Shown one piece after another: positions 1 to 64,000 of a DNA stretch of 64,000 bases. Numbering within the stretch: position 1 is the stretch's first letter; every line of letters begins with the position of its first letter. A program made the translations under genes and the position numbers. The notes below the pieces were generated by a model. That model had not been told where the DNA came from. It made no database searches and worked only from the letters and a program-made list of their open reading frames with translations. This DNA is from a virus (lineage: Duplodnaviria; Caudoviricetes), in IMG/VR virus record IMGVR_UViG_3300022407_004352, positions 1 to 64,000 of that record; one strand, given 5' to 3'.

Positions 1-292
1 GATATCCGATATAATAAAAAGCCCATGCAAACGAATTACTATCATACTCGACCCGGATGCTCAGTGGGAAGCTCTTAAAACGGGGCTTGAATTGTCAAGA
101 CATAAGAGGGTAAGAATTGTTTTCCTACCATTTACCAAAAAACCTGGTTCTGAAAAATATTTGGATGCTAATGACTATGGAAAAAAACGAATGATGAGTT
201 TTATAAAGAAGTCGAAGTATATGACCTACCAGGAGATATACCGGAAGTTTATTGTTGAACCGAAACCTATGCACTATCTGCCTGAAGTATGA
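1..292 (+). CDS. DNA primase, C-terminal TOPRIM part (5' truncated by window)
   Basis: Frame from nt 2 reads ISDIIKSPCKRITIILDPDAQWEALKTGLELSRHKRVRIVFLP...DANDYG: TOPRIM DxD motif plus DxND. The ORF track captured only the last 66 aa. Confidence 0.8.
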   Translation, partial: ISDIIKSPCKRITIILDPDAQWEALKTGLELSRHKRVRIVFLPFTKKPGSEKYLDANDYGKKRMMSFIKKSKYMTYQEIYRKFIVEPKPMHYLPEV

Positions 293-1167
293 AAAGAGAA
301 CCATCCATACATATCACAAGAACTACTCTGATAAAGTTACTAAGAGATGCATATAAAACAGCTGGAATTTTTGAAGATTCCATACGTCTAGTGAATTATC
401 TCTTTGAGAGGGGAGTAAACTATAAGTTATCCAACCGGAATCAACTTATCAATACTAATGAGACCCAAAAAAGAAGAGTGGAAAGAATCTCCAAGTCACC
501 GATGGATGATGCCAACCTGTTTAATAAAACCTTGAACTATACTCGGGATAAATTAAAGCACCGGGGTTATACAAAGTATACTCAATCTCATAGGGACTGG
601 GAATTTATCGTAGAGTTAACTGGGTTAGCTAATGATTTCTGTGAAGCTTATGGGTTATCAAGGGAAGCTGGCTATAGGGCTTATATTTCTCTAATGTTCA
701 AAGGAAGAACGGGGGGCTTCCGGATAAGACAGGCAAAAGCCTTCCATGATACCATCGTACAGAGGTATAATTGTTTAATGACCATAAACAATGATGACAA
801 TGAGGAGGATACCGAACTAGCTCATACTAAATATCGGGAACTAGTCTATGAAGCTACTGGAATAACCATGAACTATAAGGATACACCAGAGAAATATGTA
901 TTCTTTGTAAAAGTATCTGAGTTAGCAAGGAGTATGGGAGTATCTGCGGAGAACTATATTACTGGTAATTTTGAAAGTCTAGCGGCATTTTCCACAGGCA
1001 TACCTGCCCCGGAACAGTTAGTTACGGATAATGGGAAAGAGAGAGTGATCAGGTGGTTAGCAGACAATAGGGTAAAATCAGATAAACCCAAAGTGAATAA
1101 AAGTTTAGTAGAGGAGTTTAAAAGAAGGCAATCTAAATTACCCCAAAATGAGGATAACGATATTTAA
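289..1167 (+). CDS. hypothetical protein in replication module
   Basis: 292 aa, coupled between primase and helicase; no motif recognised. Confidence 0.6.
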   Translation: MKREPSIHITRTTLIKLLRDAYKTAGIFEDSIRLVNYLFERGVNYKLSNRNQLINTNETQKRRVERISKSPMDDANLFNKTLNYTRDKLKHRGYTKYTQSHRDWEFIVELTGLANDFCEAYGLSREAGYRAYISLMFKGRTGGFRIRQAKAFHDTIVQRYNCLMTINNDDNEEDTELAHTKYRELVYEATGITMNYKDTPEKYVFFVKVSELARSMGVSAENYITGNFESLAAFSTGIPAPEQLVTDNGKERVIRWLADNRVKSDKPKVNKSLVEEFKRRQSKLPQNEDNDI

Positions 1168-2572
1168 TAACAAAAGTAAACTTGAGGGTTTAACAAAAAC
1201 TATCATGGCCCTAAGGGAGCATCCTCTATTGGCTATCCGTAGGAAAGGAGCTTTCTTCTCACCGGCTTTTCAGCAAAGAAGGTGGGATGGTTTTGTTAGA
1301 TTTATATCTGAGCGGGGTTATTTTGATACTGGAAAATTACCTCAACTCATATCCATACTGCAGGAGCAGGGTGAGGAAGTGGAACTATTGGATGAGAGAG
1401 AAGCTATTGCTAAACCAACAAAGATACCTAAGAGAGTTGGCTACTTGGAACTACGGGACTACCAAAGGGATGCTCTAAAAGCTGTAGTAGACTCCAAGGC
1501 GGGTGAACTAGAGTTCCCACGGGGAATCTTAGGAGTAGCTACTAATGGTGGAAAGACTGCTATAGCTGCAGCAATCTACAAGATGTATGACCAACCAACG
1601 GCTTTCCTACTTAACTCAAAGGAGTTGCTAAAGGATATTATGAAAGAGATGCCCAAGTTAATAGGGCAAAAAGACTTTGGATATGTAGCTTCATCGGAAG
1701 GAGTTGAGTGGAATAGATTTACAGTGATCATGGTTCAAACTGCTAAGTCAAGAATGGCAGAAGTAGCTGAGAAGCTAGCTCAATACCCCGTGGTACTAGT
1801 GGATGAGGGAGATTTAGCAACATCCAATACCTACCGAGATGTACTTAATCATACCTTTAACTCCTATGTAAGAATAGCATTAAGCGGATCAGCCTTTGCA
1901 GATAAAAGGCAGAAGGAAAAGAATGAACGACTTAGAAGTATATTCGGTGACATGATCTATACAATCACAAATGAGAAACTGATAAAGGAAGGCCACTCCT
2001 CACCCATTCGTGTTTTTATATGGAAAGGATCACCTAAGGTGGAGAACTCATATTCCAAAAACCAATCCTGGCAGGAACAATATGAATCCGGTATAATTAA
2101 AAGTACCAGAAGAAACCGGGTGATTGTAAAAAGAGTAGGAGCACATATAGGATATGGAAGATTACCCATGATGGTGATGGTTAAAAATCATAAACATGTA
2201 GCTATCCTATATCGGAAGATAAAGAAAACATACCCTAAGTTAGTAGTAGATTGGGTGCATCATAAAAGGAAAGACCGAGACGATGTAGTAGATCGGTTCA
2301 CAAAAAAGAAGGTAGATATATTAGTCGGTACTTTCATCCTAAAGAGAGGTAAGAATTTTCCTCACATGAAAGCTTTGATAAATGCTTCCGCGGGAGACTC
2401 CATTAGCAATGTACTACAGATTATTGGAAGAGCTACCAGAACATCCATTGAGAAGAAGGAAACAGTGATGGATGATTTTTATGATGAGGGTACTTACCTA
2501 AGACGCCATTCTAAGCATAGGATTACTACCTATAAGAACGAGAAATTAAAAGTAATAGAAAAATACTATTAA
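1148..2572 (+). CDS. SF2 DNA helicase (UvsW/DEAD-like)
   Basis: Q motif LRDYQ, Walker A ATNGGKT, DEGD, SGS motif III, QIIGRATR motif VI. Confidence 0.9.
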   Translation: MRITIFNNKSKLEGLTKTIMALREHPLLAIRRKGAFFSPAFQQRRWDGFVRFISERGYFDTGKLPQLISILQEQGEEVELLDEREAIAKPTKIPKRVGYLELRDYQRDALKAVVDSKAGELEFPRGILGVATNGGKTAIAAAIYKMYDQPTAFLLNSKELLKDIMKEMPKLIGQKDFGYVASSEGVEWNRFTVIMVQTAKSRMAEVAEKLAQYPVVLVDEGDLATSNTYRDVLNHTFNSYVRIALSGSAFADKRQKEKNERLRSIFGDMIYTITNEKLIKEGHSSPIRVFIWKGSPKVENSYSKNQSWQEQYESGIIKSTRRNRVIVKRVGAHIGYGRLPMMVMVKNHKHVAILYRKIKKTYPKLVVDWVHHKRKDRDDVVDRFTKKKVDILVGTFILKRGKNFPHMKALINASAGDSISNVLQIIGRATRTSIEKKETVMDDFYDEGTYLRRHSKHRITTYKNEKLKVIEKYY

Positions 2573-2578
2573 TAATTT

Positions 2579-3055
2579 ATGATAAAGCGAAAAGAAAGAG
2601 ACAAGATGGCTAAGAAGAAACTAGACCTATCCAAACCCATAGATATAACTATCTTCGGTTCAGAGAATGATCCCTGCTTCGGCAAACACCATTCCTTTGA
2701 TGCTGCCGAGTGTGGAGTATGTGGAGATTCCCAAATCTGCCAGATCATTGTATCACAAATGACCCACAAGAAAAGAGAAGAACTATCCAAGACCCAAGCT
2801 TTTATTGACCTAGAGGAACAGAATGTTCTTAAGTTGCCGATACTGGAAAGTATGATCGTGAAAAGGATAAAAGATAGCCCACTAAAATATGTGAGGTTGT
2901 CATCTATGCGGGAATCCATTGCTGAAAGGTTTAATGCTGATAAGAAAATAAGCCCCGATGCGATAAAGCAGGCAGTAAGGGATACAATAAGGCAATCCAA
3001 ATTACTAGTAATGACTAAAAACGAAAAAGCTTACCTAATCATAAAACTACGATGA
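2579..3055 (+). CDS. hypothetical protein, possible Zn-binding
   Basis: CFGKH...CGVCGDSQIC cluster; tiles the operon. Confidence 0.55.
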   Translation: MIKRKERDKMAKKKLDLSKPIDITIFGSENDPCFGKHHSFDAAECGVCGDSQICQIIVSQMTHKKREELSKTQAFIDLEEQNVLKLPILESMIVKRIKDSPLKYVRLSSMRESIAERFNADKKISPDAIKQAVRDTIRQSKLLVMTKNEKAYLIIKLR

Positions 3056-3861
3056 AAGAGATCATACTCAACGGGGGACATTTACTAAAGGGCATGTATG
3101 ATGCCCAGGTTAGTTTAATCATGGAGTATCAGAAACAAGGAATGGTACCATTATCTGATATGGATATTAACCTAAAGGATAGTCAGAGGTTTCTAAAAGA
3201 AACTATTGCTAATATCATAGAGGAGCTTAGTGAAGCAGATGAGGTCTATGGAAAGATCACCGAGCTTCTCTTTAAACCCGAATTAACCAATGAGTACCTA
3301 TCCGAACTATTGGAGAAATACTCAGAGGAGCTAGCAGATGTAATGCATTTTATGTTTGAGTTGATGCATTATTCAGGCATAGAACCCGAAGACATATCAG
3401 ACTACTACAAAGCTTTATGCCAGGAACAGAATCTATTGGCTATAATGACTAGTGATGGGCTAATTACAGGAATGAGATATGGCAGGCACTTAAATGCCTT
3501 TGAGAATCAACAGATTTGCCAAGCTAAGATAGTAGCCAGGAGACTAATCACTGAGGCTGAGTATGAGATAACTCATGTAAATGGGTTTGTAGTACATCCG
3601 GAAGTACAACTATATGTAACAGCTTACAATTGGATGATCACGAAGGAGCTAATGATGGGAGCTAACTTTCTTAAGAACAGAGCTTGGACTAAGGGAGAGA
3701 AACCTTTTGTAAACTTGCCCCAATTTCAAAGAAAGATTATGCAAGCTTTTACATTAATGATGGGCATGTTTGATCTTACGGGATGGGAGGTAAAAGGCAT
3801 TTATAAACACTACATGAGAAAGAATGGGAAGAACTTTGAACGACTAAAAAATAACTATTGA
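3052..3861 (+). CDS. all-alpha dimeric dUTPase/dCTPase (MazG fold, T4 gp56-like)
   Basis: IIEELSEADE, EELADVMHF, KNRAWTK and C-terminal KNGKNFERLKNNY motifs. Confidence 0.8.
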   Translation: MKEIILNGGHLLKGMYDAQVSLIMEYQKQGMVPLSDMDINLKDSQRFLKETIANIIEELSEADEVYGKITELLFKPELTNEYLSELLEKYSEELADVMHFMFELMHYSGIEPEDISDYYKALCQEQNLLAIMTSDGLITGMRYGRHLNAFENQQICQAKIVARRLITEAEYEITHVNGFVVHPEVQLYVTAYNWMITKELMMGANFLKNRAWTKGEKPFVNLPQFQRKIMQAFTLMMGMFDLTGWEVKGIYKHYMRKNGKNFERLKNNY

Positions 3862-4742
3862 TGAACCATACTATAACAGTTCTTAATTTCAAAGACCTCC
3901 AATCCGGTTGGCGGGGTATCAATGAGTTTCTATATCTTAAATGCCAAGCGATTGATGCTGTAGGAGGTGGGATGTATAGTACGGAGTATGTATCCTATAA
4001 CAACTATGTGATTATGCAGACCGCCCAGGTCGATCCGGAATTTAACTTTGGAAAAGTACTAGGGTATGCTAAAGCTAAATGGACTTCTTTGGCATCTAAC
4101 TATGTTAATAAGGATTACCTAGACCTAATCAAAAACACCATCCAACATAGACATGGAAAGGAAGCTAAATCCTATAACTATACCTTCCATTTCAGCAATC
4201 GTCATGGAATGGGTAAGGATTGCTTAATATCTCTAAATTTTACGAAGAGGGTAACTCAGAAGAAACCTGTAGTAGTTTTTAGCATAAGAACATCCGAGGT
4301 AACTAAGAGGCTATTGTTTGATTTCCTTTTGGTACAAAGGATCATCGAGTATGTATATGAGCATACAGATGTAGAGGTTCATCTCTTTGCACCCTCATTT
4401 TATATTACTGCTGAATCTTTTGTAATGTATAATAATGTAAAGGATGTAAGAAAGCTTTTAAAAAATTACCTGGAAAAGAATAGCCTAGAGATACACCAGT
4501 TTCAGGAAAAGGTACTACAAAGAATGGATGAGTACATGAATCACCCCGATCCAAATTCCATCATGTACAGAGTGCATAGAAGATCAGTGCTCCAAATCAG
4601 AAAGGACAAACAGGGTAATCCGGAATCCGGAGTAAAGGACATGTTTGCCAAAAACCTGTTATTATATGAGCCCAAAGAACTATACCCCAAGACTGTTATA
4701 ACAAAGAAAGCAATCAAAAAATTCAAATCTTTAAGCCTATGA
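3858..4742 (+). CDS. divergent thymidylate-synthase-fold protein
   Basis: KDCLISLNF...FSIRTSEVTKRLLFDF aligns with the TS PC...RSxDxxxGxxFN block, with Cys kept and Asp at the Asn177 position. Confidence 0.6.
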   Translation: MMNHTITVLNFKDLQSGWRGINEFLYLKCQAIDAVGGGMYSTEYVSYNNYVIMQTAQVDPEFNFGKVLGYAKAKWTSLASNYVNKDYLDLIKNTIQHRHGKEAKSYNYTFHFSNRHGMGKDCLISLNFTKRVTQKKPVVVFSIRTSEVTKRLLFDFLLVQRIIEYVYEHTDVEVHLFAPSFYITAESFVMYNNVKDVRKLLKNYLEKNSLEIHQFQEKVLQRMDEYMNHPDPNSIMYRVHRRSVLQIRKDKQGNPESGVKDMFAKNLLLYEPKELYPKTVITKKAIKKFKSLSL

Positions 4743-5524
4743 TGAAGATATTTAATTCTATTAGTAATGTTATCGTACATGCCAAGGATACTCTATTTAA
4801 TAGCCCTGAAATAGAACTCGGAAAATGGCAAGGGACTACTAAATTTAGTGGGGAGATTATAAAGGAACACATCAATTATATATTCCAAGTACCCATGCCC
4901 TTATCCGTGGCAGTACTTCAGAGAGAAACTCAGGCAGATCAACCCTGGGCTGAAGAGCATTTCCAAGAGAGAGTTAGTGGGATACCTATGAACCCCGGAG
5001 TAAGCTATATGATATGGCCTTACAATAACTTCAAGGATGGGGATGAGTTTCTTACCTCCGGAAGATTCTCACATACTTACATGGAAAGATTCTGGCCAAA
5101 AAATGCTGGGGGTGGACAGCATGGAGATCGGGAATATCATAATACTCCTAACCATGGAATCTGGTATGAGTACGGGGACCTTGCGGATGTAGTTAAGCAA
5201 CTCAAGGAAAACCCTGCAACAAGGCAAGCATATCTTCCAATATGGCATCCGGAAGATACCGGAGCAAAGCATGGACAAAGAGTTCCTTGTACGATAGGAT
5301 ACCATTTCCTAATCCGGGGTAATTGTCTGCACTTAAATTACTATATCCGGAGCTGCGATTTTTATAGGCATTTTAAAAATGATATATACTTAACCATCCG
5401 ATTAGCACAAAATATAAAGGAAGCTATTGGACTGGACATTTCACTGGGTTTTCTAACCATGCACATAGGCTCCTTTCATATGTTTAAAAATGATACCCAC
5501 TTAATCAAAAAGGGTAACTATTAA
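4739..5524 (+). CDS. TS-family dCMP hydroxymethylase/methylase-like enzyme
   Basis: TRQAY, VPCTIGYHF, RSCDFYRHFKND (cf. T4 gp42 RSNDVVFGFRND), GSFHMF. Confidence 0.8.
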   Translation: MMKIFNSISNVIVHAKDTLFNSPEIELGKWQGTTKFSGEIIKEHINYIFQVPMPLSVAVLQRETQADQPWAEEHFQERVSGIPMNPGVSYMIWPYNNFKDGDEFLTSGRFSHTYMERFWPKNAGGGQHGDREYHNTPNHGIWYEYGDLADVVKQLKENPATRQAYLPIWHPEDTGAKHGQRVPCTIGYHFLIRGNCLHLNYYIRSCDFYRHFKNDIYLTIRLAQNIKEAIGLDISLGFLTMHIGSFHMFKNDTHLIKKGNY

Positions 5525-5529
5525 ATCAT

Positions 5530-5982
5530 ATGAGAATAACTCGAGAAAATCTAAACATGAACATAGCCCTCTTGATTTCAAAGAGGGCTACTTGTGGCAG
5601 AGCCCAGGTAGGGGCAGTGATTGTAAAGGATAATCGTATCATATCTACTGGGTATAATGGTCCCCTAAGATCAGAACCTGACTGCTCCAATCATTGTGAT
5701 ACATCTAAATCCTGTATTAGAGCAGTCCATGCTGAGGCTAATGCTATCTACAATGCCGCCAAGAATGGGTTATCATTGGAAGGATGCGAATTATATTGCA
5801 CCTATCGACCATGCCGAAAATGCTTTGAGGCTATAGTTCAATCCGGTATTAAAAAAGTATACTACCTAAACGATTATAATACCGATGGCCAGAAGAAAGC
5901 AGACATAGGATTTTACTATCAATTAAATGGCGTGGAATTAACTCAGCTGGATCATTTTGAAACTCAAGTATACAATGGATAG
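5530..5982 (+). CDS. dCMP deaminase
   Basis: C..AQVGAVIVKDNRIISTGYNG, HAEANAI, PCRKC zinc motifs. Confidence 0.95.
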   Translation: MRITRENLNMNIALLISKRATCGRAQVGAVIVKDNRIISTGYNGPLRSEPDCSNHCDTSKSCIRAVHAEANAIYNAAKNGLSLEGCELYCTYRPCRKCFEAIVQSGIKKVYYLNDYNTDGQKKADIGFYYQLNGVELTQLDHFETQVYNG

Positions 5983-8146
5983 TAACTTTGCAATAGTAAA
6001 GACGATCAAGGGGGTAGAGAGGATACTAGAGTACTGCAGAAAGACTGGGTATATGTCCTTTGACTTTGAAACAAAGGCTAAAGGAGGTCCCCAAAGTGAT
6101 CAGGATGATTGTACTATAATAGGCATAGCTTTCCAACCCGGATTTGCATATTCCATACCCCTATATCATAAAGAATCTAACCTAGACCCGGAAGAGATAT
6201 TTCCATTATTGGGTAAACTATGGGAAGATACCAGTATAGTAAAGGTAGCTTGGAATGCCAAGCATGAATACAAATGGGTTAGACGATATGGTTATGATAT
6301 TCGGGGTGTATATTTGGATGGTATGCTTGCCAAGTATGTACTGGATGAAGAGCCCCCCAATGATCTGAAATCCATGGTTGCAAGGTTTATACCTGAATTT
6401 GCTGGGTATGATGATGAGGTGGATAAGCTGGTCAAGAAACATAAAGGCTGGGAACATGTTCCCCTTACTCCATTATCGGAGTACTGTTGTATGGATGCAG
6501 ACTTTACATTACGACTCTCAATCTTCTTTGAGAAGCTACTACTAAGACCCAAGAATCCAAAGTTCTACCCTCTATTCCGGAATATGGCCATGATGCAGAG
6601 CAGAACCTTTGCAGAGTCCGAACTGATGGGTGTAAAGATTGATGTAAAGTATCTGAATAGAATAGAGCAACAGACCCGGGGTAGGATAGAAAAGAATCTA
6701 AAGAAGTTATTGGCAATAAAGGTCATAAGAAGATACCAAGAGTGGAGAATCACAGACCATATCCGTAAACTAATCGAATCCACGAATGCTGAAATCTATG
6801 CTATAAAGACTGGTAAGAAAGAGGCTAAGAATGAAGCATCCAAAGCCAGGATGATAAACCAGAGAGAGGAAAAGATTAGTAGGTATATAGCGGGGGAGCT
6901 AGTAACCAAGAAGGAAGTAGTAGATGAGGTGAACTTTAACTCACCCGACCAGATGGTGCAATTATTATTCACATCACCCAAGGGATTTCGATTCAAGATT
7001 GTAAAATACACAAAGGATAAGGAAACAAAGAGACCCACTACTAAGCCATCCACGGATGAGGAAGTTTTATTGGAATTAAAAACCAAGGATAAGACTGGGT
7101 TTATACAGAAGCTATTGGATCATAGGGAACTATCAAAACTCCACTCCACTTATATGGTATCCATACAGGAGAGAGTAACACCCGACCATAAAATTCATGG
7201 GGAGTTTAAAATCCACGGAACTGTTACAGGTAGACCCTCATCTGCTAATCCAAATCTACAAAACATACCCCGTACTACTACCTCATCCTTAATCAAGGGT
7301 ATGTATATACCCCCACCGGGGCATCTGCTACTAGAAGTGGACTATGGGCAAGCTGAGTTAAGGGTAGCAGCTGAGCTATCCAAAGACCCGGATATGATTG
7401 AGATTTTCAAGAAAGGTTACAATGTGCACGTAGCAACTGCTGCTAAGATCAATCGGAAATTTGAGAAGTATGAAGAGATTAAAGGTATATTATCAGACCC
7501 TAAACATCCTGACCATCTCTTTTGGGAAAAACAAAAGAAGAGAGGTAAGGTATTAAACTTTTCTATTCTATATTTACAATCGGATGAGATGACCGCAGAC
7601 CAGATGGGTGTTTCAGTAGAAGAAGCTATTGAATTCAAACAAGAATGGTTCAATCAATTTCCTTTGATAAAGAAGTGGATGAGTGCTCAGGAAAGAAGGG
7701 TAAGGAAGTATGGATATGTAGAAGGTTTGTTTGGAAGGAGAAGAAGATTACCAGATATTTATTCTGACATAAAAGGCTTTAGAAACAAAGCCATAAGGGA
7801 TTCCATTAATGCTCCTATACAGGGATGCTCATCGGACTTCACTCAATTTTCTACAGTGATCATAAGGGATCATATAAATAGAGGTACCATAAAGCTAACT
7901 GACTCTCTGCAATGGAGATACCAAGCATATACGGTACACGATTCGATCGGATATTATGTACAGCCCCAGTTTATCCATAAAGCAGTACCTCTTATAACGG
8001 AGATATGTTCCAATCCGGATACCCAAAAATACTTTAACTTCGAGATGCAACATGTGAAGATGAAGGTATCCGCTGAGATGGGTAAATCATGGGGGTCACT
8101 AGAGGATTATTCCTACGATAAAGACTATTCACTATGGCTAAAATAA
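5975..8146 (+). CDS. polA: DNA polymerase family A with 3'-5' exonuclease
   Basis: ExoI FDFET, GTVTGRPSS..PNLQNIP, motif A DYGQAELR, motif B RGKVLNF..Y, motif C VHDS; ATG 5975 preferred to TTG 5957. Confidence 0.95.
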   Translation: MDSNFAIVKTIKGVERILEYCRKTGYMSFDFETKAKGGPQSDQDDCTIIGIAFQPGFAYSIPLYHKESNLDPEEIFPLLGKLWEDTSIVKVAWNAKHEYKWVRRYGYDIRGVYLDGMLAKYVLDEEPPNDLKSMVARFIPEFAGYDDEVDKLVKKHKGWEHVPLTPLSEYCCMDADFTLRLSIFFEKLLLRPKNPKFYPLFRNMAMMQSRTFAESELMGVKIDVKYLNRIEQQTRGRIEKNLKKLLAIKVIRRYQEWRITDHIRKLIESTNAEIYAIKTGKKEAKNEASKARMINQREEKISRYIAGELVTKKEVVDEVNFNSPDQMVQLLFTSPKGFRFKIVKYTKDKETKRPTTKPSTDEEVLLELKTKDKTGFIQKLLDHRELSKLHSTYMVSIQERVTPDHKIHGEFKIHGTVTGRPSSANPNLQNIPRTTTSSLIKGMYIPPPGHLLLEVDYGQAELRVAAELSKDPDMIEIFKKGYNVHVATAAKINRKFEKYEEIKGILSDPKHPDHLFWEKQKKRGKVLNFSILYLQSDEMTADQMGVSVEEAIEFKQEWFNQFPLIKKWMSAQERRVRKYGYVEGLFGRRRRLPDIYSDIKGFRNKAIRDSINAPIQGCSSDFTQFSTVIIRDHINRGTIKLTDSLQWRYQAYTVHDSIGYYVQPQFIHKAVPLITEICSNPDTQKYFNFEMQHVKMKVSAEMGKSWGSLEDYSYDKDYSLWLK

Positions 8147-8159
8147 ACCAAATATATAC

Positions 8160-8780
8160 ATGAAAAAGATAGCGTTCACTGGGACTTCGGGGTCGGGTAA
8201 GACTACCTTAGTAAAATTTATTGAAGAGGAACTAAAACTAAAACACCTGAATGGTAGTAGTGGAGAACTTCTAACTGAGAAAGATGTGGAAGAGTTTGAA
8301 GAAAGGTTCTCATACAAAGGGGGTAAAGGACATGCCCATGTGATACGTGAATCCCACATGAATCCGGAGTTCGGTTTAAAATACCAGCTTAGAGTATTGG
8401 AAAGAAGAACCCAACTCATTGAGGAGCATATGGATTTTGTAACAGATAGGAGTCCATTGGATAACTTTGTTTACTTCATGCTTCAGTCCGGATTATACCA
8501 ATCCAACATCATATGCCAAAACTTTATGGAACTCTCCATGAAGGCTATGTCTGAGCTAACACATATCATTTATGTTCCAGCGATGATACAGGATGTAGAA
8601 GATAATAATAGCCGAGTAGCAAACTACTTATATCAAAGAGCTGTAGATGCTATCTTCAACACTTACTGGCAACCATTCTCACACCACGCAAAGGTTGCTA
8701 ACCCACGGTTAAAACTCATGAAATTAACCGTTCTAAACTTGGCTGAAAGAAAAGCCCAGGTTAAAGAATTTCTTAGATAA
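8160..8780 (+). CDS. deoxynucleoside monophosphate kinase-like P-loop protein
   Basis: FTGTSGSGKTT Walker A and DRSPLD motif. Confidence 0.75.
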   Translation: MKKIAFTGTSGSGKTTLVKFIEEELKLKHLNGSSGELLTEKDVEEFEERFSYKGGKGHAHVIRESHMNPEFGLKYQLRVLERRTQLIEEHMDFVTDRSPLDNFVYFMLQSGLYQSNIICQNFMELSMKAMSELTHIIYVPAMIQDVEDNNSRVANYLYQRAVDAIFNTYWQPFSHHAKVANPRLKLMKLTVLNLAERKAQVKEFLR

Positions 8781-8810
8781 ACCCGGGACTATTTAAGAAA
8801 AATAAAAATC

Positions 8811-9254
8811 ATGAGCAAATTAATAAAGTATGCCGAGACCTCACCCATAATGGATATAAAGATAAAGTATAATGACCAGATATTCAGTTTCAATTTGGAT
8901 GCTGAGGTTAAAGTATCAGAGAATAACATAGCTCTGCACTTAAAGAACCAGACTCGGGGTTATGCTTTTCTAGCTATGCTCCATAAGAAGTTAATCATCA
9001 AGGTAAGGGATGAGCAGAAAGCATATAACCGGATTAAGGGAGAGGAGCTTGCTAAGTTAACCAGTGGAGAGGGGGGAGCTAAATGGAAAGCAGAAGCCGC
9101 ATTAGCATCCATACCTAAATTGGTAAAGATGGAGAGAGCTATCCTTGAGCTTGAGGAATCAAGGGATATATTGGAGGTAACAGTACGAGCTTTTGAAATG
9201 AGAAAGGATTTAATACAAACACTATCAGCAAACATACGTAAAGAAAGAATATGA
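8811..9254 (+). CDS. UvsY-like recombination mediator
   Basis: Helical 147 aa ending AFEMRKDLIQTLSANIRKE; lies before SSB and RecA. Confidence 0.6.
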   Translation: MSKLIKYAETSPIMDIKIKYNDQIFSFNLDAEVKVSENNIALHLKNQTRGYAFLAMLHKKLIIKVRDEQKAYNRIKGEELAKLTSGEGGAKWKAEAALASIPKLVKMERAILELEESRDILEVTVRAFEMRKDLIQTLSANIRKERI

Positions 9255-9994
9255 GTAAACTAAACCTGGCAAGAAAGAAGAAACTTCAACAGAGAAGAAA
9301 AAGCATCGCTGAGAGAAGCGAAGGAAATTCAATGCTTTATTTTAAGGCAGATGAAACGGTACGAATCAGACCTCTTCCAGTAAGAGAAGAGGAAGAGTTC
9401 GGTATGGAGATTGTATACTTTTATCCAAATGCGGAACTCAAGGGACTTATATCACCCATGACCTTTGCAGAACCCTGTGCTATCTATGATAAGTATCAGG
9501 AGCTTAAGGAATCCAAAGATGAGGGTGATAAGAAATTAGCCGAGTCTTTGAAACCAAAAAGAAAATTTGTAATACCCTGCATCAAATACAAGGATGCTGC
9601 GGGTAAGCAAGTGGATGAGAAAGCAGGAGTGAAGTTAGCACAACTAACTCCGGGGCAGTATCAGGATATGATCGACCTTTACTTGGATGATGACAATGGG
9701 GATTTCACTGACCCTAAAACTGGATACGATCTAAAGATCACAAGAACTGGATCAGGGCAATTTGATACTGAGTATTCTACACTACCTGGAAAGAAATCAG
9801 CATTGAATTCTAAGTTCAATAAAATCTATGACATCAAAGAGCTCCTTCGTAAAGAGGTTTTATCCTATGAGGAAACAGTAGAGAAGCTGAATCAATTTCT
9901 AGGTATTGATGCGGATGCACCTCCAAAGAAGAAAAAGATTAAAGCAGGTAGCCCGGAGTTAAAGAAGAAAAAGAAGATAAAAACCAGACTATAG
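9251..9994 (+). CDS. single-stranded DNA-binding protein (gp32-like)
   Basis: IRPLP, DFTDPKTGYDLKITRTGSGQFDTEY pattern typical of phage SSBs. Confidence 0.8.
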   Translation: MSKLNLARKKKLQQRRKSIAERSEGNSMLYFKADETVRIRPLPVREEEEFGMEIVYFYPNAELKGLISPMTFAEPCAIYDKYQELKESKDEGDKKLAESLKPKRKFVIPCIKYKDAAGKQVDEKAGVKLAQLTPGQYQDMIDLYLDDDNGDFTDPKTGYDLKITRTGSGQFDTEYSTLPGKKSALNSKFNKIYDIKELLRKEVLSYEETVEKLNQFLGIDADAPPKKKKIKAGSPELKKKKKIKTRL

Positions 9995-9997
9995 AAG

Positions 9998-11119
9998 ATG
10001 GTTTTCAAACTACTATCAGATTCAGCCCTTGCCAAGAAATATAAGAACGCGGCAAGGGCTGATATTTTGTTACCCGACGACAGTACTCTATGGTTACCCT
10101 CAAGATGCTTGGCTCTGAACTGGCAGTTAGGGGGTGGAATTCCTTACGGAAAACTATTGGAGATATTCGGGTATGAATCGACCGGTAAAAGTCTTTTAGC
10201 AATGGAGTTCGGATATGCTGCCCAACAACTGGGTGGTGTAGTTCTATGGGGGGATGCTGAAGGTTCATTTACTACACTCTGGGCTAAGAAGAATGGCCTA
10301 GACCCCAAGAGGGTTTTTGTATATGATGGGAACGATATAGAGGGCTACTCGGATTGGCATAGAGATATGATCATACAACAACGGGCTATTCTAAAGAATA
10401 ATGAACCCATACTACTAGTATGTGACTCCATTGCAGCTCTTGATACTTTAGTAAACATTGACAACAGTCAACTGGATCGGAAAGCAGAGATGGGTAATCG
10501 AGCTAAGGCTATCTATACTATGTATCGTATGCGTAACCACTTCTATAAGAATATGGGAGTATGTGTTATCATGATCAATCAGGTAAGAGCTAAGGTTGGA
10601 GCTACTATGTTTGAAGCTGCTACTACCACCCCAGGAGGTGAGGCTACAAAATTTTATGCATCTCAACGAATCGGATTAGTACCTTCAAAACAAATAAAGG
10701 GGGTAATGAAGAAGACCGGGTTCAAGGAAGATAACCAAGGCATAAAGATCGGAAGAAACATTATCGTGCAGATTGCCAAGAATAAAGTAGCTCCACCAAG
10801 AGACTCCGTTAAGACTCAGGTATATTTTAGACCAGAGATATGGGATCATGTAGGTTACTCAAGGTATCATGGACTTCCGGACATCCTAGTAGAAGAGGGA
10901 ATCGTTACAAAGAAAGGTGCCTACTATTACTACAAGGATCATACAGTGGCTCAGGGTGAAGAGGCTTTTATTAAGCTACTTTATACTGATGAACATAAAA
11001 GAAAAATCTTGTTGAAAAATTCTACCATAAATACTATTTCAAAAACAAGGGATAAGATTAACAGCTTAACCCGAAACTTGTTTGAGGTTAAAGTAAAAGG
11101 AGATGGCGAAGAAGAATAA
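9998..11119 (+). CDS. recA: RecA/UvsX recombinase
   Basis: GGGIPYGKLLEIFGYESTGKS, VCDSIAAL, INQVR, TPGGEATKFYAS, KNKVAPP. Confidence 0.95.
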   Translation: MVFKLLSDSALAKKYKNAARADILLPDDSTLWLPSRCLALNWQLGGGIPYGKLLEIFGYESTGKSLLAMEFGYAAQQLGGVVLWGDAEGSFTTLWAKKNGLDPKRVFVYDGNDIEGYSDWHRDMIIQQRAILKNNEPILLVCDSIAALDTLVNIDNSQLDRKAEMGNRAKAIYTMYRMRNHFYKNMGVCVIMINQVRAKVGATMFEAATTTPGGEATKFYASQRIGLVPSKQIKGVMKKTGFKEDNQGIKIGRNIIVQIAKNKVAPPRDSVKTQVYFRPEIWDHVGYSRYHGLPDILVEEGIVTKKGAYYYYKDHTVAQGEEAFIKLLYTDEHKRKILLKNSTINTISKTRDKINSLTRNLFEVKVKGDGEEE

Positions 11120-12017
11120 AACCCTATTAATCATTGATGGTCAAAACGCTGCATGGAGAGCATTTCATGCCTACTCAAGATTGTCCTACAAAGGGCAGGG
11201 GGTAGGCATGATTTATGGTTTACCCTCTATGCTGGGGGGTTTAATCAAACGTTATAAACCTACTCGAACTGTAGTTGCATGGGAAGGAAAGAGGTCTGCC
11301 ATCCGGAGTAGGATACTACCCGGATATAAGGATGGTAGAAAATCAAAAAGCCTTATCGACTACGAAGATTTCATGAGACAAAAAGATGAGGCGATGAAGA
11401 TTCTTTTTGGACTAGGAGTACCTCAAGCTCACAACATGTTATTAGAGGGGGACGATATGCTATTCAAGCTTTGGAAGATGTCTAAGACCAATGGCTACGA
11501 TGAGGTAACTCTGGTATCATCGGATAAAGATTTCAACCAATTGGTGGGGTATGATGAAGACTTTGAGCATACTACAAAAATCTTTAACCCCGGAAAAGAG
11601 TTAATCATAACACAGGACAACTGCAAAAAGATATTTGGTTATGAAACATACCAAACAGTTGATTACTTAACCCTAGTGGGAGATAAGTCAGATAACATAC
11701 CTGGCTATCGGGGTATAGGAGAAAAAAAAGCAGTAGAGTTATTGGAAAAATATGACTCTCTAGCAAATTTTATCAAATCAAAGGATAAACATCCGATTAT
11801 AGAGAGAAAGATGCTACTTGAGCTAATGAATACTGCCCAGAGCATCATTGATCTCCGTGAATATTATCAGAAATATGTAAAATTCGCTAAGAACTGCCAA
11901 ATCCAATGGTACGGTAATAATCGGAGTCCCCAAAAGGATTCTAGGTATGTAATAAAGATAGCAGCTAAGTACAACATGCAAAGAATGGTGGGTAAATCTT
12001 TTTTAGAAAACTTTTAA
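11103..12017 (+). CDS. 5'-3' exonuclease / flap endonuclease (PolI N-terminal-like)
   Basis: LIIDGQN, YKDGR, EGDD, SSDKDFNQL, GDKSDNIPGYRGIGEKKA helix-hairpin-helix. Confidence 0.92.
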   Translation: MAKKNKTLLIIDGQNAAWRAFHAYSRLSYKGQGVGMIYGLPSMLGGLIKRYKPTRTVVAWEGKRSAIRSRILPGYKDGRKSKSLIDYEDFMRQKDEAMKILFGLGVPQAHNMLLEGDDMLFKLWKMSKTNGYDEVTLVSSDKDFNQLVGYDEDFEHTTKIFNPGKELIITQDNCKKIFGYETYQTVDYLTLVGDKSDNIPGYRGIGEKKAVELLEKYDSLANFIKSKDKHPIIERKMLLELMNTAQSIIDLREYYQKYVKFAKNCQIQWYGNNRSPQKDSRYVIKIAAKYNMQRMVGKSFLENF

Positions 12018-12019
12018 CT

Positions 12020-12424
12020 ATGGAAATACATATTCAACATGATGAAGCCCACTGGAAGGTTAACATCTATGCTTTTGAGAGAGAGCCGGGAGCTAAGGTC
12101 TTTTACCATATAAGCGAAACAGGTTCACTAATACCCCAGCATGTACCAGAGGGTGAACTACCCACAGTAGGAGTAATAAATCCACTTCTTAGTTTACCTA
12201 GGGATATGTATTTAGATTTAATGAAAGCCCTGGTATTGGAATTCAAAAAGGCCTTTGGAGAAAAGGAGGTAGAGGCTAAGTATGAAGGTGAACTAAAGGG
12301 TAAAGATGAGCATATCAAAGACCTTAGATTAACAGCAAGAGAGCTTACATCGGCTTTAAAGATGATGATAAAAGTATTAGGCCCCCTACCCATGGTTGAG
12401 ACTGTGAAAAAAGTAGACGTATGA
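12020..12424 (+). CDS. hypothetical protein
   Basis: 134 aa tiling the operon. Confidence 0.55.
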   Translation: MEIHIQHDEAHWKVNIYAFEREPGAKVFYHISETGSLIPQHVPEGELPTVGVINPLLSLPRDMYLDLMKALVLEFKKAFGEKEVEAKYEGELKGKDEHIKDLRLTARELTSALKMMIKVLGPLPMVETVKKVDV

Positions 12425-13350
12425 AGAAGGTAGCCTTCATTAGTTTTTCTGATATACATTTCCATGATTGGCCCAGCTTTGGTCAGAAGGAATCAAGGTT
12501 AAAATTATATAGCACACTATTCAGCAGATTACACCAGTTGGGCTATAAGTATGATTGTCGTAGCTTCTTATTTTCTGGTGATCTAGTCCATTCCAACCAA
12601 GCAATAGACAATATCGTATTAGATGCCCTGATAGATGAACTAAAATGGTTCACTAAAGATAATAAAGTATGGGCAATATCCGGAAACCATGACCAAGTAG
12701 AACTATCCACGAGTAAACATTATAGCAAAAACTATGTGAATACCCTATCAAAAGTACTTCCAAACTTTATATGTGTTGATAATAAAATATCTGATACCTT
12801 TGGGTTAAGAGTATACGGAATACCATACCTGAACGATCCGGATAGCTTTATGAAATCTTTACCCAAAGTGAAAGACCTAAAGAAAACTATTCTGCTAATG
12901 CACCAGACCCTACCGGGATCAGTAGAGGGTAATGGGTATAAGATAGAGAGCTCATTTACCGACAAGATTTTCAAAGCACTTGAGCCTTTTGGTTTGGTAT
13001 TGAATGGGCATATACATAAGCATAAGATACATAAACCAAATGTCCTAACCGTGGGAGCAACTCATCAACAGAGGGTATCTGATATGGGTGTTATGATGGG
13101 ATGCTGGTTAATCTATGAAGACCTTACCTATAAATTTGAAAGTTTAGAGATGCCCGAGTTTGTATATGGGGAATCCAATGGGTGGAGTTTGGGGGTAGAT
13201 AAACCAGAGATAAAAGAAGAATTAGAAGACCCCGAAAAAATGGAATTTCATACGGGTAATAAGATTGATGTAATCGTGGAGAACTATTTAAAGAAAAGAA
13301 AGATCAAATCACCATCAAAAAAGAAGGCACTACTAAAATACTTATCATGA
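12421..13350 (+). CDS. sbcD: SbcD/Mre11-like metallophosphoesterase nuclease
   Basis: SDIH, GDLVH, GNHD, HQT, GHIH motifs. Confidence 0.9.
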   Translation: MKKVAFISFSDIHFHDWPSFGQKESRLKLYSTLFSRLHQLGYKYDCRSFLFSGDLVHSNQAIDNIVLDALIDELKWFTKDNKVWAISGNHDQVELSTSKHYSKNYVNTLSKVLPNFICVDNKISDTFGLRVYGIPYLNDPDSFMKSLPKVKDLKKTILLMHQTLPGSVEGNGYKIESSFTDKIFKALEPFGLVLNGHIHKHKIHKPNVLTVGATHQQRVSDMGVMMGCWLIYEDLTYKFESLEMPEFVYGESNGWSLGVDKPEIKEELEDPEKMEFHTGNKIDVIVENYLKKRKIKSPSKKKALLKYLS

Positions 13351-13577
13351 ACCTGCATACAAATTTCAAAGCTAAACCCGGAGCATACCGACATGGAAAA
13401 CTAGAGGGTATATTCATTATGAAAACTATTGTGACTCACCTTACAGATGAAGCAGGAGTTCTAGTTGAAGCAAAAAAACCCCATGTAATAGTGGAACCCA
13501 TGATCCAAAACATTCAGGAGCATAGGGCATATGCTTTTACAGAGGAAGAATTTTTACACCAGTTCAGCCCATTATGA
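13347..13577 (+). CDS. hypothetical protein
   Basis: 76 aa with ATGA-coupled overlaps on both sides. Confidence 0.55.
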   Translation: MNLHTNFKAKPGAYRHGKLEGIFIMKTIVTHLTDEAGVLVEAKKPHVIVEPMIQNIQEHRAYAFTEEEFLHQFSPL

Positions 13578-15445
13578 TTACGTTTAAGGAGTTAACTATT
13601 GAGGGCTTTGCATCTATTGTAAAGCCCTTATCGTATAATCTAGCCTCAACAGGAGTAAACTTGATTGTGGGTAATAATGGAAGTGGTAAATCCACCATCT
13701 TCAATGCTCTGTGCTGGGCTATATATGGTAAACTACTAAAGGTAGGCTCAGAGATGGAAACCTGGGATGCTTTAAAGAAACTTTCAAGCTACCAAGGTAC
13801 TATGGTAACAGTTACCATGCGGATTGGGCTTGAAGAGATAAAGATCATAAGATGTAAGGATTATAAAAGTAAACTAGAGGGCAAGAAAGGGGGCTCCGGA
13901 TTATTTTTATACATCAATGGAGAACTATACACCAAGCATAAAAACAAATTGGATATTACCCAAAAGATTCAATCCATAATGGGTATGTCTTTTGAGTTAT
14001 TCAAAAACTCTCTAGCCTTTGGTCAGAATCTTACCCGCTTGCTCAGAGAAACAGGAAGTAAACAAAAGGAGTTATTCGATGAAGCTTTCAATATCATCTA
14101 TATCAATAAAGCCCGGGAGTCTGCCAAAGCTAGGTGGGATGAGTTGAAGGAGGTATTAAATTCTCATCAGCATGCCATTGAGATACTGGATATAAAAATA
14201 TCCAGCCTACAACAGCAAATTGATAATGATCTAAACCTAAAGAAAACTTTTGAAAAAGAGAAGGTAAAAAAAATCAAAGACCTTAAGAATAAAGCAGTAA
14301 AGATACAAGATGAGTTGCAAACTATAAAAGAAGAGAAACTTCAATCAGAGAGAATGGCTGATGAAATTTCCAAGGTAGAGGCCGGGCTAAAAAAAATAGA
14401 AGAAACCCTACAGAAATATAATACACTAAGTAATGACCATTTCCGAAAAGACCTAGAGTTAACACAGAAGGATGGAGAACTTGTGGATGTTAAAAATCGG
14501 ATGAATGAGATCATCAAGCACCTATCCAATCCTATACCCAAATGCCATGTATGTGGCAACCCAATCACTCGACTTAAGCATGATGAGAGAAAGGCTAAAC
14601 TAAAGATTGAGTTGGGGGAGTTAAGGACTTCAAGAGTATCATTATTAAATCAATATTCCTTACTCAAGTTAGCCATAGATAAGCTATCTAGCGAATTAGA
14701 ATCACAGGAGAAGATAAGAAAGCAGATCATCCCTAATAAACGAGTACTTGAGTCAAAAAAAGAGGAACTCAAAAAATTGGCCTTTTATCCTGAAAAATTA
14801 AAGTCGAAAAAATTAGAACTCAACTCTATAATAAACCAAATCCGCGATACCCGAAATAACTCGTTGAAGTTAAATACCGATGCTAAGGTACTAAAGCGAG
14901 CAAAACTAGAACAAGAGAGAGCCGTGGAATTGGAGATTAAAGCCAAAATAGAGAAATATGCAAAATTACATGACTGGCTTGTAACGGATGCATTATCGAA
15001 CAAGGGCTTAAAAGCTTATGTATTCTACTCCATGCTATCACAGATTAACCGAAGGTTGAAGTATTATGCTAAAACGGGCTGGAGAATTGAGTTTATCATG
15101 GACTTAGACTCCGGATACAAAAACTTCAAAGCTGTTATCTTTGACCAGAATGATGTTAGACCCTATGAGGACCTATCCGGCGGAGAACAGCAGATAGTCG
15201 ATATATGTTTAGCTTTCTCTATGCATGATGTTTTAGCAGAAGAGAAGTTCAATATACTTCTCATGGATGAGGTATTTGAATCCTTAGATAAGGGAAACAT
15301 AGAATTAGTAACCGATCTTATCCACAGGAAGGCTCAGAAAGTATCCATACACCTAGTAACGCATAGGAGAGAATTTGTAACTTCCTCAGTAAAAGCAGTT
15401 TATCTTACCAAAACCCGCAGCGGAGGTACCAGTATCGTTCGATGA
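13574..15445 (+). CDS. sbcC: SbcC/Rad50-like ATPase
   Basis: GNNGSGKST, coiled coil with CHVC zinc hook, LSGGEQ signature, LLMDE, H-loop. Confidence 0.92.
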   Translation: MITFKELTIEGFASIVKPLSYNLASTGVNLIVGNNGSGKSTIFNALCWAIYGKLLKVGSEMETWDALKKLSSYQGTMVTVTMRIGLEEIKIIRCKDYKSKLEGKKGGSGLFLYINGELYTKHKNKLDITQKIQSIMGMSFELFKNSLAFGQNLTRLLRETGSKQKELFDEAFNIIYINKARESAKARWDELKEVLNSHQHAIEILDIKISSLQQQIDNDLNLKKTFEKEKVKKIKDLKNKAVKIQDELQTIKEEKLQSERMADEISKVEAGLKKIEETLQKYNTLSNDHFRKDLELTQKDGELVDVKNRMNEIIKHLSNPIPKCHVCGNPITRLKHDERKAKLKIELGELRTSRVSLLNQYSLLKLAIDKLSSELESQEKIRKQIIPNKRVLESKKEELKKLAFYPEKLKSKKLELNSIINQIRDTRNNSLKLNTDAKVLKRAKLEQERAVELEIKAKIEKYAKLHDWLVTDALSNKGLKAYVFYSMLSQINRRLKYYAKTGWRIEFIMDLDSGYKNFKAVIFDQNDVRPYEDLSGGEQQIVDICLAFSMHDVLAEEKFNILLMDEVFESLDKGNIELVTDLIHRKAQKVSIHLVTHRREFVTSSVKAVYLTKTRSGGTSIVR

Positions 15446-15467
15446 CTATTACCTCAAAATATCGGAC

Positions 15468-15974
15468 ATGGCAAAGATAAATGCAAGATCAAAGGGTAGG
15501 CGGGGTGAGATGATGGCAGTAGACTTCATGAAGGAGTGGACTGGTATGGATTTCAGAAGAACCCCGGGCTCTGGAGGTTTAAGAGGGCATGTAGCAGATT
15601 ATACTGAAGGAGATATAGTATGTGTAAAGAAGAATTACATATTTCCAATATGCCTTGAAGTAAAGTTCTATGAAGACCTGAATTTTAACCATCTGCTTTA
15701 TGATGTAAATTCCAAGATACGTGATTTTTGGCGCCAAACTCTGGATTCTGCTCGAAGGGCTGAGAAAGTACCAATGCTATTGATGAGGTATAACGGGTTA
15801 CCAAAGAATTTCTTTTTTGTAGTATTACCGGTAAGTTTTGTTAGAGAACTGGGGGTGAGTGTAAAACCAGCTCTAACATATAATCAGAACTTCATTATCA
15901 CTAATACCATTCAGGTATTAAAATGGGATTGGCATGAGGTTGACAAAATTTCAAAAAAACTATTAGAAATTTAA
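15468..15974 (+). CDS. Holliday junction resolvase (Hjc-like PD-(D/E)xK)
   Basis: SKGRRGE, RTPGSGG, GDIV, LEVK. Confidence 0.85.
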   Translation: MAKINARSKGRRGEMMAVDFMKEWTGMDFRRTPGSGGLRGHVADYTEGDIVCVKKNYIFPICLEVKFYEDLNFNHLLYDVNSKIRDFWRQTLDSARRAEKVPMLLMRYNGLPKNFFFVVLPVSFVRELGVSVKPALTYNQNFIITNTIQVLKWDWHEVDKISKKLLEI

Positions 15975-15978
15975 AGCT

Positions 15979-16683
15979 ATGGCAAAAGTACCAATGGTTT
16001 GGGTCGCTTGTTATGTAAACATAGACCGCCTACATACACTCTCACGAGATTTACACAAATACACGAAGTATAAGAAGGTAGAAGCATTTATACCCAAGGT
16101 AAAGATTATTAAAAAGAAGTTCAAAGGTAAGAATCATTATGAAGAAATACCTTTGATGTTGAATTACGGGTTATTCAGGGTTCCCAGGTATTTCATTCCT
16201 AACCCCTACTTCCTAGTGGAGATGAAAAAGGACATAGAGTGCATCTATAATTGGCTAACCGATGTAACTATACCCAAGAATGAACCCGTAATCCATTATG
16301 GAGAGATACTATATAACCCCATGAGGGTAGCAGTGATAAAAGCCCATGAGATAGCCCCACTAGCAGAAGCAGCCAAGATAAATTCCATTTATACAGCCAA
16401 GGATTTGGATACTTTATACCCGGGAAAGATCATCACTTTACGGGGTTACCCATTTGATAATATAGAGGCCGAGATTTTAAAGATAAACCCTTTGAAAAGG
16501 GAAGTAGAGGTAAAATTGATACTCTTTGCATCCATTAAGGTTGTAAAGGTAGCTTTTGATAACATCTTTTTTACAATATACCAATCTCAATACCTTGACT
16601 CTGCTATGAAAGAACAAAGCATTGAGGATATTACTAAGAACCAAAAGTCCACCGATAATATATACAAAGATGACAAAGAATGA
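15979..16683 (+). CDS. NusG-like transcription factor (NGN + KOW)
   Basis: WVACYV, EAFIPKV, PLMLNYGLF (NGN) and PGKIITLRGYPFDNIEAEILKINPLKREVEVKL (KOW). Confidence 0.7.
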   Translation: MAKVPMVWVACYVNIDRLHTLSRDLHKYTKYKKVEAFIPKVKIIKKKFKGKNHYEEIPLMLNYGLFRVPRYFIPNPYFLVEMKKDIECIYNWLTDVTIPKNEPVIHYGEILYNPMRVAVIKAHEIAPLAEAAKINSIYTAKDLDTLYPGKIITLRGYPFDNIEAEILKINPLKREVEVKLILFASIKVVKVAFDNIFFTIYQSQYLDSAMKEQSIEDITKNQKSTDNIYKDDKE

Positions 16684-17611
16684 GCAAGCCTGGGCAATAT
16701 TAAAAGAGGATGAGAAATTAGCCTTAACTCTGAAACATGGTCATGGAAAATCCACATGGGAAGCAGGTGAGATCATGGATAAAGCTCATTACAAGTTTTT
16801 GGAGATTGAAGCAAGAGCTAAGAAGTTTCTAAAGATATTCACTGAACACTTTGAGATGTTTGGAGAACTAATACCCCCGGGTGTAAAGATAGAGCCACGA
16901 TTCTTGAAGTACCTGGAATTAACCATGAGAGATAGGAAATCAATACCCGAAGTAATCTATGAGATTGGAGATACCGTATTTTCAATTCTAAGCTTCAGAG
17001 AAAGATTGATGATTGAAGAGATGGAAAAGATGCTGAAGGTGGAAAAGGTTACCTATCGGAGTTTAGCATTATTGATACTGGAGTTTGACCGATGGAATAA
17101 TTACAGGATTTTACCGAGAGAACTCCAAGAACCTTCGGCTTTTAAGAGACGAAACAAAAAGAATGATATTAAGAACATTAAAAACATTTGGGAGCTTAAT
17201 AGCTTTGTAGTAGACTTGATACATAAGAAGTACCAGATTCCGGAAACAATACAGGGGAAAATCATGTATGTACCATTACCCTCAAAACTATTGCCTGTGG
17301 AAAAGTATATGCTTGTAGCAAAGTACTCGGAAAAAAGCTTAAAGGAGCTAACCCGGCTGGGTCTATATGCTTTCTCAAAGAGGGTTTTTGCTCAGGAATT
17401 TTTAGACTTGATCCTATCTTACAAGGCCGGTAATTTTAAGCATCCGAAAGAGGGACTTAAGTTTTGGCCGAAGTATAGATTAAGTACTAAAAATGCTATT
17501 AATTATAACTTTATTCAGAAAAGAATTGCAAGCCGGAAATTTCTTGACTCAGCTCTTCGTGACATGGATATAAATTTTGCTAGGCCAAAGAAAACTCCGG
17601 AATTTATTTAA
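16670..17611 (+). CDS. putative transcription factor with N-terminal sigma region-4-like HTH
   Basis: AWAILKEDEKLALTLKHGHGKSTWEAGEIMDKAHYKFLEIEARAKKFL resembles sigma r4; ATG 16670 preferred. Confidence 0.5.
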   Translation: MTKNEQAWAILKEDEKLALTLKHGHGKSTWEAGEIMDKAHYKFLEIEARAKKFLKIFTEHFEMFGELIPPGVKIEPRFLKYLELTMRDRKSIPEVIYEIGDTVFSILSFRERLMIEEMEKMLKVEKVTYRSLALLILEFDRWNNYRILPRELQEPSAFKRRNKKNDIKNIKNIWELNSFVVDLIHKKYQIPETIQGKIMYVPLPSKLLPVEKYMLVAKYSEKSLKELTRLGLYAFSKRVFAQEFLDLILSYKAGNFKHPKEGLKFWPKYRLSTKNAINYNFIQKRIASRKFLDSALRDMDINFARPKKTPEFI

Positions 17612-17619
17612 TATCTTTG
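17612..17619 (+). promoter_or_regulatory. Bacteroidota sigma70 -7 element TATCTTTG
   Basis: Matches TAnnTTTG; followed by A-rich leader and ATG at 17647. Confidence 0.65.
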
Positions 17620-17646
17620 TGTTTCCAAAATAAAAATAATAAAATT

Positions 17647-18177
17647 ATGGAAACTTTGTTAGGTAAAAACAACCCAAGGTATCTTAAGTTGATGGAGATC
17701 AGTAAACTAAGAGACCCGGAGTTAAGAGCAGCTGCTATTGAGAGGGGCTATCCAATAGAGAAACTACGGATAGGTTCTCTTGCAGAACTTACGAATTGGT
17801 TATTGGATCATTATGAGGATGGGGTAGATAAGAGTAAATTAGCTGCTGCCTCAAAGATAGCTCCAGTATCTAAGAAGGGGATTAAATTACCCATGATTGC
17901 TAAGCCCGAAAAGATAGAACCCAAGGTAAAGAAACCTAAAGGAGAGAAGAGAGTAAAGAATACTGAGCTGGGTATCTACAAGGGAACTAAGAAGGAGTAT
18001 ACCTACTTTCTAGCTAAAGACTTATTCACTAAGTTTGGAAAGGAAGATACTGCTAAGGAGTTGATTGCTAATTACTCAGCTCAGGTATTTGCTAAGATAG
18101 AGAAGAAATTTGGTACTGTATCTGAAAAATCGGTTAAAATTTGGATGAAGCGATGTCTGGACGGTCTGTATACATAG
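17647..18177 (+). CDS. Lys-rich hypothetical protein
   Basis: ATG 17647 after A-rich leader; in frame with track ORF 17617. Confidence 0.6.
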   Translation: METLLGKNNPRYLKLMEISKLRDPELRAAAIERGYPIEKLRIGSLAELTNWLLDHYEDGVDKSKLAAASKIAPVSKKGIKLPMIAKPEKIEPKVKKPKGEKRVKNTELGIYKGTKKEYTYFLAKDLFTKFGKEDTAKELIANYSAQVFAKIEKKFGTVSEKSVKIWMKRCLDGLYT

Positions 18178-18521
18178 AGCCCAAAAAGGATACTTGGTAT
18201 GTAGTGGAGATAACAAACCCACGTTACCCATTAGCCTTTCGGTATGAGTTTGAATCGGAAGCTGAGGCTAAAAGAGCAGTAAAGCAACTGAGGCAAAGGC
18301 CCGGTAAATTCAGATGCTTGACAGGAGCAGGACTACTAGAGTATAATATTCCGATAAGGAAGAGTAAGAGGTTCAGGTGGATTAAGTATGATTACCCACT
18401 TTCGGCATATGAATCCCTAAAGAAAAAGAAATGGTACAGAAGTAATACCCGAAGGAAGTTACAGGAACTAAAACCGGAAATTCTTAAAAAACGATACCCT
18501 GAATTAAATAGATTATTATGA
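18141..18521 (+). CDS. basic hypothetical protein
   Basis: ORF tiling; exact start uncertain. Confidence 0.5.
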   Translation: MDEAMSGRSVYIEPKKDTWYVVEITNPRYPLAFRYEFESEAEAKRAVKQLRQRPGKFRCLTGAGLLEYNIPIRKSKRFRWIKYDYPLSAYESLKKKKWYRSNTRRKLQELKPEILKKRYPELNRLL

Positions 18522-18769
18522 ACATCACAACATTTAAAATACCGGCAAGAATTTACCGGGATGGAGATCAGATCAAGCTAGAGCTTGATGAATCCAAGAA
18601 AGAGTTAGTAGGTTCTGAAAGACTATCAGCCGATGATATACAATCATTACCGGGTTTGGCTCAGAAGATCGGGGCAGATAATGAATCTGCTAGAGCGATA
18701 TTGAGAAAAACTTTACTATCAAGTGAGGAAGAGGCCAATAACTTCCTTATCATGAAGATACTGTCTTAG
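18518..18769 (+). CDS. hypothetical protein
   Basis: ATGA coupling; followed by terminator. Confidence 0.55.
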   Translation: MNITTFKIPARIYRDGDQIKLELDESKKELVGSERLSADDIQSLPGLAQKIGADNESARAILRKTLLSSEEEANNFLIMKILS

Positions 18770-18794
18770 CGGATAGTTTTTTTTTATTTTGGGG

Positions 18795-18833
18795 GTGGAA
18801 GCTGGATTAATTTCTAGCTTCCACTTATTTTTT
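18795..18833 (+). terminator. intrinsic terminator
   Basis: GTGGAAGCTGGA / TCTAGCTTCCAC stem then TTATTTTTT. Confidence 0.75.
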
Positions 18834-18903
18834 ATGGTAAATTTAGCTTGATAACCCAATGCTATTTATAAATGAATTTTCAAACTTAAATTAATTAATT
18901 TTT

Positions 18904-19329
<426 letters not shown>

Positions 19330-19346
19330 ACCCAAACCCCGGAAAG

Positions 19347-19374
19347 AGGAGAGCCTGAAAACTCTCCTTTTTTT
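19347..19374 (+). terminator. intrinsic terminator
   Basis: AGGAGAG / CTCTCCT stem plus T run. Confidence 0.75.
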
Positions 19375-19397
19375 GTATATATGAGGAGCTATAAGAA

Positions 19398-19580
19398 ATG
19401 AATACCAAAGAACTTGAAGAACTTCGCCAAAAAGTTTGGCAGTTTATGAACTACATCAAAGATAAGGACCTTAACCCAGCCGGTACTCTTAGAACAACGG
19501 AAACCTTCTATGAGGTTATTCTAAGAGAGCAGAGTATGCAGAATCACTTTAACTCAACCGAAGACAAGATTTCCACATGA
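19398..19580 (+). CDS. hypothetical protein
   Basis: 60 aa, coupled to next gene. Confidence 0.5.
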   Translation: MNTKELEELRQKVWQFMNYIKDKDLNPAGTLRTTETFYEVILREQSMQNHFNSTEDKIST

Positions 19581-19963
19581 AAAGATTTAAAGACTTAGTA
19601 AAGGGTGACAAGATATACATCGTGGAACCAATGACCGACAACGTAAGAGAGAGTACGGTAGTAGAATCCTTTGTACATCCCAAATCCTTAACAAAGAAGG
19701 TTTGGGTAGTAAAGTTCTACAAGTTATCTAATATCAGCTCTTTAACAGAGGAGAAGATGGAGATAGCCCGGAAGTATGATAGCGATGTAGTCTTAACAAT
19801 GTTTGCTGAGGCTGTAGAATCCCTGATCATAGCAAAGATACCATCCAAGAATGGCATAGCAGTAACCGCATTTAGTACAGACAAAGAAAAACTAGAATCA
19901 TGGGTAAAGAAATCGGGAAGGGATACAGCCGAGATGCTCAAACTTCTGAAAGGATCGGCTTAG
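19577..19963 (+). CDS. hypothetical protein
   Basis: 128 aa, ATGA coupling. Confidence 0.55.
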   Translation: MKRFKDLVKGDKIYIVEPMTDNVRESTVVESFVHPKSLTKKVWVVKFYKLSNISSLTEEKMEIARKYDSDVVLTMFAEAVESLIIAKIPSKNGIAVTAFSTDKEKLESWVKKSGRDTAEMLKLLKGSA

Positions 19964-20217
19964 ACTTGGATATTGAGGATGCCTCATCACTTTATTTAAT
20001 CCTCAAGTACTTTATAGTGGATTATGATAATAGACTTCAACGTATAGAGGAAGATACGGACTTGAGCGAAGAAACTAGGAAGGATGCCAAAGAAATCGAG
20101 TCTCAATTGTTGGAAGATGCAAAAAACATAGCAGAGGAAGTAGGCGAGATATTGGTAGAGTTAGATAAGCCCAAAAAACTAATCTTTACTAAACCCTCAT
20201 GGAAGCAAGATCAGTAG
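19900..20217 (+). CDS. acidic hypothetical protein
   Basis: ORF tiling; true start probably downstream. Confidence 0.45.
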   Translation: MGKEIGKGYSRDAQTSERIGLDLDIEDASSLYLILKYFIVDYDNRLQRIEEDTDLSEETRKDAKEIESQLLEDAKNIAEEVGEILVELDKPKKLIFTKPSWKQDQ

Positions 20218-20834
20218 TAAAACCTAAGAACCCCAAATCCTACAACAAGATAGCCGAAAAAATATACACCCTACACCGGGGTATGGTGGATCACCAATTA
20301 AAGTATCCCAAGTTTACTAAAATCCACAAAACTCAACTATACTCACTTTATCCAAAGAACATACCCCAGGCTTATGAGCCATTGATGCATCTAATCTGTA
20401 GGTATACTGCTACTCGGGGTAAGATGATTCGATTGATAGACCCCGAAAAACCCTACCCTGTTAAATCTCTATCCATCATCGGCGGATACAAAGATGTGTT
20501 ATTAGCAGGTTATTATTGTCAAATGGTTTTTGAGTATATAACTATTGCTTCAGAAAGAAGGTCTTTAATTTTAAAGAGAAGAGCTAAGCAGGAAAGAGTA
20601 AGAGTGAATAGGGGAACACTGGATGAAAAGAAAAGAAGATATACCAAACATACCAATCGAGTTGCAACAGAGTGGACTAAGAAACTTACCAAGTCCACTG
20701 AGGACATTTTCAGAGAACTATTAAAGGACACCGAAGATATTTATCCGGAGGCTTTTTTGATTATTAAAAATAAGTTAGGAATTTTGAGAAACGAAATAAT
20801 TAAAAAACAAATATGGAGAAAACCCACACATTGA
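20199..20834 (+). CDS. basic hypothetical protein
   Basis: 211 aa ORF. Confidence 0.55.
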   Translation: MEARSVVKPKNPKSYNKIAEKIYTLHRGMVDHQLKYPKFTKIHKTQLYSLYPKNIPQAYEPLMHLICRYTATRGKMIRLIDPEKPYPVKSLSIIGGYKDVLLAGYYCQMVFEYITIASERRSLILKRRAKQERVRVNRGTLDEKKRRYTKHTNRVATEWTKKLTKSTEDIFRELLKDTEDIYPEAFLIIKNKLGILRNEIIKKQIWRKPTH

Positions 20835-21208
20835 GGTCTTTGCTTTATGGCTGGGAATCTGCCAAGAAGAGATTGGAGGCAGCATCCGCCGATAAAAGCA
20901 AACTAGCTACAAGGTATGGAGTGATGTATTGGAAGAGAGAAGTACAAGCTGCGGAAAGAGCAGAGGAACATTGGAGAACTAAAATTTCAAAGTTTGGTTC
21001 AGGTAAGCTAATAAAAGTTACAGGGCAGGTGAGGGTAGTTATGGGGGGTTTAGGTTTAAATCAAGAGTTTGAGTTATTTATGGTCAATGTATCCAAAGAG
21101 GATGTATTGGAGTACTTAAAAGCTCAAGCGGATAATAGCTTACAGCAAATTTTGCTCGAGACTATTGAACTCAAAGAATTCCAAACAGGAAGATTAATAA
21201 TTGTTTAA
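20813..21208 (+). CDS. hypothetical protein
   Basis: 131 aa ORF. Confidence 0.55.
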   Translation: MEKTHTLRSLLYGWESAKKRLEAASADKSKLATRYGVMYWKREVQAAERAEEHWRTKISKFGSGKLIKVTGQVRVVMGGLGLNQEFELFMVNVSKEDVLEYLKAQADNSLQQILLETIELKEFQTGRLIIV

Positions 21209-21229
21209 CTTTAAAAAACCCAGTTTTCT

Positions 21230-21850
21230 ATGAAAACCAAAAAAGGCGGGCTGACCTATGACTCAGCCAAAACTGAATTAGCTTCAGTAAAGGAAGAGCT
21301 AGGAGTAGCATCTTCTGAGTTGAAAGATTTTCTCAAAAGCAATAAGCTGAAGAGAGATGAAGATCACTCAAAGCACTCGGACAAGAAAATCGCTAAGCAA
21401 TACAATGCTCTAGTAGCAGCTGTAGATGCTAAGCAGAATCGGAAGGATGAGCTCTTGACGTTCTTAAAGAACAACAAACCGGAGCCAAAAGAAAGAGAGT
21501 CCAAATACAACTACCCATCGGAAGTTGAATCCACTTTGGACAAAAAGAAATACCGTGCATCCATGCGATCCAATGCAAAGAAAGCCGGTGTGGAATTGGA
21601 TACTTATCTGGCTGACCCCAAGAAGTATGCAAAGGTGATTGCAGAGAAGGAGAAGGCAAGAGCTGAGAAATTGGCTAAGAAAACAGCTCCTAAGAAAAAG
21701 AAGAAAGCTGCTGAAGAAGAGGCTCCGGTAAAGAAACTGAAGTTGAAGAAATCAGCTGAGGAAGAAGCTCCCAAAAAGAAACTGAAGAAGAAAGTTAAAG
21801 CAGCTCCGGCACCGGAAGCTGAAGAGGAAGAAGCTGGGGGTGAAGATTAA
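21230..21850 (+). CDS. Lys/Ala-rich histone-H1-like protein with acidic tail
   Basis: KKKKKAAEEEAPVKKLKLKKSAEEEAPKKKLKKK repeats; C-terminal EAEEEEAGGED. Confidence 0.6.
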   Translation: MKTKKGGLTYDSAKTELASVKEELGVASSELKDFLKSNKLKRDEDHSKHSDKKIAKQYNALVAAVDAKQNRKDELLTFLKNNKPEPKERESKYNYPSEVESTLDKKKYRASMRSNAKKAGVELDTYLADPKKYAKVIAEKEKARAEKLAKKTAPKKKKKAAEEEAPVKKLKLKKSAEEEAPKKKLKKKVKAAPAPEAEEEEAGGED

Positions 21851-21878
21851 TTCTCATTAAAACCATGAACTGCATAGA

Positions 21879-21911
21879 AAATAGCCAGCGGGATTATCCT
21901 TCTGGCTATTT
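21879..21911 (+). terminator. intrinsic terminator
   Basis: AAATAGCCAG / CTGGCTATTT inverted repeat. Confidence 0.65.
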
Positions 21912-21933
21912 CTGTTATTAACCGTACCATACT

Positions 21934-22446
21934 ATGTTAACTGAACAATACACACAGATACTAAAGGATATTGCTGCTAAACCCACTATGGAAAAACTGA
22001 TTGAGTATCTGAAAGAACTCAACTTTGAATTCATGGACATGGAGCTAGCTCAAAAACTAGAGCCGGAGATAAAATGCGAGAAGGCCTGGATGCTGCGATA
22101 TTCATACTTAGTTCGTAGATATGAAAAACAACGATTTGATTTTGACCTTATGATTGGGGTAAGATTCATGGGTATAAGAATGCCTAAATATCTGGTATTC
22201 ATTAACAAAGACTATGCTGAAACTTTCGATAAGCCCTGGCATAAACCCCAAGAGTTCAACCAACGAAAGAAGAAGGTGTTATTGAAATTTCCGGATGAGC
22301 TGGATATTGAGGAAAGAAAGGAATGGCGGAAATATCATGACTGGTGGAAAAAGGGAAGAAAGATGAATGATGAGCAGATGGCATGGTATATGAAATTTAA
22401 ACCCATGATCAAGAACTTGGATAAAGAATTTGACCACCTTAATTAA
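21934..22446 (+). CDS. hypothetical protein
   Basis: 170 aa ORF. Confidence 0.55.
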   Translation: MLTEQYTQILKDIAAKPTMEKLIEYLKELNFEFMDMELAQKLEPEIKCEKAWMLRYSYLVRRYEKQRFDFDLMIGVRFMGIRMPKYLVFINKDYAETFDKPWHKPQEFNQRKKKVLLKFPDELDIEERKEWRKYHDWWKKGRKMNDEQMAWYMKFKPMIKNLDKEFDHLN

Positions 22447-22463
22447 CTATAAAACCCATGTAT

Positions 22464-22471
22464 TAAATTTG
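22464..22471 (+). promoter_or_regulatory. Bacteroidota -7 element TAAATTTG
   Basis: Matches TAnnTTTG in intergenic DNA. Confidence 0.55.
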
Positions 22472-22558
22472 CATAAATGATCAAAGAAAAGATTACCAAG
22501 GTGACCTATCAGATAGGTTTCTTTTTGGAACCCGAATATGTAACCCATTTTTTAAATT

Positions 22559-22909
22559 ATGAATATGCTAAGCAGACAACAAAAAGCAATAATCAGAAAG
22601 GCAGCAAAACTGCAGGAAGAAAGTTTTATGCGAATAATCACAGAAGGAAGACTTAGAGAAATTATGCAAGAGTTACAGGATGAGGGTTATGAAGTTACGA
22701 TGAGTGACCTGGAGGCTAGGGTATCTAAGGATTTGGAGGTATGGGATTCTGTAAAGGATAATCCGGACGGATTTCTCCACATACTGGATGAGGTTAATTT
22801 GGGAATGATAAGGCATGTTCTAGTGAATGAATTTCGATCCACGGATCATATCAAAGGATTACATCGAAAATTAAACTTATTTGAGGAAGTATCTAAATTT
22901 CAAAACTAA
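22559..22909 (+). CDS. hypothetical protein
   Basis: 116 aa ORF. Confidence 0.55.
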   Translation: MNMLSRQQKAIIRKAAKLQEESFMRIITEGRLREIMQELQDEGYEVTMSDLEARVSKDLEVWDSVKDNPDGFLHILDEVNLGMIRHVLVNEFRSTDHIKGLHRKLNLFEEVSKFQN

Positions 22910-23232
22910 TGGCAAAGAAGAAAACCAAGGTAACGGAGGTTCAAGGAATCCCACCTTTACCAAAAGAAGTAAAAGAAGAAGTTACCGTAGTGCTAAAGAA
23001 ATCTACTGAAGCCCCGGAAATTGCGCGCCTACCTGTAGAATCATCCACAATCGCTGCACTGGGCCATGATGGTGATACGTTGGTAATTGAGTTTAAGAGC
23101 GGTCCAGTATGGAGCTATACCCCCATAAGTAAGGATACCTACCTTAATATGCTGGATTCGGATTCTTTGGGCAGGTATTTTCATCTGAACATAAAATACA
23201 ACAGAGAGATCACTGCCACTAGATTGGCATAG
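22909..23232 (+). CDS. KTSC domain protein
   Basis: PVESSTIAALGHDGDTLVIEFKSGPVWSY...SLGRYFHLNIK. Confidence 0.85.
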   Translation: MAKKKTKVTEVQGIPPLPKEVKEEVTVVLKKSTEAPEIARLPVESSTIAALGHDGDTLVIEFKSGPVWSYTPISKDTYLNMLDSDSLGRYFHLNIKYNREITATRLA

Positions 23233-23289
23233 AAAGAACTAGAGAGAATTGAGTTACTATTTATTATTAATCATAAAAACCCAGTATCT

Positions 23290-23475
23290 ATGGAAACAAT
23301 GAGTCAGTATTTAAAATTGAGAGAGTTGGTTGACTCTCTTGAGCCCCATGCCGTAAAGGTAAAGGAGAAACACAACAAGGCAGCCGGAACAAGGTTGAGA
23401 AAAGGCCTGCAGGAAGTTAAGAAACAAGCGCAATTTTTGCGCGCCCAAATCATGGAAGATTTGAAAAAGGCTTAA
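23290..23475 (+). CDS. histone H1-like Hc1-family small protein
   Basis: NKAAGTRLRKGLQEVKKQAQFLR resembles the Bacteroidota Hc1/histone H1 family. Confidence 0.7.
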   Translation: METMSQYLKLRELVDSLEPHAVKVKEKHNKAAGTRLRKGLQEVKKQAQFLRAQIMEDLKKA

Positions 23476-23483
23476 ACCAAACT

Positions 23484-23558
23484 TGAACGGGGCTTATGTC
23501 AGGAAGGTCTGTCTGCGGATAAGACTCTGGAGCCTGCAGGTCCATAAGACCCCGTTCA
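23484..23558 (+). ncRNA. candidate structured RNA (long nested hairpin)
   Basis: TGAACGGGGCTTATG pairs with CATAAG(A)CCCCGTTCA; inner CAGG/CCTG and GTCT/AGAC stems. Confidence 0.35.
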
Positions 23559-23634
23559 TTTTATTTCCATGGCTAATTGATTCCGAGTATTCCGATTCTC
23601 ATATTTGCATTAATAAAAAATAAATCAATCACCT

Positions 23635-23919
23635 ATGCAAAAATTAACTTATTACCGATTCCAAGTAGGCAAGTTTGCGATCCTTAAAGAAGATGAGATT
23701 CATGAGGGTAAAAAGATTCTTGCCGGAACATTAATCAAGATTTTAAACTTTCCATTCAAAGTACGCAAGGGCGACCAAGACGATGGTTATATACACAGAC
23801 CCAAGAAGGGGGTGGAGACCTGGGTAGTTTATGACCGATTCATTCATGGGATTGATGTGGAAGGTAACCATGTAAGACCATCTTTATCTAAATGCCTTAG
23901 AACCAGAAAATCCTTTTAA
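23635..23919 (+). CDS. hypothetical protein
   Basis: Preceded by CATATTTG box (23600) and AAATCAATC leader. Confidence 0.6.
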   Translation: MQKLTYYRFQVGKFAILKEDEIHEGKKILAGTLIKILNFPFKVRKGDQDDGYIHRPKKGVETWVVYDRFIHGIDVEGNHVRPSLSKCLRTRKSF

Positions 23920-23921
23920 TT

Positions 23922-24293
23922 ATGAAATACCTATTTTATATCATTATTGCCCTGATGTTCTTTCATTTCCTGACGAAAGATTCCAACCCCCCACCCGAGA
24001 AATTCAAACCCTTTCCGGAAGTAAGGTGGGATTCTACCAAAGGGGATGCAGCCTATTTTGACTGGGAGCAAAATCGTTACGTATATAAACATGAACTTAA
24101 GCCCGAAGGAAAGAGGGAAAAGATACCCCTTACTGCTAAACCCGATTCCTATGTACAAATCGTTGAACCCGGTTATGCAATCAAAGATGACTATGAGATT
24201 CAAAAACCCGATCCGGAAATCATTATTGCTGGAAAGAGGTATAGGCAAAGGAAATTGGCTAATGGCGATATAAAATTAATCCTTGTAAGATGA
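23922..24293 (+). CDS. membrane-anchored hypothetical protein
   Basis: N-terminal hydrophobic YLFYIIIALMFFHFL. Confidence 0.55.
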   Translation: MKYLFYIIIALMFFHFLTKDSNPPPEKFKPFPEVRWDSTKGDAAYFDWEQNRYVYKHELKPEGKREKIPLTAKPDSYVQIVEPGYAIKDDYEIQKPDPEIIIAGKRYRQRKLANGDIKLILVR

Positions 24294-24556
24294 GAACCAT
24301 GAAAGAACTACTTCAGCTAATATTAGGAAACGAAAAATTGTTCGAGACGGGACTTTGTCGATGGGCTGTAATACTTAGGCTACGGGGTTTGATTACCTTT
24401 GAGGAATATCTAAGGATAATAAACCATATATTTCTTAATAAGCCCGATCATGTGATCACAGCTTTATCTACATATTGGTGGGATTCAGGGTTAAAAGAAC
24501 TTAGAATTACTTGGTTAAAGGAACAGATAAAACTATTGGATAATGACCATAAATGA
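24290..24556 (+). CDS. hypothetical protein
   Basis: ATGA coupling. Confidence 0.55.
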   Translation: MRTMKELLQLILGNEKLFETGLCRWAVILRLRGLITFEEYLRIINHIFLNKPDHVITALSTYWWDSGLKELRITWLKEQIKLLDNDHK

Positions 24557-24818
24557 CATCCACCTGAATGACGAGGTAGGAGGTACAAGAGTAGTATTTA
24601 TTCTTGCCTATCCGAATAAGGAGTTATCTAAAGTATTTAACTTCGTGGGGATTGATCCAAAAGGGACCTATCGGTTATTTAGGCATGATTCTAGTGGAGA
24701 ATTATACTCTACGGATATGGAAGGATCAAACTTAAAAGATTTGATACTAGAAGTACTAGAATTAATGAAGGAAGAAATAAAACTTAAACACAAACCCTTT
24801 ACTTATGGACAAGGTTAA
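24543..24818 (+). CDS. hypothetical protein
   Basis: Operon tiling. Confidence 0.55.
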   Translation: MTINDIHLNDEVGGTRVVFILAYPNKELSKVFNFVGIDPKGTYRLFRHDSSGELYSTDMEGSNLKDLILEVLELMKEEIKLKHKPFTYGQG

Positions 24819-25089
24819 CATGATTATGGAACGATTTGACTTTGCTAAGGTTATAGCATATATGACCTTAGTCAACTGGGTTCAAGCTGACGGACAGGTG
24901 ATTCCCATTGGAGAACTGCAAAACATAGCCCGGGATTTGATGCTTCGAGTGCTGCATATAGATTATGGAGATGGGTTACCTGCAGTACCTCGATGGGATG
25001 AGGATACTGGGCTAGTAGCCTGGGTGAATGAGAATAACCAAATCGTGTTACATTTTTATATTGAGAGCAAAACCTCCTATGACCTATGA
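24805..25089 (+). CDS. hypothetical protein
   Basis: Operon tiling. Confidence 0.55.
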   Translation: MDKVNMIMERFDFAKVIAYMTLVNWVQADGQVIPIGELQNIARDLMLRVLHIDYGDGLPAVPRWDEDTGLVAWVNENNQIVLHFYIESKTSYDL

Positions 25090-25541
25090 CAGTGAGTGAA
25101 ATTCGGGATTGGGTAAAGAAAGAATCTGATAAACCATCCAACTCTAAGTTATTTATCCAAGTATGTGATGAGTTATTACTCATTAAAACCCTGGAGCAGA
25201 ATCTACATAACCATACCATAACGGAGCAGCTTGATGTAGTAGTAAAGGAGGCTACCTGGGAACAATTACCCCACCCAGTAAGGAATGCCATACTCCTTTT
25301 AAACCAAGGGGATCAGGCTAAGGCGATGGATTACCATTTTAAAAGAATTCCACCCGAAATACTTCGAGAGTATGTAGAGTCAGTGTCAAGGGTAATCCAA
25401 ACTTCCAAAGACCCAAGAGTACAAAGGGCCTATGATTTCAAAACTAATACCTTCTATTGTGATAGCGATATGGAGGTTCTGAAGCATATTCAAGACTCCG
25501 TAATATATATTAACGGGCTATTTTTAAAAGAGAAAACCTGA
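25086..25541 (+). CDS. hypothetical protein
   Basis: ATGA coupling. Confidence 0.55.
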   Translation: MTVSEIRDWVKKESDKPSNSKLFIQVCDELLLIKTLEQNLHNHTITEQLDVVVKEATWEQLPHPVRNAILLLNQGDQAKAMDYHFKRIPPEILREYVESVSRVIQTSKDPRVQRAYDFKTNTFYCDSDMEVLKHIQDSVIYINGLFLKEKT

Positions 25542-25544
25542 TTA

Positions 25545-25552
25545 TATCTTTG
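25545..25552 (+). promoter_or_regulatory. Bacteroidota -7 element TATCTTTG
   Basis: TAnnTTTG followed by CATAATTAAAAATCA leader. Confidence 0.65.
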
Positions 25553-25578
25553 AATCATAATTAAAAATCATAAACACT

Positions 25579-25773
25579 ATGGACATCGTTGCAAAAGTTG
25601 AAGGGGAAGGTAAGAAACAAAGATTAGTTCTTTCATTCCCGATGGTAAGGAAACTTTCCAAATCAGAAAAGAACATGCTTATCGCTACCACCGGTGGAAA
25701 CCAATCGGTTGACCTAAAGGTGGACGGAAAGCAGGTTACTGTGGGCTTAAATGCCTGGATTTCCGCAGATTAA
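25579..25773 (+). CDS. small hypothetical protein
   Basis: 64 aa directly behind promoter cassette; LIATTGGN..VGLN pattern. Confidence 0.6.
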   Translation: MDIVAKVEGEGKKQRLVLSFPMVRKLSKSEKNMLIATTGGNQSVDLKVDGKQVTVGLNAWISAD

Positions 25774-25778
25774 AGATC

Positions 25779-25858
25779 GGAGTTGGGGACTTAAAGAGGT
25801 GACGGGTTCTCGATAAGCCCAAGATTGCCCGAGTTCCCACTCCTTTCTCTTCTTTTTT
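25779..25858 (+). terminator. terminator-like or attenuator-like structured element
   Basis: GGAGTTGGGGACT / AGTTCCCACTCC outer stem, 40-nt interior, then T-rich tail. Confidence 0.45.
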
Positions 25859-25878
25859 AAACTAAAACCAATTCCAAT

Positions 25879-26160
25879 ATGACTCTAATTCCGATTGACG
25901 AGGCAGGAGAATCCCGAACTCTTACTGTCAAAGTTCCTTATCAACAAATCATTAAAAGACTGGGTCAACCCAATGTGGAAGAGCCTGGAGATAAAGTACC
26001 AGCAAGCTGGGCATTTAAAGAGAAAGAATCCGGATTAACGGGGTTCATTTGGGCATACAGAGTACCCAAATCAATGTTGGGTAAATGCAATGAGTTCTCT
26101 GGTGATGGATCGTTCGACCTTCTGAGTAGAATCTTTCCGGGCAGAGTAATTAAAGGTTAA
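25879..26160 (+). CDS. hypothetical protein
   Basis: 93 aa ORF. Confidence 0.55.
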   Translation: MTLIPIDEAGESRTLTVKVPYQQIIKRLGQPNVEEPGDKVPASWAFKEKESGLTGFIWAYRVPKSMLGKCNEFSGDGSFDLLSRIFPGRVIKG

Positions 26161-26164
26161 AATT

Positions 26165-26908
26165 ATGCTATCAGAATTAGACCAGATAAAGGAGAAGCTT
26201 AAGAAGCTGATCTCAAAAGAAGAATCTGCGCGCCAATTAGGCAATCTTGAAGAAGCCGAGGCATTTGCCTCAAAGGTACAGGAATTGCTGCTCCGCTATG
26301 CTATTGACATGGATGAACTCAAATCCAAAAACCAAAAGACCGACATTGATCGGGAAAGAGTTGACTTATCCGACTTAATTGGGTCACACGAAGCAACCTG
26401 GGTACATGAGCTCTACAATGTAGGGGCAATGTATAATTTCTGTAAGATAATCTATCCTGCCCGGATGACTATGCCCCATGTGACCCTTATTGGAGAAGAG
26501 ATGCACCGGGAATTCACCCATTACTTTGTACATCAATTGGTATCCAAATTAAGGGAGTTAGCCAGAAGATCATTCAAAGAGTATAAGGGTTCCGATAAAA
26601 GGAATACCTATATACGATCCTTTTTAAGAGGGGCAGTCGTAGGGATTCAGCAGAAGCTGAAAGAACAGAGAGATGAGGCTATGAGGAATCAGCCCCAGGT
26701 AAATGCTCTAGTAGTGAATAAGCAGGGTGCTATCCAACAATGGATGCGAGAAACTTACCCACCCGGAAGTTTAGGTACACGAAATGTAAGAGCAGCAGCT
26801 TCTGCGGATGGATTTGTGAATGGGGTTTCTGCTGGAAGGGGAGTATCCATTAATAAGGGAGTAGGTGGTAATAGTCGGGGTATGGGGGGAACTAAACTAT
26901 TAGGCTAA
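26165..26908 (+). CDS. DUF2786-family protein
   Basis: IKEKLKKLISKEES..GNLEEAEAFASKVQELLLRYAID N-terminus; C-terminal RSFLRGAV..GYxAG-like helix. Confidence 0.75.
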   Translation: MLSELDQIKEKLKKLISKEESARQLGNLEEAEAFASKVQELLLRYAIDMDELKSKNQKTDIDRERVDLSDLIGSHEATWVHELYNVGAMYNFCKIIYPARMTMPHVTLIGEEMHREFTHYFVHQLVSKLRELARRSFKEYKGSDKRNTYIRSFLRGAVVGIQQKLKEQRDEAMRNQPQVNALVVNKQGAIQQWMRETYPPGSLGTRNVRAAASADGFVNGVSAGRGVSINKGVGGNSRGMGGTKLLG

Positions 26909-27159
26909 TGAGAATACCCGAAAGTGAGAAGATTACCTATGAGGATATGCTATCTCTTACAAAAGATGGCGAAATCAAATGGGTAAAAGTTGAAGCAAAT
27001 AGCCATTACCATCTTCCAACTCGAAGGTGCCTATATAAGGATCGTTTATATATCCTTGAAATATCAGGTAAGCTCTCGGTATGGAACTCGAGAAATGACG
27101 GACTAATTTGGTTTAAACCCAATGCGATGACTTTAGTAGCTTATGCACATACACTATAA
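26908..27159 (+). CDS. hypothetical protein
   Basis: TAATG coupling. Confidence 0.5.
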   Translation: MRIPESEKITYEDMLSLTKDGEIKWVKVEANSHYHLPTRRCLYKDRLYILEISGKLSVWNSRNDGLIWFKPNAMTLVAYAHTL

Positions 27160-27171
27160 AACCCAAAACAC

Positions 27172-27705
27172 ATGAATATCCGAGCTATACCAGAAGAGGA
27201 GTTTCAAAAATTACCTCTTGAAGAAAAAAGAATGAGAGTTTTAAAAGATGCCCTGTTCAGTATCAAGACCAAAGGCTTAATACCCCGAGCGGGACATACT
27301 CTTTCCATCTATCAACAAAATAATGGGTCAAAGGTAGACTTGGTTAGATTCTTTTCAAATAAGCCTCTAAAACAGGTCATTGAGGATATAAAGGAGCAGG
27401 AATGTCAGGTATGTGCAAGAGGTGCTCTATTGGTAACATATGTAGCTTATGTGAATGATTTTATAACTAAGGATTCCGATGCCGGATTCGCCAGAGAAGA
27501 GAGAGCTTACCAATTGGATGTGAAGCTATCAGAACTTTTCGACATAAAACAGATTATTCTGATTGAGGACTATTTTGAGTATAAAATAACCCCATATGAG
27601 AATACTCGGTTCTTTGGGTTTTCTGATTCTACTTCCTATGATCGGTTAGTTCTCATACTAGAGAATATGATAAACAATAATGGTATATTTAAACCCGAAA
27701 ACTAA
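27172..27705 (+). CDS. hypothetical protein
   Basis: 177 aa; CQVCARGAL motif. Confidence 0.55.
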   Translation: MNIRAIPEEEFQKLPLEEKRMRVLKDALFSIKTKGLIPRAGHTLSIYQQNNGSKVDLVRFFSNKPLKQVIEDIKEQECQVCARGALLVTYVAYVNDFITKDSDAGFAREERAYQLDVKLSELFDIKQIILIEDYFEYKITPYENTRFFGFSDSTSYDRLVLILENMINNNGIFKPEN

Positions 27706-27992
27706 TGAGTATAAAATCTTTTCTAAAGGCGATTATACCTTTGGATTTCAACCCGACAGACCATAACCCGAATAATCGGTTTATTGGCATTTATGAGGTT
27801 CAGGCCGTAATCAATAAGGTCTTTGGATTAAAGAAAGACTTTACTAGACAGATGGAGGCATACCAAAGACTGCATAATAACCGAAAGATAACCGAGAAGC
27901 AATATGCAGAAGCCATGTTGAAGCATATTCGCCTTTACCAACAAGAGCTCCTATTCGCCGAGAATCAAATTCTACACATATTAAAAAATTAG
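27705..27992 (+). CDS. hypothetical protein
   Basis: TAATG coupling. Confidence 0.5.
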   Translation: MSIKSFLKAIIPLDFNPTDHNPNNRFIGIYEVQAVINKVFGLKKDFTRQMEAYQRLHNNRKITEKQYAEAMLKHIRLYQQELLFAENQILHILKN

Positions 27993-28044
27993 TAGCCTAC
28001 GAAAAAAGATTCGCAACCATTAGAACCTGATAGTACTTATCTAT

Positions 28045-28052
28045 TATCTTTG
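28045..28052 (+). promoter_or_regulatory. Bacteroidota -7 element TATCTTTG
   Basis: TAnnTTTG 22 nt before ATG 28075. Confidence 0.65.
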
Positions 28053-28074
28053 CATTAACAAAATAAAGAAAAAT

Positions 28075-28383
28075 ATGAAAACACTAGAAAAAGTGAAGAA
28101 GATTGACCTTAAGAAGGTTAAGACTTCAAAAGCTCAGGATTCTAAGAACCTTGAGAATGTTAAAAAGGCTATCTCGAAAGAGAAAGACCTCATGTACCGC
28201 TACCCGAAAGCATGCGCTACGCTGCCGGATCGGAAGAAATTCCGTACCGATGCCCGTAGACATCGCGACTCCTTTATCAGAAGGATCAGTAAATTGAAAG
28301 GAGCTGAAAAGATTGAACTCCAAAAGGAGGCAGCTGCCTGGGCATCCACCATCTTTGAAAAAGAGCACTTGCCCAAATTCTAA
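28075..28383 (+). CDS. basic hypothetical protein
   Basis: Own promoter and terminator; Lys/Arg-rich. Confidence 0.6.
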   Translation: MKTLEKVKKIDLKKVKTSKAQDSKNLENVKKAISKEKDLMYRYPKACATLPDRKKFRTDARRHRDSFIRRISKLKGAEKIELQKEAAAWASTIFEKEHLPKF

Positions 28384-28391
28384 GGTCTATC

Positions 28392-28429
28392 AGGGGTTTC
28401 CCATTCCTAAGTGAGTGGGGAACTCCTTT
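28392..28429 (+). terminator. intrinsic terminator
   Basis: AGGGGTTTCCCATTC / GAGTGGGGAACTCCT stem then TTT. Confidence 0.6.
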
Positions 28430-28449
28430 GACTATTAAAAACTAAAACA

Positions 28450-28665
28450 ATGAAAACTCTAAAGGCCTTCTATGAACACTTGCAAGTAAATGGCATGTGG
28501 ATTCTAGCAATATTTACCGGGCTAACTTTCCTGTTCCCGGTATATTGGATTTGGAAACAGGAAGACTACCTACAGGACCTATTGCTATGGATCATCATAG
28601 TAAGTACTGTATGGGTGATCTATTTGGTGGGTTCTTTCTTTTACTTTAAACGACAAAATCTATGA
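28450..28665 (+). CDS. small membrane protein (2 TM)
   Basis: Two hydrophobic segments. Confidence 0.6.
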   Translation: MKTLKAFYEHLQVNGMWILAIFTGLTFLFPVYWIWKQEDYLQDLLLWIIIVSTVWVIYLVGSFFYFKRQNL

Positions 28666-28748
28666 TCTGGTACATTGGAATTATTTTGGGCTTATTAGCC
28701 GCGGGTATTATCATTAATCTATTAACCGGTAATAGCCCATTATTATGA
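28662..28748 (+). CDS. 28-aa single-TM peptide (not in ORF track)
   Basis: MIWYIGIILGLLAAGIIINLLTGNSPLL; ATGA-coupled at both ends. Confidence 0.55.
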   Translation: MIWYIGIILGLLAAGIIINLLTGNSPLL

Positions 28749-29176
28749 ATACGCTCCTGATCAGCTCCGGATTCTACCTTATATACCTAGTGATAGATGC
28801 TCGACAAGATGCATCTTACATACTAAGGTATGGTAGAATCTATCATGGGTGGAACTGGGCATTGAAAGCATCCACAATAATGGGTATAGGGTATGCAAAC
28901 TTTGAAAACTGGATTCAGACAGCTGCCTATTGCTTTCTAATGGTACCTATCACCTGGATTGTCTTTGAGCTATTCCTTTATGGATTTATGGACAAGAATC
29001 CACTAACCTATGTGGGTTCGGGTGGATGGGATGAATGGTTTAAATATCATTTTGGTAACAGGGGAAAAAATGATGCCCGAGCATCAAGGGCTATTTGGAT
29101 TTCAAAACTACTTCTTCTTATCTTTGCACTATGGATATTTCTATACACCAAAAATATTGATTGGCGGCTATCATGA
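28745..29176 (+). CDS. multi-pass membrane protein
   Basis: About 4 hydrophobic segments. Confidence 0.6.
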   Translation: MNTLLISSGFYLIYLVIDARQDASYILRYGRIYHGWNWALKASTIMGIGYANFENWIQTAAYCFLMVPITWIVFELFLYGFMDKNPLTYVGSGGWDEWFKYHFGNRGKNDARASRAIWISKLLLLIFALWIFLYTKNIDWRLS

Positions 29177-29301
29177 GTTTAGTGATTGATTCTTATGGTA
29201 TACCCGGGGTTAAGGTTCTCCATTTCCTTAACCCCAACCAATCTTCTTCTACTTGCAATAATTAATTCCAAGGCTATAATTCCGATTCAGAACTTTCTTC
29301 T

Positions 29302-29309
29302 TAAATTTG
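29302..29309 (+). promoter_or_regulatory. Bacteroidota -7 element TAAATTTG
   Basis: TAnnTTTG followed by AAAAATCAATCATTATG leader. Confidence 0.65.
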
Positions 29310-29333
29310 AGTATAAATAAAAAATCAATCATT

Positions 29334-29576
29334 ATGAAAAAGGAAGCACCTCAACTCACAGTCCAAAAAATGACTCCTCTGCTCGATTTCGATGAGGTCA
29401 GCAAGGGAACCAAGATATTCCACCAGAATGACCAAAAGAAGGTTCATTGGGAATATACCTCCTACATTATTACCGGAGTATCAGATACTCACCTGCTCTG
29501 CAAAGATGCAGGAGGTAAGAGATTTGCCTTTGCCTGGGAAGATTTACCGGATTATAACTTCAAAGTAATTGTATGA
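29334..29576 (+). CDS. hypothetical protein
   Basis: ATG 29334 behind conserved leader; in frame with track ORF 29307. Confidence 0.6.
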   Translation: MKKEAPQLTVQKMTPLLDFDEVSKGTKIFHQNDQKKVHWEYTSYIITGVSDTHLLCKDAGGKRFAFAWEDLPDYNFKVIV

Positions 29577-29875
29577 GAAATCAGGATATAATTACCATCG
29601 CCACTTCGGTATTCCCTGACTCCATTACATGGGATGTATTAGAGGATTTGACCGAAGACCAAGAAATTCTAAGCAGTTTACTTGATACCCTTAAAGATTA
29701 TGAGCTCTTTTCGGAAGATCAGGAACAAGAACTAATACTCTTCTGCAAAGAGTTGATATATGCCGAGCATATCCATACCGAGTATAGTTTCCTTGAGTAT
29801 GTGAATTGGACCCATATCCTTTATGCCTTGATTAAAACCAATGAACCCATCTTTAAACCTGAATTACACATATGA
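29573..29875 (+). CDS. acidic hypothetical protein
   Basis: ATGA coupling. Confidence 0.55.
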   Translation: MRNQDIITIATSVFPDSITWDVLEDLTEDQEILSSLLDTLKDYELFSEDQEQELILFCKELIYAEHIHTEYSFLEYVNWTHILYALIKTNEPIFKPELHI

Positions 29876-30132
29876 CACCGGATTACACCCATTGGGCAAA
29901 GAAGTTTGACAAGGTCAAGCATATCTATTGCGATAAACCTGAAACGGGAACCTTATGTGGAAGCGTTGCCCATTGCTTGGGTAATAACTATGCTACCAAG
30001 GAAATGGAGGTTTGCCCGGAATGCCTTAAGGTAAGGGCAAAAGAGGAAGATGGTGATGAACCGGATTATAATGCACCATCAAACTATGAAAGACAAGAAC
30101 GCCAAGACTTTATTCAACGAAACCTAAAATAA
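29872..30132 (+). CDS. small Zn-finger-like hypothetical protein
   Basis: H...LCG...CPEC pattern. Confidence 0.55.
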   Translation: MTPDYTHWAKKFDKVKHIYCDKPETGTLCGSVAHCLGNNYATKEMEVCPECLKVRAKEEDGDEPDYNAPSNYERQERQDFIQRNLK

Positions 30133-30133
30133 A

Positions 30134-30514
30134 ATGAAACGATCAATCGGTCCTATGGTAAAAGTCAAAGACCAATTACCTCAAGAGGTAATATTGGAAT
30201 TCTTAGGCAATGTATCATTCTCTTCCAATCCGGAAGGCGATGTATCCATTGCTGAACAGATTGCCTCTAACAATTACAGCTCCTTACAAAACCTCATTGA
30301 TACCTGCCGGGGTGAGATTCGGGTGGGTAGATTAAAGAAGGAATTTGAGGCAATGGTAAAGAGATTACCGGAATCACCCTTTTATCAAAAATACCTCAAG
30401 GATGAACCCGACCTGAGCATGAAGGCATTTATGGCGGAGATGAGTAAACTGGGTAGATCAGTATCCAATCCAGCCCAATATGGGGAATGGAAACGTAAAC
30501 AATCAAACCGATGA
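30134..30514 (+). CDS. hypothetical protein
   Basis: Operon tiling. Confidence 0.55.
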   Translation: MKRSIGPMVKVKDQLPQEVILEFLGNVSFSSNPEGDVSIAEQIASNNYSSLQNLIDTCRGEIRVGRLKKEFEAMVKRLPESPFYQKYLKDEPDLSMKAFMAEMSKLGRSVSNPAQYGEWKRKQSNR

Positions 30515-30729
30515 AAAAGACCCTTTTGATCTATACTCAATGCACTCAGGATGGTATGCATGAGCAATTGTTGATATTGGAGCCTAATCAAATAATCTTT
30601 GAGGCGACAATAGAGAGTGAGGATGGTACCTTCTATCTTGAGTATGTAGTGGGTGGACAAGATAACTCTGCCTATTTCATGGAGAAGCTGGTAGTTGAAT
30701 CTGAAACCGAAATAACCATAAAAAGATGA
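30511..30729 (+). CDS. hypothetical protein
   Basis: ATGA coupling. Confidence 0.5.
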   Translation: MKKTLLIYTQCTQDGMHEQLLILEPNQIIFEATIESEDGTFYLEYVVGGQDNSAYFMEKLVVESETEITIKR

Positions 30730-30986
30730 ACCGATTATTTCTAACTGCAGTTACCGGGGAAATATGCATGTATGTAATGCATGGAATAAAGCCCCCCTAT
30801 AACCCAATATCTCTCTTTGTCCAAGAGGCAAAGAAAGAGGGTTTGGTTGTGAAGAAGGGAAAGTTACATGCCCTGGGGGCATTGAGAAGACTTTACAAAG
30901 ACAATAACCTCAAAGAACATGCTTTATTAGGTAAAGCAATAGAGCATGAGGAAAAGAGAACCAACCGTAAACTTCTAATACCATGA
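30726..30986 (+). CDS. hypothetical protein
   Basis: ATGA coupling. Confidence 0.5.
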   Translation: MNRLFLTAVTGEICMYVMHGIKPPYNPISLFVQEAKKEGLVVKKGKLHALGALRRLYKDNNLKEHALLGKAIEHEEKRTNRKLLIP

Positions 30987-31333
30987 GGGAGTCTATTTAC
31001 AAATTATGGACGGGGCAATATATAGACCTTAACCATATCCTAATGATTTCAGATGCCTATTTCATTGACCGAATGGGCAATGGTGGATGGTTCAGAGGGT
31101 TTAGTATCCAATTCATGTTTATGGATAAGCCAAGGGATTTTGTCTTTGATGTAGATAGAGAGAAGTATGTCCGGTTTAAAGATGAACATCAGTTACTTAT
31201 CAAGGGTGAGTGGATCGGAGCTAGAAACCTACATCTATATGATGCTAACCAGTCGGATGCAGTGAAAGACCTTCAAGTTAAGGTGGATGAGGTTATTAGA
31301 GTTTGGAAAGAGTTTAAAGATGGTAAACCATAA
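30983..31333 (+). CDS. hypothetical protein
   Basis: ATGA coupling. Confidence 0.55.
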   Translation: MRESIYKLWTGQYIDLNHILMISDAYFIDRMGNGGWFRGFSIQFMFMDKPRDFVFDVDREKYVRFKDEHQLLIKGEWIGARNLHLYDANQSDAVKDLQVKVDEVIRVWKEFKDGKP

Positions 31334-31338
31334 CTATA

Positions 31339-31728
31339 ATGAGAAGAGAACCCAACTTTGAAGATGATCTACCATTTATCATCATGACTTGCTTCATGGC
31401 CTTGTTCATAGGGATCATATTAGGTATGTGGATAAACTCTCGAAGAGAAAAAGAATCAGCCCCTTTAAACCCAAAGAACCATCCATTATCTTTGAATATG
31501 GAAAAATCAATCAGACCTTTTAATCCGAAACCCATCAAGGATGGATTAGGATACCCGAACACCAATTGCTTAAATGCAACGGAGTTCAAAGAAATGACGG
31601 ATTGGATGGGGAATAAGCCCCGACCAATGCTCGACTATCTCTTCTACCTATTGGCAGAAGGGAAGCTAACTACGGCTAAAAAATTAATGGATGCAAATCC
31701 TAACCTTAACATAATCTATCCAATATGA
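31339..31728 (+). CDS. membrane-anchored hypothetical protein
   Basis: LPFIIMTCFMALFIGIILGMWI TM segment. Confidence 0.55.
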   Translation: MRREPNFEDDLPFIIMTCFMALFIGIILGMWINSRREKESAPLNPKNHPLSLNMEKSIRPFNPKPIKDGLGYPNTNCLNATEFKEMTDWMGNKPRPMLDYLFYLLAEGKLTTAKKLMDANPNLNIIYPI

Positions 31729-32285
31729 GAACAATATATGAAACATGGGTGATAGGCGAATATGCTAACCCCTCACACTTTGAAGAGAAGATATTTGCTA
31801 GCTTCCAACTTGCTGACCAAGGGAATCGCCAGAGACTAGTAGAAGCATTCCCCCATTACTTCGGAGGTCTTCCGACTGATGAAAGCCTGAATAAGGTTCT
31901 TACTATGAGTACAAACTCCGTACAAAAGACCTATATGGGTATTTTATATAAAGCCCTTGAAAGACAATGGGATGACATCTTTGATCTAGCCAATATGATT
32001 GCAGCCCTTGATAATATCAAGGAACACTACCGAGTTCAAGCTCAGACGATTGTACCACCCAATGAAGCAGAGAGGAAGATCGCTGCAGCCAAAAGGGATT
32101 GGAGAATTACCGAAACCCAAAAAGAGATCATTCAGGAATACCTGATTCCAGTCACTGAGGCTATTGAATATAAGAATCTTGAGTTCAATGACTTGCCCGA
32201 AGATTTGAAAGAGGAACTCCTGAAGTTGGTAAAAACAACAGACCAGATAATCAAACTGATAAACCCCGATGCTGATGAAAACTGA
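31725..32285 (+). CDS. hypothetical protein
   Basis: FQLADQGNRQRLVEAFP motif; ATGA coupling. Confidence 0.55.
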   Translation: MRTIYETWVIGEYANPSHFEEKIFASFQLADQGNRQRLVEAFPHYFGGLPTDESLNKVLTMSTNSVQKTYMGILYKALERQWDDIFDLANMIAALDNIKEHYRVQAQTIVPPNEAERKIAAAKRDWRITETQKEIIQEYLIPVTEAIEYKNLEFNDLPEDLKEELLKLVKTTDQIIKLINPDADEN

Positions 32286-32610
32286 GATAGAACGATTCTT
32301 TGATGAGGTAGAGCATGTAACTAAGTTTATTAATGCAAACCATCATTATACCTTATGCAATGCAAAGCTTACCAAAAAGGTAATGGAGTTTCTAGTAGAA
32401 GAGAATGAATGGTTGATTCTTAAAACCCCGGATGCATCCGAAGATAATACCTATAAGGAATATACCTTCTACTCAGTGGGATCATTGGATGCTCTCACCA
32501 TAGAGCAATTTGAAGCCGGTAGACCCTCTATTAAATTATGGGTAAGGGGTGGAATTCCAGCCATATTAAGTCTATATGATTTAACCATAACCAGAGAAGA
32601 TATTCTCTAA
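32269..32610 (+). CDS. hypothetical protein
   Basis: Operon tiling. Confidence 0.5.
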   Translation: MLMKTEIERFFDEVEHVTKFINANHHYTLCNAKLTKKVMEFLVEENEWLILKTPDASEDNTYKEYTFYSVGSLDALTIEQFEAGRPSIKLWVRGGIPAILSLYDLTITREDIL

Positions 32611-32615
32611 TCACC

Positions 32616-32849
32616 ATGTATACATACCGAATTGATTATCGAGTTTATTGGCAGGATTCAATACTTGAAGATTCCTATGACCTAGTAAGTGATGTAACAG
32701 CCAAGGAGGCATCATCGAAGTTGAAGTCAGAATTAAAAGCCAAATATGCACCTAGAAAGGTATCGGTCAGAACCATTACCCCAAAGACTGCATACACGGG
32801 TACTAAAACCGGATTCAAAATACCCAAATCTTCACCCCATAAATATTGA
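32616..32849 (+). CDS. hypothetical protein
   Basis: 77 aa ORF. Confidence 0.5.
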   Translation: MYTYRIDYRVYWQDSILEDSYDLVSDVTAKEASSKLKSELKAKYAPRKVSVRTITPKTAYTGTKTGFKIPKSSPHKY

Positions 32850-33005
32850 CGATAACGATGATCCCAAATTGTCCAAATAGGCAATGAAATTCATCGTCTA
32901 GTGAGAGATTCTACTAGATTCAATGGATAGATAAGATATAAACGGCTAATTGATACTTGATGACCTATTGATTATCTTTATTATAGGATAAAAATTCAAT
33001 CTAAC

Positions 33006-33575
33006 ATGAAAAAGAAATTAACCCATTTTGCCTTTGGACTCCATCAAATGGTGGAAAGGATTGAAGATGCCCTTGAAAGCCCCAACAGAGAGATCGGTGA
33101 AGAATTCTTTGCATGGGCGAAAGATCAAAACCTGAAAGAGGATTTGAGAAGCCTGAATCATTATATTGCTGAGGCAGCCCCGATCATTGAGGATTTTCCA
33201 TTCAAGAAAGAACCTGCCATAGAATTCATTTACCTATTGCCTAAGAAATTAAGAATACCCCTAAGGCTACAGGTGGTTCTTATGCAGGATTATGAAAGAG
33301 GTAAATATAAAGATTATACCTCATTGCACATATCAGAACCCACCCTGTTGATTAAGAATGATAAAAGGGCTATATTATCCACCATTAAGAGGATGGAACA
33401 GATTGCAGGTTGGGTGATGAAGGATTATGATGATGGTAAAAATAGAATATGGGAAACCCTGGGGCTAGGTGGAGATGACTCCGTGGACTATGCAGGAGGC
33501 TATGTATTTGCCATCTGCTCTTGCTTGAGAGCCTGGGCATACCGAGAATATAATGACTCTAAATTCTTAAAATAA
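33006..33575 (+). CDS. hypothetical protein
   Basis: Preceded by ATTGATTATCTTTA cassette (32967-32980). Confidence 0.6.
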   Translation: MKKKLTHFAFGLHQMVERIEDALESPNREIGEEFFAWAKDQNLKEDLRSLNHYIAEAAPIIEDFPFKKEPAIEFIYLLPKKLRIPLRLQVVLMQDYERGKYKDYTSLHISEPTLLIKNDKRAILSTIKRMEQIAGWVMKDYDDGKNRIWETLGLGGDDSVDYAGGYVFAICSCLRAWAYREYNDSKFLK

Positions 33576-33847
33576 TGACACGAGATACATTTGATACCCT
33601 GAAAACCATAATTAAGGAATCTGAACTCCTTATGAACCTAGCTGAGACAGAGCCAGATCGGGATGAGCAAGATGAGGTCCCCAATGTCAGAGATAGATTG
33701 CTTGATGGGGCTAATCTGATCGACCTCTACATTGAATTTTGGGATCATATCATCTGGTGCAGATTCTATAAGCCCAAAATTGATGAGGATGAGCTAGAAT
33801 ACCATTTTTGGAAGATTGCCGAAGAAACTTTAACAGATAAACCATGA
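33575..33847 (+). CDS. acidic hypothetical protein
   Basis: TAATG coupling. Confidence 0.55.
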   Translation: MTRDTFDTLKTIIKESELLMNLAETEPDRDEQDEVPNVRDRLLDGANLIDLYIEFWDHIIWCRFYKPKIDEDELEYHFWKIAEETLTDKP

Positions 33848-34290
33848 AATTCATACTTACACCTTACCTGACTAGAATAACACTGAAATGGCTATTCATC
33901 CTATTGCTAACCATAATCTCTATCTATTGCCCATACAGAACATATAAGATTTTCATGAGAGAAGATAGCCAAAGATGTGGAACTATTACCTGGAAAGGAG
34001 ATAAAGACCAGGTACATAAATATAATACCAAAACTGAGTTCATTATGGTAATTGATTACCCAACGGGAAGAGAGGAAGCCATAGTATCAGCTGCTACATG
34101 GGCATCTCACAAGGTAGGTGATAGAATATGCTTCCTAGTCCGTAATAATATGCCATTAGATTTTTGGGAATTTGCTTATTTTGTTATAAGCATCGTTGAG
34201 GCAATAGTTTTCTTTGTCATATCAGTGGGAATGATTATCGAAGGCATAAGATGGCTATTCGGAATGGGACCCACCCCGGAAGAATATTAA
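33844..34290 (+). CDS. membrane protein (2 TM flanking a soluble domain)
   Basis: Hydrophobic N- and C-terminal segments. Confidence 0.6.
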   Translation: MKFILTPYLTRITLKWLFILLLTIISIYCPYRTYKIFMREDSQRCGTITWKGDKDQVHKYNTKTEFIMVIDYPTGREEAIVSAATWASHKVGDRICFLVRNNMPLDFWEFAYFVISIVEAIVFFVISVGMIIEGIRWLFGMGPTPEEY

Positions 34291-34354
34291 AGGGGCTCTT
34301 TAGAACTCTTCTACCGATTGATTATCTTTATATCATAATTAAAAATCAATCATT

Positions 34355-34612
34355 ATGATACCTGAAAAATTATCCACCCAAGAGTTGCATTACCTGATCA
34401 ATGATCATTTGCAAAAAGACCCAAGACATGCCCTACAAGAATTGATCAAAGATCGGTGGGGTATCGGTCATGATCTCCAATTTCCTCAAGGTTCTATTAT
34501 GGTAGAAATCATGGGTTCATATAGAAATGCCGATAAGAAGAGGTTTAAAAGATTATATCGGGCATTTCGGAAATTTACCAATCAAAGGAACGTAAAGATC
34601 GCCTTGTATTAG
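34355..34612 (+). CDS. hypothetical protein
   Basis: Preceded by ATTGATTATCTTTA + CATAATTAAAAATCAATCA cassette. Confidence 0.6.
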   Translation: MIPEKLSTQELHYLINDHLQKDPRHALQELIKDRWGIGHDLQFPQGSIMVEIMGSYRNADKKRFKRLYRAFRKFTNQRNVKIALY

Positions 34613-34688
34613 ATGTAGGTAATGAATCCAATGCCACAACCTTTGAATTGCCCTTAGACCAGATAAACGAAATTAAATTCACCCTGCT

Positions 34689-34916
34689 ATGAAAATAACC
34701 ATATCAACCCTAGAAAGAGGGATGCTTACCTTCTTAGGCAGAAAGATTGCTAAAAAACACTTGCGCGACCGGATAGATGAATTGCCAGAGATATACTCGG
34801 AAGATGTGGAGGCAAGATTGGAGAATATAAGGGCTACCATAAAAGCCCTAAAGAAAGAAAGAGAAACCCTATATTTGCTAATAAACCCAAAAAGATATGA
34901 AACTAACGCAGATTGA
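34689..34916 (+). CDS. hypothetical protein
   Basis: 75 aa ORF. Confidence 0.5.
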   Translation: MKITISTLERGMLTFLGRKIAKKHLRDRIDELPEIYSEDVEARLENIRATIKALKKERETLYLLINPKRYETNAD

Positions 34917-35235
34917 ATTAGAAGGTAATAAATGCAAATTCTGCCAAAGAAAGGACCAGAAACAATTATACCTATTGGAGTCCAATTACAGACTCAAAAC
35001 CATATTATGCAACCACTGCATGTGGAGTTTGATAGAACAATTCAATGAGGCGAGAATCAATGGCATAGAAGGAAAAGAGCCAGAATTGAAATTAATCAGA
35101 TGGGCGGATCACCATTACCCACCTATTAATCTCAATGAAAACGCCAATGAGGTGGCTAGATTGGTACAAGAGATCAAGAGATTAAGACTGGGAAAGAAAA
35201 ACCACTCGGTAAAGAAGGGCAAGAAGAGAAAATAA
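34897..35235 (+). CDS. Zn-finger hypothetical protein
   Basis: CKFC...CNHC. Confidence 0.55.
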   Translation: MKLTQIELEGNKCKFCQRKDQKQLYLLESNYRLKTILCNHCMWSLIEQFNEARINGIEGKEPELKLIRWADHHYPPINLNENANEVARLVQEIKRLRLGKKNHSVKKGKKRK

Positions 35236-35267
35236 CCATCTAATACTCAACGATCTAGATTCAAAAG

Positions 35268-35295
35268 AGGCTCATAGATATTCTATGGGCCTTTT
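35268..35295 (+). terminator. intrinsic terminator
   Basis: AGGCTCATAGA / TCTATGGGCCT then TTT. Confidence 0.65.
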
Positions 35296-35351
35296 CTATG
35301 TGTTATATAAGAGGCCACAACCCTCTTATCTCTTTAAAAAAAAACATAAAT

Positions 35352-36182
35352 ATGAGTACAATAAGAATACCAAGACCAACAGGACTAACTAATATGATTA
35401 AGAATCATAGTAGGATAAAGGATGAGAGAATGAGAGGAAAGGAACTAAAGAGAATAAAGGAGCATGTAATAAACCAATACATCAGAGAAGGCTTTAGACT
35501 CAACGGAGAGACTAAGGACATAGGAGACATAGGAAGGTATTTAGGTGAAACCGAGAAATGGGTATTACAAAGGATACAGAGATTTGGAACACTATTGGAA
35601 GGAAAGGACCAAGATGGGCTCAGTAAGGCATTAAAAGCGATGTCTTTACAGGCTTCTATGGCAAGCCGAAGTATTATTATGGCCCAGGCAACCTACCTGT
35701 TTGAGAGTCAATCAGTTGAGTACCAGAAATCAAACCCGGGAAAGAAGAATGGCTATGTACCTTTCCTTACATCAGAGGTAAATCGAAGCCTTGCCAACCT
35801 AATTGCAAGCGATAATACCTTACTCAACCTACTGAAGATTGTTGCCCCACCTGCCAAGAACAGCCCTACCATACAAATTAACAACCAACAGGCTAACCTA
35901 GGTAATCAGCCCTCTACGGAGACCCTAATCAATATCAATCAGGCCGTACAGCTAATAGACAAAGGCCGTGAGGCTACCTTACTAGAGGATGATGGGCTCC
36001 AAAATAGGCTCTTGGCTCAGCACATTACCCCTGATGTACCTGAAGTAATAGCTACGCAGCAAAGAGGGTTTAATGCCACTAATGAGGCAGCAGGCCTTAA
36101 AAAGAAGCCTAAAAAGGTACAATTACATGAGATTCGCTCTGAATCGGATGGAGAGATCATCAACCCTGAAATCATAGAATAG
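35352..36182 (+). CDS. possible terminase small subunit
   Basis: HTH-like DIGDIGRYLGETEKWVLQRI, helical middle, PTIQINNQQ strand, disordered tail; next to GC-rich repeats; ATG 35352. Confidence 0.4.
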   Translation: MSTIRIPRPTGLTNMIKNHSRIKDERMRGKELKRIKEHVINQYIREGFRLNGETKDIGDIGRYLGETEKWVLQRIQRFGTLLEGKDQDGLSKALKAMSLQASMASRSIIMAQATYLFESQSVEYQKSNPGKKNGYVPFLTSEVNRSLANLIASDNTLLNLLKIVAPPAKNSPTIQINNQQANLGNQPSTETLININQAVQLIDKGREATLLEDDGLQNRLLAQHITPDVPEVIATQQRGFNATNEAAGLKKKPKKVQLHEIRSESDGEIINPEIIE

Positions 36183-36210
36183 GCTACATACCTTACCATA
36201 TATAGTGGAA

Positions 36211-36340
36211 TTTTGCGCGCTTATAGGTCAGGTATGGCCAAAGGGCCCAATTTGGCCAGCTGGTTGCGAAGTTCGGTATGGCCATTTTAGGTATGGCCAG
36301 CCGGCCGGACCCGCCACGAGGAGAGGGTATGGCAGAAAGC
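36211..36340. repeat. GC-rich block A: TTGCGCGC plus four GGTATGGC repeats
   Basis: GGTATGGC at 36231, 36275, 36290, 36326; extra TGGCC at 36253. Confidence 0.8.
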
Positions 36341-36388
36341 CATGAATTTTAGGGTACAAAGCCCCTTGATTGAGATATGCATTATATC

Positions 36389-36419
36389 TATATTTGATCC
36401 ATAATTAAAAATCAATCAA
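36389..36419 (+). promoter_or_regulatory. promoter-leader cassette TATATTTG + CATAATTAAAAATCAATCA
   Basis: TAnnTTTG match; leader identical to 34334-34352. Confidence 0.65.
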
Positions 36420-36665
36420 ATGAAAAAGAATGACCTTATTACCCAATCTCTCATAGATGATCTAAGAGAGAAGATTCAGAAAACCCCGGATTTAGGAATC
36501 CGACAGACCCACCTCAATATTCTTGAGGTTATGGAGGCATGCATTGGAAATTCATTAGATTCCCTTTTGAATACCCTCTTTGATGAATGGGATGAAGATG
36601 AGGCAATGTATGGCTTCTCTCCAAAAGAATTCCTGATATTTGATACCATGTACCTAAGAGATTAA
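36420..36665 (+). CDS. acidic hypothetical protein
   Basis: Behind promoter cassette. Confidence 0.6.
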   Translation: MKKNDLITQSLIDDLREKIQKTPDLGIRQTHLNILEVMEACIGNSLDSLLNTLFDEWDEDEAMYGFSPKEFLIFDTMYLRD

Positions 36666-36670
36666 AAGCC

Positions 36671-36967
36671 ATGAAAAAGATAAAAGACCATGATATTGAG
36701 CTCATCGGCATTAAGATCAAAGCCCGATTAGAAGAAGCCCGAACCAGCAACCATCATTTTATTGCCTTCTATGAAAGGATGCAGAAAATTCAGAATGAGG
36801 CTGAGTCCCTAATAACCCATTGGAAAGAAAACCCTGTGGACCATGAGGGAATCCTGAATGATAGCCTCAATACCCTCATCGAAGAGATGCTGGACATACC
36901 GGACCTGAATCATGCAGACCTTGCCCAATATCTTATACACTACTACACCATAACCGAAAAGGCATGA
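36671..36967 (+). CDS. hypothetical protein
   Basis: Followed by terminator. Confidence 0.6.
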   Translation: MKKIKDHDIELIGIKIKARLEEARTSNHHFIAFYERMQKIQNEAESLITHWKENPVDHEGILNDSLNTLIEEMLDIPDLNHADLAQYLIHYYTITEKA

Positions 36968-36983
36968 TTGATTGGTTTGGATT

Positions 36984-37002
36984 AGCCCCGAAAGGGGCTT
37001 TT
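36984..37002 (+). terminator. intrinsic terminator with GAAA tetraloop
   Basis: AGCCCC-GAAA-GGGGCT-TTT. Confidence 0.8.
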
Positions 37003-37030
37003 CTTGTGTTATTAGCCTATTAATATATCA

Positions 37031-37170
37031 ATTTGCGCGCCTAACACGACCCATAGGGTATTGGGCCCACACTGGCCGACTGGTCTGGCATGGCCGAGAC
37101 TGGCCTTGATCCACCGAAATTGGCGCGCTTGGTCGAGAGGTTTTAGGCACCAGGCCAGAGGGGCAGGAAA
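37031..37170. repeat. GC-rich block B: TTGCGCGC plus phased TGG(CC) repeats
   Basis: TGG at 37073, 37081, 37086, 37091, 37101, 37121, 37130. Confidence 0.7.
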
Positions 37171-37241
37171 TTTGCCTCGAAAATAGATTTTTGAAATTCG
37201 GATATTTTTCCGATATTTGATCAAATAAAAAAATCAATCAA

Positions 37242-37421
37242 ATGAAAAATTCAAAAAAATCATTTTATCCGGAATCATTAAATTCGGATCAATTAGAAAT
37301 TCTTATGCATATCAATGCAAAGGAAGAGAAAAAAGAAAATCTGATCTATGCATGGATCGGATTTATCCTATTTGAAATATGCATTATTGCCCCTATCTTT
37401 TATCTTTATTATCTTGCATAA
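37242..37421 (+). CDS. 59-aa protein with C-terminal TM helix (not in ORF track)
   Basis: MKNSKKSFYPESLNSDQLEILMHINAKEEKKENLIYAWIGFILFEICIIAPIFYLYYLA behind AAAAATCAATCAAATG leader; no Thr or Val. Confidence 0.7.
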   Translation: MKNSKKSFYPESLNSDQLEILMHINAKEEKKENLIYAWIGFILFEICIIAPIFYLYYLA

Positions 37422-37448
37422 ATCGGATTAATATCCGATATTTGAATT

Positions 37449-37865
37449 ATGAAAAAATCAATCAAAAAATCAGAAGAGATTCAAGGAATCAAATCTGAAA
37501 TCAAAATCAAAAAATCTCAAAAATTGGATTCTGCAAATCTTTCAAAGATCAAAGAAGAATCTAAAGGATCAGAAGAGAAAAAAGGGAATCTTTATATTGG
37601 ATTTTCTTCCTTATCTTCAAATGATCAGAAAAAAGAGAGATCAAAATTAAGGAGAAAATTGGAAAATTTCAGAAAGGAGATTTTAGGGAAAGATCGGAAA
37701 AAGGAAGAGAAGGAAGAGGGATTAAAATCTTTCATTCAATTCTATAAAAAGAATTGGAAGATTCAAGATTTTAAATTTGAAAATTTCTCTCATCAAAAGG
37801 ATGAAGATTTTAAATCCGATTGGATCGAAATTCTTTCCAATGCAAAGAAATCCTTAGAGAAATAA
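37449..37865 (+). CDS. highly charged K/E/S-rich protein
   Basis: 138 aa, no Thr or Val; followed by strong terminator. Confidence 0.75.
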   Translation: MKKSIKKSEEIQGIKSEIKIKKSQKLDSANLSKIKEESKGSEEKKGNLYIGFSSLSSNDQKKERSKLRRKLENFRKEILGKDRKKEEKEEGLKSFIQFYKKNWKIQDFKFENFSHQKDEDFKSDWIEILSNAKKSLEK

Positions 37866-37882
37866 ATAAGGATTGAAAAATG

Positions 37883-37918
37883 AAATCCGATAGATTTATC
37901 CTCTATCGGATTTTTTTT
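37883..37918 (+). terminator. intrinsic terminator
   Basis: AAATCCGATAGA-TTTATCC-TCTATCGGATTT then T run. Confidence 0.85.
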
Positions 37919-37947
37919 ATCCTTTCCATCCTACACACCCTATCCTG

Positions 37948-38018
37948 TTTCTACTGCCATAAAATTTATGTAAAGCCCCCTATAAGCACCCCGGGTTTTT
38001 CTACTGCCATAAAATTTA
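37948..38018. repeat. 21-bp direct repeat x2, 50-bp period
   Basis: TTTCTACTGCCATAAAATTTA at 37948 and 37998. Confidence 0.9.
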
Positions 38019-38218
38019 GGCTCATATGCGAAAGGGGCTCTGTTAATATACCTTAATCACTATTATCTGCTTACCCAGCTCCCATTGGTCTAACCCCCTT
38101 TGAAACTCCGGAAACTCATCTTTTATATGCTCCTCTGCTCTAAACCTGGATTCCTTAACTGCCGAGATACGAAGGAACTTGTCATCTGCATACACCATTA
38201 CTACATAGTATCTCTTTT

Positions 38219-38461
38219 TCATGTTAACGTGATTAAGTCCGCTGCATCTACTACGAGATTCATTGGCTGTAAGGGTTGATTAAAGGAAAGAACCATAACA
38301 TATAGTTTCCGAGTCTTACAAAACTGTTGAAACTCCTCCTCACTCATTTCCCAACAAGTGAGTATCTCACCATCCGGAAACTTCATGGCCGGTAATTCCT
38401 GATATGCAGCTTGATCTTTCCCATAGATTACGTTACTTCCTGTAAATGTGGTGGGTCTCAT
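38219..38461 (-). CDS. small hypothetical protein
   Basis: 80 aa; LPA..TCW..QP pattern. Confidence 0.6.
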   Translation of the reverse strand: MRPTTFTGSNVIYGKDQAAYQELPAMKFPDGEILTCWEMSEEEFQQFCKTRKLYVMVLSFNQPLQPMNLVVDAADLITLT

Positions 38462-38478
38462 AATTGTAGTTATAATAC

Positions 38479-38796
38479 TTAGTTTCGTCCATACTTCAGG
38501 ATATGATAGCTTTTATCAGCCAGTAAAGCACCCGTGATGTCTATTTGCATAGTATCCAAAGGATTCACCATTAAACCTAGCTTCTTTTCTACTACTATCC
38601 CTACTAATCCCGCCTTCACCATGTAGATACGGTAGAATACTAGAATTTCAGGTTTAGCAACTCTTGGTACCTTAACTACTATGTTGGCCGATATTTTACC
38701 ATCTTCACTCAAGTGGTATGACAACTCCGGATGTACTCTGTCCGATAAAGCCAGACCCTTGAATTTAACTCTTACATGCAATGCTACTTTAGTCAT
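38479..38796 (-). CDS. hypothetical protein
   Basis: Operon tiling. Confidence 0.5.
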   Translation of the reverse strand: MTKVALHVRVKFKGLALSDRVHPELSYHLSEDGKISANIVVKVPRVAKPEILVFYRIYMVKAGLVGIVVEKKLGLMVNPLDTMQIDITGALLADKSYHILKYGRN

Positions 38797-38926
38797 TTCT
38801 CTCTTGTTTAAATTTTAAAATTATACCAAACATAGGTATAGGGAACACATACAGCCATTTCTTTTTAGAGTCCCAAAAGAACCCTACCCATAGGTCATAC
38901 CACGCAAAGATTAATTTTATTTTCAT
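38789..38926 (-). CDS. 45-aa hydrophobic/aromatic protein (not in ORF track)
   Basis: MKIKLIFAWYDLWVGFFWDSKKKWLYVFPIPMFGIILKFKQERND; overlaps start of next gene. Confidence 0.65.
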   Translation of the reverse strand: MKIKLIFAWYDLWVGFFWDSKKKWLYVFPIPMFGIILKFKQERND

Positions 38927-39191
38927 AGTTTCTCTTTTTTAAATTGTTCATGGCTATTTGGAATTAGGTGTGTAAAATCATAACCATTCATTTACAATTT
39001 TCACATAAAGAGCGGGTGAGACGGTTGCCAAATCTAACTTTATCATCTCATCCACCAATTTCATTCTTGATTCATGACACCGTTTAATAGCTCTGCTTTT
39101 TTCCTTACTATTTATTTTGTGATCGTACAGTACGAGTAAAAGTTTTTTCTTTTCGCTCTTTGTCATAGTTTCTCTTTTTTAAATTGTTCAT
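38923..39191. repeat. 29-bp direct repeat x2, 240 bp apart
   Basis: TCATAGTTTCTCTTTTTTAAATTGTTCAT at 38923 and 39163. Confidence 0.9.
38978..39166 (-). CDS. hypothetical protein
   Basis: 62 aa, ATGA coupling. Confidence 0.5.
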   Translation of the reverse strand: MTKSEKKKLLLVLYDHKINSKEKSRAIKRCHESRMKLVDEMIKLDLATVSPALYVKIVNEWL

Positions 39192-39753
39192 ACCAATACT
39201 CTTTAGCAGCCTGTGATTTGGCTCCTGCGATGAGTTCCTTTTCAAATCCATTAATGATGGTATTCATATACTCAACATACAACTGACTTGCTATATAAGG
39301 CTTCTGACCTGCATTTAATTTATCGGCTGCCATTTGCTGAATCGCTAAACTCTTTTGTTTTACAGCTTCTTCAATTGGTTGTTGCTTTGGTTTAATCAGG
39401 TCTTTCGTTGAGTATCTTTTTAATCTGTCATCTAACTTCTCCTTTGGCACAAGGATGGCGACTAAATTACAGTGCTTACCGTCACAGGGGACATTAGTAC
39501 ATTCTTTTTGTACTTCATATCCCTCAGGTATAGGATAGGACTTGCCTTTAAATAGGCCACCACGTTTTTCATCCTGAATAAGTATATTTTCGATTTCACG
39601 TTGATTCTTAAAATAAACCGCATCACGCTTGGCGGCTTCAAGTGCTGCTTTATATCTTTCAACTCCATCATCATCTATAACATACAGACTTTGATCAGGC
39701 ATCTCATAAGCAAAGATTCTTTCTTGCTCGTCAAGTTCTATTGTGTTTATCAT
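39163..39753 (-). CDS. hypothetical protein
   Basis: 196 aa, ATGA coupling. Confidence 0.55.
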   Translation of the reverse strand: MINTIELDEQERIFAYEMPDQSLYVIDDDGVERYKAALEAAKRDAVYFKNQREIENILIQDEKRGGLFKGKSYPIPEGYEVQKECTNVPCDGKHCNLVAILVPKEKLDDRLKRYSTKDLIKPKQQPIEEAVKQKSLAIQQMAADKLNAGQKPYIASQLYVEYMNTIINGFEKELIAGAKSQAAKEYWYEQFKKEKL

Positions 39754-40028
39754 TTTAGTTTTTTTATACCTCTTGACTCCTGATTTCTTGCCTTGGAGAT
39801 AATCTTAAGCATCCTAGCCATCAAATCCTCTAGCTCTACGATCTTTCTCATCTGCTCCACATCCAATACCCGGATTTGGCTTTTTTGTCCCGCTTTCTCC
39901 AACTCTTTAGCACGGTGGATAGTATTAGTCTCAATAAACCCACAACGAATGGATAATGCTGTATATATCTCTTCTGCTTCTTTCCCTGTAAGGTCTCCGG
40001 GTTCTTGATTATCTTTTGCTGTTCTCAT
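39750..40028 (-). CDS. hypothetical protein
   Basis: Operon tiling. Confidence 0.55.
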   Translation of the reverse strand: MRTAKDNQEPGDLTGKEAEEIYTALSIRCGFIETNTIHRAKELEKAGQKSQIRVLDVEQMRKIVELEDLMARMLKIISKARNQESRGIKKLK

Positions 40029-40032
40029 ATAC

Positions 40033-40449
40033 TTAGCTGTTGGATTCTGGTATTTTAATTAATGGTGTAACTGAAATGTCGAGGTAATACTGGGGGTCTT
40101 TTATATACTCCAAAGGTTCTAGGAGATCACCGGCTTGATTTCTCAAATATCCCCCACGATTCAGATTTATAACATAGGATTTCCGTCCACCAGGCAATAT
40201 TTTAGGATCATCTAGTGATTTTTTATCTTTATCGGATAGATTTCCACCCAATAGATGCTTTTTTAATGCTAGAATCAATGATTTTTCAGATTTAGGGTTA
40301 TTTACCCAAGGTATAGCAATAAGGTCTAAATCTCTCTTCATGCTCCCATGAATTACTAGATTATAGCCCATCCTTTTGGCAATTTTCTTTAATGCCAAAA
40401 AGGTATAAGCATAAAATTGGGGCTTTACATGTATGGACTTTCTTTTCAT
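40033..40449 (-). CDS. possible minimal nucleotidyltransferase-fold protein
   Basis: GYNLVIHGSMKRDLDLIAIPW resembles hG[GS]x(n)DhDh. Confidence 0.4.
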   Translation of the reverse strand: MKRKSIHVKPQFYAYTFLALKKIAKRMGYNLVIHGSMKRDLDLIAIPWVNNPKSEKSLILALKKHLLGGNLSDKDKKSLDDPKILPGGRKSYVINLNRGGYLRNQAGDLLEPLEYIKDPQYYLDISVTPLIKIPESNS

Positions 40450-40832
40450 AGGTCTTTTCTCATAAAGTTTTGTATCACATCATGTCCTACTTTCAATTCC
40501 CATAGGGGGTTACTTCTTATAAAGCTCCATTCCAGTATAAAATCCTTTGCAAAGACTCGATGACCATCGGGCATATGGTAGATTCCTTTTATAGCCACAA
40601 GATTTTTCTGATCCTGTTCGGTAGCATTAGGGGGTAAAGGTTGTTGATAGAGATAAACTGTATATTCTTTATCCTGTACATAAAGATTCACCTCCGTGGG
40701 GTTACTCTCAGTTCCAATGATGGGCTCATAAAGTTCGGGTTCTTTCATGCCTACCCGAATAAACCTACCGGCTAAATAAGCAGTACCTAGTGAAACAAGA
40801 AGAGTTCCCAATACTAATAGAAATACTGTCAT
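40446..40832 (-). CDS. membrane-anchored hypothetical protein
   Basis: N-terminal TM. Confidence 0.55.
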   Translation of the reverse strand: MTVFLLVLGTLLVSLGTAYLAGRFIRVGMKEPELYEPIIGTESNPTEVNLYVQDKEYTVYLYQQPLPPNATEQDQKNLVAIKGIYHMPDGHRVFAKDFILEWSFIRSNPLWELKVGHDVIQNFMRKDL

Positions 40833-41113
40833 ACTGTTGGTTTTAGATTTGAATAAGCATAATACTTAACTATATAATAATAACCTCCACCCATGTTTAC
40901 TGAGAAATACCGTCCGGGGCCAAACTGGTGAACCTTGGTAAGAGTATCAGCAATATTCTTGCTCCATACGGCTACAGTCTTATTAGCATGGATATTATTT
41001 ATCAGTTGGTTCATTTGGTTTACGTACCGAGCATCTCCTTTGCTAGTTCCTCTCGGAGTCATTACAACATCTATCTTGTTTAGTAATGACATGATCTGCT
41101 TAGTTCTTCTCAT
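40829..41113 (-). CDS. hypothetical protein
   Basis: ATGA coupling. Confidence 0.5.
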   Translation of the reverse strand: MRRTKQIMSLLNKIDVVMTPRGTSKGDARYVNQMNQLINNIHANKTVAVWSKNIADTLTKVHQFGPGRYFSVNMGGGYYYIVKYYAYSNLKPTV

Positions 41114-41595
41114 TTTAATAATTTTTCAATAACCCGAATAGAAGATTGATAGGCTCTTATATTTACCTCAAGAGTTGATTTATCTCTTACAAGATGCATC
41201 ACCTCGGTATTCAGCTCCCCAATCTTCTCCTGTTGACTTTCCAACTCTTGCCGTAAGTTTAGAATGGTCTCATCTTGTTGGTAGATTGTTTCTTGTCTTC
41301 TACGCAGAACATCACTCATGGATTCTTCCTGTTCTTTCACATGGACGGCCTTGTAATCCTCAGCATACTTTAGACGTACTGACTCTTCTGCTTCAGGCAG
41401 GTCAACAACAAGTATGGGGGTCTGCGGTTTGTTAATCTCAAAATCTTTCGGGAGCATACTTAACAAACCATGTAACTCTGCGGCTAGATGAGATGCATCC
41501 TCTATACTAATCTTAGTATAGAGTGTTTCCATCTCGGTTAGAAATGTAATATAGATTGCATTGTTTTCGAGTTTTAGTTGAATGTTCTTGCTCAT
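41110..41595 (-). CDS. coiled-coil hypothetical protein
   Basis: C-terminal heptads. Confidence 0.55.
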   Translation of the reverse strand: MSKNIQLKLENNAIYITFLTEMETLYTKISIEDASHLAAELHGLLSMLPKDFEINKPQTPILVVDLPEAEESVRLKYAEDYKAVHVKEQEESMSDVLRRRQETIYQQDETILNLRQELESQQEKIGELNTEVMHLVRDKSTLEVNIRAYQSSIRVIEKLLK

Positions 41596-42254
41596 GTGTT
41601 TGGGTTTATATGGTTTAACTTAGCTAATTTCTGGTATTTATCTAACCATTCGGGTTTTGATCCGTAGTTCCAATGGCATATATCTTTTTTATAGGATGCA
41701 TAGTAAAGCCGATAGTTTTCTACCGGGTCATCACTGAATTGACATTCTATGGGCATTACAGAGGGGGGCTTAGTAAGAAAATCGTTAGGGAAATCCTTTT
41801 CAGTTAAAGGCCAAGGATTCCCCAGTTTATCTCTTTGAAGATTGGGTTCACATAGACGAATTACTTCAAGGCTCTTATGTATCTTCTCATACCTAGCCAT
41901 ATACTCATCTACTAAGAAATAACCCAATCTTAGTAACCAGATATAGTTTTGAAGGGATTTTCTAGCCCATAAAACGGAAGGGTGGTTTGGATGAGTAATA
42001 AGGTATATTCTTGGACCTCCACCGGTTTCCCCATGAAGTACATGTGCATAGCTTTTCCACTTCTTGTTCTTTTCCGGAGTTAAACCAAAATCCTTATCTA
42101 GTCCATCCAGTGAGTATACACCCGGATACCCCCGTTTAATTCTTACAACAGTGGATAGAATCTGAGCAGTTTCCAATACCATTTTGACTACATGTTTATC
42201 ACTATGGTATTGGGCTGCTTTATTAGCTTCTCGGTCTAGGAAAAAGATATTCAT
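41592..42254 (-). CDS. pyrimidine-dimer DNA glycosylase / endonuclease V-like protein
   Basis: MNIFFLD...HSDKHVVKMVLETAQILST, HPNHPSVLWAR, Y.RY.K.HKS. Confidence 0.85.
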   Translation of the reverse strand: MNIFFLDREANKAAQYHSDKHVVKMVLETAQILSTVVRIKRGYPGVYSLDGLDKDFGLTPEKNKKWKSYAHVLHGETGGGPRIYLITHPNHPSVLWARKSLQNYIWLLRLGYFLVDEYMARYEKIHKSLEVIRLCEPNLQRDKLGNPWPLTEKDFPNDFLTKPPSVMPIECQFSDDPVENYRLYYASYKKDICHWNYGSKPEWLDKYQKLAKLNHINPNT

Positions 42255-42739
42255 GCTAAATCCAGGTTTTTAATAATTTTTACTACCTCTGCTCTCTCTT
42301 CGGGTTTAAGTCCATTACCTTCGCCAATTACCTTAATATCCAGGTCCATAACTAAGTCCATATCAAATCCCACCTCTTGTAATCGTTCACGGTCTTTTTG
42401 AATCTTCTTGAAATCCTGCATATACATTAACCTATCCTCTTTTGCACAAAGGAAGATACTGACTACTTTCTTGGATTCCAAAGTAAGATGTTTAATAACC
42501 CAGCCGGCATCCATCCTTTCGCTTCTTGGTAGATAAGCCCCCTTGTTATAGTCGTGAGTTTTATCTCTCCGTTCACTTATGGGTATTCGGATAATTATAG
42601 GATGGCCTATTGGAGAATTGAATACGATGATCCAATCGTTTGACTCCGATAGGTAATCAAAAGCATAGGTAAAATACTTCCGGAATAGATTAGCAATCCA
42701 TCGGAAGAAAAAGGCTTTAATCTTTACTGTTATTTTCAT
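42251..42739 (-). CDS. hypothetical protein
   Basis: ATG 42739 preferred within track ORF 42251-42775. Confidence 0.5.
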   Translation of the reverse strand: MKITVKIKAFFFRWIANLFRKYFTYAFDYLSESNDWIIVFNSPIGHPIIIRIPISERRDKTHDYNKGAYLPRSERMDAGWVIKHLTLESKKVVSIFLCAKEDRLMYMQDFKKIQKDRERLQEVGFDMDLVMDLDIKVIGEGNGLKPEERAEVVKIIKNLDLA

Positions 42740-42956
42740 ACTCTTTGTGTTGTTTATATAGTTTATATCGGGCAATACTTATAATGATAAATAATAGAAT
42801 ATACATAAGGAACTCAGCAAATCCCCAGGGTCTTTCTATAAGATAGTCCCAGTGGATTATAGAATCCACTATCCGAAAGATAATCAACCACCATAGGATG
42901 GCTGCTACTGCTGCTTCAGCTGTGTGGGATAATTTCATTTTATTTCTTTTTTGCAA
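42717..42956 (-). CDS. small membrane protein (2 TM)
   Basis: Two hydrophobic segments; first gene of minus operon. Confidence 0.5.
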   Translation of the reverse strand: MQKRNKMKLSHTAEAAVAAILWWLIIFRIVDSIIHWDYLIERPWGFAEFLMYILLFIIISIARYKLYKQHKEYENNSKD

Positions 42957-42990
42957 AGATGATCAAAAGTTAAAATTTTAAAAATAAGCC

Positions 42991-43965
42991 ATGAATTTAA
43001 GAGTACTGGGTGTCTGCGGGGGTAATGGTGTTATATTACACCCTTTCAAAGATAATTTAATAGCAAACATTGAACCCCGGGCAATCTTTCATACCCCTGG
43101 CCAAATTCAGTGGCAATTAAATTTTCCGGGTGTTCCCATGAGAAAAGAACTACAACCCTACTCGGATATTGACATTATCATAGGAGCTCCGGACTGTGGC
43201 CATTCCTCTGTCCTATCTTATTCTAGGGCTAAGAAGTTATCTGATCCGAAAGATAATAAGAGTTTCAATCTATTCCTAGCAAGTATCATTAAATACAGGC
43301 CACTAATTTTTATGATGGAGAATCTACCAAAGATGCTAGACATGGTAGACCTTGAGAAAATACTTCCGGAATATAGACTACAAATAAAGGTAGAGTCAGT
43401 TTCACTATGGGGTAACTCTCAAAAATCCCGAGTTAGGTTGGTAATAGTGGGAATCCGGAAAGATACTGGGTTAAAAATTAAGTGGCCAAAAAAGCCAGAT
43501 ATATTCTCTGAAGTGAGAGAGTTACTTGAAGGATTAGGACCCGAAGAGATACCATCACTTTGCCATGTTAGAGAGTCTGATGAATCCTTTGTACCTCTTT
43601 ACACGAAGACTGCTCGAAGGATAACAGTTAAAAAAGCTAGAGAAATTTGGCAAACGGACTTTGTGGATAGTAGAAGATGGAAAGTACCCCATACTAAGAT
43701 GGTTAACCAACCCGGAGTTTATCGGTTATTTTGGAGTGATTTACCATTAACTGTAAGAAAGCAGAGTCGGCAATTTGATCCCGAAGGATATATGCTTACT
43801 CCACGGGATATTGCTAGGATTCAAGGTATTCCGGATGAGTTTGAACTATGGTACGAGCCTAAACGACACTTATATTGTATAAATAAAGCCCGAGCTACTT
43901 GTGCAAAAACTCCACCCTATGAAATCGGGGAATGGTTTAAAAGGCAAATATCTAAACTTCATTGA
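42991..43965 (+). CDS. C5-cytosine DNA methyltransferase (divergent)
   Basis: I LGVCGGNG, IV GAPDC, VI FMMENL, VIII QKSRVRLVIVG, IX LTPRDIARIQGIPDEF. Confidence 0.8.
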   Translation: MNLRVLGVCGGNGVILHPFKDNLIANIEPRAIFHTPGQIQWQLNFPGVPMRKELQPYSDIDIIIGAPDCGHSSVLSYSRAKKLSDPKDNKSFNLFLASIIKYRPLIFMMENLPKMLDMVDLEKILPEYRLQIKVESVSLWGNSQKSRVRLVIVGIRKDTGLKIKWPKKPDIFSEVRELLEGLGPEEIPSLCHVRESDESFVPLYTKTARRITVKKAREIWQTDFVDSRRWKVPHTKMVNQPGVYRLFWSDLPLTVRKQSRQFDPEGYMLTPRDIARIQGIPDEFELWYEPKRHLYCINKARATCAKTPPYEIGEWFKRQISKLH

Positions 43966-44546
43966 TTATGAGCAAAAAAATAGAATTCTTTGTTATCCAT
44001 GTAACGGATACACCTGCCGGTAGAAAGACTACTTCAGACGAAATTCGTCAATGGCATTTAGGCCCATTTCATAAATCCCCCACGGAGATCATCTATAAGG
44101 GGGTAACTTACCCCAGTGTTCAAGCTCTTCCCGATGAAAAGGTGGGTGGAGTAAGTATTAAAAAGATAACGGGTCGTGGATGGAAACAAGTGGGTTATCG
44201 GGATATGATTCACTTGGATGGAACTAAGGAGAATCTAGTCAGGTATAACTATGATGCTATAGTGGATGCTTGGGAAGTAACCAATGGAGTTGCTGGAATT
44301 AATAGCACTGCTATGCATATTGTTATTGTAGGGGGTAAGGGCAAAGATACTCGAACTCCTGAACAAACTACTACGCTAGCAGCAGAAATGAAGAAAGCTC
44401 TTATTAACTGGCCTTGGATCAAATTCGCAGGGCATAACCAGTTTGATATGAAAATATGCCCATCCTTTGATGTTCGAGTATTTTGTAGAAGTATTGGAAT
44501 ACCTGAAAAGAATATTTACCAAGCACCCCCTAAAATGTTACCCTAA
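43962..44546 (+). CDS. N-acetylmuramoyl-L-alanine amidase endolysin (Amidase_2)
   Basis: VIHVTDT, VGY, GHNQF...CPSFDV zinc ligands. Confidence 0.85.
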   Translation: MIMSKKIEFFVIHVTDTPAGRKTTSDEIRQWHLGPFHKSPTEIIYKGVTYPSVQALPDEKVGGVSIKKITGRGWKQVGYRDMIHLDGTKENLVRYNYDAIVDAWEVTNGVAGINSTAMHIVIVGGKGKDTRTPEQTTTLAAEMKKALINWPWIKFAGHNQFDMKICPSFDVRVFCRSIGIPEKNIYQAPPKMLP

Positions 44547-44866
44547 TGATGGACATCATAACAGTACTCGAGAATTACCCGATACTAAGACATGAGTATC
44601 TGTTAGTTGTGTATGGTGTACTAGCTTGGCAACTTGAGCAACTTCTTGTGGGTGAAAAGAAAACCCTACGGAAAAGACTTAGTTATATATGGGCTTCCAT
44701 GATTTGGGGTGGAATAGTAGTTGTATTTGATGATGAGTTTATAATGATTGCTCAATCACATTTTCCTAAGTTATCACCTGATCAGTGGTGGTATGTAGGA
44801 GCAGGCTTCTTCATTGAAATCCTTCGCCACAAAGTAGAGCAATATAAGAATAATAAAGGGGGTTGA
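44546..44866 (+). CDS. putative holin
   Basis: 106 aa with 3 hydrophobic segments and a basic C-terminus, coupled to the endolysin. Confidence 0.5.
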   Translation: MMDIITVLENYPILRHEYLLVVYGVLAWQLEQLLVGEKKTLRKRLSYIWASMIWGGIVVVFDDEFIMIAQSHFPKLSPDQWWYVGAGFFIEILRHKVEQYKNNKGG

Positions 44867-44976
44867 CAAACCCCCTTACTGCCGATAGGCAGTTATTAGG
44901 CTGTACTAAGTGCTGTTTTTATACCTAAATATAGAAAAAGACTATTCCGAGTCGTAAGCTGGACCGCACGATCGGA
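44856..44976 (+). promoter_or_regulatory. three-hairpin intergenic structure
   Basis: AAGGGGGTT-GACA-AACCCCCTT, ACTGCC-GATA-GGCAGT, TCCGA(G)TCGT...ACGATCGGA. Confidence 0.45.
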
Positions 44977-44988
44977 TATTCCTTTCTT

Positions 44989-45708
44989 TTGAAGATTGTT
45001 AAGAATCTTTTCTTTAAAGCCATGGTAAACAAAGATAACTTTGAAATTGTTTGGAAATTAGCCATAGTAGGCTTACTGGTATACTTTATATTCTTTCATG
45101 TACCTGAGCAAAGAAAACAGGATCGGGAATACTGGGAGCATGCCAATTTCAAAACCGATACTCTCAATGTACAGGTAAACTATGATTCCATACCTACACC
45201 CATTTTTAAATACCCAGTACCCCCAAAACTAGTAATCAACTACATTGACTCTACCCGGACTGAGCATATACACATTGATATGTCGGATTCTCTTATTCAG
45301 GTTACTGACTCCTTAAAGAAGGAAATTTATCGAATCAGTACCCAATACCTTAAACTACATCCAACATCTCCAAAATTAATTTATGCCCAATTCCAAAGGG
45401 ACTCACTAAGACTGGATTTGTTGAATATTGCAGGTTCTATATCCTCTCAGCTATTCCTAGTGGATTATGAAAATTTCAGGTATCAATATAAGGATAATCA
45501 ATTTAGAGCAGAAAAACTTAGCAGTAAGAAGTTCAAACAAGATTGGTATGTATATGGGGGTTATGATCTAGCCCAGACTAATTTTCTCTTATCCACTGAG
45601 TATTCACTCTATAAGCAAAGATACAAACTCCAGGGTTTTACGGATTTATATATCAGTAATGAACCTCGACTATTCTTAGGTGCAAAGCTAGGTTACAAAC
45701 TAAGATGA
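44989..45708 (+). CDS. membrane-anchored lysis-module protein (spanin-like candidate)
   Basis: N-terminal TM, beta-rich C-terminus, position after holin; start may be ATG 45022. Confidence 0.4.
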   Translation: MKIVKNLFFKAMVNKDNFEIVWKLAIVGLLVYFIFFHVPEQRKQDREYWEHANFKTDTLNVQVNYDSIPTPIFKYPVPPKLVINYIDSTRTEHIHIDMSDSLIQVTDSLKKEIYRISTQYLKLHPTSPKLIYAQFQRDSLRLDLLNIAGSISSQLFLVDYENFRYQYKDNQFRAEKLSSKKFKQDWYVYGGYDLAQTNFLLSTEYSLYKQRYKLQGFTDLYISNEPRLFLGAKLGYKLR

Positions 45709-47276
45709 TAGAAGAGAGTATACTAAGTTCTACAAAGAAGCAATCTAACAAGTTCATTGAAAAACCCCTGACATCAGAGGAGTTCAGTGAGCTTCTCCGT
45801 GTTAGCAGCGACCCATTTGAATTCGCTAAGTTTATCCATGTAATCCACCCTATCCGGGGCAGAGTTAAATTTGATCTATACCCATTCCAAAAAGCGGTAC
45901 TTGCGAATTTCATCAAGAACCGGTTTAATATTATATTGAAATTTCGTCAGGCAGGAGTAACAGAGTTAATATCTTTATTCTGCCTATGGTTTGCTATGTA
46001 TCATTCCAATAAAAACATAGTAATCATTTCCATAAAGGAACATGTAGCCAAGAAGGTATTAAGGAAGATCAAGTTCATGTATCGGAATTTACCAGATCAT
46101 CTAAAGGTACAGGTAGTAAATGGACGAAGTAAGGATATAGGAACAGCTAGTGAGCTAGAGTTTGCTAATGGCTCAATGATCACTTCAGTTCCTACAACGG
46201 AAGAGGCTGGACGATCTGAAGCATTATCCTTATTAGTAATTGATGAAGCCGCAATCATTCGCTGGGCTGATCAAATTTGGGCCGCAGCTTTTCCAACACT
46301 CTCCACTGGGGGTAGAGCTATTCTTAACTCGACTCCTTATGGAGTAAATAACTTCTTCCACAGGGTATGGGTATCTTCTTGTGCTGGGGGTAATGGTTTT
46401 GTTCCTATCCGACTTCGGTGGAATATGCATCCGGAAAGGGATATACATTGGTATAACTCCATGCGAGCAGATTTGGGACCAAGACGAACAGCCCAAGAGA
46501 TTGATGGTGACTTTCTTACTTCCGGTAATTCAGTATTTGACCTATTGGACATTCGGTCGATTGAGGAATCCCTAGAGGGCTATCCAGCAATACGGGTTAA
46601 CGATGATACTACATTTAGTCGTATCTTCAAAATTCGTAACTTTGGCAATAACCTAAAAATATTCAATAAGCCTGATCCAAAAAGAAAATATACTATAGGA
46701 GCTGATATTGCTACAGGGCGAGCCAAGGATTTCTCAGCCTTTACTGTACTGGATGACTATGGGGATGAGGCTGGATGCTTTAAGGGTAAGATTCCCGTAG
46801 ATCAATATGCTGAGCTCCTAATGGGTATGGGTCATATTTATAACCGAGCTAGATTAGCGCCCGAATCTAACGATGTGGGTTTAGCAGTAGCTTCCAAGAT
46901 TCAAAACAAGGGCTATAGTAATTTATATTACTCGATTAAAATCCTAAAGGAGAAGGGTGAGAGTAAACCCAAACAGGAGAAGATACCGGGTTGGTATACT
47001 ACAAAGAAAAACAGACCCATTATTATAGCCGAACTGGAAGAGGATATTCGCTTAGGTAATATTACAATAAAAGATGAGTTCTTCGTACAGGAGGCTTATA
47101 CTTTTGTTTATGATGATCAGAATAAACCCACTGCTGCGGGCAAGAAAAGTTCTAGTAGTTCGGATGAAAATAACTTGGATGAGGATGAGTACCATGATGA
47201 TGCAATTTTAGCTAAAGCCATAGGCAACCATACTAGAAAGATAAAACAGAAGGGACTTATCATATTACCAATGTAA
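45705..47276 (+). CDS. terL: terminase large subunit
   Basis: LKFRQAGVT Walker A, LVIDEAA Walker B, STPYG, IGADIATGRAKDFS, HDDAILA. Confidence 0.95.
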   Translation: MIEESILSSTKKQSNKFIEKPLTSEEFSELLRVSSDPFEFAKFIHVIHPIRGRVKFDLYPFQKAVLANFIKNRFNIILKFRQAGVTELISLFCLWFAMYHSNKNIVIISIKEHVAKKVLRKIKFMYRNLPDHLKVQVVNGRSKDIGTASELEFANGSMITSVPTTEEAGRSEALSLLVIDEAAIIRWADQIWAAAFPTLSTGGRAILNSTPYGVNNFFHRVWVSSCAGGNGFVPIRLRWNMHPERDIHWYNSMRADLGPRRTAQEIDGDFLTSGNSVFDLLDIRSIEESLEGYPAIRVNDDTTFSRIFKIRNFGNNLKIFNKPDPKRKYTIGADIATGRAKDFSAFTVLDDYGDEAGCFKGKIPVDQYAELLMGMGHIYNRARLAPESNDVGLAVASKIQNKGYSNLYYSIKILKEKGESKPKQEKIPGWYTTKKNRPIIIAELEEDIRLGNITIKDEFFVQEAYTFVYDDQNKPTAAGKKSSSSSDENNLDEDEYHDDAILAKAIGNHTRKIKQKGLIILPM

Positions 47277-47278
47277 CC

Positions 47279-48799
47279 ATGAAAATTTTAAAGGATTCCA
47301 CATACGAACAGCTCCTATCCAAACAAACCGAGTTGGAGAAAACTATTGTAGAGTTAAAAAAGACTGTTCAGATTGATGGTAAACCAGTAGTAGTAGGACC
47401 CGGGGCCAGTAGCTCCCGTGATCTACCCGGAACTACCGGTTATGGATATGCGAGCTTAAATGCTCAGATGAAAGTTATTCCTGCGGAGTTTGAGTTTGAG
47501 GTAATTCCTCTTATCCGGAAATTAGCCAAGATCAATCCGGATATGTCACAAGCTCTCGGTGACTTCACGAAATTAGCTAATACTGGACATAAGATTAAGT
47601 TTGACCCCTCTGTAGGAGAGGCCCAAGTAGAGTTGATGCGTCAATTCATCATGGATAGTGCTAAGGGTTGGCATGTTGGAACAGCTAGTATGTCCGGAAT
47701 TACCAACAAGATGTTTCGCCAAGCAATGATAGGGGGTGCTATCTCTACGGAGTGGGTTCCTAATATCAACTTGGATAACCTGGAAGAAGTTAGATTCATA
47801 AATCCCGAAACTATTCGGTTTGTATTAGATAAGAATCAAAAGGGTTATCAGCCTTATCAAAAGGTAAAAAATAAGCCTATTATTAATTATAGCAAGGATT
47901 TAAAGAAGTTAAACTCCAATCAATATAAATACCTAGCATTAAACGGGGATACGGACTTACCTTATGGAACACCCCCATATTTGGCTGCACTAGACCCCAT
48001 CAATACTCAGCAGCATATGATTCAAAATATCAAGTTCATTGTAACACTACTTGGTATATTAGGATACGTAGATGCCCGGATTGAAAAACCGGACCGGCTA
48101 GAGGGGGAGAATGATGATGCCTATAATGCTAGACTTATGAGTTTTCTTACAACTTTCAAGGAGAGAGTAATAGCAGGGGTAAGGGATGGAGCTAATGTGG
48201 GATATAAGGAAGACCATGAATTTGAATTCAAACAAACTGCTCCTTCTGCCTCGGGTGTAAAGGATATATTCGAGCAGAATGAACTATTGGTAGCTTCGGG
48301 GTTAAGTTATGATGCAGTGTTTATGGGAAGACCGGGAGCTACCGAAACTCTAGTTACTGTACTATTCACCAAGGTATTAGCCCAACTAAAGAACATTCAG
48401 GATATTGTATCAGCTAACTTGGAATTTGGATATTCCTTCGCCCTTACATTAGGGGGCTTTAAATTCAAAAGACTTTCGGTGGAGTTTAACCGCTCCACTA
48501 TCACGGATGACCTGAAGTATCAACAGGCACAGGAGGTACTAATTCGTAACTTGGAGCACTTATATGACCAGGGGATCATTGGGCAGGATGCATTTGCAGA
48601 TGCCATGAACTTCATAAAGCCTGATCAAGCTACACCACGAATTACCCGTGAGAAGACTCCGCCAGATGCCGCTTTGAAAAAACAAGTAAAAGAAAAGGGT
48701 AAAGATGCATCGGATAGAAAGGTAAGAGATAAGAATAAACCCCAAGGCACTATCCGGAATAACGATACTTTAGATGCTAGAATGATAGCAATTAACTAA
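47279..48799 (+). CDS. portal protein
   Basis: 506 aa right after TerL; INPETIR and YGTPPY patterns. Confidence 0.8.
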   Translation: MKILKDSTYEQLLSKQTELEKTIVELKKTVQIDGKPVVVGPGASSSRDLPGTTGYGYASLNAQMKVIPAEFEFEVIPLIRKLAKINPDMSQALGDFTKLANTGHKIKFDPSVGEAQVELMRQFIMDSAKGWHVGTASMSGITNKMFRQAMIGGAISTEWVPNINLDNLEEVRFINPETIRFVLDKNQKGYQPYQKVKNKPIINYSKDLKKLNSNQYKYLALNGDTDLPYGTPPYLAALDPINTQQHMIQNIKFIVTLLGILGYVDARIEKPDRLEGENDDAYNARLMSFLTTFKERVIAGVRDGANVGYKEDHEFEFKQTAPSASGVKDIFEQNELLVASGLSYDAVFMGRPGATETLVTVLFTKVLAQLKNIQDIVSANLEFGYSFALTLGGFKFKRLSVEFNRSTITDDLKYQQAQEVLIRNLEHLYDQGIIGQDAFADAMNFIKPDQATPRITREKTPPDAALKKQVKEKGKDASDRKVRDKNKPQGTIRNNDTLDARMIAIN

Positions 48800-48810
48800 A
48801 TAAAACCATT

Positions 48811-49110
48811 ATGGAATTTTTAGAAGTATTAAAACCCTATATCTATACTGAATATGCTTTTGGTGTAGTAGCTTTTGTAGAATTTATCCGATGGATAGTT
48901 ACCGGAGTAGATAAGGTGATTAAACCCCGGTGGTTAACCCTCATCGTAGCTACCTTTCTAGGAGTTGCTGGGTACTTCTTCCAAGATCAGGATTTAGACA
49001 TCGTAAAAGCCGTAACATCATTTGCCTTTGCTAATGTGGCTTATCAATACCTATGGGAACCCATTAAGAATAAGTTCTTTCCAACTCTTGTAGAAAAACA
49101 GAAAAAATAA
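48811..49110 (+). CDS. small membrane protein (holin-like)
   Basis: 99 aa with 3 hydrophobic segments. Confidence 0.5.
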   Translation: MEFLEVLKPYIYTEYAFGVVAFVEFIRWIVTGVDKVIKPRWLTLIVATFLGVAGYFFQDQDLDIVKAVTSFAFANVAYQYLWEPIKNKFFPTLVEKQKK

Positions 49111-49114
49111 CAAT

Positions 49115-50659
49115 ATGCCATTCTCCATAGAGACTTTTGGTGCTGGACATTCTCTAGTAACCAATAAATTACCCAAAAGAGTTAACCTATCCATGCTAGA
49201 AACTCTGGGGGTGGATCGTAAACCCGAAATTTCACAATTTGGGTTATTTGAAGCATCCTCACCGGATTTTAATAAATACTATCCGGATGTAACTGCTGAT
49301 GACCTAACTCCGGATGAGAAGGACTTTGTAAACCCCGTATTCAGAGCTTTATCAAAAGTAATCATCAACAAGTATGGGCCCATTGATTTTACTCAGGGTG
49401 ATGTATTGGAGAGATCAGCAAAGGGACTGATCGGCCAAGCTATCTTCACAAATCATGAGCAGATAGTTGGGAACGAGGTGGGTGTGATTACTGAAGCTTT
49501 CTTCGAGAAGCAAAGAACGTATGATGGAGTAACTATTCCTGCGGGGATTAACGTACGAATGAAACTTGACGGGAAATCAAACCCTAAATTAGTTCGTTCT
49601 ATAATGATGGACCCCCCTTCCGTACATTCCACCTCAGTAACTGTAGCTTTCAACTGGGAGCAATCTCATAAGAATCTATCAGCTGATGAGTTCTACAATA
49701 TGATGGGTAAGTTGGATGATAAGGGCAAGTTAATTCGTCGAGTAGTAACAGACATCGCTCGTTATGAGGAACTATCCTTAGTAAGTCATGGAGCTGACCC
49801 TTTTGCTCAGAAGGTGGGTACGGATGGAAAGATTGTAAACCCCGCTTATGCAGGTAAGGTTTATAAATTCAGTGAGGGTGATAACCGTCAAGTATACCAC
49901 TTCATGGATTGGAAAGAATCAGGCACAAGCACAGCATCCTTCAGCCTTTCTGATACAATACCTGCGACAGATAATTTATCTAATTCATTAAAACCAGATG
50001 AACAATTAAACAATCAACAAAAGCCTATGAATGAACAACTCTTGCAATTTTTGAGAACATTCTTTGGCTTGGATGCAAATGCTACGGAAGCCCAGGTTAC
50101 GGCCAAGCTTCAAGCAGAGCTTCCTTTATTTGCAGCCGACCGAGCATCATTGGGGCAAATAAAGACTGAGCTAACCCAGGCAAAGGATAGTTTTTCAAAC
50201 CTTCAACAGAAGTATCCGGAAGGAAGTACGGTTATTTCTAAAGAGGACAAAGAAAAGCTTGATGCACATGCTGCATTGAAAGCTAGCCTGGATTCAGTGG
50301 TCGGAATTACCCGAGCTGAATGCCTAAAACTATACCACCTATCCGTAGGGGGTTCAGCTAAAGCGGATGCTGCTATCACGAAACTGATTGCAGAATCTAG
50401 CTTGGAATCTTTGGGAGCTTTAACAAAGCAATACAAAGCCCAAGTAGAAAAGAGTTTCACTGCTACCTGTAACTCCTGTGGAGGTACCAACATTACAAGA
50501 GCTTCTTCTGCTTCAAGCGAAGATGGAATTGTATTACCCGGAGCTGGTGATCCTGAACCAATCGTAGTAAAAAATACGCTTGACGTTGCAAATGAGCTTC
50601 ACCGCAAAGCTACTGCACAAACAGTAGATGCAATTCACGGCAAATCAATCAAAAAATAA
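49115..50659 (+). CDS. prohead protease/scaffold fusion
   Basis: FTNHEQ and EELSLVSHGADP (HK97-type protease His/Ser), helical scaffold C-terminus. Confidence 0.75.
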   Translation: MPFSIETFGAGHSLVTNKLPKRVNLSMLETLGVDRKPEISQFGLFEASSPDFNKYYPDVTADDLTPDEKDFVNPVFRALSKVIINKYGPIDFTQGDVLERSAKGLIGQAIFTNHEQIVGNEVGVITEAFFEKQRTYDGVTIPAGINVRMKLDGKSNPKLVRSIMMDPPSVHSTSVTVAFNWEQSHKNLSADEFYNMMGKLDDKGKLIRRVVTDIARYEELSLVSHGADPFAQKVGTDGKIVNPAYAGKVYKFSEGDNRQVYHFMDWKESGTSTASFSLSDTIPATDNLSNSLKPDEQLNNQQKPMNEQLLQFLRTFFGLDANATEAQVTAKLQAELPLFAADRASLGQIKTELTQAKDSFSNLQQKYPEGSTVISKEDKEKLDAHAALKASLDSVVGITRAECLKLYHLSVGGSAKADAAITKLIAESSLESLGALTKQYKAQVEKSFTATCNSCGGTNITRASSASSEDGIVLPGAGDPEPIVVKNTLDVANELHRKATAQTVDAIHGKSIKK

Positions 50660-50671
50660 ACCAGAAACAAT

Positions 50672-51115
50672 ATGCCAGCAACCTTAGGCACAGCCACGGT
50701 ATCACGCTTCATGAATGAAGCTGAAGCCCATAAGCTCCATTTGGAGTTCGTAGTAGAGACTGCTCAAACCGTAAATGCGGGTGACTCAGTCATCTTAGCA
50801 GCTAACGGTAAAGTTCAGTTAGCAGGAACCACCGCCCCAGCACACACCATCATCGGTGTAGCGATCAATGCTGGAGTAGCAGGAGGTAGAGTAACAGTAG
50901 CAATGAAAGCATACTGTGTAGTAGTTGCAGAAGCTGGAGCAGCTTCTCTCAATGCAGGCCCCGTTCAGATGGGTGCTTGGAATGGAACTACCGGCCGCAG
51001 AGAATTTGTAGTAGTAACGGGAGCAGACAATGCTGCTAAGACTGCACTTCATGTGGGATTCAACCTGAAGCAGGTGGCTGCAGACGGAGACCAGATTTTT
51101 GTAGCACTTATCTAA
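50672..51115 (+). CDS. head decoration/cement protein
   Basis: 147 aa Ala/Gly/Val-rich, AGDSV..GKVQ..IIGVA, directly before MCP. Confidence 0.7.
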   Translation: MPATLGTATVSRFMNEAEAHKLHLEFVVETAQTVNAGDSVILAANGKVQLAGTTAPAHTIIGVAINAGVAGGRVTVAMKAYCVVVAEAGAASLNAGPVQMGAWNGTTGRREFVVVTGADNAAKTALHVGFNLKQVAADGDQIFVALI

Positions 51116-51128
51116 TCGAGAAAATACC

Positions 51129-52232
51129 ATGGACAAACATCAATACACAAAATCGCTTTACAAATCCCAAGTACAGGAAGTTGTTCAAGCGTGCCAGGCA
51201 CTCCGTAGAGACCCTGCGCAACCCGTGGACATTTCATTAGCAGAATTTGTTCAGGCTAAATGGGGCATCTCGATGGAGACGTTCTATAATGACCTGGGCA
51301 TTAATGCCAATATGGATGTCATTCAAAACATCTTCACCATGCCGGACACTTCGGTAAGATGGTTAGTACCTGAAATCATGAGAGATGCTCTCCGCTTGGG
51401 TTTACGTAAAAACCCAATCTGGGCAGATGTGATTGCTGCTGAGCAAGCATTATCTCAAACTCAGGCTACTTTACCACACCTGAATATGTCGGAAACTACT
51501 CCTCATTATGTGGGAGAGGGTGAGACTATCAAAACCGGTACAATCTCTTATGGTTCAAAGACCATTAAGATTCGTAAGATGGGCCGGGGTATTAAAATAC
51601 CCTATGAGGTTCAACAATATGTAAGCATCGGAGTAGTTGCCCTTTATCTACAAGATTTCGGGGTTAAACTTAACCATGCTATTGATGCCCTCATGATCGA
51701 CATCCTGATCAATGGCGAGCAATTGGATGGTAGTGAATCTGCTCCTATCGTTGGAGTTGCAACAGCTTCCACCTTTGTATACAAAGACCTATTGAAGGTA
51801 TGGATTCGCATGGCTCGTATCGGTAGAACTCCTTGGGGTATTATCGGTGGTGAGACAGCTGCCATTGACACTCTGGATTTGGCCGAATTCAAAACTCGTG
51901 CATCCGGTGATACTGAGAAACAATTAAACTTGAAGACTCCAGTACCACAAACTTCTGCCTACTACATCCACGGATCAGTACCTGCTAACCAGCAGATCGT
52001 AATTGACAGAAGCTCATCCATTATCAAATTCAATGCTCAACCACTTCTAGTGGAAGATGAGAAGATCGTATCTAACCAGACAATGGCTACTTATGCATCA
52101 TTGACTACAGGATTCGCTATCCTATACAGAGATGGCCGAGTGATTATCGACAAGAGCTTACTATTCTCTGGCAACGGATTCCCTACTTACATGGATGTCG
52201 ATCCATTGGAACAAGTGACTATTCAAGATTAA
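51129..52232 (+). CDS. major capsid protein (HK97 fold)
   Basis: 367 aa; VGEGETI, KMGRGIKIPYE; position in head operon. Confidence 0.85.
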   Translation: MDKHQYTKSLYKSQVQEVVQACQALRRDPAQPVDISLAEFVQAKWGISMETFYNDLGINANMDVIQNIFTMPDTSVRWLVPEIMRDALRLGLRKNPIWADVIAAEQALSQTQATLPHLNMSETTPHYVGEGETIKTGTISYGSKTIKIRKMGRGIKIPYEVQQYVSIGVVALYLQDFGVKLNHAIDALMIDILINGEQLDGSESAPIVGVATASTFVYKDLLKVWIRMARIGRTPWGIIGGETAAIDTLDLAEFKTRASGDTEKQLNLKTPVPQTSAYYIHGSVPANQQIVIDRSSSIIKFNAQPLLVEDEKIVSNQTMATYASLTTGFAILYRDGRVIIDKSLLFSGNGFPTYMDVDPLEQVTIQD

Positions 52233-52247
52233 TTAAACAACTAATCT

Positions 52248-52571
52248 ATGAGATATTTCATTTTAGGGAAAGAGGCCTCTATCTTCTTTGATCCGGTGGT
52301 TAACTTCAAAGTAACCACAAAGGACGAAACAGCTCCGGAAGGATATGAAGGAGTACCAACTAAGAAAATGGATGTTGCTGTAAAGCACGGCCACTTGGTT
52401 GAAGTAGATGGTCCCGAAGAAACCGGCAAGGCGGGTACAGTAAATCTCAAAAAACTCAATGATGCTGCTCTAGTAGCTTACTACAAAGAGAACTTTGATG
52501 TATCGGATGAGGACGAGAAAACCTTTAAAGCCCTAAGTAAGGCAGAGAAGATTAAATTCCTTGAAGAGTAA
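52248..52571 (+). CDS. head-module hypothetical protein
   Basis: Follows MCP; ends before terminator. Confidence 0.6.
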   Translation: MRYFILGKEASIFFDPVVNFKVTTKDETAPEGYEGVPTKKMDVAVKHGHLVEVDGPEETGKAGTVNLKKLNDAALVAYYKENFDVSDEDEKTFKALSKAEKIKFLEE

Positions 52572-52595
52572 CCGGCTCCTCTAGGTAAAAGAAGG

Positions 52596-52632
52596 AAAGG
52601 GGAAGACTACTAAAACAGTTTTCCCCTTTTTT
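52596..52632 (+). terminator. intrinsic terminator after capsid genes
   Basis: AAAGGGGAAGACT / AGTTTTCCCCTTT + TTT. Confidence 0.8.
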
Positions 52633-52656
52633 GTTAAACCATTAAACACTACATTT

Positions 52657-53208
52657 ATGAACATGACAAATATTTTAGGTAAACTTATGGGGTCGGGCTT
52701 AAATTCTCAAATCGGAGTTAAGGGCAAGATTGCCATCGTTTTGGAGAACCGAGAAGCTAGGACAAGACGGGTAATTGAAGCCCGTAATATCGTAACCGAT
52801 GCTGGGGATAAACACTATGCCCAAAGAGCTGCGGGAGAAACCCCCACGGATGCTTTTCAAACGGGACGGTTAGTTCTAAGTACCACTGGTAATGCTCCGG
52901 GTAAAGCATCCATTTACTCCGATCTTACTGGAGTAGTATCGGGATCATTGAAAGCTTTTGATGGTACTTATCCAAAAACTGCGGACGGAGATACCGATAA
53001 CACGGGAGCAGCGATCGACTCAATCACCTACAGAACTAGCTATATTACCTCGGAAGCAAATGCTGCAGGTATTACTCGGTTGGCTATTACTATTGCTTCA
53101 CCTGTGGGTGGAAGTCCATTGCTAATGTATGCCACAGTAACCTCGTTCACAAAGACCTCTTCTGATACTCTTAAGGTTTTTGTAAACCATAACTTTAACG
53201 GAATTTAA
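52657..53208 (+). CDS. virion structural protein (fibre-base-like)
   Basis: RNIVTDAG and KTSSDTLKVF patterns, Thr/Gly-rich. Confidence 0.55.
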   Translation: MNMTNILGKLMGSGLNSQIGVKGKIAIVLENREARTRRVIEARNIVTDAGDKHYAQRAAGETPTDAFQTGRLVLSTTGNAPGKASIYSDLTGVVSGSLKAFDGTYPKTADGDTDNTGAAIDSITYRTSYITSEANAAGITRLAITIASPVGGSPLLMYATVTSFTKTSSDTLKVFVNHNFNGI

Positions 53209-53220
53209 TCCGTAATTGGT

Positions 53221-53397
53221 ATGGCGAAGAAAGATGACTTAGTGTCTAATCAGATGATTAATGCCATAAAGGCGTTAATTGAAAGCAAAACAACTGAATT
53301 AGCGGTTCATACCCGTATCACTATTGGCTCCCAACAGTACAAAATTAGTGTCTATGATGAGCGTGAATATACCTACATCAGAGTACTGACTAAATAA
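53221..53397 (+). CDS. 58-aa hypothetical protein (not in ORF track)
   Basis: MAKKDDLVSNQMINAIKALIESK...YIRVLTK fills the gap between genes. Confidence 0.55.
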   Translation: MAKKDDLVSNQMINAIKALIESKTTELAVHTRITIGSQQYKISVYDEREYTYIRVLTK

Positions 53398-53403
53398 CTA
53401 CAA

Positions 53404-55293
53404 ATGGCAACTAAAACAAAGACCGTTGAATTCTGGTTTCCTCAGTTAAACACAGCTGCGGATGCCGTTGATACGAATTTTACACAGATAACGGTATATT
53501 TGCCAGAAAGCTCAAAAGTTTTCAGGTCTGTTATTCTCCATGTAGCTTATCAGGATATTAACACAACCCTGAGTGGTACTAATAACAGAAGACAGGTATC
53601 ACTTAGATTGGCTGCTGTGGCGTACTCCGTAGTTAATAACACCAACGTATATACTCTATCGGGAGAACAATTTGCATCTGAAGCAAGTGGTAACTTCACG
53701 AGCTACTTTACTACTAACTGGACAGGCACTTCAATGACCTGTGATGCTAGGTTCCTCTATGATATGAGCACTGCTACCCCCCTTGGTGCTAATAACCTTT
53801 CAGCATGCCTCACCATCACATATGATTACGATGATACAAGTGCCACTCAGATAAAGACAGTCCGTATTCCACTAAATGCTCCAGTAGCGGCATTAGGTAC
53901 AATTAAGCCAGGAGCCACCGCTTCAATACCCAACCTATCTACCTACCTTCCTGAAGCCTCAAAAACAATTAAGCAAACAGCATTTGTTGTTCAGGGAAAT
54001 GAGTCACAGGGTGGGGCTACTGTTGATATGACCTTAACTTGGCAGGTAGATACAGATGCCGTATATACTTCACAGATATTTGAAGCGGGGGGAGCTTCGG
54101 ACCGATGGTTTAGATTAGCAACGGTAGGATCATTCACAACAAATGCCTCACACTCCTGGTTTATCTGGGCCAGTGTTGCAAAGTTTTATCACCTACAGGC
54201 CTGGCTCGTTGTAACGTATGAGTATAATGAAGCGTCCACAACTAGTGTCTTTAACTCATTGATACTTCCAATGGAGATTAACTCACCCATGGGAGGAGCC
54301 ATAGCGGCTGATTACCAGAGGGGAACTCGTGATTTTTTCATAGAAGAACCCGCTACGATTACGGGTCTAGAGATAGCGTTCTATGTGTTTTGGGACCAGG
54401 CTGCGGCCATTTCAACTCTTCAGTTCCGAATAGGCACTGGGTCCTTTGTCACATATACGGACCTGGCTTCCGTTTTATGTGGTGGTAATGGAGCGATGAT
54501 TCGTAATGATGCAGCCTTCTCATTGGTTCGTGGAAGAAACACTCTGAACGCGGATTGCTGGAGGTCAGATACTGTAAACTTGGGATTTAATTTATCGGGA
54601 TTTTGGATAGTGAATTATACCTCAGCGAAAGCAACGGGGGGTACGGGTGCTCATAACCACTCCATTATTTGGAATCTTTCTCCTTATGGAACAAATGCGG
54701 CAGTCAATCTTAATACTATTGCAGCGACTAACCCCACTATTGCAGAAACTAGTTATTACCTAACCGCTATTGGCACTGCTCTTAAGTATATTTCAAATAC
54801 CAATAGTAGTGCAGCAGGTGTGACAGTTCTTGTAGAAAGACTTGCTGCAGAAGGGGGACTTATATGGGAAGCCGCCTATGTTGACATTGGACACACAGAC
54901 CCTGAGTCAGGGATTCGTCATTGTTTTTCACAAGTTAAGGACTTGTTTAAAAGATGGCCATCCGATGTCGGTGCAGATCGTATGGATTTAGAAACAGCCC
55001 GCAGATGGAGAACAGCATATGGAAACGGAATTGTGGCATTTGATCACCTTGATTTGATATACACTATCCATTCGATTACTAAAACTATATCGGGAACTGT
55101 TAGTGGCTCAGGAGGTGGAACCGTAACCCTAAGTCTTCATAGAGTCACCACTGGTGAGAAGGTCTTAGAAACATCTAGGGTGGGTAATGGCTCTTACTCC
55201 TTTACCTGGTATGATGACACCGAGCAAATGTATGTAGAAGCCCGTGAGGGGGCTACTTTTTTAGGAAGATCGGATAACGGACTAGCTACCTAA
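53404..55293 (+). CDS. beta-rich virion appendage / receptor-binding candidate
   Basis: 629 aa Thr/Ser/aromatic-rich; C-terminal Ig-like TISGTVSG..GSYSF. Confidence 0.5.
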   Translation: MATKTKTVEFWFPQLNTAADAVDTNFTQITVYLPESSKVFRSVILHVAYQDINTTLSGTNNRRQVSLRLAAVAYSVVNNTNVYTLSGEQFASEASGNFTSYFTTNWTGTSMTCDARFLYDMSTATPLGANNLSACLTITYDYDDTSATQIKTVRIPLNAPVAALGTIKPGATASIPNLSTYLPEASKTIKQTAFVVQGNESQGGATVDMTLTWQVDTDAVYTSQIFEAGGASDRWFRLATVGSFTTNASHSWFIWASVAKFYHLQAWLVVTYEYNEASTTSVFNSLILPMEINSPMGGAIAADYQRGTRDFFIEEPATITGLEIAFYVFWDQAAAISTLQFRIGTGSFVTYTDLASVLCGGNGAMIRNDAAFSLVRGRNTLNADCWRSDTVNLGFNLSGFWIVNYTSAKATGGTGAHNHSIIWNLSPYGTNAAVNLNTIAATNPTIAETSYYLTAIGTALKYISNTNSSAAGVTVLVERLAAEGGLIWEAAYVDIGHTDPESGIRHCFSQVKDLFKRWPSDVGADRMDLETARRWRTAYGNGIVAFDHLDLIYTIHSITKTISGTVSGSGGGTVTLSLHRVTTGEKVLETSRVGNGSYSFTWYDDTEQMYVEAREGATFLGRSDNGLAT

Positions 55294-55297
55294 CTAT

Positions 55298-56590
55298 ATG
55301 GCATTCGCCGACATAGCGCTTAGGGATAATGGGGCTACCGCATTTGATATACAGCTATCTACTGCGGCTAGTGCTTTATTAGTTGTTCACACGGAGACCC
55401 AACAGATAGTTGAATCCGCCCAGTTTAATATCTCATTTGTAGATGTTGTAACGGAGACGGAAACTACTGTAGAGACCCTGCTGAATCTTCTAGCTTTAAC
55501 TCGTATTACCGGGGAAACTGAGAATCTATCGGAACTTATAAACTACCTAAAGAGCTTTAACTCGTTAACTGATGAGGGTGAGCAGGTTTCCGAACAGATT
55601 GCTACTTTACTGGGCAAATTACAAACTATCAATGAGGTAAACCAGATTGCAGAAAATATTGTATCTCTTCTTCAGTTGCTTAGAGCTATACCAGAAACAG
55701 AGAACATTTCAGAAGCTCTGGTTACTGCTCTAGCTTTAAACCGGATAACATTAGAAACTGAACAACTATCAGAGATAACCCGGGTTTTACTAATACTAAC
55801 TCGGGTTACTTCTGAAACAGAGGAGTTATCAGAATTAAATCAGATAACTTTAAATCTGCTAAGGAACGCCGATGAGCTTGAGCCCATTTCCGAAGCTATT
55901 CAGTTATTATTATCCTTGGTTAGATTAAATTCTGAAACGGAGCAAATTCAGGAATCCTTAATAACAAAATTAACTGTATTCGGTGCACTTCTTCTAGTAT
56001 CTAGTGAAACGGAATCCATCAGTGAACAAATCCTTCAAAACTGGGGATATGGAAAGACTAGAACGGAAGATATTGACCTGGTCGAGGTAATCATAAATGC
56101 TATCGGTCATAGAAGAACTATTGATGAAGCGGCCCAAATACTTGAGCAGACCATACTACGAATTATTAAACTGTTGGTAGATTCTGAACAACTAACGCTA
56201 TCGGAGGCTATAAGCTTTATAAATGGCCGAATAAAAAGTACTAATGAGGTATTAACTCTATCAGAGTCATTAATCTTAAACCTAGCATACCTAAAACATC
56301 TAGTAGAAGATGAGAGGATACTTGAGGTAGTTTTAGTAGCTCTAGGAAAATCAACAGACCTAACAGAGGATGAGAATATAATTGAAAGTGTTCTAGCTGT
56401 AATTGGAGCTTCCTTCTTTATCAACTACACATACCAAGTAGATTTAATTGAGGGAGTTATTTTATACTTAGGAAAGATGAAAAAGCCCCGGTATATTACT
56501 GGAACTATAGGAAATAGCCGAGATATTAAAGCACAGCAATCAAACTCTCGGTCAGCATCGGATGGAGGTTCAAACATTAATGCCAAATAA
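55298..56590 (+). CDS. 20-aa tandem repeat virion protein
   Basis: About 17 units of RxxxETExxSExxxxxLxLx. Confidence 0.6.
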   Translation: MAFADIALRDNGATAFDIQLSTAASALLVVHTETQQIVESAQFNISFVDVVTETETTVETLLNLLALTRITGETENLSELINYLKSFNSLTDEGEQVSEQIATLLGKLQTINEVNQIAENIVSLLQLLRAIPETENISEALVTALALNRITLETEQLSEITRVLLILTRVTSETEELSELNQITLNLLRNADELEPISEAIQLLLSLVRLNSETEQIQESLITKLTVFGALLLVSSETESISEQILQNWGYGKTRTEDIDLVEVIINAIGHRRTIDEAAQILEQTILRIIKLLVDSEQLTLSEAISFINGRIKSTNEVLTLSESLILNLAYLKHLVEDERILEVVLVALGKSTDLTEDENIIESVLAVIGASFFINYTYQVDLIEGVILYLGKMKKPRYITGTIGNSRDIKAQQSNSRSASDGGSNINAK

Positions 56591-57454
56591 ATGGGTATTC
56601 AGACGAGAAAAGTAGACTTAAATATAGTAAAGGGAGATCGTGATACTCTATCATGGACTTTAACTGAAACTATTGATGGTGTAACTTCACCCTATCCTAC
56701 CGTGGGTAAAGTTTATTCATTGGAAGTATTCAACCGGGATGCTACCCCGGTTTTGTTATTTCCAAAGATAACCCCGGCAACGGATCAGGGGTTAGGGTAT
56801 GTATCATTTGAACTCCAATCACCCCAAACTGCTTTTTCCGGGGTATATGATTATTTCTTATGGGAAGAGGTTGGAGTAACTGAGGTATTAACAATAGCCT
56901 ATGGAAGCATTACCTTTTTGGATTTATCCAAATATGTACCTTTCAGAGATTTTGTAACAGCTGAAACTCCGGGTGGCTTAGTAATTCCCGAATTGTACAT
57001 TAATGCTAAATCCCTAGAGTACCGATCCATATTTAAACTTCATACAAATAGTGCCCTGGAGTTGGCTAATGCCAATGATGAGACTACCTGGCCACTACTC
57101 TACAATATGCTTATCGCTAAACTAGTGGTACATGACTTCTTATTACGAGGTTTAAAAGCTTCTTTGGTTCAAGGGGCAGATGGTGAGGAAGGTAATACTG
57201 CAAATGTCAAGTCGATTGAGACAGGGCCCAGCAAGGTGGAGTTCCAAGATAGCCTTAGGGGTTTATCCACTTTTATGAAAACCACTGCCGGTGAAAACGC
57301 GATGGATGCTTTGAGAACTGATATTTGTGGATTAGCTTCGGGTTTAAAAATACATTTAGGCATATGCAAAGCAAGAAATAATCCGGTAGTATCTTTAAAA
57401 GGAGAATTACCGACTGATCCGGATGCTATAGAGATATTAAATAAATATTACTAA
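56591..57454 (+). CDS. head-tail adaptor-like protein with N-terminal fibre-attachment domain
   Basis: IVKGDRDTLSWTL N-domain; VKSIETGPSKVEF in C-domain. Confidence 0.55.
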   Translation: MGIQTRKVDLNIVKGDRDTLSWTLTETIDGVTSPYPTVGKVYSLEVFNRDATPVLLFPKITPATDQGLGYVSFELQSPQTAFSGVYDYFLWEEVGVTEVLTIAYGSITFLDLSKYVPFRDFVTAETPGGLVIPELYINAKSLEYRSIFKLHTNSALELANANDETTWPLLYNMLIAKLVVHDFLLRGLKASLVQGADGEEGNTANVKSIETGPSKVEFQDSLRGLSTFMKTTAGENAMDALRTDICGLASGLKIHLGICKARNNPVVSLKGELPTDPDAIEILNKYY

Positions 57455-57924
57455 TGACCTTAATAGGGAACTCCATTTGGAATCGGTATAAAAAAATTAT
57501 CGACGATGTGCATGAGGACTTTAACCAGGATATAATTACCTGGAAAAGGAATCTACCTACTACTGTCAATTTTTTTAACGAACAAGAGAATCAGGAGTAC
57601 ACTAGTATTGACTTGAGAGTATTAGTGGGCTATAACTACTTCCGAACTTGGCCTATCACTAGGCATAATGAACAGGGGGAATCTGACAACCAGAACATGA
57701 TCATTATGATCAACCGTTCATACCTATCAAGGTTAGGCTACCTCACGGAAAAAGGTTATTTTGATTTTAAACCCGACAAAGATTACTTCTTTCATCGAGG
57801 TATAAAGTATAAATCAGAGGGGGACACTTTACTAAGTCAAGCAAAGGACACTCCATTATTCATACAGTTGGTATTACGTAGAGAAGAATTACTATCAGGT
57901 GAAGATCAATTTAAACAGGTATGA
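57454..57924 (+). CDS. head closure/neck protein
   Basis: Position, size and beta-rich composition. Confidence 0.55.
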   Translation: MTLIGNSIWNRYKKIIDDVHEDFNQDIITWKRNLPTTVNFFNEQENQEYTSIDLRVLVGYNYFRTWPITRHNEQGESDNQNMIIMINRSYLSRLGYLTEKGYFDFKPDKDYFFHRGIKYKSEGDTLLSQAKDTPLFIQLVLRREELLSGEDQFKQV

Positions 57925-58400
57925 TTGAGTTTAAGATGGAAGGTAATTGGTCAGTACCCGGGGATGCTCTGCGGAATTTACCAAAAACCCTAAAGAGTGC
58001 TGGAAGGGAGGCTCAAAAAAAGACTGCTGAGAAGATTGTAAAGATTGCCAAAAGACACATTGATAAACAGGACTTAGGTTGGAAGCCTCGATCCGAAAGA
58101 ACCAACTCAGCGGATAGTAGAGTTCTAGTAGATACGGAAGCATACTACAGATCAATTAAGGCCTGGAAACAAGGGGATTCTTATCTAGCGGGAGTTCCAT
58201 TAGGAGCTACTAACTCAAAAGGAGTTCCCATTATTATTTATGCCTTAGCTCATGAGTATGGATACAAGGTACCAAGACGACCCTTATGGGGACCTACCTA
58301 TAAGGAGATTGGGGGTAGAAAAGGAGTGAAGGATATAATAAAATTAGCCGTAGCTAAAAAACTATTATCATTGAAACGAAAAGGTTTTAAAATAACATGA
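57921..58400 (+). CDS. neck/tail completion protein (HK97 gp10-like)
   Basis: LVDTEAYYRSI...AHEYG..VPRRPLW. Confidence 0.65.
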   Translation: MIEFKMEGNWSVPGDALRNLPKTLKSAGREAQKKTAEKIVKIAKRHIDKQDLGWKPRSERTNSADSRVLVDTEAYYRSIKAWKQGDSYLAGVPLGATNSKGVPIIIYALAHEYGYKVPRRPLWGPTYKEIGGRKGVKDIIKLAVAKKLLSLKRKGFKIT

Positions 58401-59119
58401 GACCCTTAAGTAATATACAGGAAAGAGTTGAAAGAAGTCTAGAGTATGCTCTATATATGGCCCTTGTGACCAATGGGTATACTCCGGATCGTCAGTTGTA
58501 TGCCAATGATCCTGTGGGGTATGACACTGCAGTAAAAGCTGTAAAAACCGATAAGGGTTTTCATATAGAACTTTTTGGACATGGGGTATCACATGACCGG
58601 GATGTTAAAAAATTACCCCGTATAGTTATTAATGGGAGAGGTTTCTACCCGGGTGATACGGGAAATGAATTTGCCCCTACTTACAAAGCTCAGGCTGGTT
58701 ACTATGTAAAGCAGAGAGAAGGTTTCATGTATTCCAACTATCGCTTTGAGATAACTATCCTATCTAATTCTACTTCACAGGATCGAATATTAGAAGCTGT
58801 AAGACAAGCTGTAATGCCTAACTTGGGGTATATTACTATGTATGATAACCCTAAAGAATGTTTCTTGGTGGAGTATGGATTCATGAGACAAAACCCCGAT
58901 CTAATACAGGGGATGATTGAGAAAACCTATACTTACGAAGCCAAGGATATTAAAGAACAGGAGCCCGCTGAACTGGATGGAATTGGACCAATTGCTAAGC
59001 TCAAGGAAATTACTATCCGTGAGGGTAATGAGGCCGATTTAATTAAGAAGAATAGCCTAGTACTAGGGGTAACGGAAAGCAGTTCTATATCGGACATTGA
59101 AAATACAATACTAAATTAG
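58397..59119 (+). CDS. tail terminator-like protein
   Basis: Immediately before sheath. Confidence 0.55.
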   Translation: MRPLSNIQERVERSLEYALYMALVTNGYTPDRQLYANDPVGYDTAVKAVKTDKGFHIELFGHGVSHDRDVKKLPRIVINGRGFYPGDTGNEFAPTYKAQAGYYVKQREGFMYSNYRFEITILSNSTSQDRILEAVRQAVMPNLGYITMYDNPKECFLVEYGFMRQNPDLIQGMIEKTYTYEAKDIKEQEPAELDGIGPIAKLKEITIREGNEADLIKKNSLVLGVTESSSISDIENTILN

Positions 59120-59146
59120 TTTTTTATTAATTAAAATCTGAATATC

Positions 59147-60718
59147 ATGCCCAACGCAGCACAGTTTCAATTTCAGGAAATCGACCAATCCTTTTTCGTT
59201 GCCTCTAAGATTAGGGGCTTAGCTGCAGTAGCAGTAAGAACGAAGAGGGGCCCTTATGGAGTAACCGATGAGGTTATGACTTCCTGGCCACAGTTCAAAA
59301 AAATATATGGTGGGGAAATATCCACTTATGATGATCCCACACTAGTAAAACGGGCTTTAGCTCGGGGAGCTATTTTGAGGATCAATAAGATTGGACACTA
59401 TACAACCATCGGTAACCCGGCAACTTTGGATGCTGTTAAAGCAGCACTGGATGCAACGGGGCCCAATGATTTTGGTTATGATGCTGCAGTACCTTGTTTC
59501 AATCTAGTAATTAAAAATGCTGGAGCGGATTATAACAAAGTTACTTGCGCTATTGCTAATGCATCCAACGGGGATACCAACTCATTCAATGTAACGGTTA
59601 CTCATTCGGAAGATACCGAGCTCAATGAACTCTATGAGAACCTAAAGATCGTGGGAGCTCCCACAGTAGCGGATTCCAATTATGCAAAAGTAATTGCAGA
59701 AGGCTCTAATTTAGTTAATGTGGTTTACTCAGATTTATCAGGAGCAGGAGCAGGACCACACAGACCCGATAATGGAAGTTGGAATATGGTGGGGGGTACT
59801 GATGGAGGTACTATAGTAGATACCGACTGGATTGGTGACTCAGGAGCAAAGAATGGAGTTTATGCATTGGATCGTTTTGATGACTTTGAGGCTTTTGGAG
59901 CCCTGGGTAATGATGCTGCTGCTACTCTTACTGCTTATGGAAACTATGCTAAGAACCGAGAGGACTGCGTAGCTTTTCTGCACTTAGCAAATAGCAATAA
60001 CACAGTAGCTACTCTGCAATCCGCAAGAACTGCTACCAACTTGGATACTAGATTCTGTGCTTTCTTCAGTGGAGGTTTGAGAATCAACCACCCCATCACT
60101 CCGGGTACTACTAAAGATATTTCAGAACTGGGGGATGTGATAGGAGCTGCTATGAAATCCTCAGCTGAGTATGGGGAATGGTATTCCTTTGCCGGTGCAC
60201 AAAGGGGCTTTATTGATAATGCTCTAACTGTAGTAAATAACTTTACTGCCATAGCTGATCAGAATCTTTTAGCTCAACGGGGCATTAACTCAGTGGTTGC
60301 GAAGAATGGGCAAATTATTATTAAGGGTAACTTTACTGGTCAATTAGCTTCCTCTCGTAAATCTTACTTAAATGTAGTGAAGTTACTTATCTTCATCCGG
60401 AAGAGCTTATCACCTACATTTGATAAGTATTTGGAACAACCTAACGACTTTAGAACTTTCAGAGAAATCTACAATGAGGTAGACCCATTCTTGTTAAGCT
60501 TGGTGGGTAATGACAAGAGAGCTCTAGTGGACTATGCCTGGAAAGGGGATCAGTTTGCTACTAAGGACGCAGACTTGGAAATCAATAACAGAGCGGATTT
60601 GGATCAGGGTAAATATACAGCGGAGCTTCACATGAAGGAGGTGGTATCTTTGCAAACCTTGATCGTAAAAATAATCTCTTCACCTTCGGGAACTTCTTTT
60701 GAAGATAACTTGAACTAA
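59147..60718 (+). CDS. contractile tail sheath protein
   Basis: RTKRGP, FAGAQRG, RGINSVV, YLNVVKLLIFI, EQPND. Confidence 0.9.
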   Translation: MPNAAQFQFQEIDQSFFVASKIRGLAAVAVRTKRGPYGVTDEVMTSWPQFKKIYGGEISTYDDPTLVKRALARGAILRINKIGHYTTIGNPATLDAVKAALDATGPNDFGYDAAVPCFNLVIKNAGADYNKVTCAIANASNGDTNSFNVTVTHSEDTELNELYENLKIVGAPTVADSNYAKVIAEGSNLVNVVYSDLSGAGAGPHRPDNGSWNMVGGTDGGTIVDTDWIGDSGAKNGVYALDRFDDFEAFGALGNDAAATLTAYGNYAKNREDCVAFLHLANSNNTVATLQSARTATNLDTRFCAFFSGGLRINHPITPGTTKDISELGDVIGAAMKSSAEYGEWYSFAGAQRGFIDNALTVVNNFTAIADQNLLAQRGINSVVAKNGQIIIKGNFTGQLASSRKSYLNVVKLLIFIRKSLSPTFDKYLEQPNDFRTFREIYNEVDPFLLSLVGNDKRALVDYAWKGDQFATKDADLEINNRADLDQGKYTAELHMKEVVSLQTLIVKIISSPSGTSFEDNLN

Positions 60719-60745
60719 TTCATAAAACCCTTTTAAAGCGAAGAT

Positions 60746-61201
60746 ATGGCACAAATTTCAAACCCCCATAAAAAGTTTCAATTCTCGGTATTCATCTTTG
60801 GTATGAATCCTTTCCTAGCCCAAAAGGTTACGGTAGCGGATCGGGAGATTGAGGCAGTAGAACATGGTGAAGGTAACCACCTTATCAAAACTGCTGGAAT
60901 GGTAAAGATAGGAGACCTGAAAGTTGAGAAACTTTTGAACGGCTCATCACCGGATCGTTTATTTTGGGACTGGATTGCCCTGATTCAAAACGAAGTAACC
61001 GGGGGTGGAACCATACCGGAAGTTTACAAGAAGGCTGTTCAAATCCAACTTCTAGCAACCGATGGAGTAACCCCAATCAGAACTTGGAACTACATTGGTA
61101 TCTGGCCTAAGAAGATCAACGGGCTTGAGCTTGACCGGGTCTCTTCTGATAATACCATGGAGGTGGTTGAGTTCTCCATAGATCAAGAAATCTACGTATA
61201 G
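60746..61201 (+). CDS. tail tube protein
   Basis: KFQFSV, IKTAGMVKIGDL, WNYIGIWPKKI, T4 gp19-like. Confidence 0.85.
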   Translation: MAQISNPHKKFQFSVFIFGMNPFLAQKVTVADREIEAVEHGEGNHLIKTAGMVKIGDLKVEKLLNGSSPDRLFWDWIALIQNEVTGGGTIPEVYKKAVQIQLLATDGVTPIRTWNYIGIWPKKINGLELDRVSSDNTMEVVEFSIDQEIYV

Positions 61202-61232
61202 AACAAAAGCTTTAAACTGGGGGACTATTAAG

Positions 61233-61263
61233 AAGAGCTGAGGAAAATTCCTTGGCTCTTTTT
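61233..61263 (+). terminator. intrinsic terminator after tube gene
   Basis: AAGAGCTGAGG / CCTTGGCTCTT + TTT. Confidence 0.75.
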
Positions 61264-61286
61264 GTTTAACCCAAATTTAAACCATT

Positions 61287-62078
61287 ATGCAAAGTAAGTC
61301 AATCAATGAACTCGACATGTTTAAGTCGGGACCAACCGAAACCTTCATTACCCCATCCGGACAGGAGCTCACTATCCGTGAACGAAATGGCGATGATGAG
61401 GACATTCTTTCAAGAGTTCGGGATAACAAGGATGGCACAGCAGTAAATAAGTTTGTAGCAGCCATCAGTGTTAATCCAAAATTAACTGAGTTGGAAGTAA
61501 AGCAGCTTCCAGTAAGGGACAAGTACTATACAGTGCTTAAGTCAAGAATTCAAAGCCTGGGAAACATTCTAACATTTCCACATATCTTTGAGAAAGGAGA
61601 TAAGACCCCAGTATCCTTTGATGTTGATCTATCGGAATACCTTTGGGATTTTTCAAACCCCGAATTTCCTAAGCCTGGGGATGCGAATTATTTTCAATAC
61701 CGATGCAAACCATACCCTAAGGAAATCGCTACAAACCCGGAGTTTGAATTTGTCCTCTCTAGTGGAAAAATAGTGAAGATGAAATATCTTACTGGAGTGG
61801 GGGAATCTAAAGCACTAGGAAAGAACTATAATGATCTGACGATCAATGATCGCTTCCGTCTGCGGGATTTTAAACTGAAAGGAAATAGCGGAGAATGGAT
61901 ACCTATGGAAAACTTCAAGATATTCACAGCCCGAGAGCTAACGGAGATGAGGGTTAGAGTAGAGGAGTTTGATGCACCATTTGAAATGCTCCATGACCTA
62001 ACTAGTCCCGCCACGGGATTGACAGAAACAATTAGCCTAATACAGTTGGAAAGTTTTTTCTTCCCGATGACCCTTTAG
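61287..62078 (+). CDS. tail assembly chaperone (G)
   Basis: TPSGQELTIRERNGDDEDIL; between tube and TMP. Confidence 0.75.
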   Translation: MQSKSINELDMFKSGPTETFITPSGQELTIRERNGDDEDILSRVRDNKDGTAVNKFVAAISVNPKLTELEVKQLPVRDKYYTVLKSRIQSLGNILTFPHIFEKGDKTPVSFDVDLSEYLWDFSNPEFPKPGDANYFQYRCKPYPKEIATNPEFEFVLSSGKIVKMKYLTGVGESKALGKNYNDLTINDRFRLRDFKLKGNSGEWIPMENFKIFTARELTEMRVRVEEFDAPFEMLHDLTSPATGLTETISLIQLESFFFPMTL

Positions 62079-62236
62079 AAGAGCAGCTAATGTCTTTAGA
62101 GGGTCAGTATTTTTATGTATGCCAGGCTAAGTTTAATTTTTCAGAGCAGGAATTCAGAAGCCTACCTTATAGCAGAAGGTTAAGGTACATAAAGATAGCA
62201 TCGGATTATTTTGAATTAAAAAACAAAACACAATGA
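62054..62236 (+). CDS. tail assembly chaperone GT extension via -1 frameshift
   Basis: T TTT TTC slippery site 62054-62060; -1 frame open to TGA 62236 with EFRSLPYSRRLRYI. Confidence 0.7.
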   Translation, partial: FFLPDDPLEEQLMSLEGQYFYVCQAKFNFSEQEFRSLPYSRRLRYIKIASDYFELKNKTQ

Positions 62237-64000
62237 TAAGTATCGGATCGAGTACTATGGGCATAGGCTTAGCGATTCACCTAAGGGATAACTTTAGTTC
62301 GAGAGCTCGTACTATAAGTAGAGAATTCGATAACTTATATGGAAATGCGAGAAGAGCTCAGGATGCTAACCTTAGAGCTGCTAGAAATATCTCTGCTGGA
62401 GTAGCAATAGCAGGAGTAATGGGTGTAAAAGGAATAGCCAACATGTATAAGACTGCTGCTGACTACGACTTCATCATGCGTACCATAAAGGTACTAACGG
62501 GAGCTACTGCTCAGCAGTTTAGTATGTTAGATGCTACAATCACGGATTTGGGTACAAACTCAATCTACACTATTAATGAAGTTGCATCCGCAATGGAGTA
62601 TCTAGTAAGATCGGGATTCTCAATGAATCAAGGTCTACAGGCATTACCCGGAATTGTAAACCTAGGAGCTGCCGCAGGTGGTGCTACTATAGGTGGTAAA
62701 GGGGGCATAGGAGATATTCTAGCCTCTATTATGCATGAGTTTAATCTAGCTGCACCCCAAGCTACTCAAGTAGCTAACGTATTAGCTAAGGCTGCAAATA
62801 CTTCGGCATCCGATGTAACGGATTTGGGACAAGCTTTAAAGTATACAGCGGGTAATGCCCACAAGTTAGGGTTTAGTTTAGAAGAAACTCTGGCTATGCT
62901 CACTACATTATCAAATGCCGGATTAAAAGGGGGTGTAGCAGGTCGTGGAACTAATGCTATGCTATCATATCTTGCCAGAGCTGCATCCTCATTCCGAACC
63001 GGAAGACAGGCGGATGCCTTTAAAGCAATGGGTCTAGGTATAGAAGAGATAGTAGATGGTTCTGGTAATTTAAAACCCATGATCCAAATACTCGATGTCT
63101 TTGGTAAGAAACTTCAAAAAATGAGTACCATTGAAGCTTCCGGTGCATTATCCGCATTATTTATGATGAGGGGTGAAAGAACCATGATTCCTTTACTGGA
63201 GAAATCCATAAAGATCGGTTACAACTTTGCGGATTCCTATGAGGAGTTAATGAAGAGGAGTGATGGGTATGCCGAAAATATTGCTAATAACTTAATGGCT
63301 GGACCCAAAGGTTCAATCATGAGGATCACTGATACCGTTGTGGCATTTAAGAATACTGTAGGTAAGATACTCGAACCCTATGTGGAACCCCTGTTAAAAG
63401 GATTGATCAATGTGATACAGGGACTAATTGCCTTTGCTAAAACTCCTCTAGGCCATGCTTTCGTATTAGCTGCTACGGGTCTAAGCATAGCAGCAGCAGT
63501 AGGGGGAACTCTATTAGCTACTATGATTGCCATTAAATTAGCTACATTTGGGGGCATGGTTAGTATAGGAAACATGGGGAAAGCTATAGCTTGGGCCTGG
63601 AACTCTGCTGCCGCTGCGGCTATGAGATATGGCTTAGTATCAAGGGGAGTAACTCAGGTAGGACCCGGAGTAGTAGCTATTAAAGGGATGAAGGGTTTTC
63701 AGAAGGTAAGTCCGGGTATGCCAGGATTCTTTGGAGCAATGGGTGGAACTGCGGGGGGAGGTAAGGGACTATTGGGAGCTACCAGTAGATTGACCGGTCT
63801 ATTTGGGATATTGGGAAGAGCTTTAAAAGTAGTTACCGGACCAATAGGTTGGATAGGAACTATACTAGGAGCCTTGTTTGGCTTTAAGAATATTATTAAA
63901 TCCGTGATCTTTGGCCTAGGTATGTTTTTAAATTCCATACTATATGTAGTGGATGTACTAAGAGCTCTTGATCCTTTTGGATCAGCTACATTAGAGGATG
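62233..64000 (+). CDS. tape measure protein (3' truncated, absent from ORF track)
   Basis: ATG 62233 MISIGSSTMGIGLAIHLRDNFS..., Ala/Gly-rich TP901-type core (EETLAMLTTLSNAGLKGGVAGR), open to window end. Confidence 0.9.
   Translation, partial: MISIGSSTMGIGLAIHLRDNFSSRARTISREFDNLYGNARRAQDANLRAARNISAGVAIAGVMGVKGIANMYKTAADYDFIMRTIKVLTGATAQQFSMLDATITDLGTNSIYTINEVASAMEYLVRSGFSMNQGLQALPGIVNLGAAAGGATIGGKGGIGDILASIMHEFNLAAPQATQVANVLAKAANTSASDVTDLGQALKYTAGNAHKLGFSLEETLAMLTTLSNAGLKGGVAGRGTNAMLSYLARAASSFRTGRQADAFKAMGLGIEEIVDGSGNLKPMIQILDVFGKKLQKMSTIEASGALSALFMMRGERTMIPLLEKSIKIGYNFADSYEELMKRSDGYAENIANNLMAGPKGSIMRITDTVVAFKNTVGKILEPYVEPLLKGLINVIQGLIAFAKTPLGHAFVLAATGLSIAAAVGGTLLATMIAIKLATFGGMVSIGNMGKAIAWAWNSAAAAAMRYGLVSRGVTQVGPGVVAIKGMKGFQKVSPGMPGFFGAMGGTAGGGKGLLGATSRLTGLFGILGRALKVVTGPIGWIGTILGALFGFKNIIKSVIFGLGMFLNSILYVVDVLRALDPFGSATLED

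Follow-up and report, generated by a model that had tools for sequence, protein, structure and literature searches.

A phage transcription unit devoid of AC/GT steps, possibly kept free of the targets of a short-motif reader of DNA

Why should a stretch of 784 bp in a phage chromosome hold not a single AC/GT step on either strand? The window analysed here is a stretch of 64,000 nucleotides (positions 1 to 64,000 of the IMG/VR record IMGVR_UViG_3300022407_004352; Duplodnaviria, Caudoviricetes), and counts for the whole genome refer to its 79,600 nt. In a whole-genome dinucleotide scan, AC and GT are both zero from position 37150 to position 37933; the nearest flanking AC lies at 37148-37149 on the left, and the nearest on the right starts at 37933. 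The base composition of this island predicts 78 AC/GT, and 2000 shuffles of it gave a mean of 78 (S. D. 6.9) and a minimum of 52. An earlier sequence-only reading of the window, which described the gap and predicted several dozen AC/GT in it, is thus borne out by the count. The second-longest AC/GT-free run in the genome (218 nt, 19066-19284) is a GAA/GAG repeat, the remaining runs are all 95 nt or shorter, and the whole-genome scan found no comparable gap for any other duplex step. The GC content is 28% in the island versus 39% in the genome.

AGC/GCT and CGC/GCG are missing from the island as well, a feature that the earlier reading had not noticed. GC steps occur in approximately the expected number, and 88% of them sit within TGCA (7 of 11 in the island). 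The avoided set is NAC plus VGC, and not all purine-C (RC) steps. Artefact and chance can both be dismissed as origins of the island. In an independent Logan assembly of the source run, with 235x depth, the island sequence is identical, which answers the doubt about an artefact raised in the earlier reading; the same feature is found in contigs from at least nine other samples/assemblers (Logan, ENA, JGI and IMG/VR). An assembly or low-complexity artefact is ruled out, since the island is reproduced in independent data and encodes a conserved protein family.

The island contains two ORFs (59 aa and 138 aa) followed by a hairpin terminator. As had been noted earlier and as the translations confirm, both proteins are without threonine and valine, because the DNA is without AC and GT. 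The sharp edges previously described, with a GC-rich repeat block on the left and a 21-bp repeat pair on the right, were both located. The left border (37030-37149) consists of TGGCC and GACTGGCC repeats, ends in GGTTTT, and is unpurged (about 44 ACD plus HGT per kb); a second copy of the block lies at about 36211-36400, and the same kind of block precedes the unit in relatives. Promoter-like region 1 (37190-37219, plus strand) has TTTG and TATTTG elements in the Bacteroidota style and a palindrome, TCGGA-N6-TCCGA, at 37198-37213. Its leader, AAAATCAATCAAATGAAAAA, recurs unchanged in the upstream unit at 36408, and the region probably works as a promoter. ORF1 (37242-37421, plus strand) encodes a putative small membrane protein of 59 aa with a hydrophobic C-terminal segment. 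Promoter-like region 2 (37412-37444, plus strand) has the palindrome ATCGGA-N4-TCCGAT at 37422-37439; its TATTTG stops 4 nt before the ATG of ORF2, so that the mRNA would be nearly leaderless, and its element (TTTGCAGA..TCCGATATTTGA) is also present in the relatives L001, L002, and L020. ORF2 (37449-37865, plus strand) encodes a basic protein of 138 aa, with 38 K+R and 25 D+E. The intrinsic terminator (37882-37921, plus strand) is made up of a hairpin with a 13-pair stem (37882-37914) and a T-run, and the hairpin is conserved in L001, L002, and L010. The purge runs about 14 nt past the terminator in this phage, and about 12-22 bp past it in all lineages. The right border (37933-38018) consists of an ACACAC..GT element and then two copies of the 21-bp TTTCTACTGCCATAAAATTTA, at 37948 and 37998; in L018 and L014 the right-border element is a ACACCGTGT palindrome.

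The promoter-to-terminator unit around ORF2 lacks AC/GT in at least nine diverged lineages. When the units of W, L001, L004, L010, L013, L015, L016, L018, and L020 are pooled, their 5,922 nt hold one AC/GT, no AGC, one GCT, and no CGC/GCG. Between pairs of purged units, 137-215 of about 500 aligned nt are different; given that AC/GT would arise from one third of random substitutions, the probability of finding none is at most 1e-24. The AC/GT-free block is thus kept while the sequence diverges, a point that the sequence-only reading had proposed to check. The ORF2 family comprises at least 84 phage proteins of no known function. Thr+Val is zero in 19 of 84 members and amounts to 3-17% in the others (5-17% in most, 2% in P0081, and 2-3% in P0006 and P0083). 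The members without Thr and Val are interspersed in one half of the ORF2 tree, with at least two changes of state (eight by parsimony), and the state switches between close relatives (P0061 vs P0045, P0081 vs P0009). The purge has been gained or lost repeatedly within the family. Distant orthologues (L017, L019, L030, L035, and L037) have Thr/Val and AC/GT at normal rates, so that the relatives test set by the earlier reading came out in favour of the trait for the 19 members and against it for these orthologues. The intermediates L014 and L026 keep almost only ACC/GGT. The purge follows a hierarchy in which AC[A/G/T] and AGC are lost first, and ACC/GGT last. The trait is real and lineage-specific.

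Both purged complete genomes have exactly one island each, and it is always the ORF2-encoding unit. In G001 and L020 the edges are sharp on both sides with no gradient, and the purge spares the other early units that have this promoter type. The unpurged units are not purged of any other duplex step either. The only similarity to a GenBank phage is a 126-nt stretch in Chryseobacterium phage MA9V-3, without the island, and a search of metagenome contigs for the terminator-sequence pattern gave three chance matches unrelated to the locus.

On which molecule does the constraint act? On the sense strand, complementary trinucleotides drop together (ACT/AGT 0.23/0.24, and likewise ACA/TGT and ACG/CGT). 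In a mirrored shift, the Val codons preceded by G increase from 22% to 49%, and ACC increases from 21% to 100% of the Thr codons. The DNA upstream of the promoter is purged in all lineages, over 18-100 nt upstream of the -33 element. Because the purge is strand-symmetric and covers promoter DNA, the molecule concerned is double-stranded DNA; the purge is tied to the unit and persists while the sequence diverges. A tRNA-level or codon-level cause was rejected, since codon junctions and non-coding DNA are purged as well. Evasion of endoribonucleases by the mRNA, e.g., of the ChpBK/MazF type (AC[A/G/U]) or the MqsR type (GCU), would account for the absence of GCU, for the end of the block at the terminator, and for the survival of AC only as ACC in partly purged units, which matches the reported ACD specificity of ChpBK. 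However, GT, AGC, and CGC are just as fully absent on the sense strand, Val codons move to the G-preceded context, and the purge extends upstream of the -33 element and for about 20 bp beyond the 3' end of the RNA. RNA-level avoidance is largely refuted by the strand symmetry, and must be regarded as very improbable. The ACA-less or motif-less mRNAs that escape MazF-family interferases resemble the island in that a whole gene is recoded without a 3-nt target, with restricted codon choice. In the island, however, reverse complements are equally avoided and non-transcribed promoter DNA is included, so that the target is DNA and not RNA.

Replacements of threonine by Ser/Asn/Lys number 19, versus 9 by Ile/Met; that the former are as frequent as the latter indicates selection rather than mutation. 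The opposite view, that the island is a footprint of hypermutation and not of selection on sites, would involve, for example, a transcription-coupled cytosine deaminase with a purine-C preference. It is in keeping with the island being AT-richer than the genome and confined to a transcription unit, and with the resemblance of AGC and AC to the WRC hot spots of AID-type deaminases. It is contradicted by these transversions, by the 2-3 fold enrichment of ACC, which makes ACC a refuge beyond mere sparing, by the conservation and confident fold of the protein, and by the sparing of TGC, which is also a WRC site. A mutational footprint is therefore hardly to be expected. Generalist avoidance of many GT..AC palindromic restriction sites was likewise rejected, because ACC/GGT is specifically tolerated. 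A DNA-damaging small molecule, such as bleomycin (which acts at G-Py) or neocarzinostatin (at AGC/AGT), leaves the limit to one unit unexplained.

The constraint attaches to place. ORF1 lies inside the unit and is purged in W, L010, and L013; its homologues in L001, L002, and L004 lie upstream of the GC-rich block and have Thr/Val and AC/GT. Because ORF1 is purged only inside the unit, what counts for the purge is the place rather than the protein. The strong DNA-level selection proposed earlier is upheld by these data, the purge being conserved in at least nine lineages, strand-symmetric, inclusive of non-coding DNA, and tied to place. The GC-rich spacers between purged units have a normal density of AC[A/G/T], their conserved GACTGGCC repeats included, and the left edge of the purge always adjoins the promoter, whether ORF1 is included or not. 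That unpurged spacers lie less than 100 bp from the island argues for a purge that follows transcription units and not all early-entering DNA.

Outside the island, depletion is graded on one side. Over the 13 kb on its left (24000-36967, plus strand), AC[A/G/T] and [A/C/T]GT are increasingly depleted toward the island (Spearman rho 0.66, p 3e-9) and ACC/GGT rises in compensation; this gradient is specific to this phage. The neighbouring unit (36420-36967, plus strand), with ORFs of 81 aa and 98 aa, is partly purged: 20 of 26 AC are ACC, only 5 GT are present, and all 10 Thr codons are ACC. Nearby early units are partly purged, late genes are unpurged, and the convergent gene block directly right of the island shows zero depletion.

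The gradient bears on the view that the island is the first-entering end of the genome, with the GC-rich block as an injection stop and ORF1/ORF2 as pre-early genes. The gradient reaches the right edge, which is sharp and lies beside the conserved palindrome (ACACCGTGT) and the repeats; the island lies upstream of the terminase by about 7 kb, oriented as would be expected of a last-packaged end; and a precedent is found in T5, whose first-step-transfer region has no EcoRI sites. In contrast, the assembly is circular (the contig ends overlap by about 127 nt, and the Logan contig is interrupted at the GAA repeat only), and the island is at the end of none of the six long contigs of relatives. 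Genes for replication and recombination (gp32, UvsX, gp46/47-like), together with the T4-type N-terminal domain of the terminase, suggest headful packaging without fixed ends. The left edge, moreover, adjoins the promoter regardless of ORF1, and G001 and L020 have no gradient. First-step transfer is therefore an improbable explanation.

What do the two proteins reveal? ORF1, ORF2, and their neighbours have no match in Pfam or PHROGs, and a query of IMG/VR with ORF2 or the 294-aa upstream protein found nothing. In the AlphaFold model of ORF2, the Lys-rich N-terminus is disordered and residues 50-138 form a confident helical bundle, with pLDDT above 90 across residues 55-138; one basic helix is conserved. 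The model gave no known fold in the PDB (Foldseek and a wide search), BFVD, or the ESM Atlas, its matches being only uncharacterised phage proteins and generic helical bundles (Z ≤ 5.8). ORF1 and ORF2 are naturally fused in P0006 and P0083.

ORF2 might itself be the reader of the motifs, as a DNA-binding shut-off protein or one that recruits a nuclease, and its own unit would then have to lack the target. The basic character of ORF2, its Lys-rich disordered tail, and its conserved basic helix are compatible with such self-immunity, and so are the invariable ORF2-encoding nature of the purged unit (without exception among the lineages, the two purged complete genomes included), the flips of state between close ORF2 relatives, and the partial purge of the neighbouring early units but not of late genes. 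The fold searches, however, gave no match, the fusions to the membrane protein ORF1 fit poorly with a genome-wide DNA binder, and the convergent block to the right is undepleted. It appears rather unlikely that ORF2 is the reader.

The phage group also encodes enzymes of nucleotide modification. A thymidylate-synthase homologue of the dCMP type carries Asp at the position that sets dUMP/dCMP specificity; in the PDB it matches the N229D mutant of the L. casei TS best, and it also matches CMP hydroxymethylase. An NTP pyrophosphohydrolase, a dNMP kinase, and a C5-methylase-like gene are also present, and taken together these genes make a modified cytosine plausible. The dCMP-type homologue and the C5-methylase-like gene occur in purged and unpurged genomes alike, so that no phage gene co-varies with the purge. 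A Pfam or PHROGs scan of about 70 proteins found no TGT/DpdA, no preQ0 pathway, and no DNA kinase family of the 5-HMUDK type. A tail-fibre gene is common only to the two purged complete genomes, and this hints weakly at a host effect, with kinship as a confounder; several small early ORFs are likewise restricted to these two genomes, where their closer kinship again confounds the comparison.

With such genes present, it may be supposed that the phage's own post-replicative, context-specific hypermodification impairs the unmodified host RNA polymerase, and that the first gene is kept free of sites, ORF2 then enabling the expression of the other genes. This would explain why the spacers are unpurged and why the purge matches an RNA polymerase footprint, from the upstream edge of the promoter to about 20 bp past the terminator. 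To our knowledge, however, host polymerase transcribes the modified phages T4 and SPO1 without such zones. The motif here, a composite of one 2-mer with 3-mers, resembles very short hypermodification specificities that are already known, namely those of the 5hmdU kinases, which modify T in TG/TC (PMC6449724), and of preQ0 in phage CAjan, at G in GA and GGC (PMC7544227), but those papers report the placement of modifications and not a modification-free gene. Furthermore, no enzyme for context-specific hypermodification is found among the scanned proteins, the known modification genes are in unpurged genomes too, and in G001 and L020 the purge does not reach other early units with a promoter of this type. 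A zone kept free of the phage's own modification is therefore unlikely.

The explanation that we tentatively prefer, although it falls short of being probable, is that the cassette is kept invisible to a reader or cutter of short DNA motifs, so that the synthesis of an immediate-early protein is always secured. The island would be a complete, insulated immediate-early unit, comprising the promoter(s), ORF1, ORF2, the terminator, and about 15-20 bp beyond. Purifying selection would clear it of AC/GT, AGC/GCT, and CGC/GCG, leaving C after a purine almost only inside TGCA. An activity that reads such motifs on the DNA of this phage group would cut or block motif-bearing DNA, and its likeliest bearer would be a modification-dependent (Type IV-like) nuclease of the host. 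A cassette without targets would stay intact and transcribable while the remaining genome is bound or cut, and its product could thus always be made first. This product would be ORF2, for which the membrane protein ORF1 would serve as an anchor or helper, and it would presumably be a counter-measure or another first-needed function. Lineages whose hosts lack the activity would relax to normal composition. The two agents named in the sequence-only reading, a host defence of very short specificity and a context-specific phage modification, are the leading candidates.

A Type IV-like reader has several likenesses in its favour. Phages with hmC have a dCMP-type TS homologue, as has this phage group. 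Phage counter-measures to Type IV restriction include Arn and IPI* of T4, and an inhibitor in our case would likewise be an early small protein. Type IV enzymes such as McrBC (R-mC) have dinucleotide specificity, typically needing a modified base plus one specific neighbouring base (PMC3874153). GC is tolerated inside TGCA here, however, so that the rule is not simply purine-C, and a plain purine-C reader such as E. coli McrBC leaves this tolerance unexplained. Nor does the model predict the long one-sided gradient of this phage. ORF2 is basic, unlike Arn, Ocr, and acidic DNA-mimic anti-restriction proteins in general, and has no known fold. Finally, an AC cutter would also cut the other 99% or so of the genome, so that the benefit of an intact cassette needs an extra assumption, which may be cooperation between infections, a roadblock rather than cleavage, or a two-step entry of the DNA.

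The first-entering DNA of T5 and T7 is close in kind. Besides the first-step-transfer region of T5, it includes the leading end of T7/T3 (the first 850 bp of T7), with gene 0.3. As in the island, a stretch of very early genes, unlike the rest of the genome, is cleared of a nuclease target, and one new site would be costly. In the island, the motif that is avoided has 2-3 bp and not 6 bp, and two amino acids are consequently lost from the proteins. The purged block here, in contrast to T5 and T7, is one transcription unit of 0.5-0.8 kb, and no long contig of a relative ends there. Very short words are also selected by host sensors in the genome-wide suppression of CpG/UpA in RNA viruses and of palindromes in phages; such suppression is partial, whereas the purge described here is local and total, has a promoter and a terminator as its bounds, and is on or off among close lineages. 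The known hypermodification systems have genes of the DpdA or 5-HMUDK type, none of which was found here among the 70 or so proteins scanned. No earlier description of such a purge was found in the literature, and we know of no defence, counter-defence, or modification system that accounts for one that is local, total, and bounded by a unit.

If a 2-3 bp motif is selected out of a whole unit in many lineages, its reader would have a near-lethal effect per site. The fingerprint, in which NAC and VGC are forbidden, TGCA is allowed, and AC[A/G/T] is avoided more than ACC, may be matched to an enzyme, and the on/off state among close relatives provides a natural comparative experiment. The unit may be a 'stealth cassette', a strategy not described before, i.e., a promoter-gene-terminator unit recoded to be without the target of a surveillance or marking activity that reads 2-3 bp (NAC plus VGC), at the cost of two amino acids and many dipeptides. 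If so, a reader of ultra-short specificity would exist in freshwater bacteria or their phages; it would be a new kind of defence, or else ORF2 would be a new class of dinucleotide-reading DNA-binding protein, and ORF1/ORF2 would be a new immediate-early function expressed under attack. A search for k-mer-free islands between promoters and terminators could reveal anti-defence genes and defence specificities that are as yet unknown. ORF2, together with ORF1, is a candidate for a key early protein, with no annotated function, in a widespread group of freshwater T4-like phages.

The window covers the first 64 kb of a phage genome assembled as one contig of 79.6 kb; the assembly is circular because the contig ends overlap by ~127 nt. 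As the sequence-only reading had claimed, no AC and no GT occurs across positions 37150–37933. The island's own base composition predicts 78 (2000 shuffles, minimum 52). In the genome-wide scan the longest AC/GT-free run after the island measures 218 nt, within a GAA/GAG repeat, the remainder are ≤ 95 nt, and no other dinucleotide step has a comparable gap. The island is real rather than an assembly artefact, its sequence being identical in another assembly made from the source run (Logan, 235x) and AC/GT-free units recurring in contigs of other samples. The GAA/GAG repeat (19066–19284) is the poly-Glu tract of a 141-aa ORF (18904–19329), and the Logan assembly breaks exactly there. TpA is depleted (observed/expected 0.3–0.7) in the ORF2 units (promoters, genes and terminator around ORF2), whether or not they are purged, i.e., kept free of AC/GT; this depletion is a feature of the ORF2 gene separate from the purge.

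To the left of the island lies an unpurged GC-rich block of TGGCC/GACTGGCC repeats (37030–37149). It is followed by a promoter-like element with a TCGGA-N6-TCCGA palindrome, ORF1 (37242–37421; 59 aa, hydrophobic C-terminus), a second promoter and palindrome copy ending 4 nt ahead of the ORF2 ATG, ORF2 (37449–37865; 138 aa), and a terminator of a 13-pair hairpin and T-run (37882–37914) with ~14 further purged bases 3' of it. A homologous GC-rich module with these repeats lies at 36211–36400. Each of the two modules stands ahead of a promoter, and the leader of both promoters is identical (AAAATCAATCAAATGAAAAA, at 36408 and 37230). In relatives the unit is likewise preceded by similar modules. 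On the right are an ACACAC...GT element and two 21-bp repeats. Directly 3' of the island is a conserved ACAC(C)GTGT palindrome (37933–38018; 10487–10500 in the relative L018 and ~1203–1212 in L014), built solely of steps forbidden in the island and followed in the window phage and L001 by two TTTCTACTGCCAT repeats; the palindrome may be a protein-binding or packaging site. Further right comes a convergent minus-strand gene block, in which 41592–42254 (minus strand) weakly matches pyrimidine-dimer DNA glycosylase (T4 endonuclease V family). Beyond the block follow genes for a C5-methylase-like protein, an amidase, a large terminase of the T4 type and structural proteins. On the left, ~18 kb of small plus-strand ORFs precede the island, and beyond these lies a T4-like module for replication and nucleotide metabolism (helicase, NTP pyrophosphohydrolase, two thymidylate synthase (TS)-like genes, dCMP deaminase, PolA, dNMP kinase, gp32, UvsX/RecA, FEN and Mre11/Rad50).

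ORF2 homologues with 55–73% identity occur on contigs of other samples. In L001, L004 and L002 the AC/GT-free block (523, 648 and 538 nt, the last with two AC) spans from ~20–100 nt 5' of the promoter to ~20 nt past the terminator. A profile search yielded 77 additional family members. Thr and Val are both absent in 19 of the 84 family proteins and constitute 3–17% (mostly 5–17%) of the others, with in-between contents in P0081 (2%) and in two fusion proteins, P0006 and P0083 (2–3%). The DNA of further Thr/Val-free members is likewise purged, over 783 nt in L010/L011/L012 (one AC), the entire 725-nt contig in L013, >606 nt in L015, 522 nt in L016, 770 nt in L018 (the IMG/VR genome G001) and 562 nt in L020, where the genome hosting the unit is especially AC/GT-rich. 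The orthologues divide: the AC/GT-free unit is kept in these diverged relatives, but members in the same syntenic unit of L017, L019 (G003), L030 (G002), L035 (G004) and L037/L039 (G005) contain Thr and Val and have normal DNA. Intermediate units, with mostly ACC or GGT remaining, are found in L014 (14 AC/GT; a natural ORF1–ORF2 fusion) and L026 (8).

Purged units differ pairwise at 137–215 of ~500 aligned positions, and one third of the possible substitutions in purged sequence would yield AC or GT; therefore, the probability that none arose without constraint is < 10^-24 for every pair. On the weakly resolved family tree, Thr/Val-free members are interspersed with normal ones, all in one half, and at least two changes of state are forced by well-supported branches (eight by parsimony). 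The purge is a property of place, not of the encoded protein. ORF1 homologues upstream of the GC-rich block (L001, L002 and L004) contain Thr, Val and ordinary AC/GT, while those inside the unit (window phage, L010 and L013) are purged, e.g., MKT... becoming MKN... Natural fusions of an ORF1-like membrane segment to an ORF2-like domain (P0006, L014 507–1124, and P0083; 205–206 aa) suggest a joint action of ORF1 and ORF2 at the membrane.

Pooled over 5,922 nt, the purged units contain one AC+GT, no AGC, one GCT and no CGC+GCG, versus 214, 30, 13 and 21, respectively, in unpurged units (3,042 nt), and GC lies within TGCA in 82 of 93 cases versus 23 of 73. Therefore, C follows a purine in purged units only in TGCA. 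Even dipeptides are constrained, the Ala codon always being GCA (or GCC) after a T-ending codon. The intermediates have already lost AGC/GCT and AC[A/G/T] and still contain ACC/GGT. Three synonymous-level shifts between late genes and those adjoining the island identify ACC, with its complement GGT, as what is tolerated: ACC rises from 21% to 100% of Thr codons, NAC codons followed by C from 28% to 69%, and Val codons after G from 22% to 49%.

Relative to synonymous-codon resampling, complementary trinucleotides drop in parallel on the sense strand (successive values for ACT/AGT of 1.13/1.05, 0.51/0.52, 0.23/0.24 and 0; ACG/CGT similar). A purely RNA-level or codon-level cause is ruled out by this symmetry together with the purge of untranscribed promoter DNA and of ~20 bp past the RNA end, and RNA-level avoidance in general is largely excluded on the same grounds. 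Hypermutation is also largely excluded, since Thr is replaced by Ser, Asn or Lys in 19 cases versus Ile or Met in 9; this pattern, with Val mostly becoming Ile, argues for selection over a C-to-T mutational footprint. The DNA-level selection proposed earlier is thus upheld by the symmetric complements, the purged promoter and post-terminator DNA, and the divergence of the purged units.

In the window phage only, the density of AC[A/G/T]+[A/C/T]GT declines gradually toward the island from the left, from about 65–70 per kb (0–20 kb) through the 50s (25–28 kb), about 45 (28–32 kb), 30–40 (32–35 kb) and about 20 (36–37 kb) to 0 in the island, and is 80 immediately to the right, while ACC+GGT climbs along the same left-hand stretch. 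With amino-acid composition controlled, the observed/expected values are 0.89, 0.77, 0.73, 0.51, 0.31 and 0 (Spearman rho 0.66, p = 3 × 10^-9, 65 genes). The gradient is uneven in detail, a 294-aa gene (35298–36182) being nearly normal and the GC-rich spacers normal. No long gradient occurs in G001 or L020, and in L010, L018 and L001/L002 depletion is confined to the adjacent unit. First-step-transfer DNA would best account for the one-sided gradient and the conserved right-edge palindrome, but the contig ends give no support to it, nor to the earlier suggestion that the segment probably enters the cell first. In the early region of L010, a match to the MjaI restriction-endonuclease family (6864–7385) looks recently acquired because the local AC[A/G/T] density is high.

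The TS homologue at 4739–5524 finds its best alignments in the L. casei TS N229D mutant and CMP hydroxymethylase, and its residue at the dUMP/dCMP specificity position is Asp (RSCDFYRHFKND), which makes a modified cytosine plausible in this phage's DNA; but this Asp also occurs in five related phage genomes, G001 and all four unpurged ones (loci L021 and L040–L044). It adjoins a second divergent TS-like ORF (3858–4742), NTP pyrophosphohydrolase, dCMP deaminase and dNMP kinase, with which it probably constitutes a cytosine-modification pathway. In a rival, less favoured reading the island would be a modification-free zone required by host RNA polymerase; known hypermodifications use composite 2–3-nt motifs (PMC6449724, PMC7544227). 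The C5-methylase-like gene (42991–43965; L010 14098–15186; L019 14193–15224; L020 10425–11438), always between the minus-strand block and the amidase/terminase, has the unusual catalytic-loop motif P[DTN]CGHSS (PDCGHSS), not PCQ, and is common to purged and unpurged genomes. Among the genomes compared, no phage gene cleanly follows the presence or absence of the purge. Only the two purged complete genomes have the tail fibre and several small early genes in common, but they are also the closest relatives; the 1020-aa tail-fibre-like protein (DUF2793; genome 70411–73473, L009 6411–9470) has a homologue in G001 (55% identity) and none in the four unpurged genomes. ORF2 is confidently predicted as a helical bundle after a disordered Lys-rich tail, a fold resembling nothing known. 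Self-immunity to ORF2's own activity would best account for ORF2 always being the purged gene.

No description of local dinucleotide-free phage genes was found in the literature. Neither of the nearest known ideas, the site-free leading DNA of T5/T7 and ACA-less mRNAs, shows a 2-bp duplex step purged completely from promoter to terminator, with two amino acids lost from the encoded proteins and recurrence across lineages. The observations call for strong and ongoing selection against each single site in duplex DNA. This force is limited to a single insulated transcription unit, is present in some phages and absent in related ones, and is graded in specificity: NAC and VGC are the targets, ACC being the weakest, and TGCA is exempt. 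The favoured reading, a tentative one, is that the island may be a 'target-free cassette' evading an activity that reads or cuts very short motifs and would block or cut DNA bearing them. The agent would most naturally be a host modification-dependent nuclease, because such enzymes typically recognise a modified base together with one adjacent base (PMC3874153). A cassette without sites would remain intact and transcribable, so that ORF2, with ORF1, would be made regardless.
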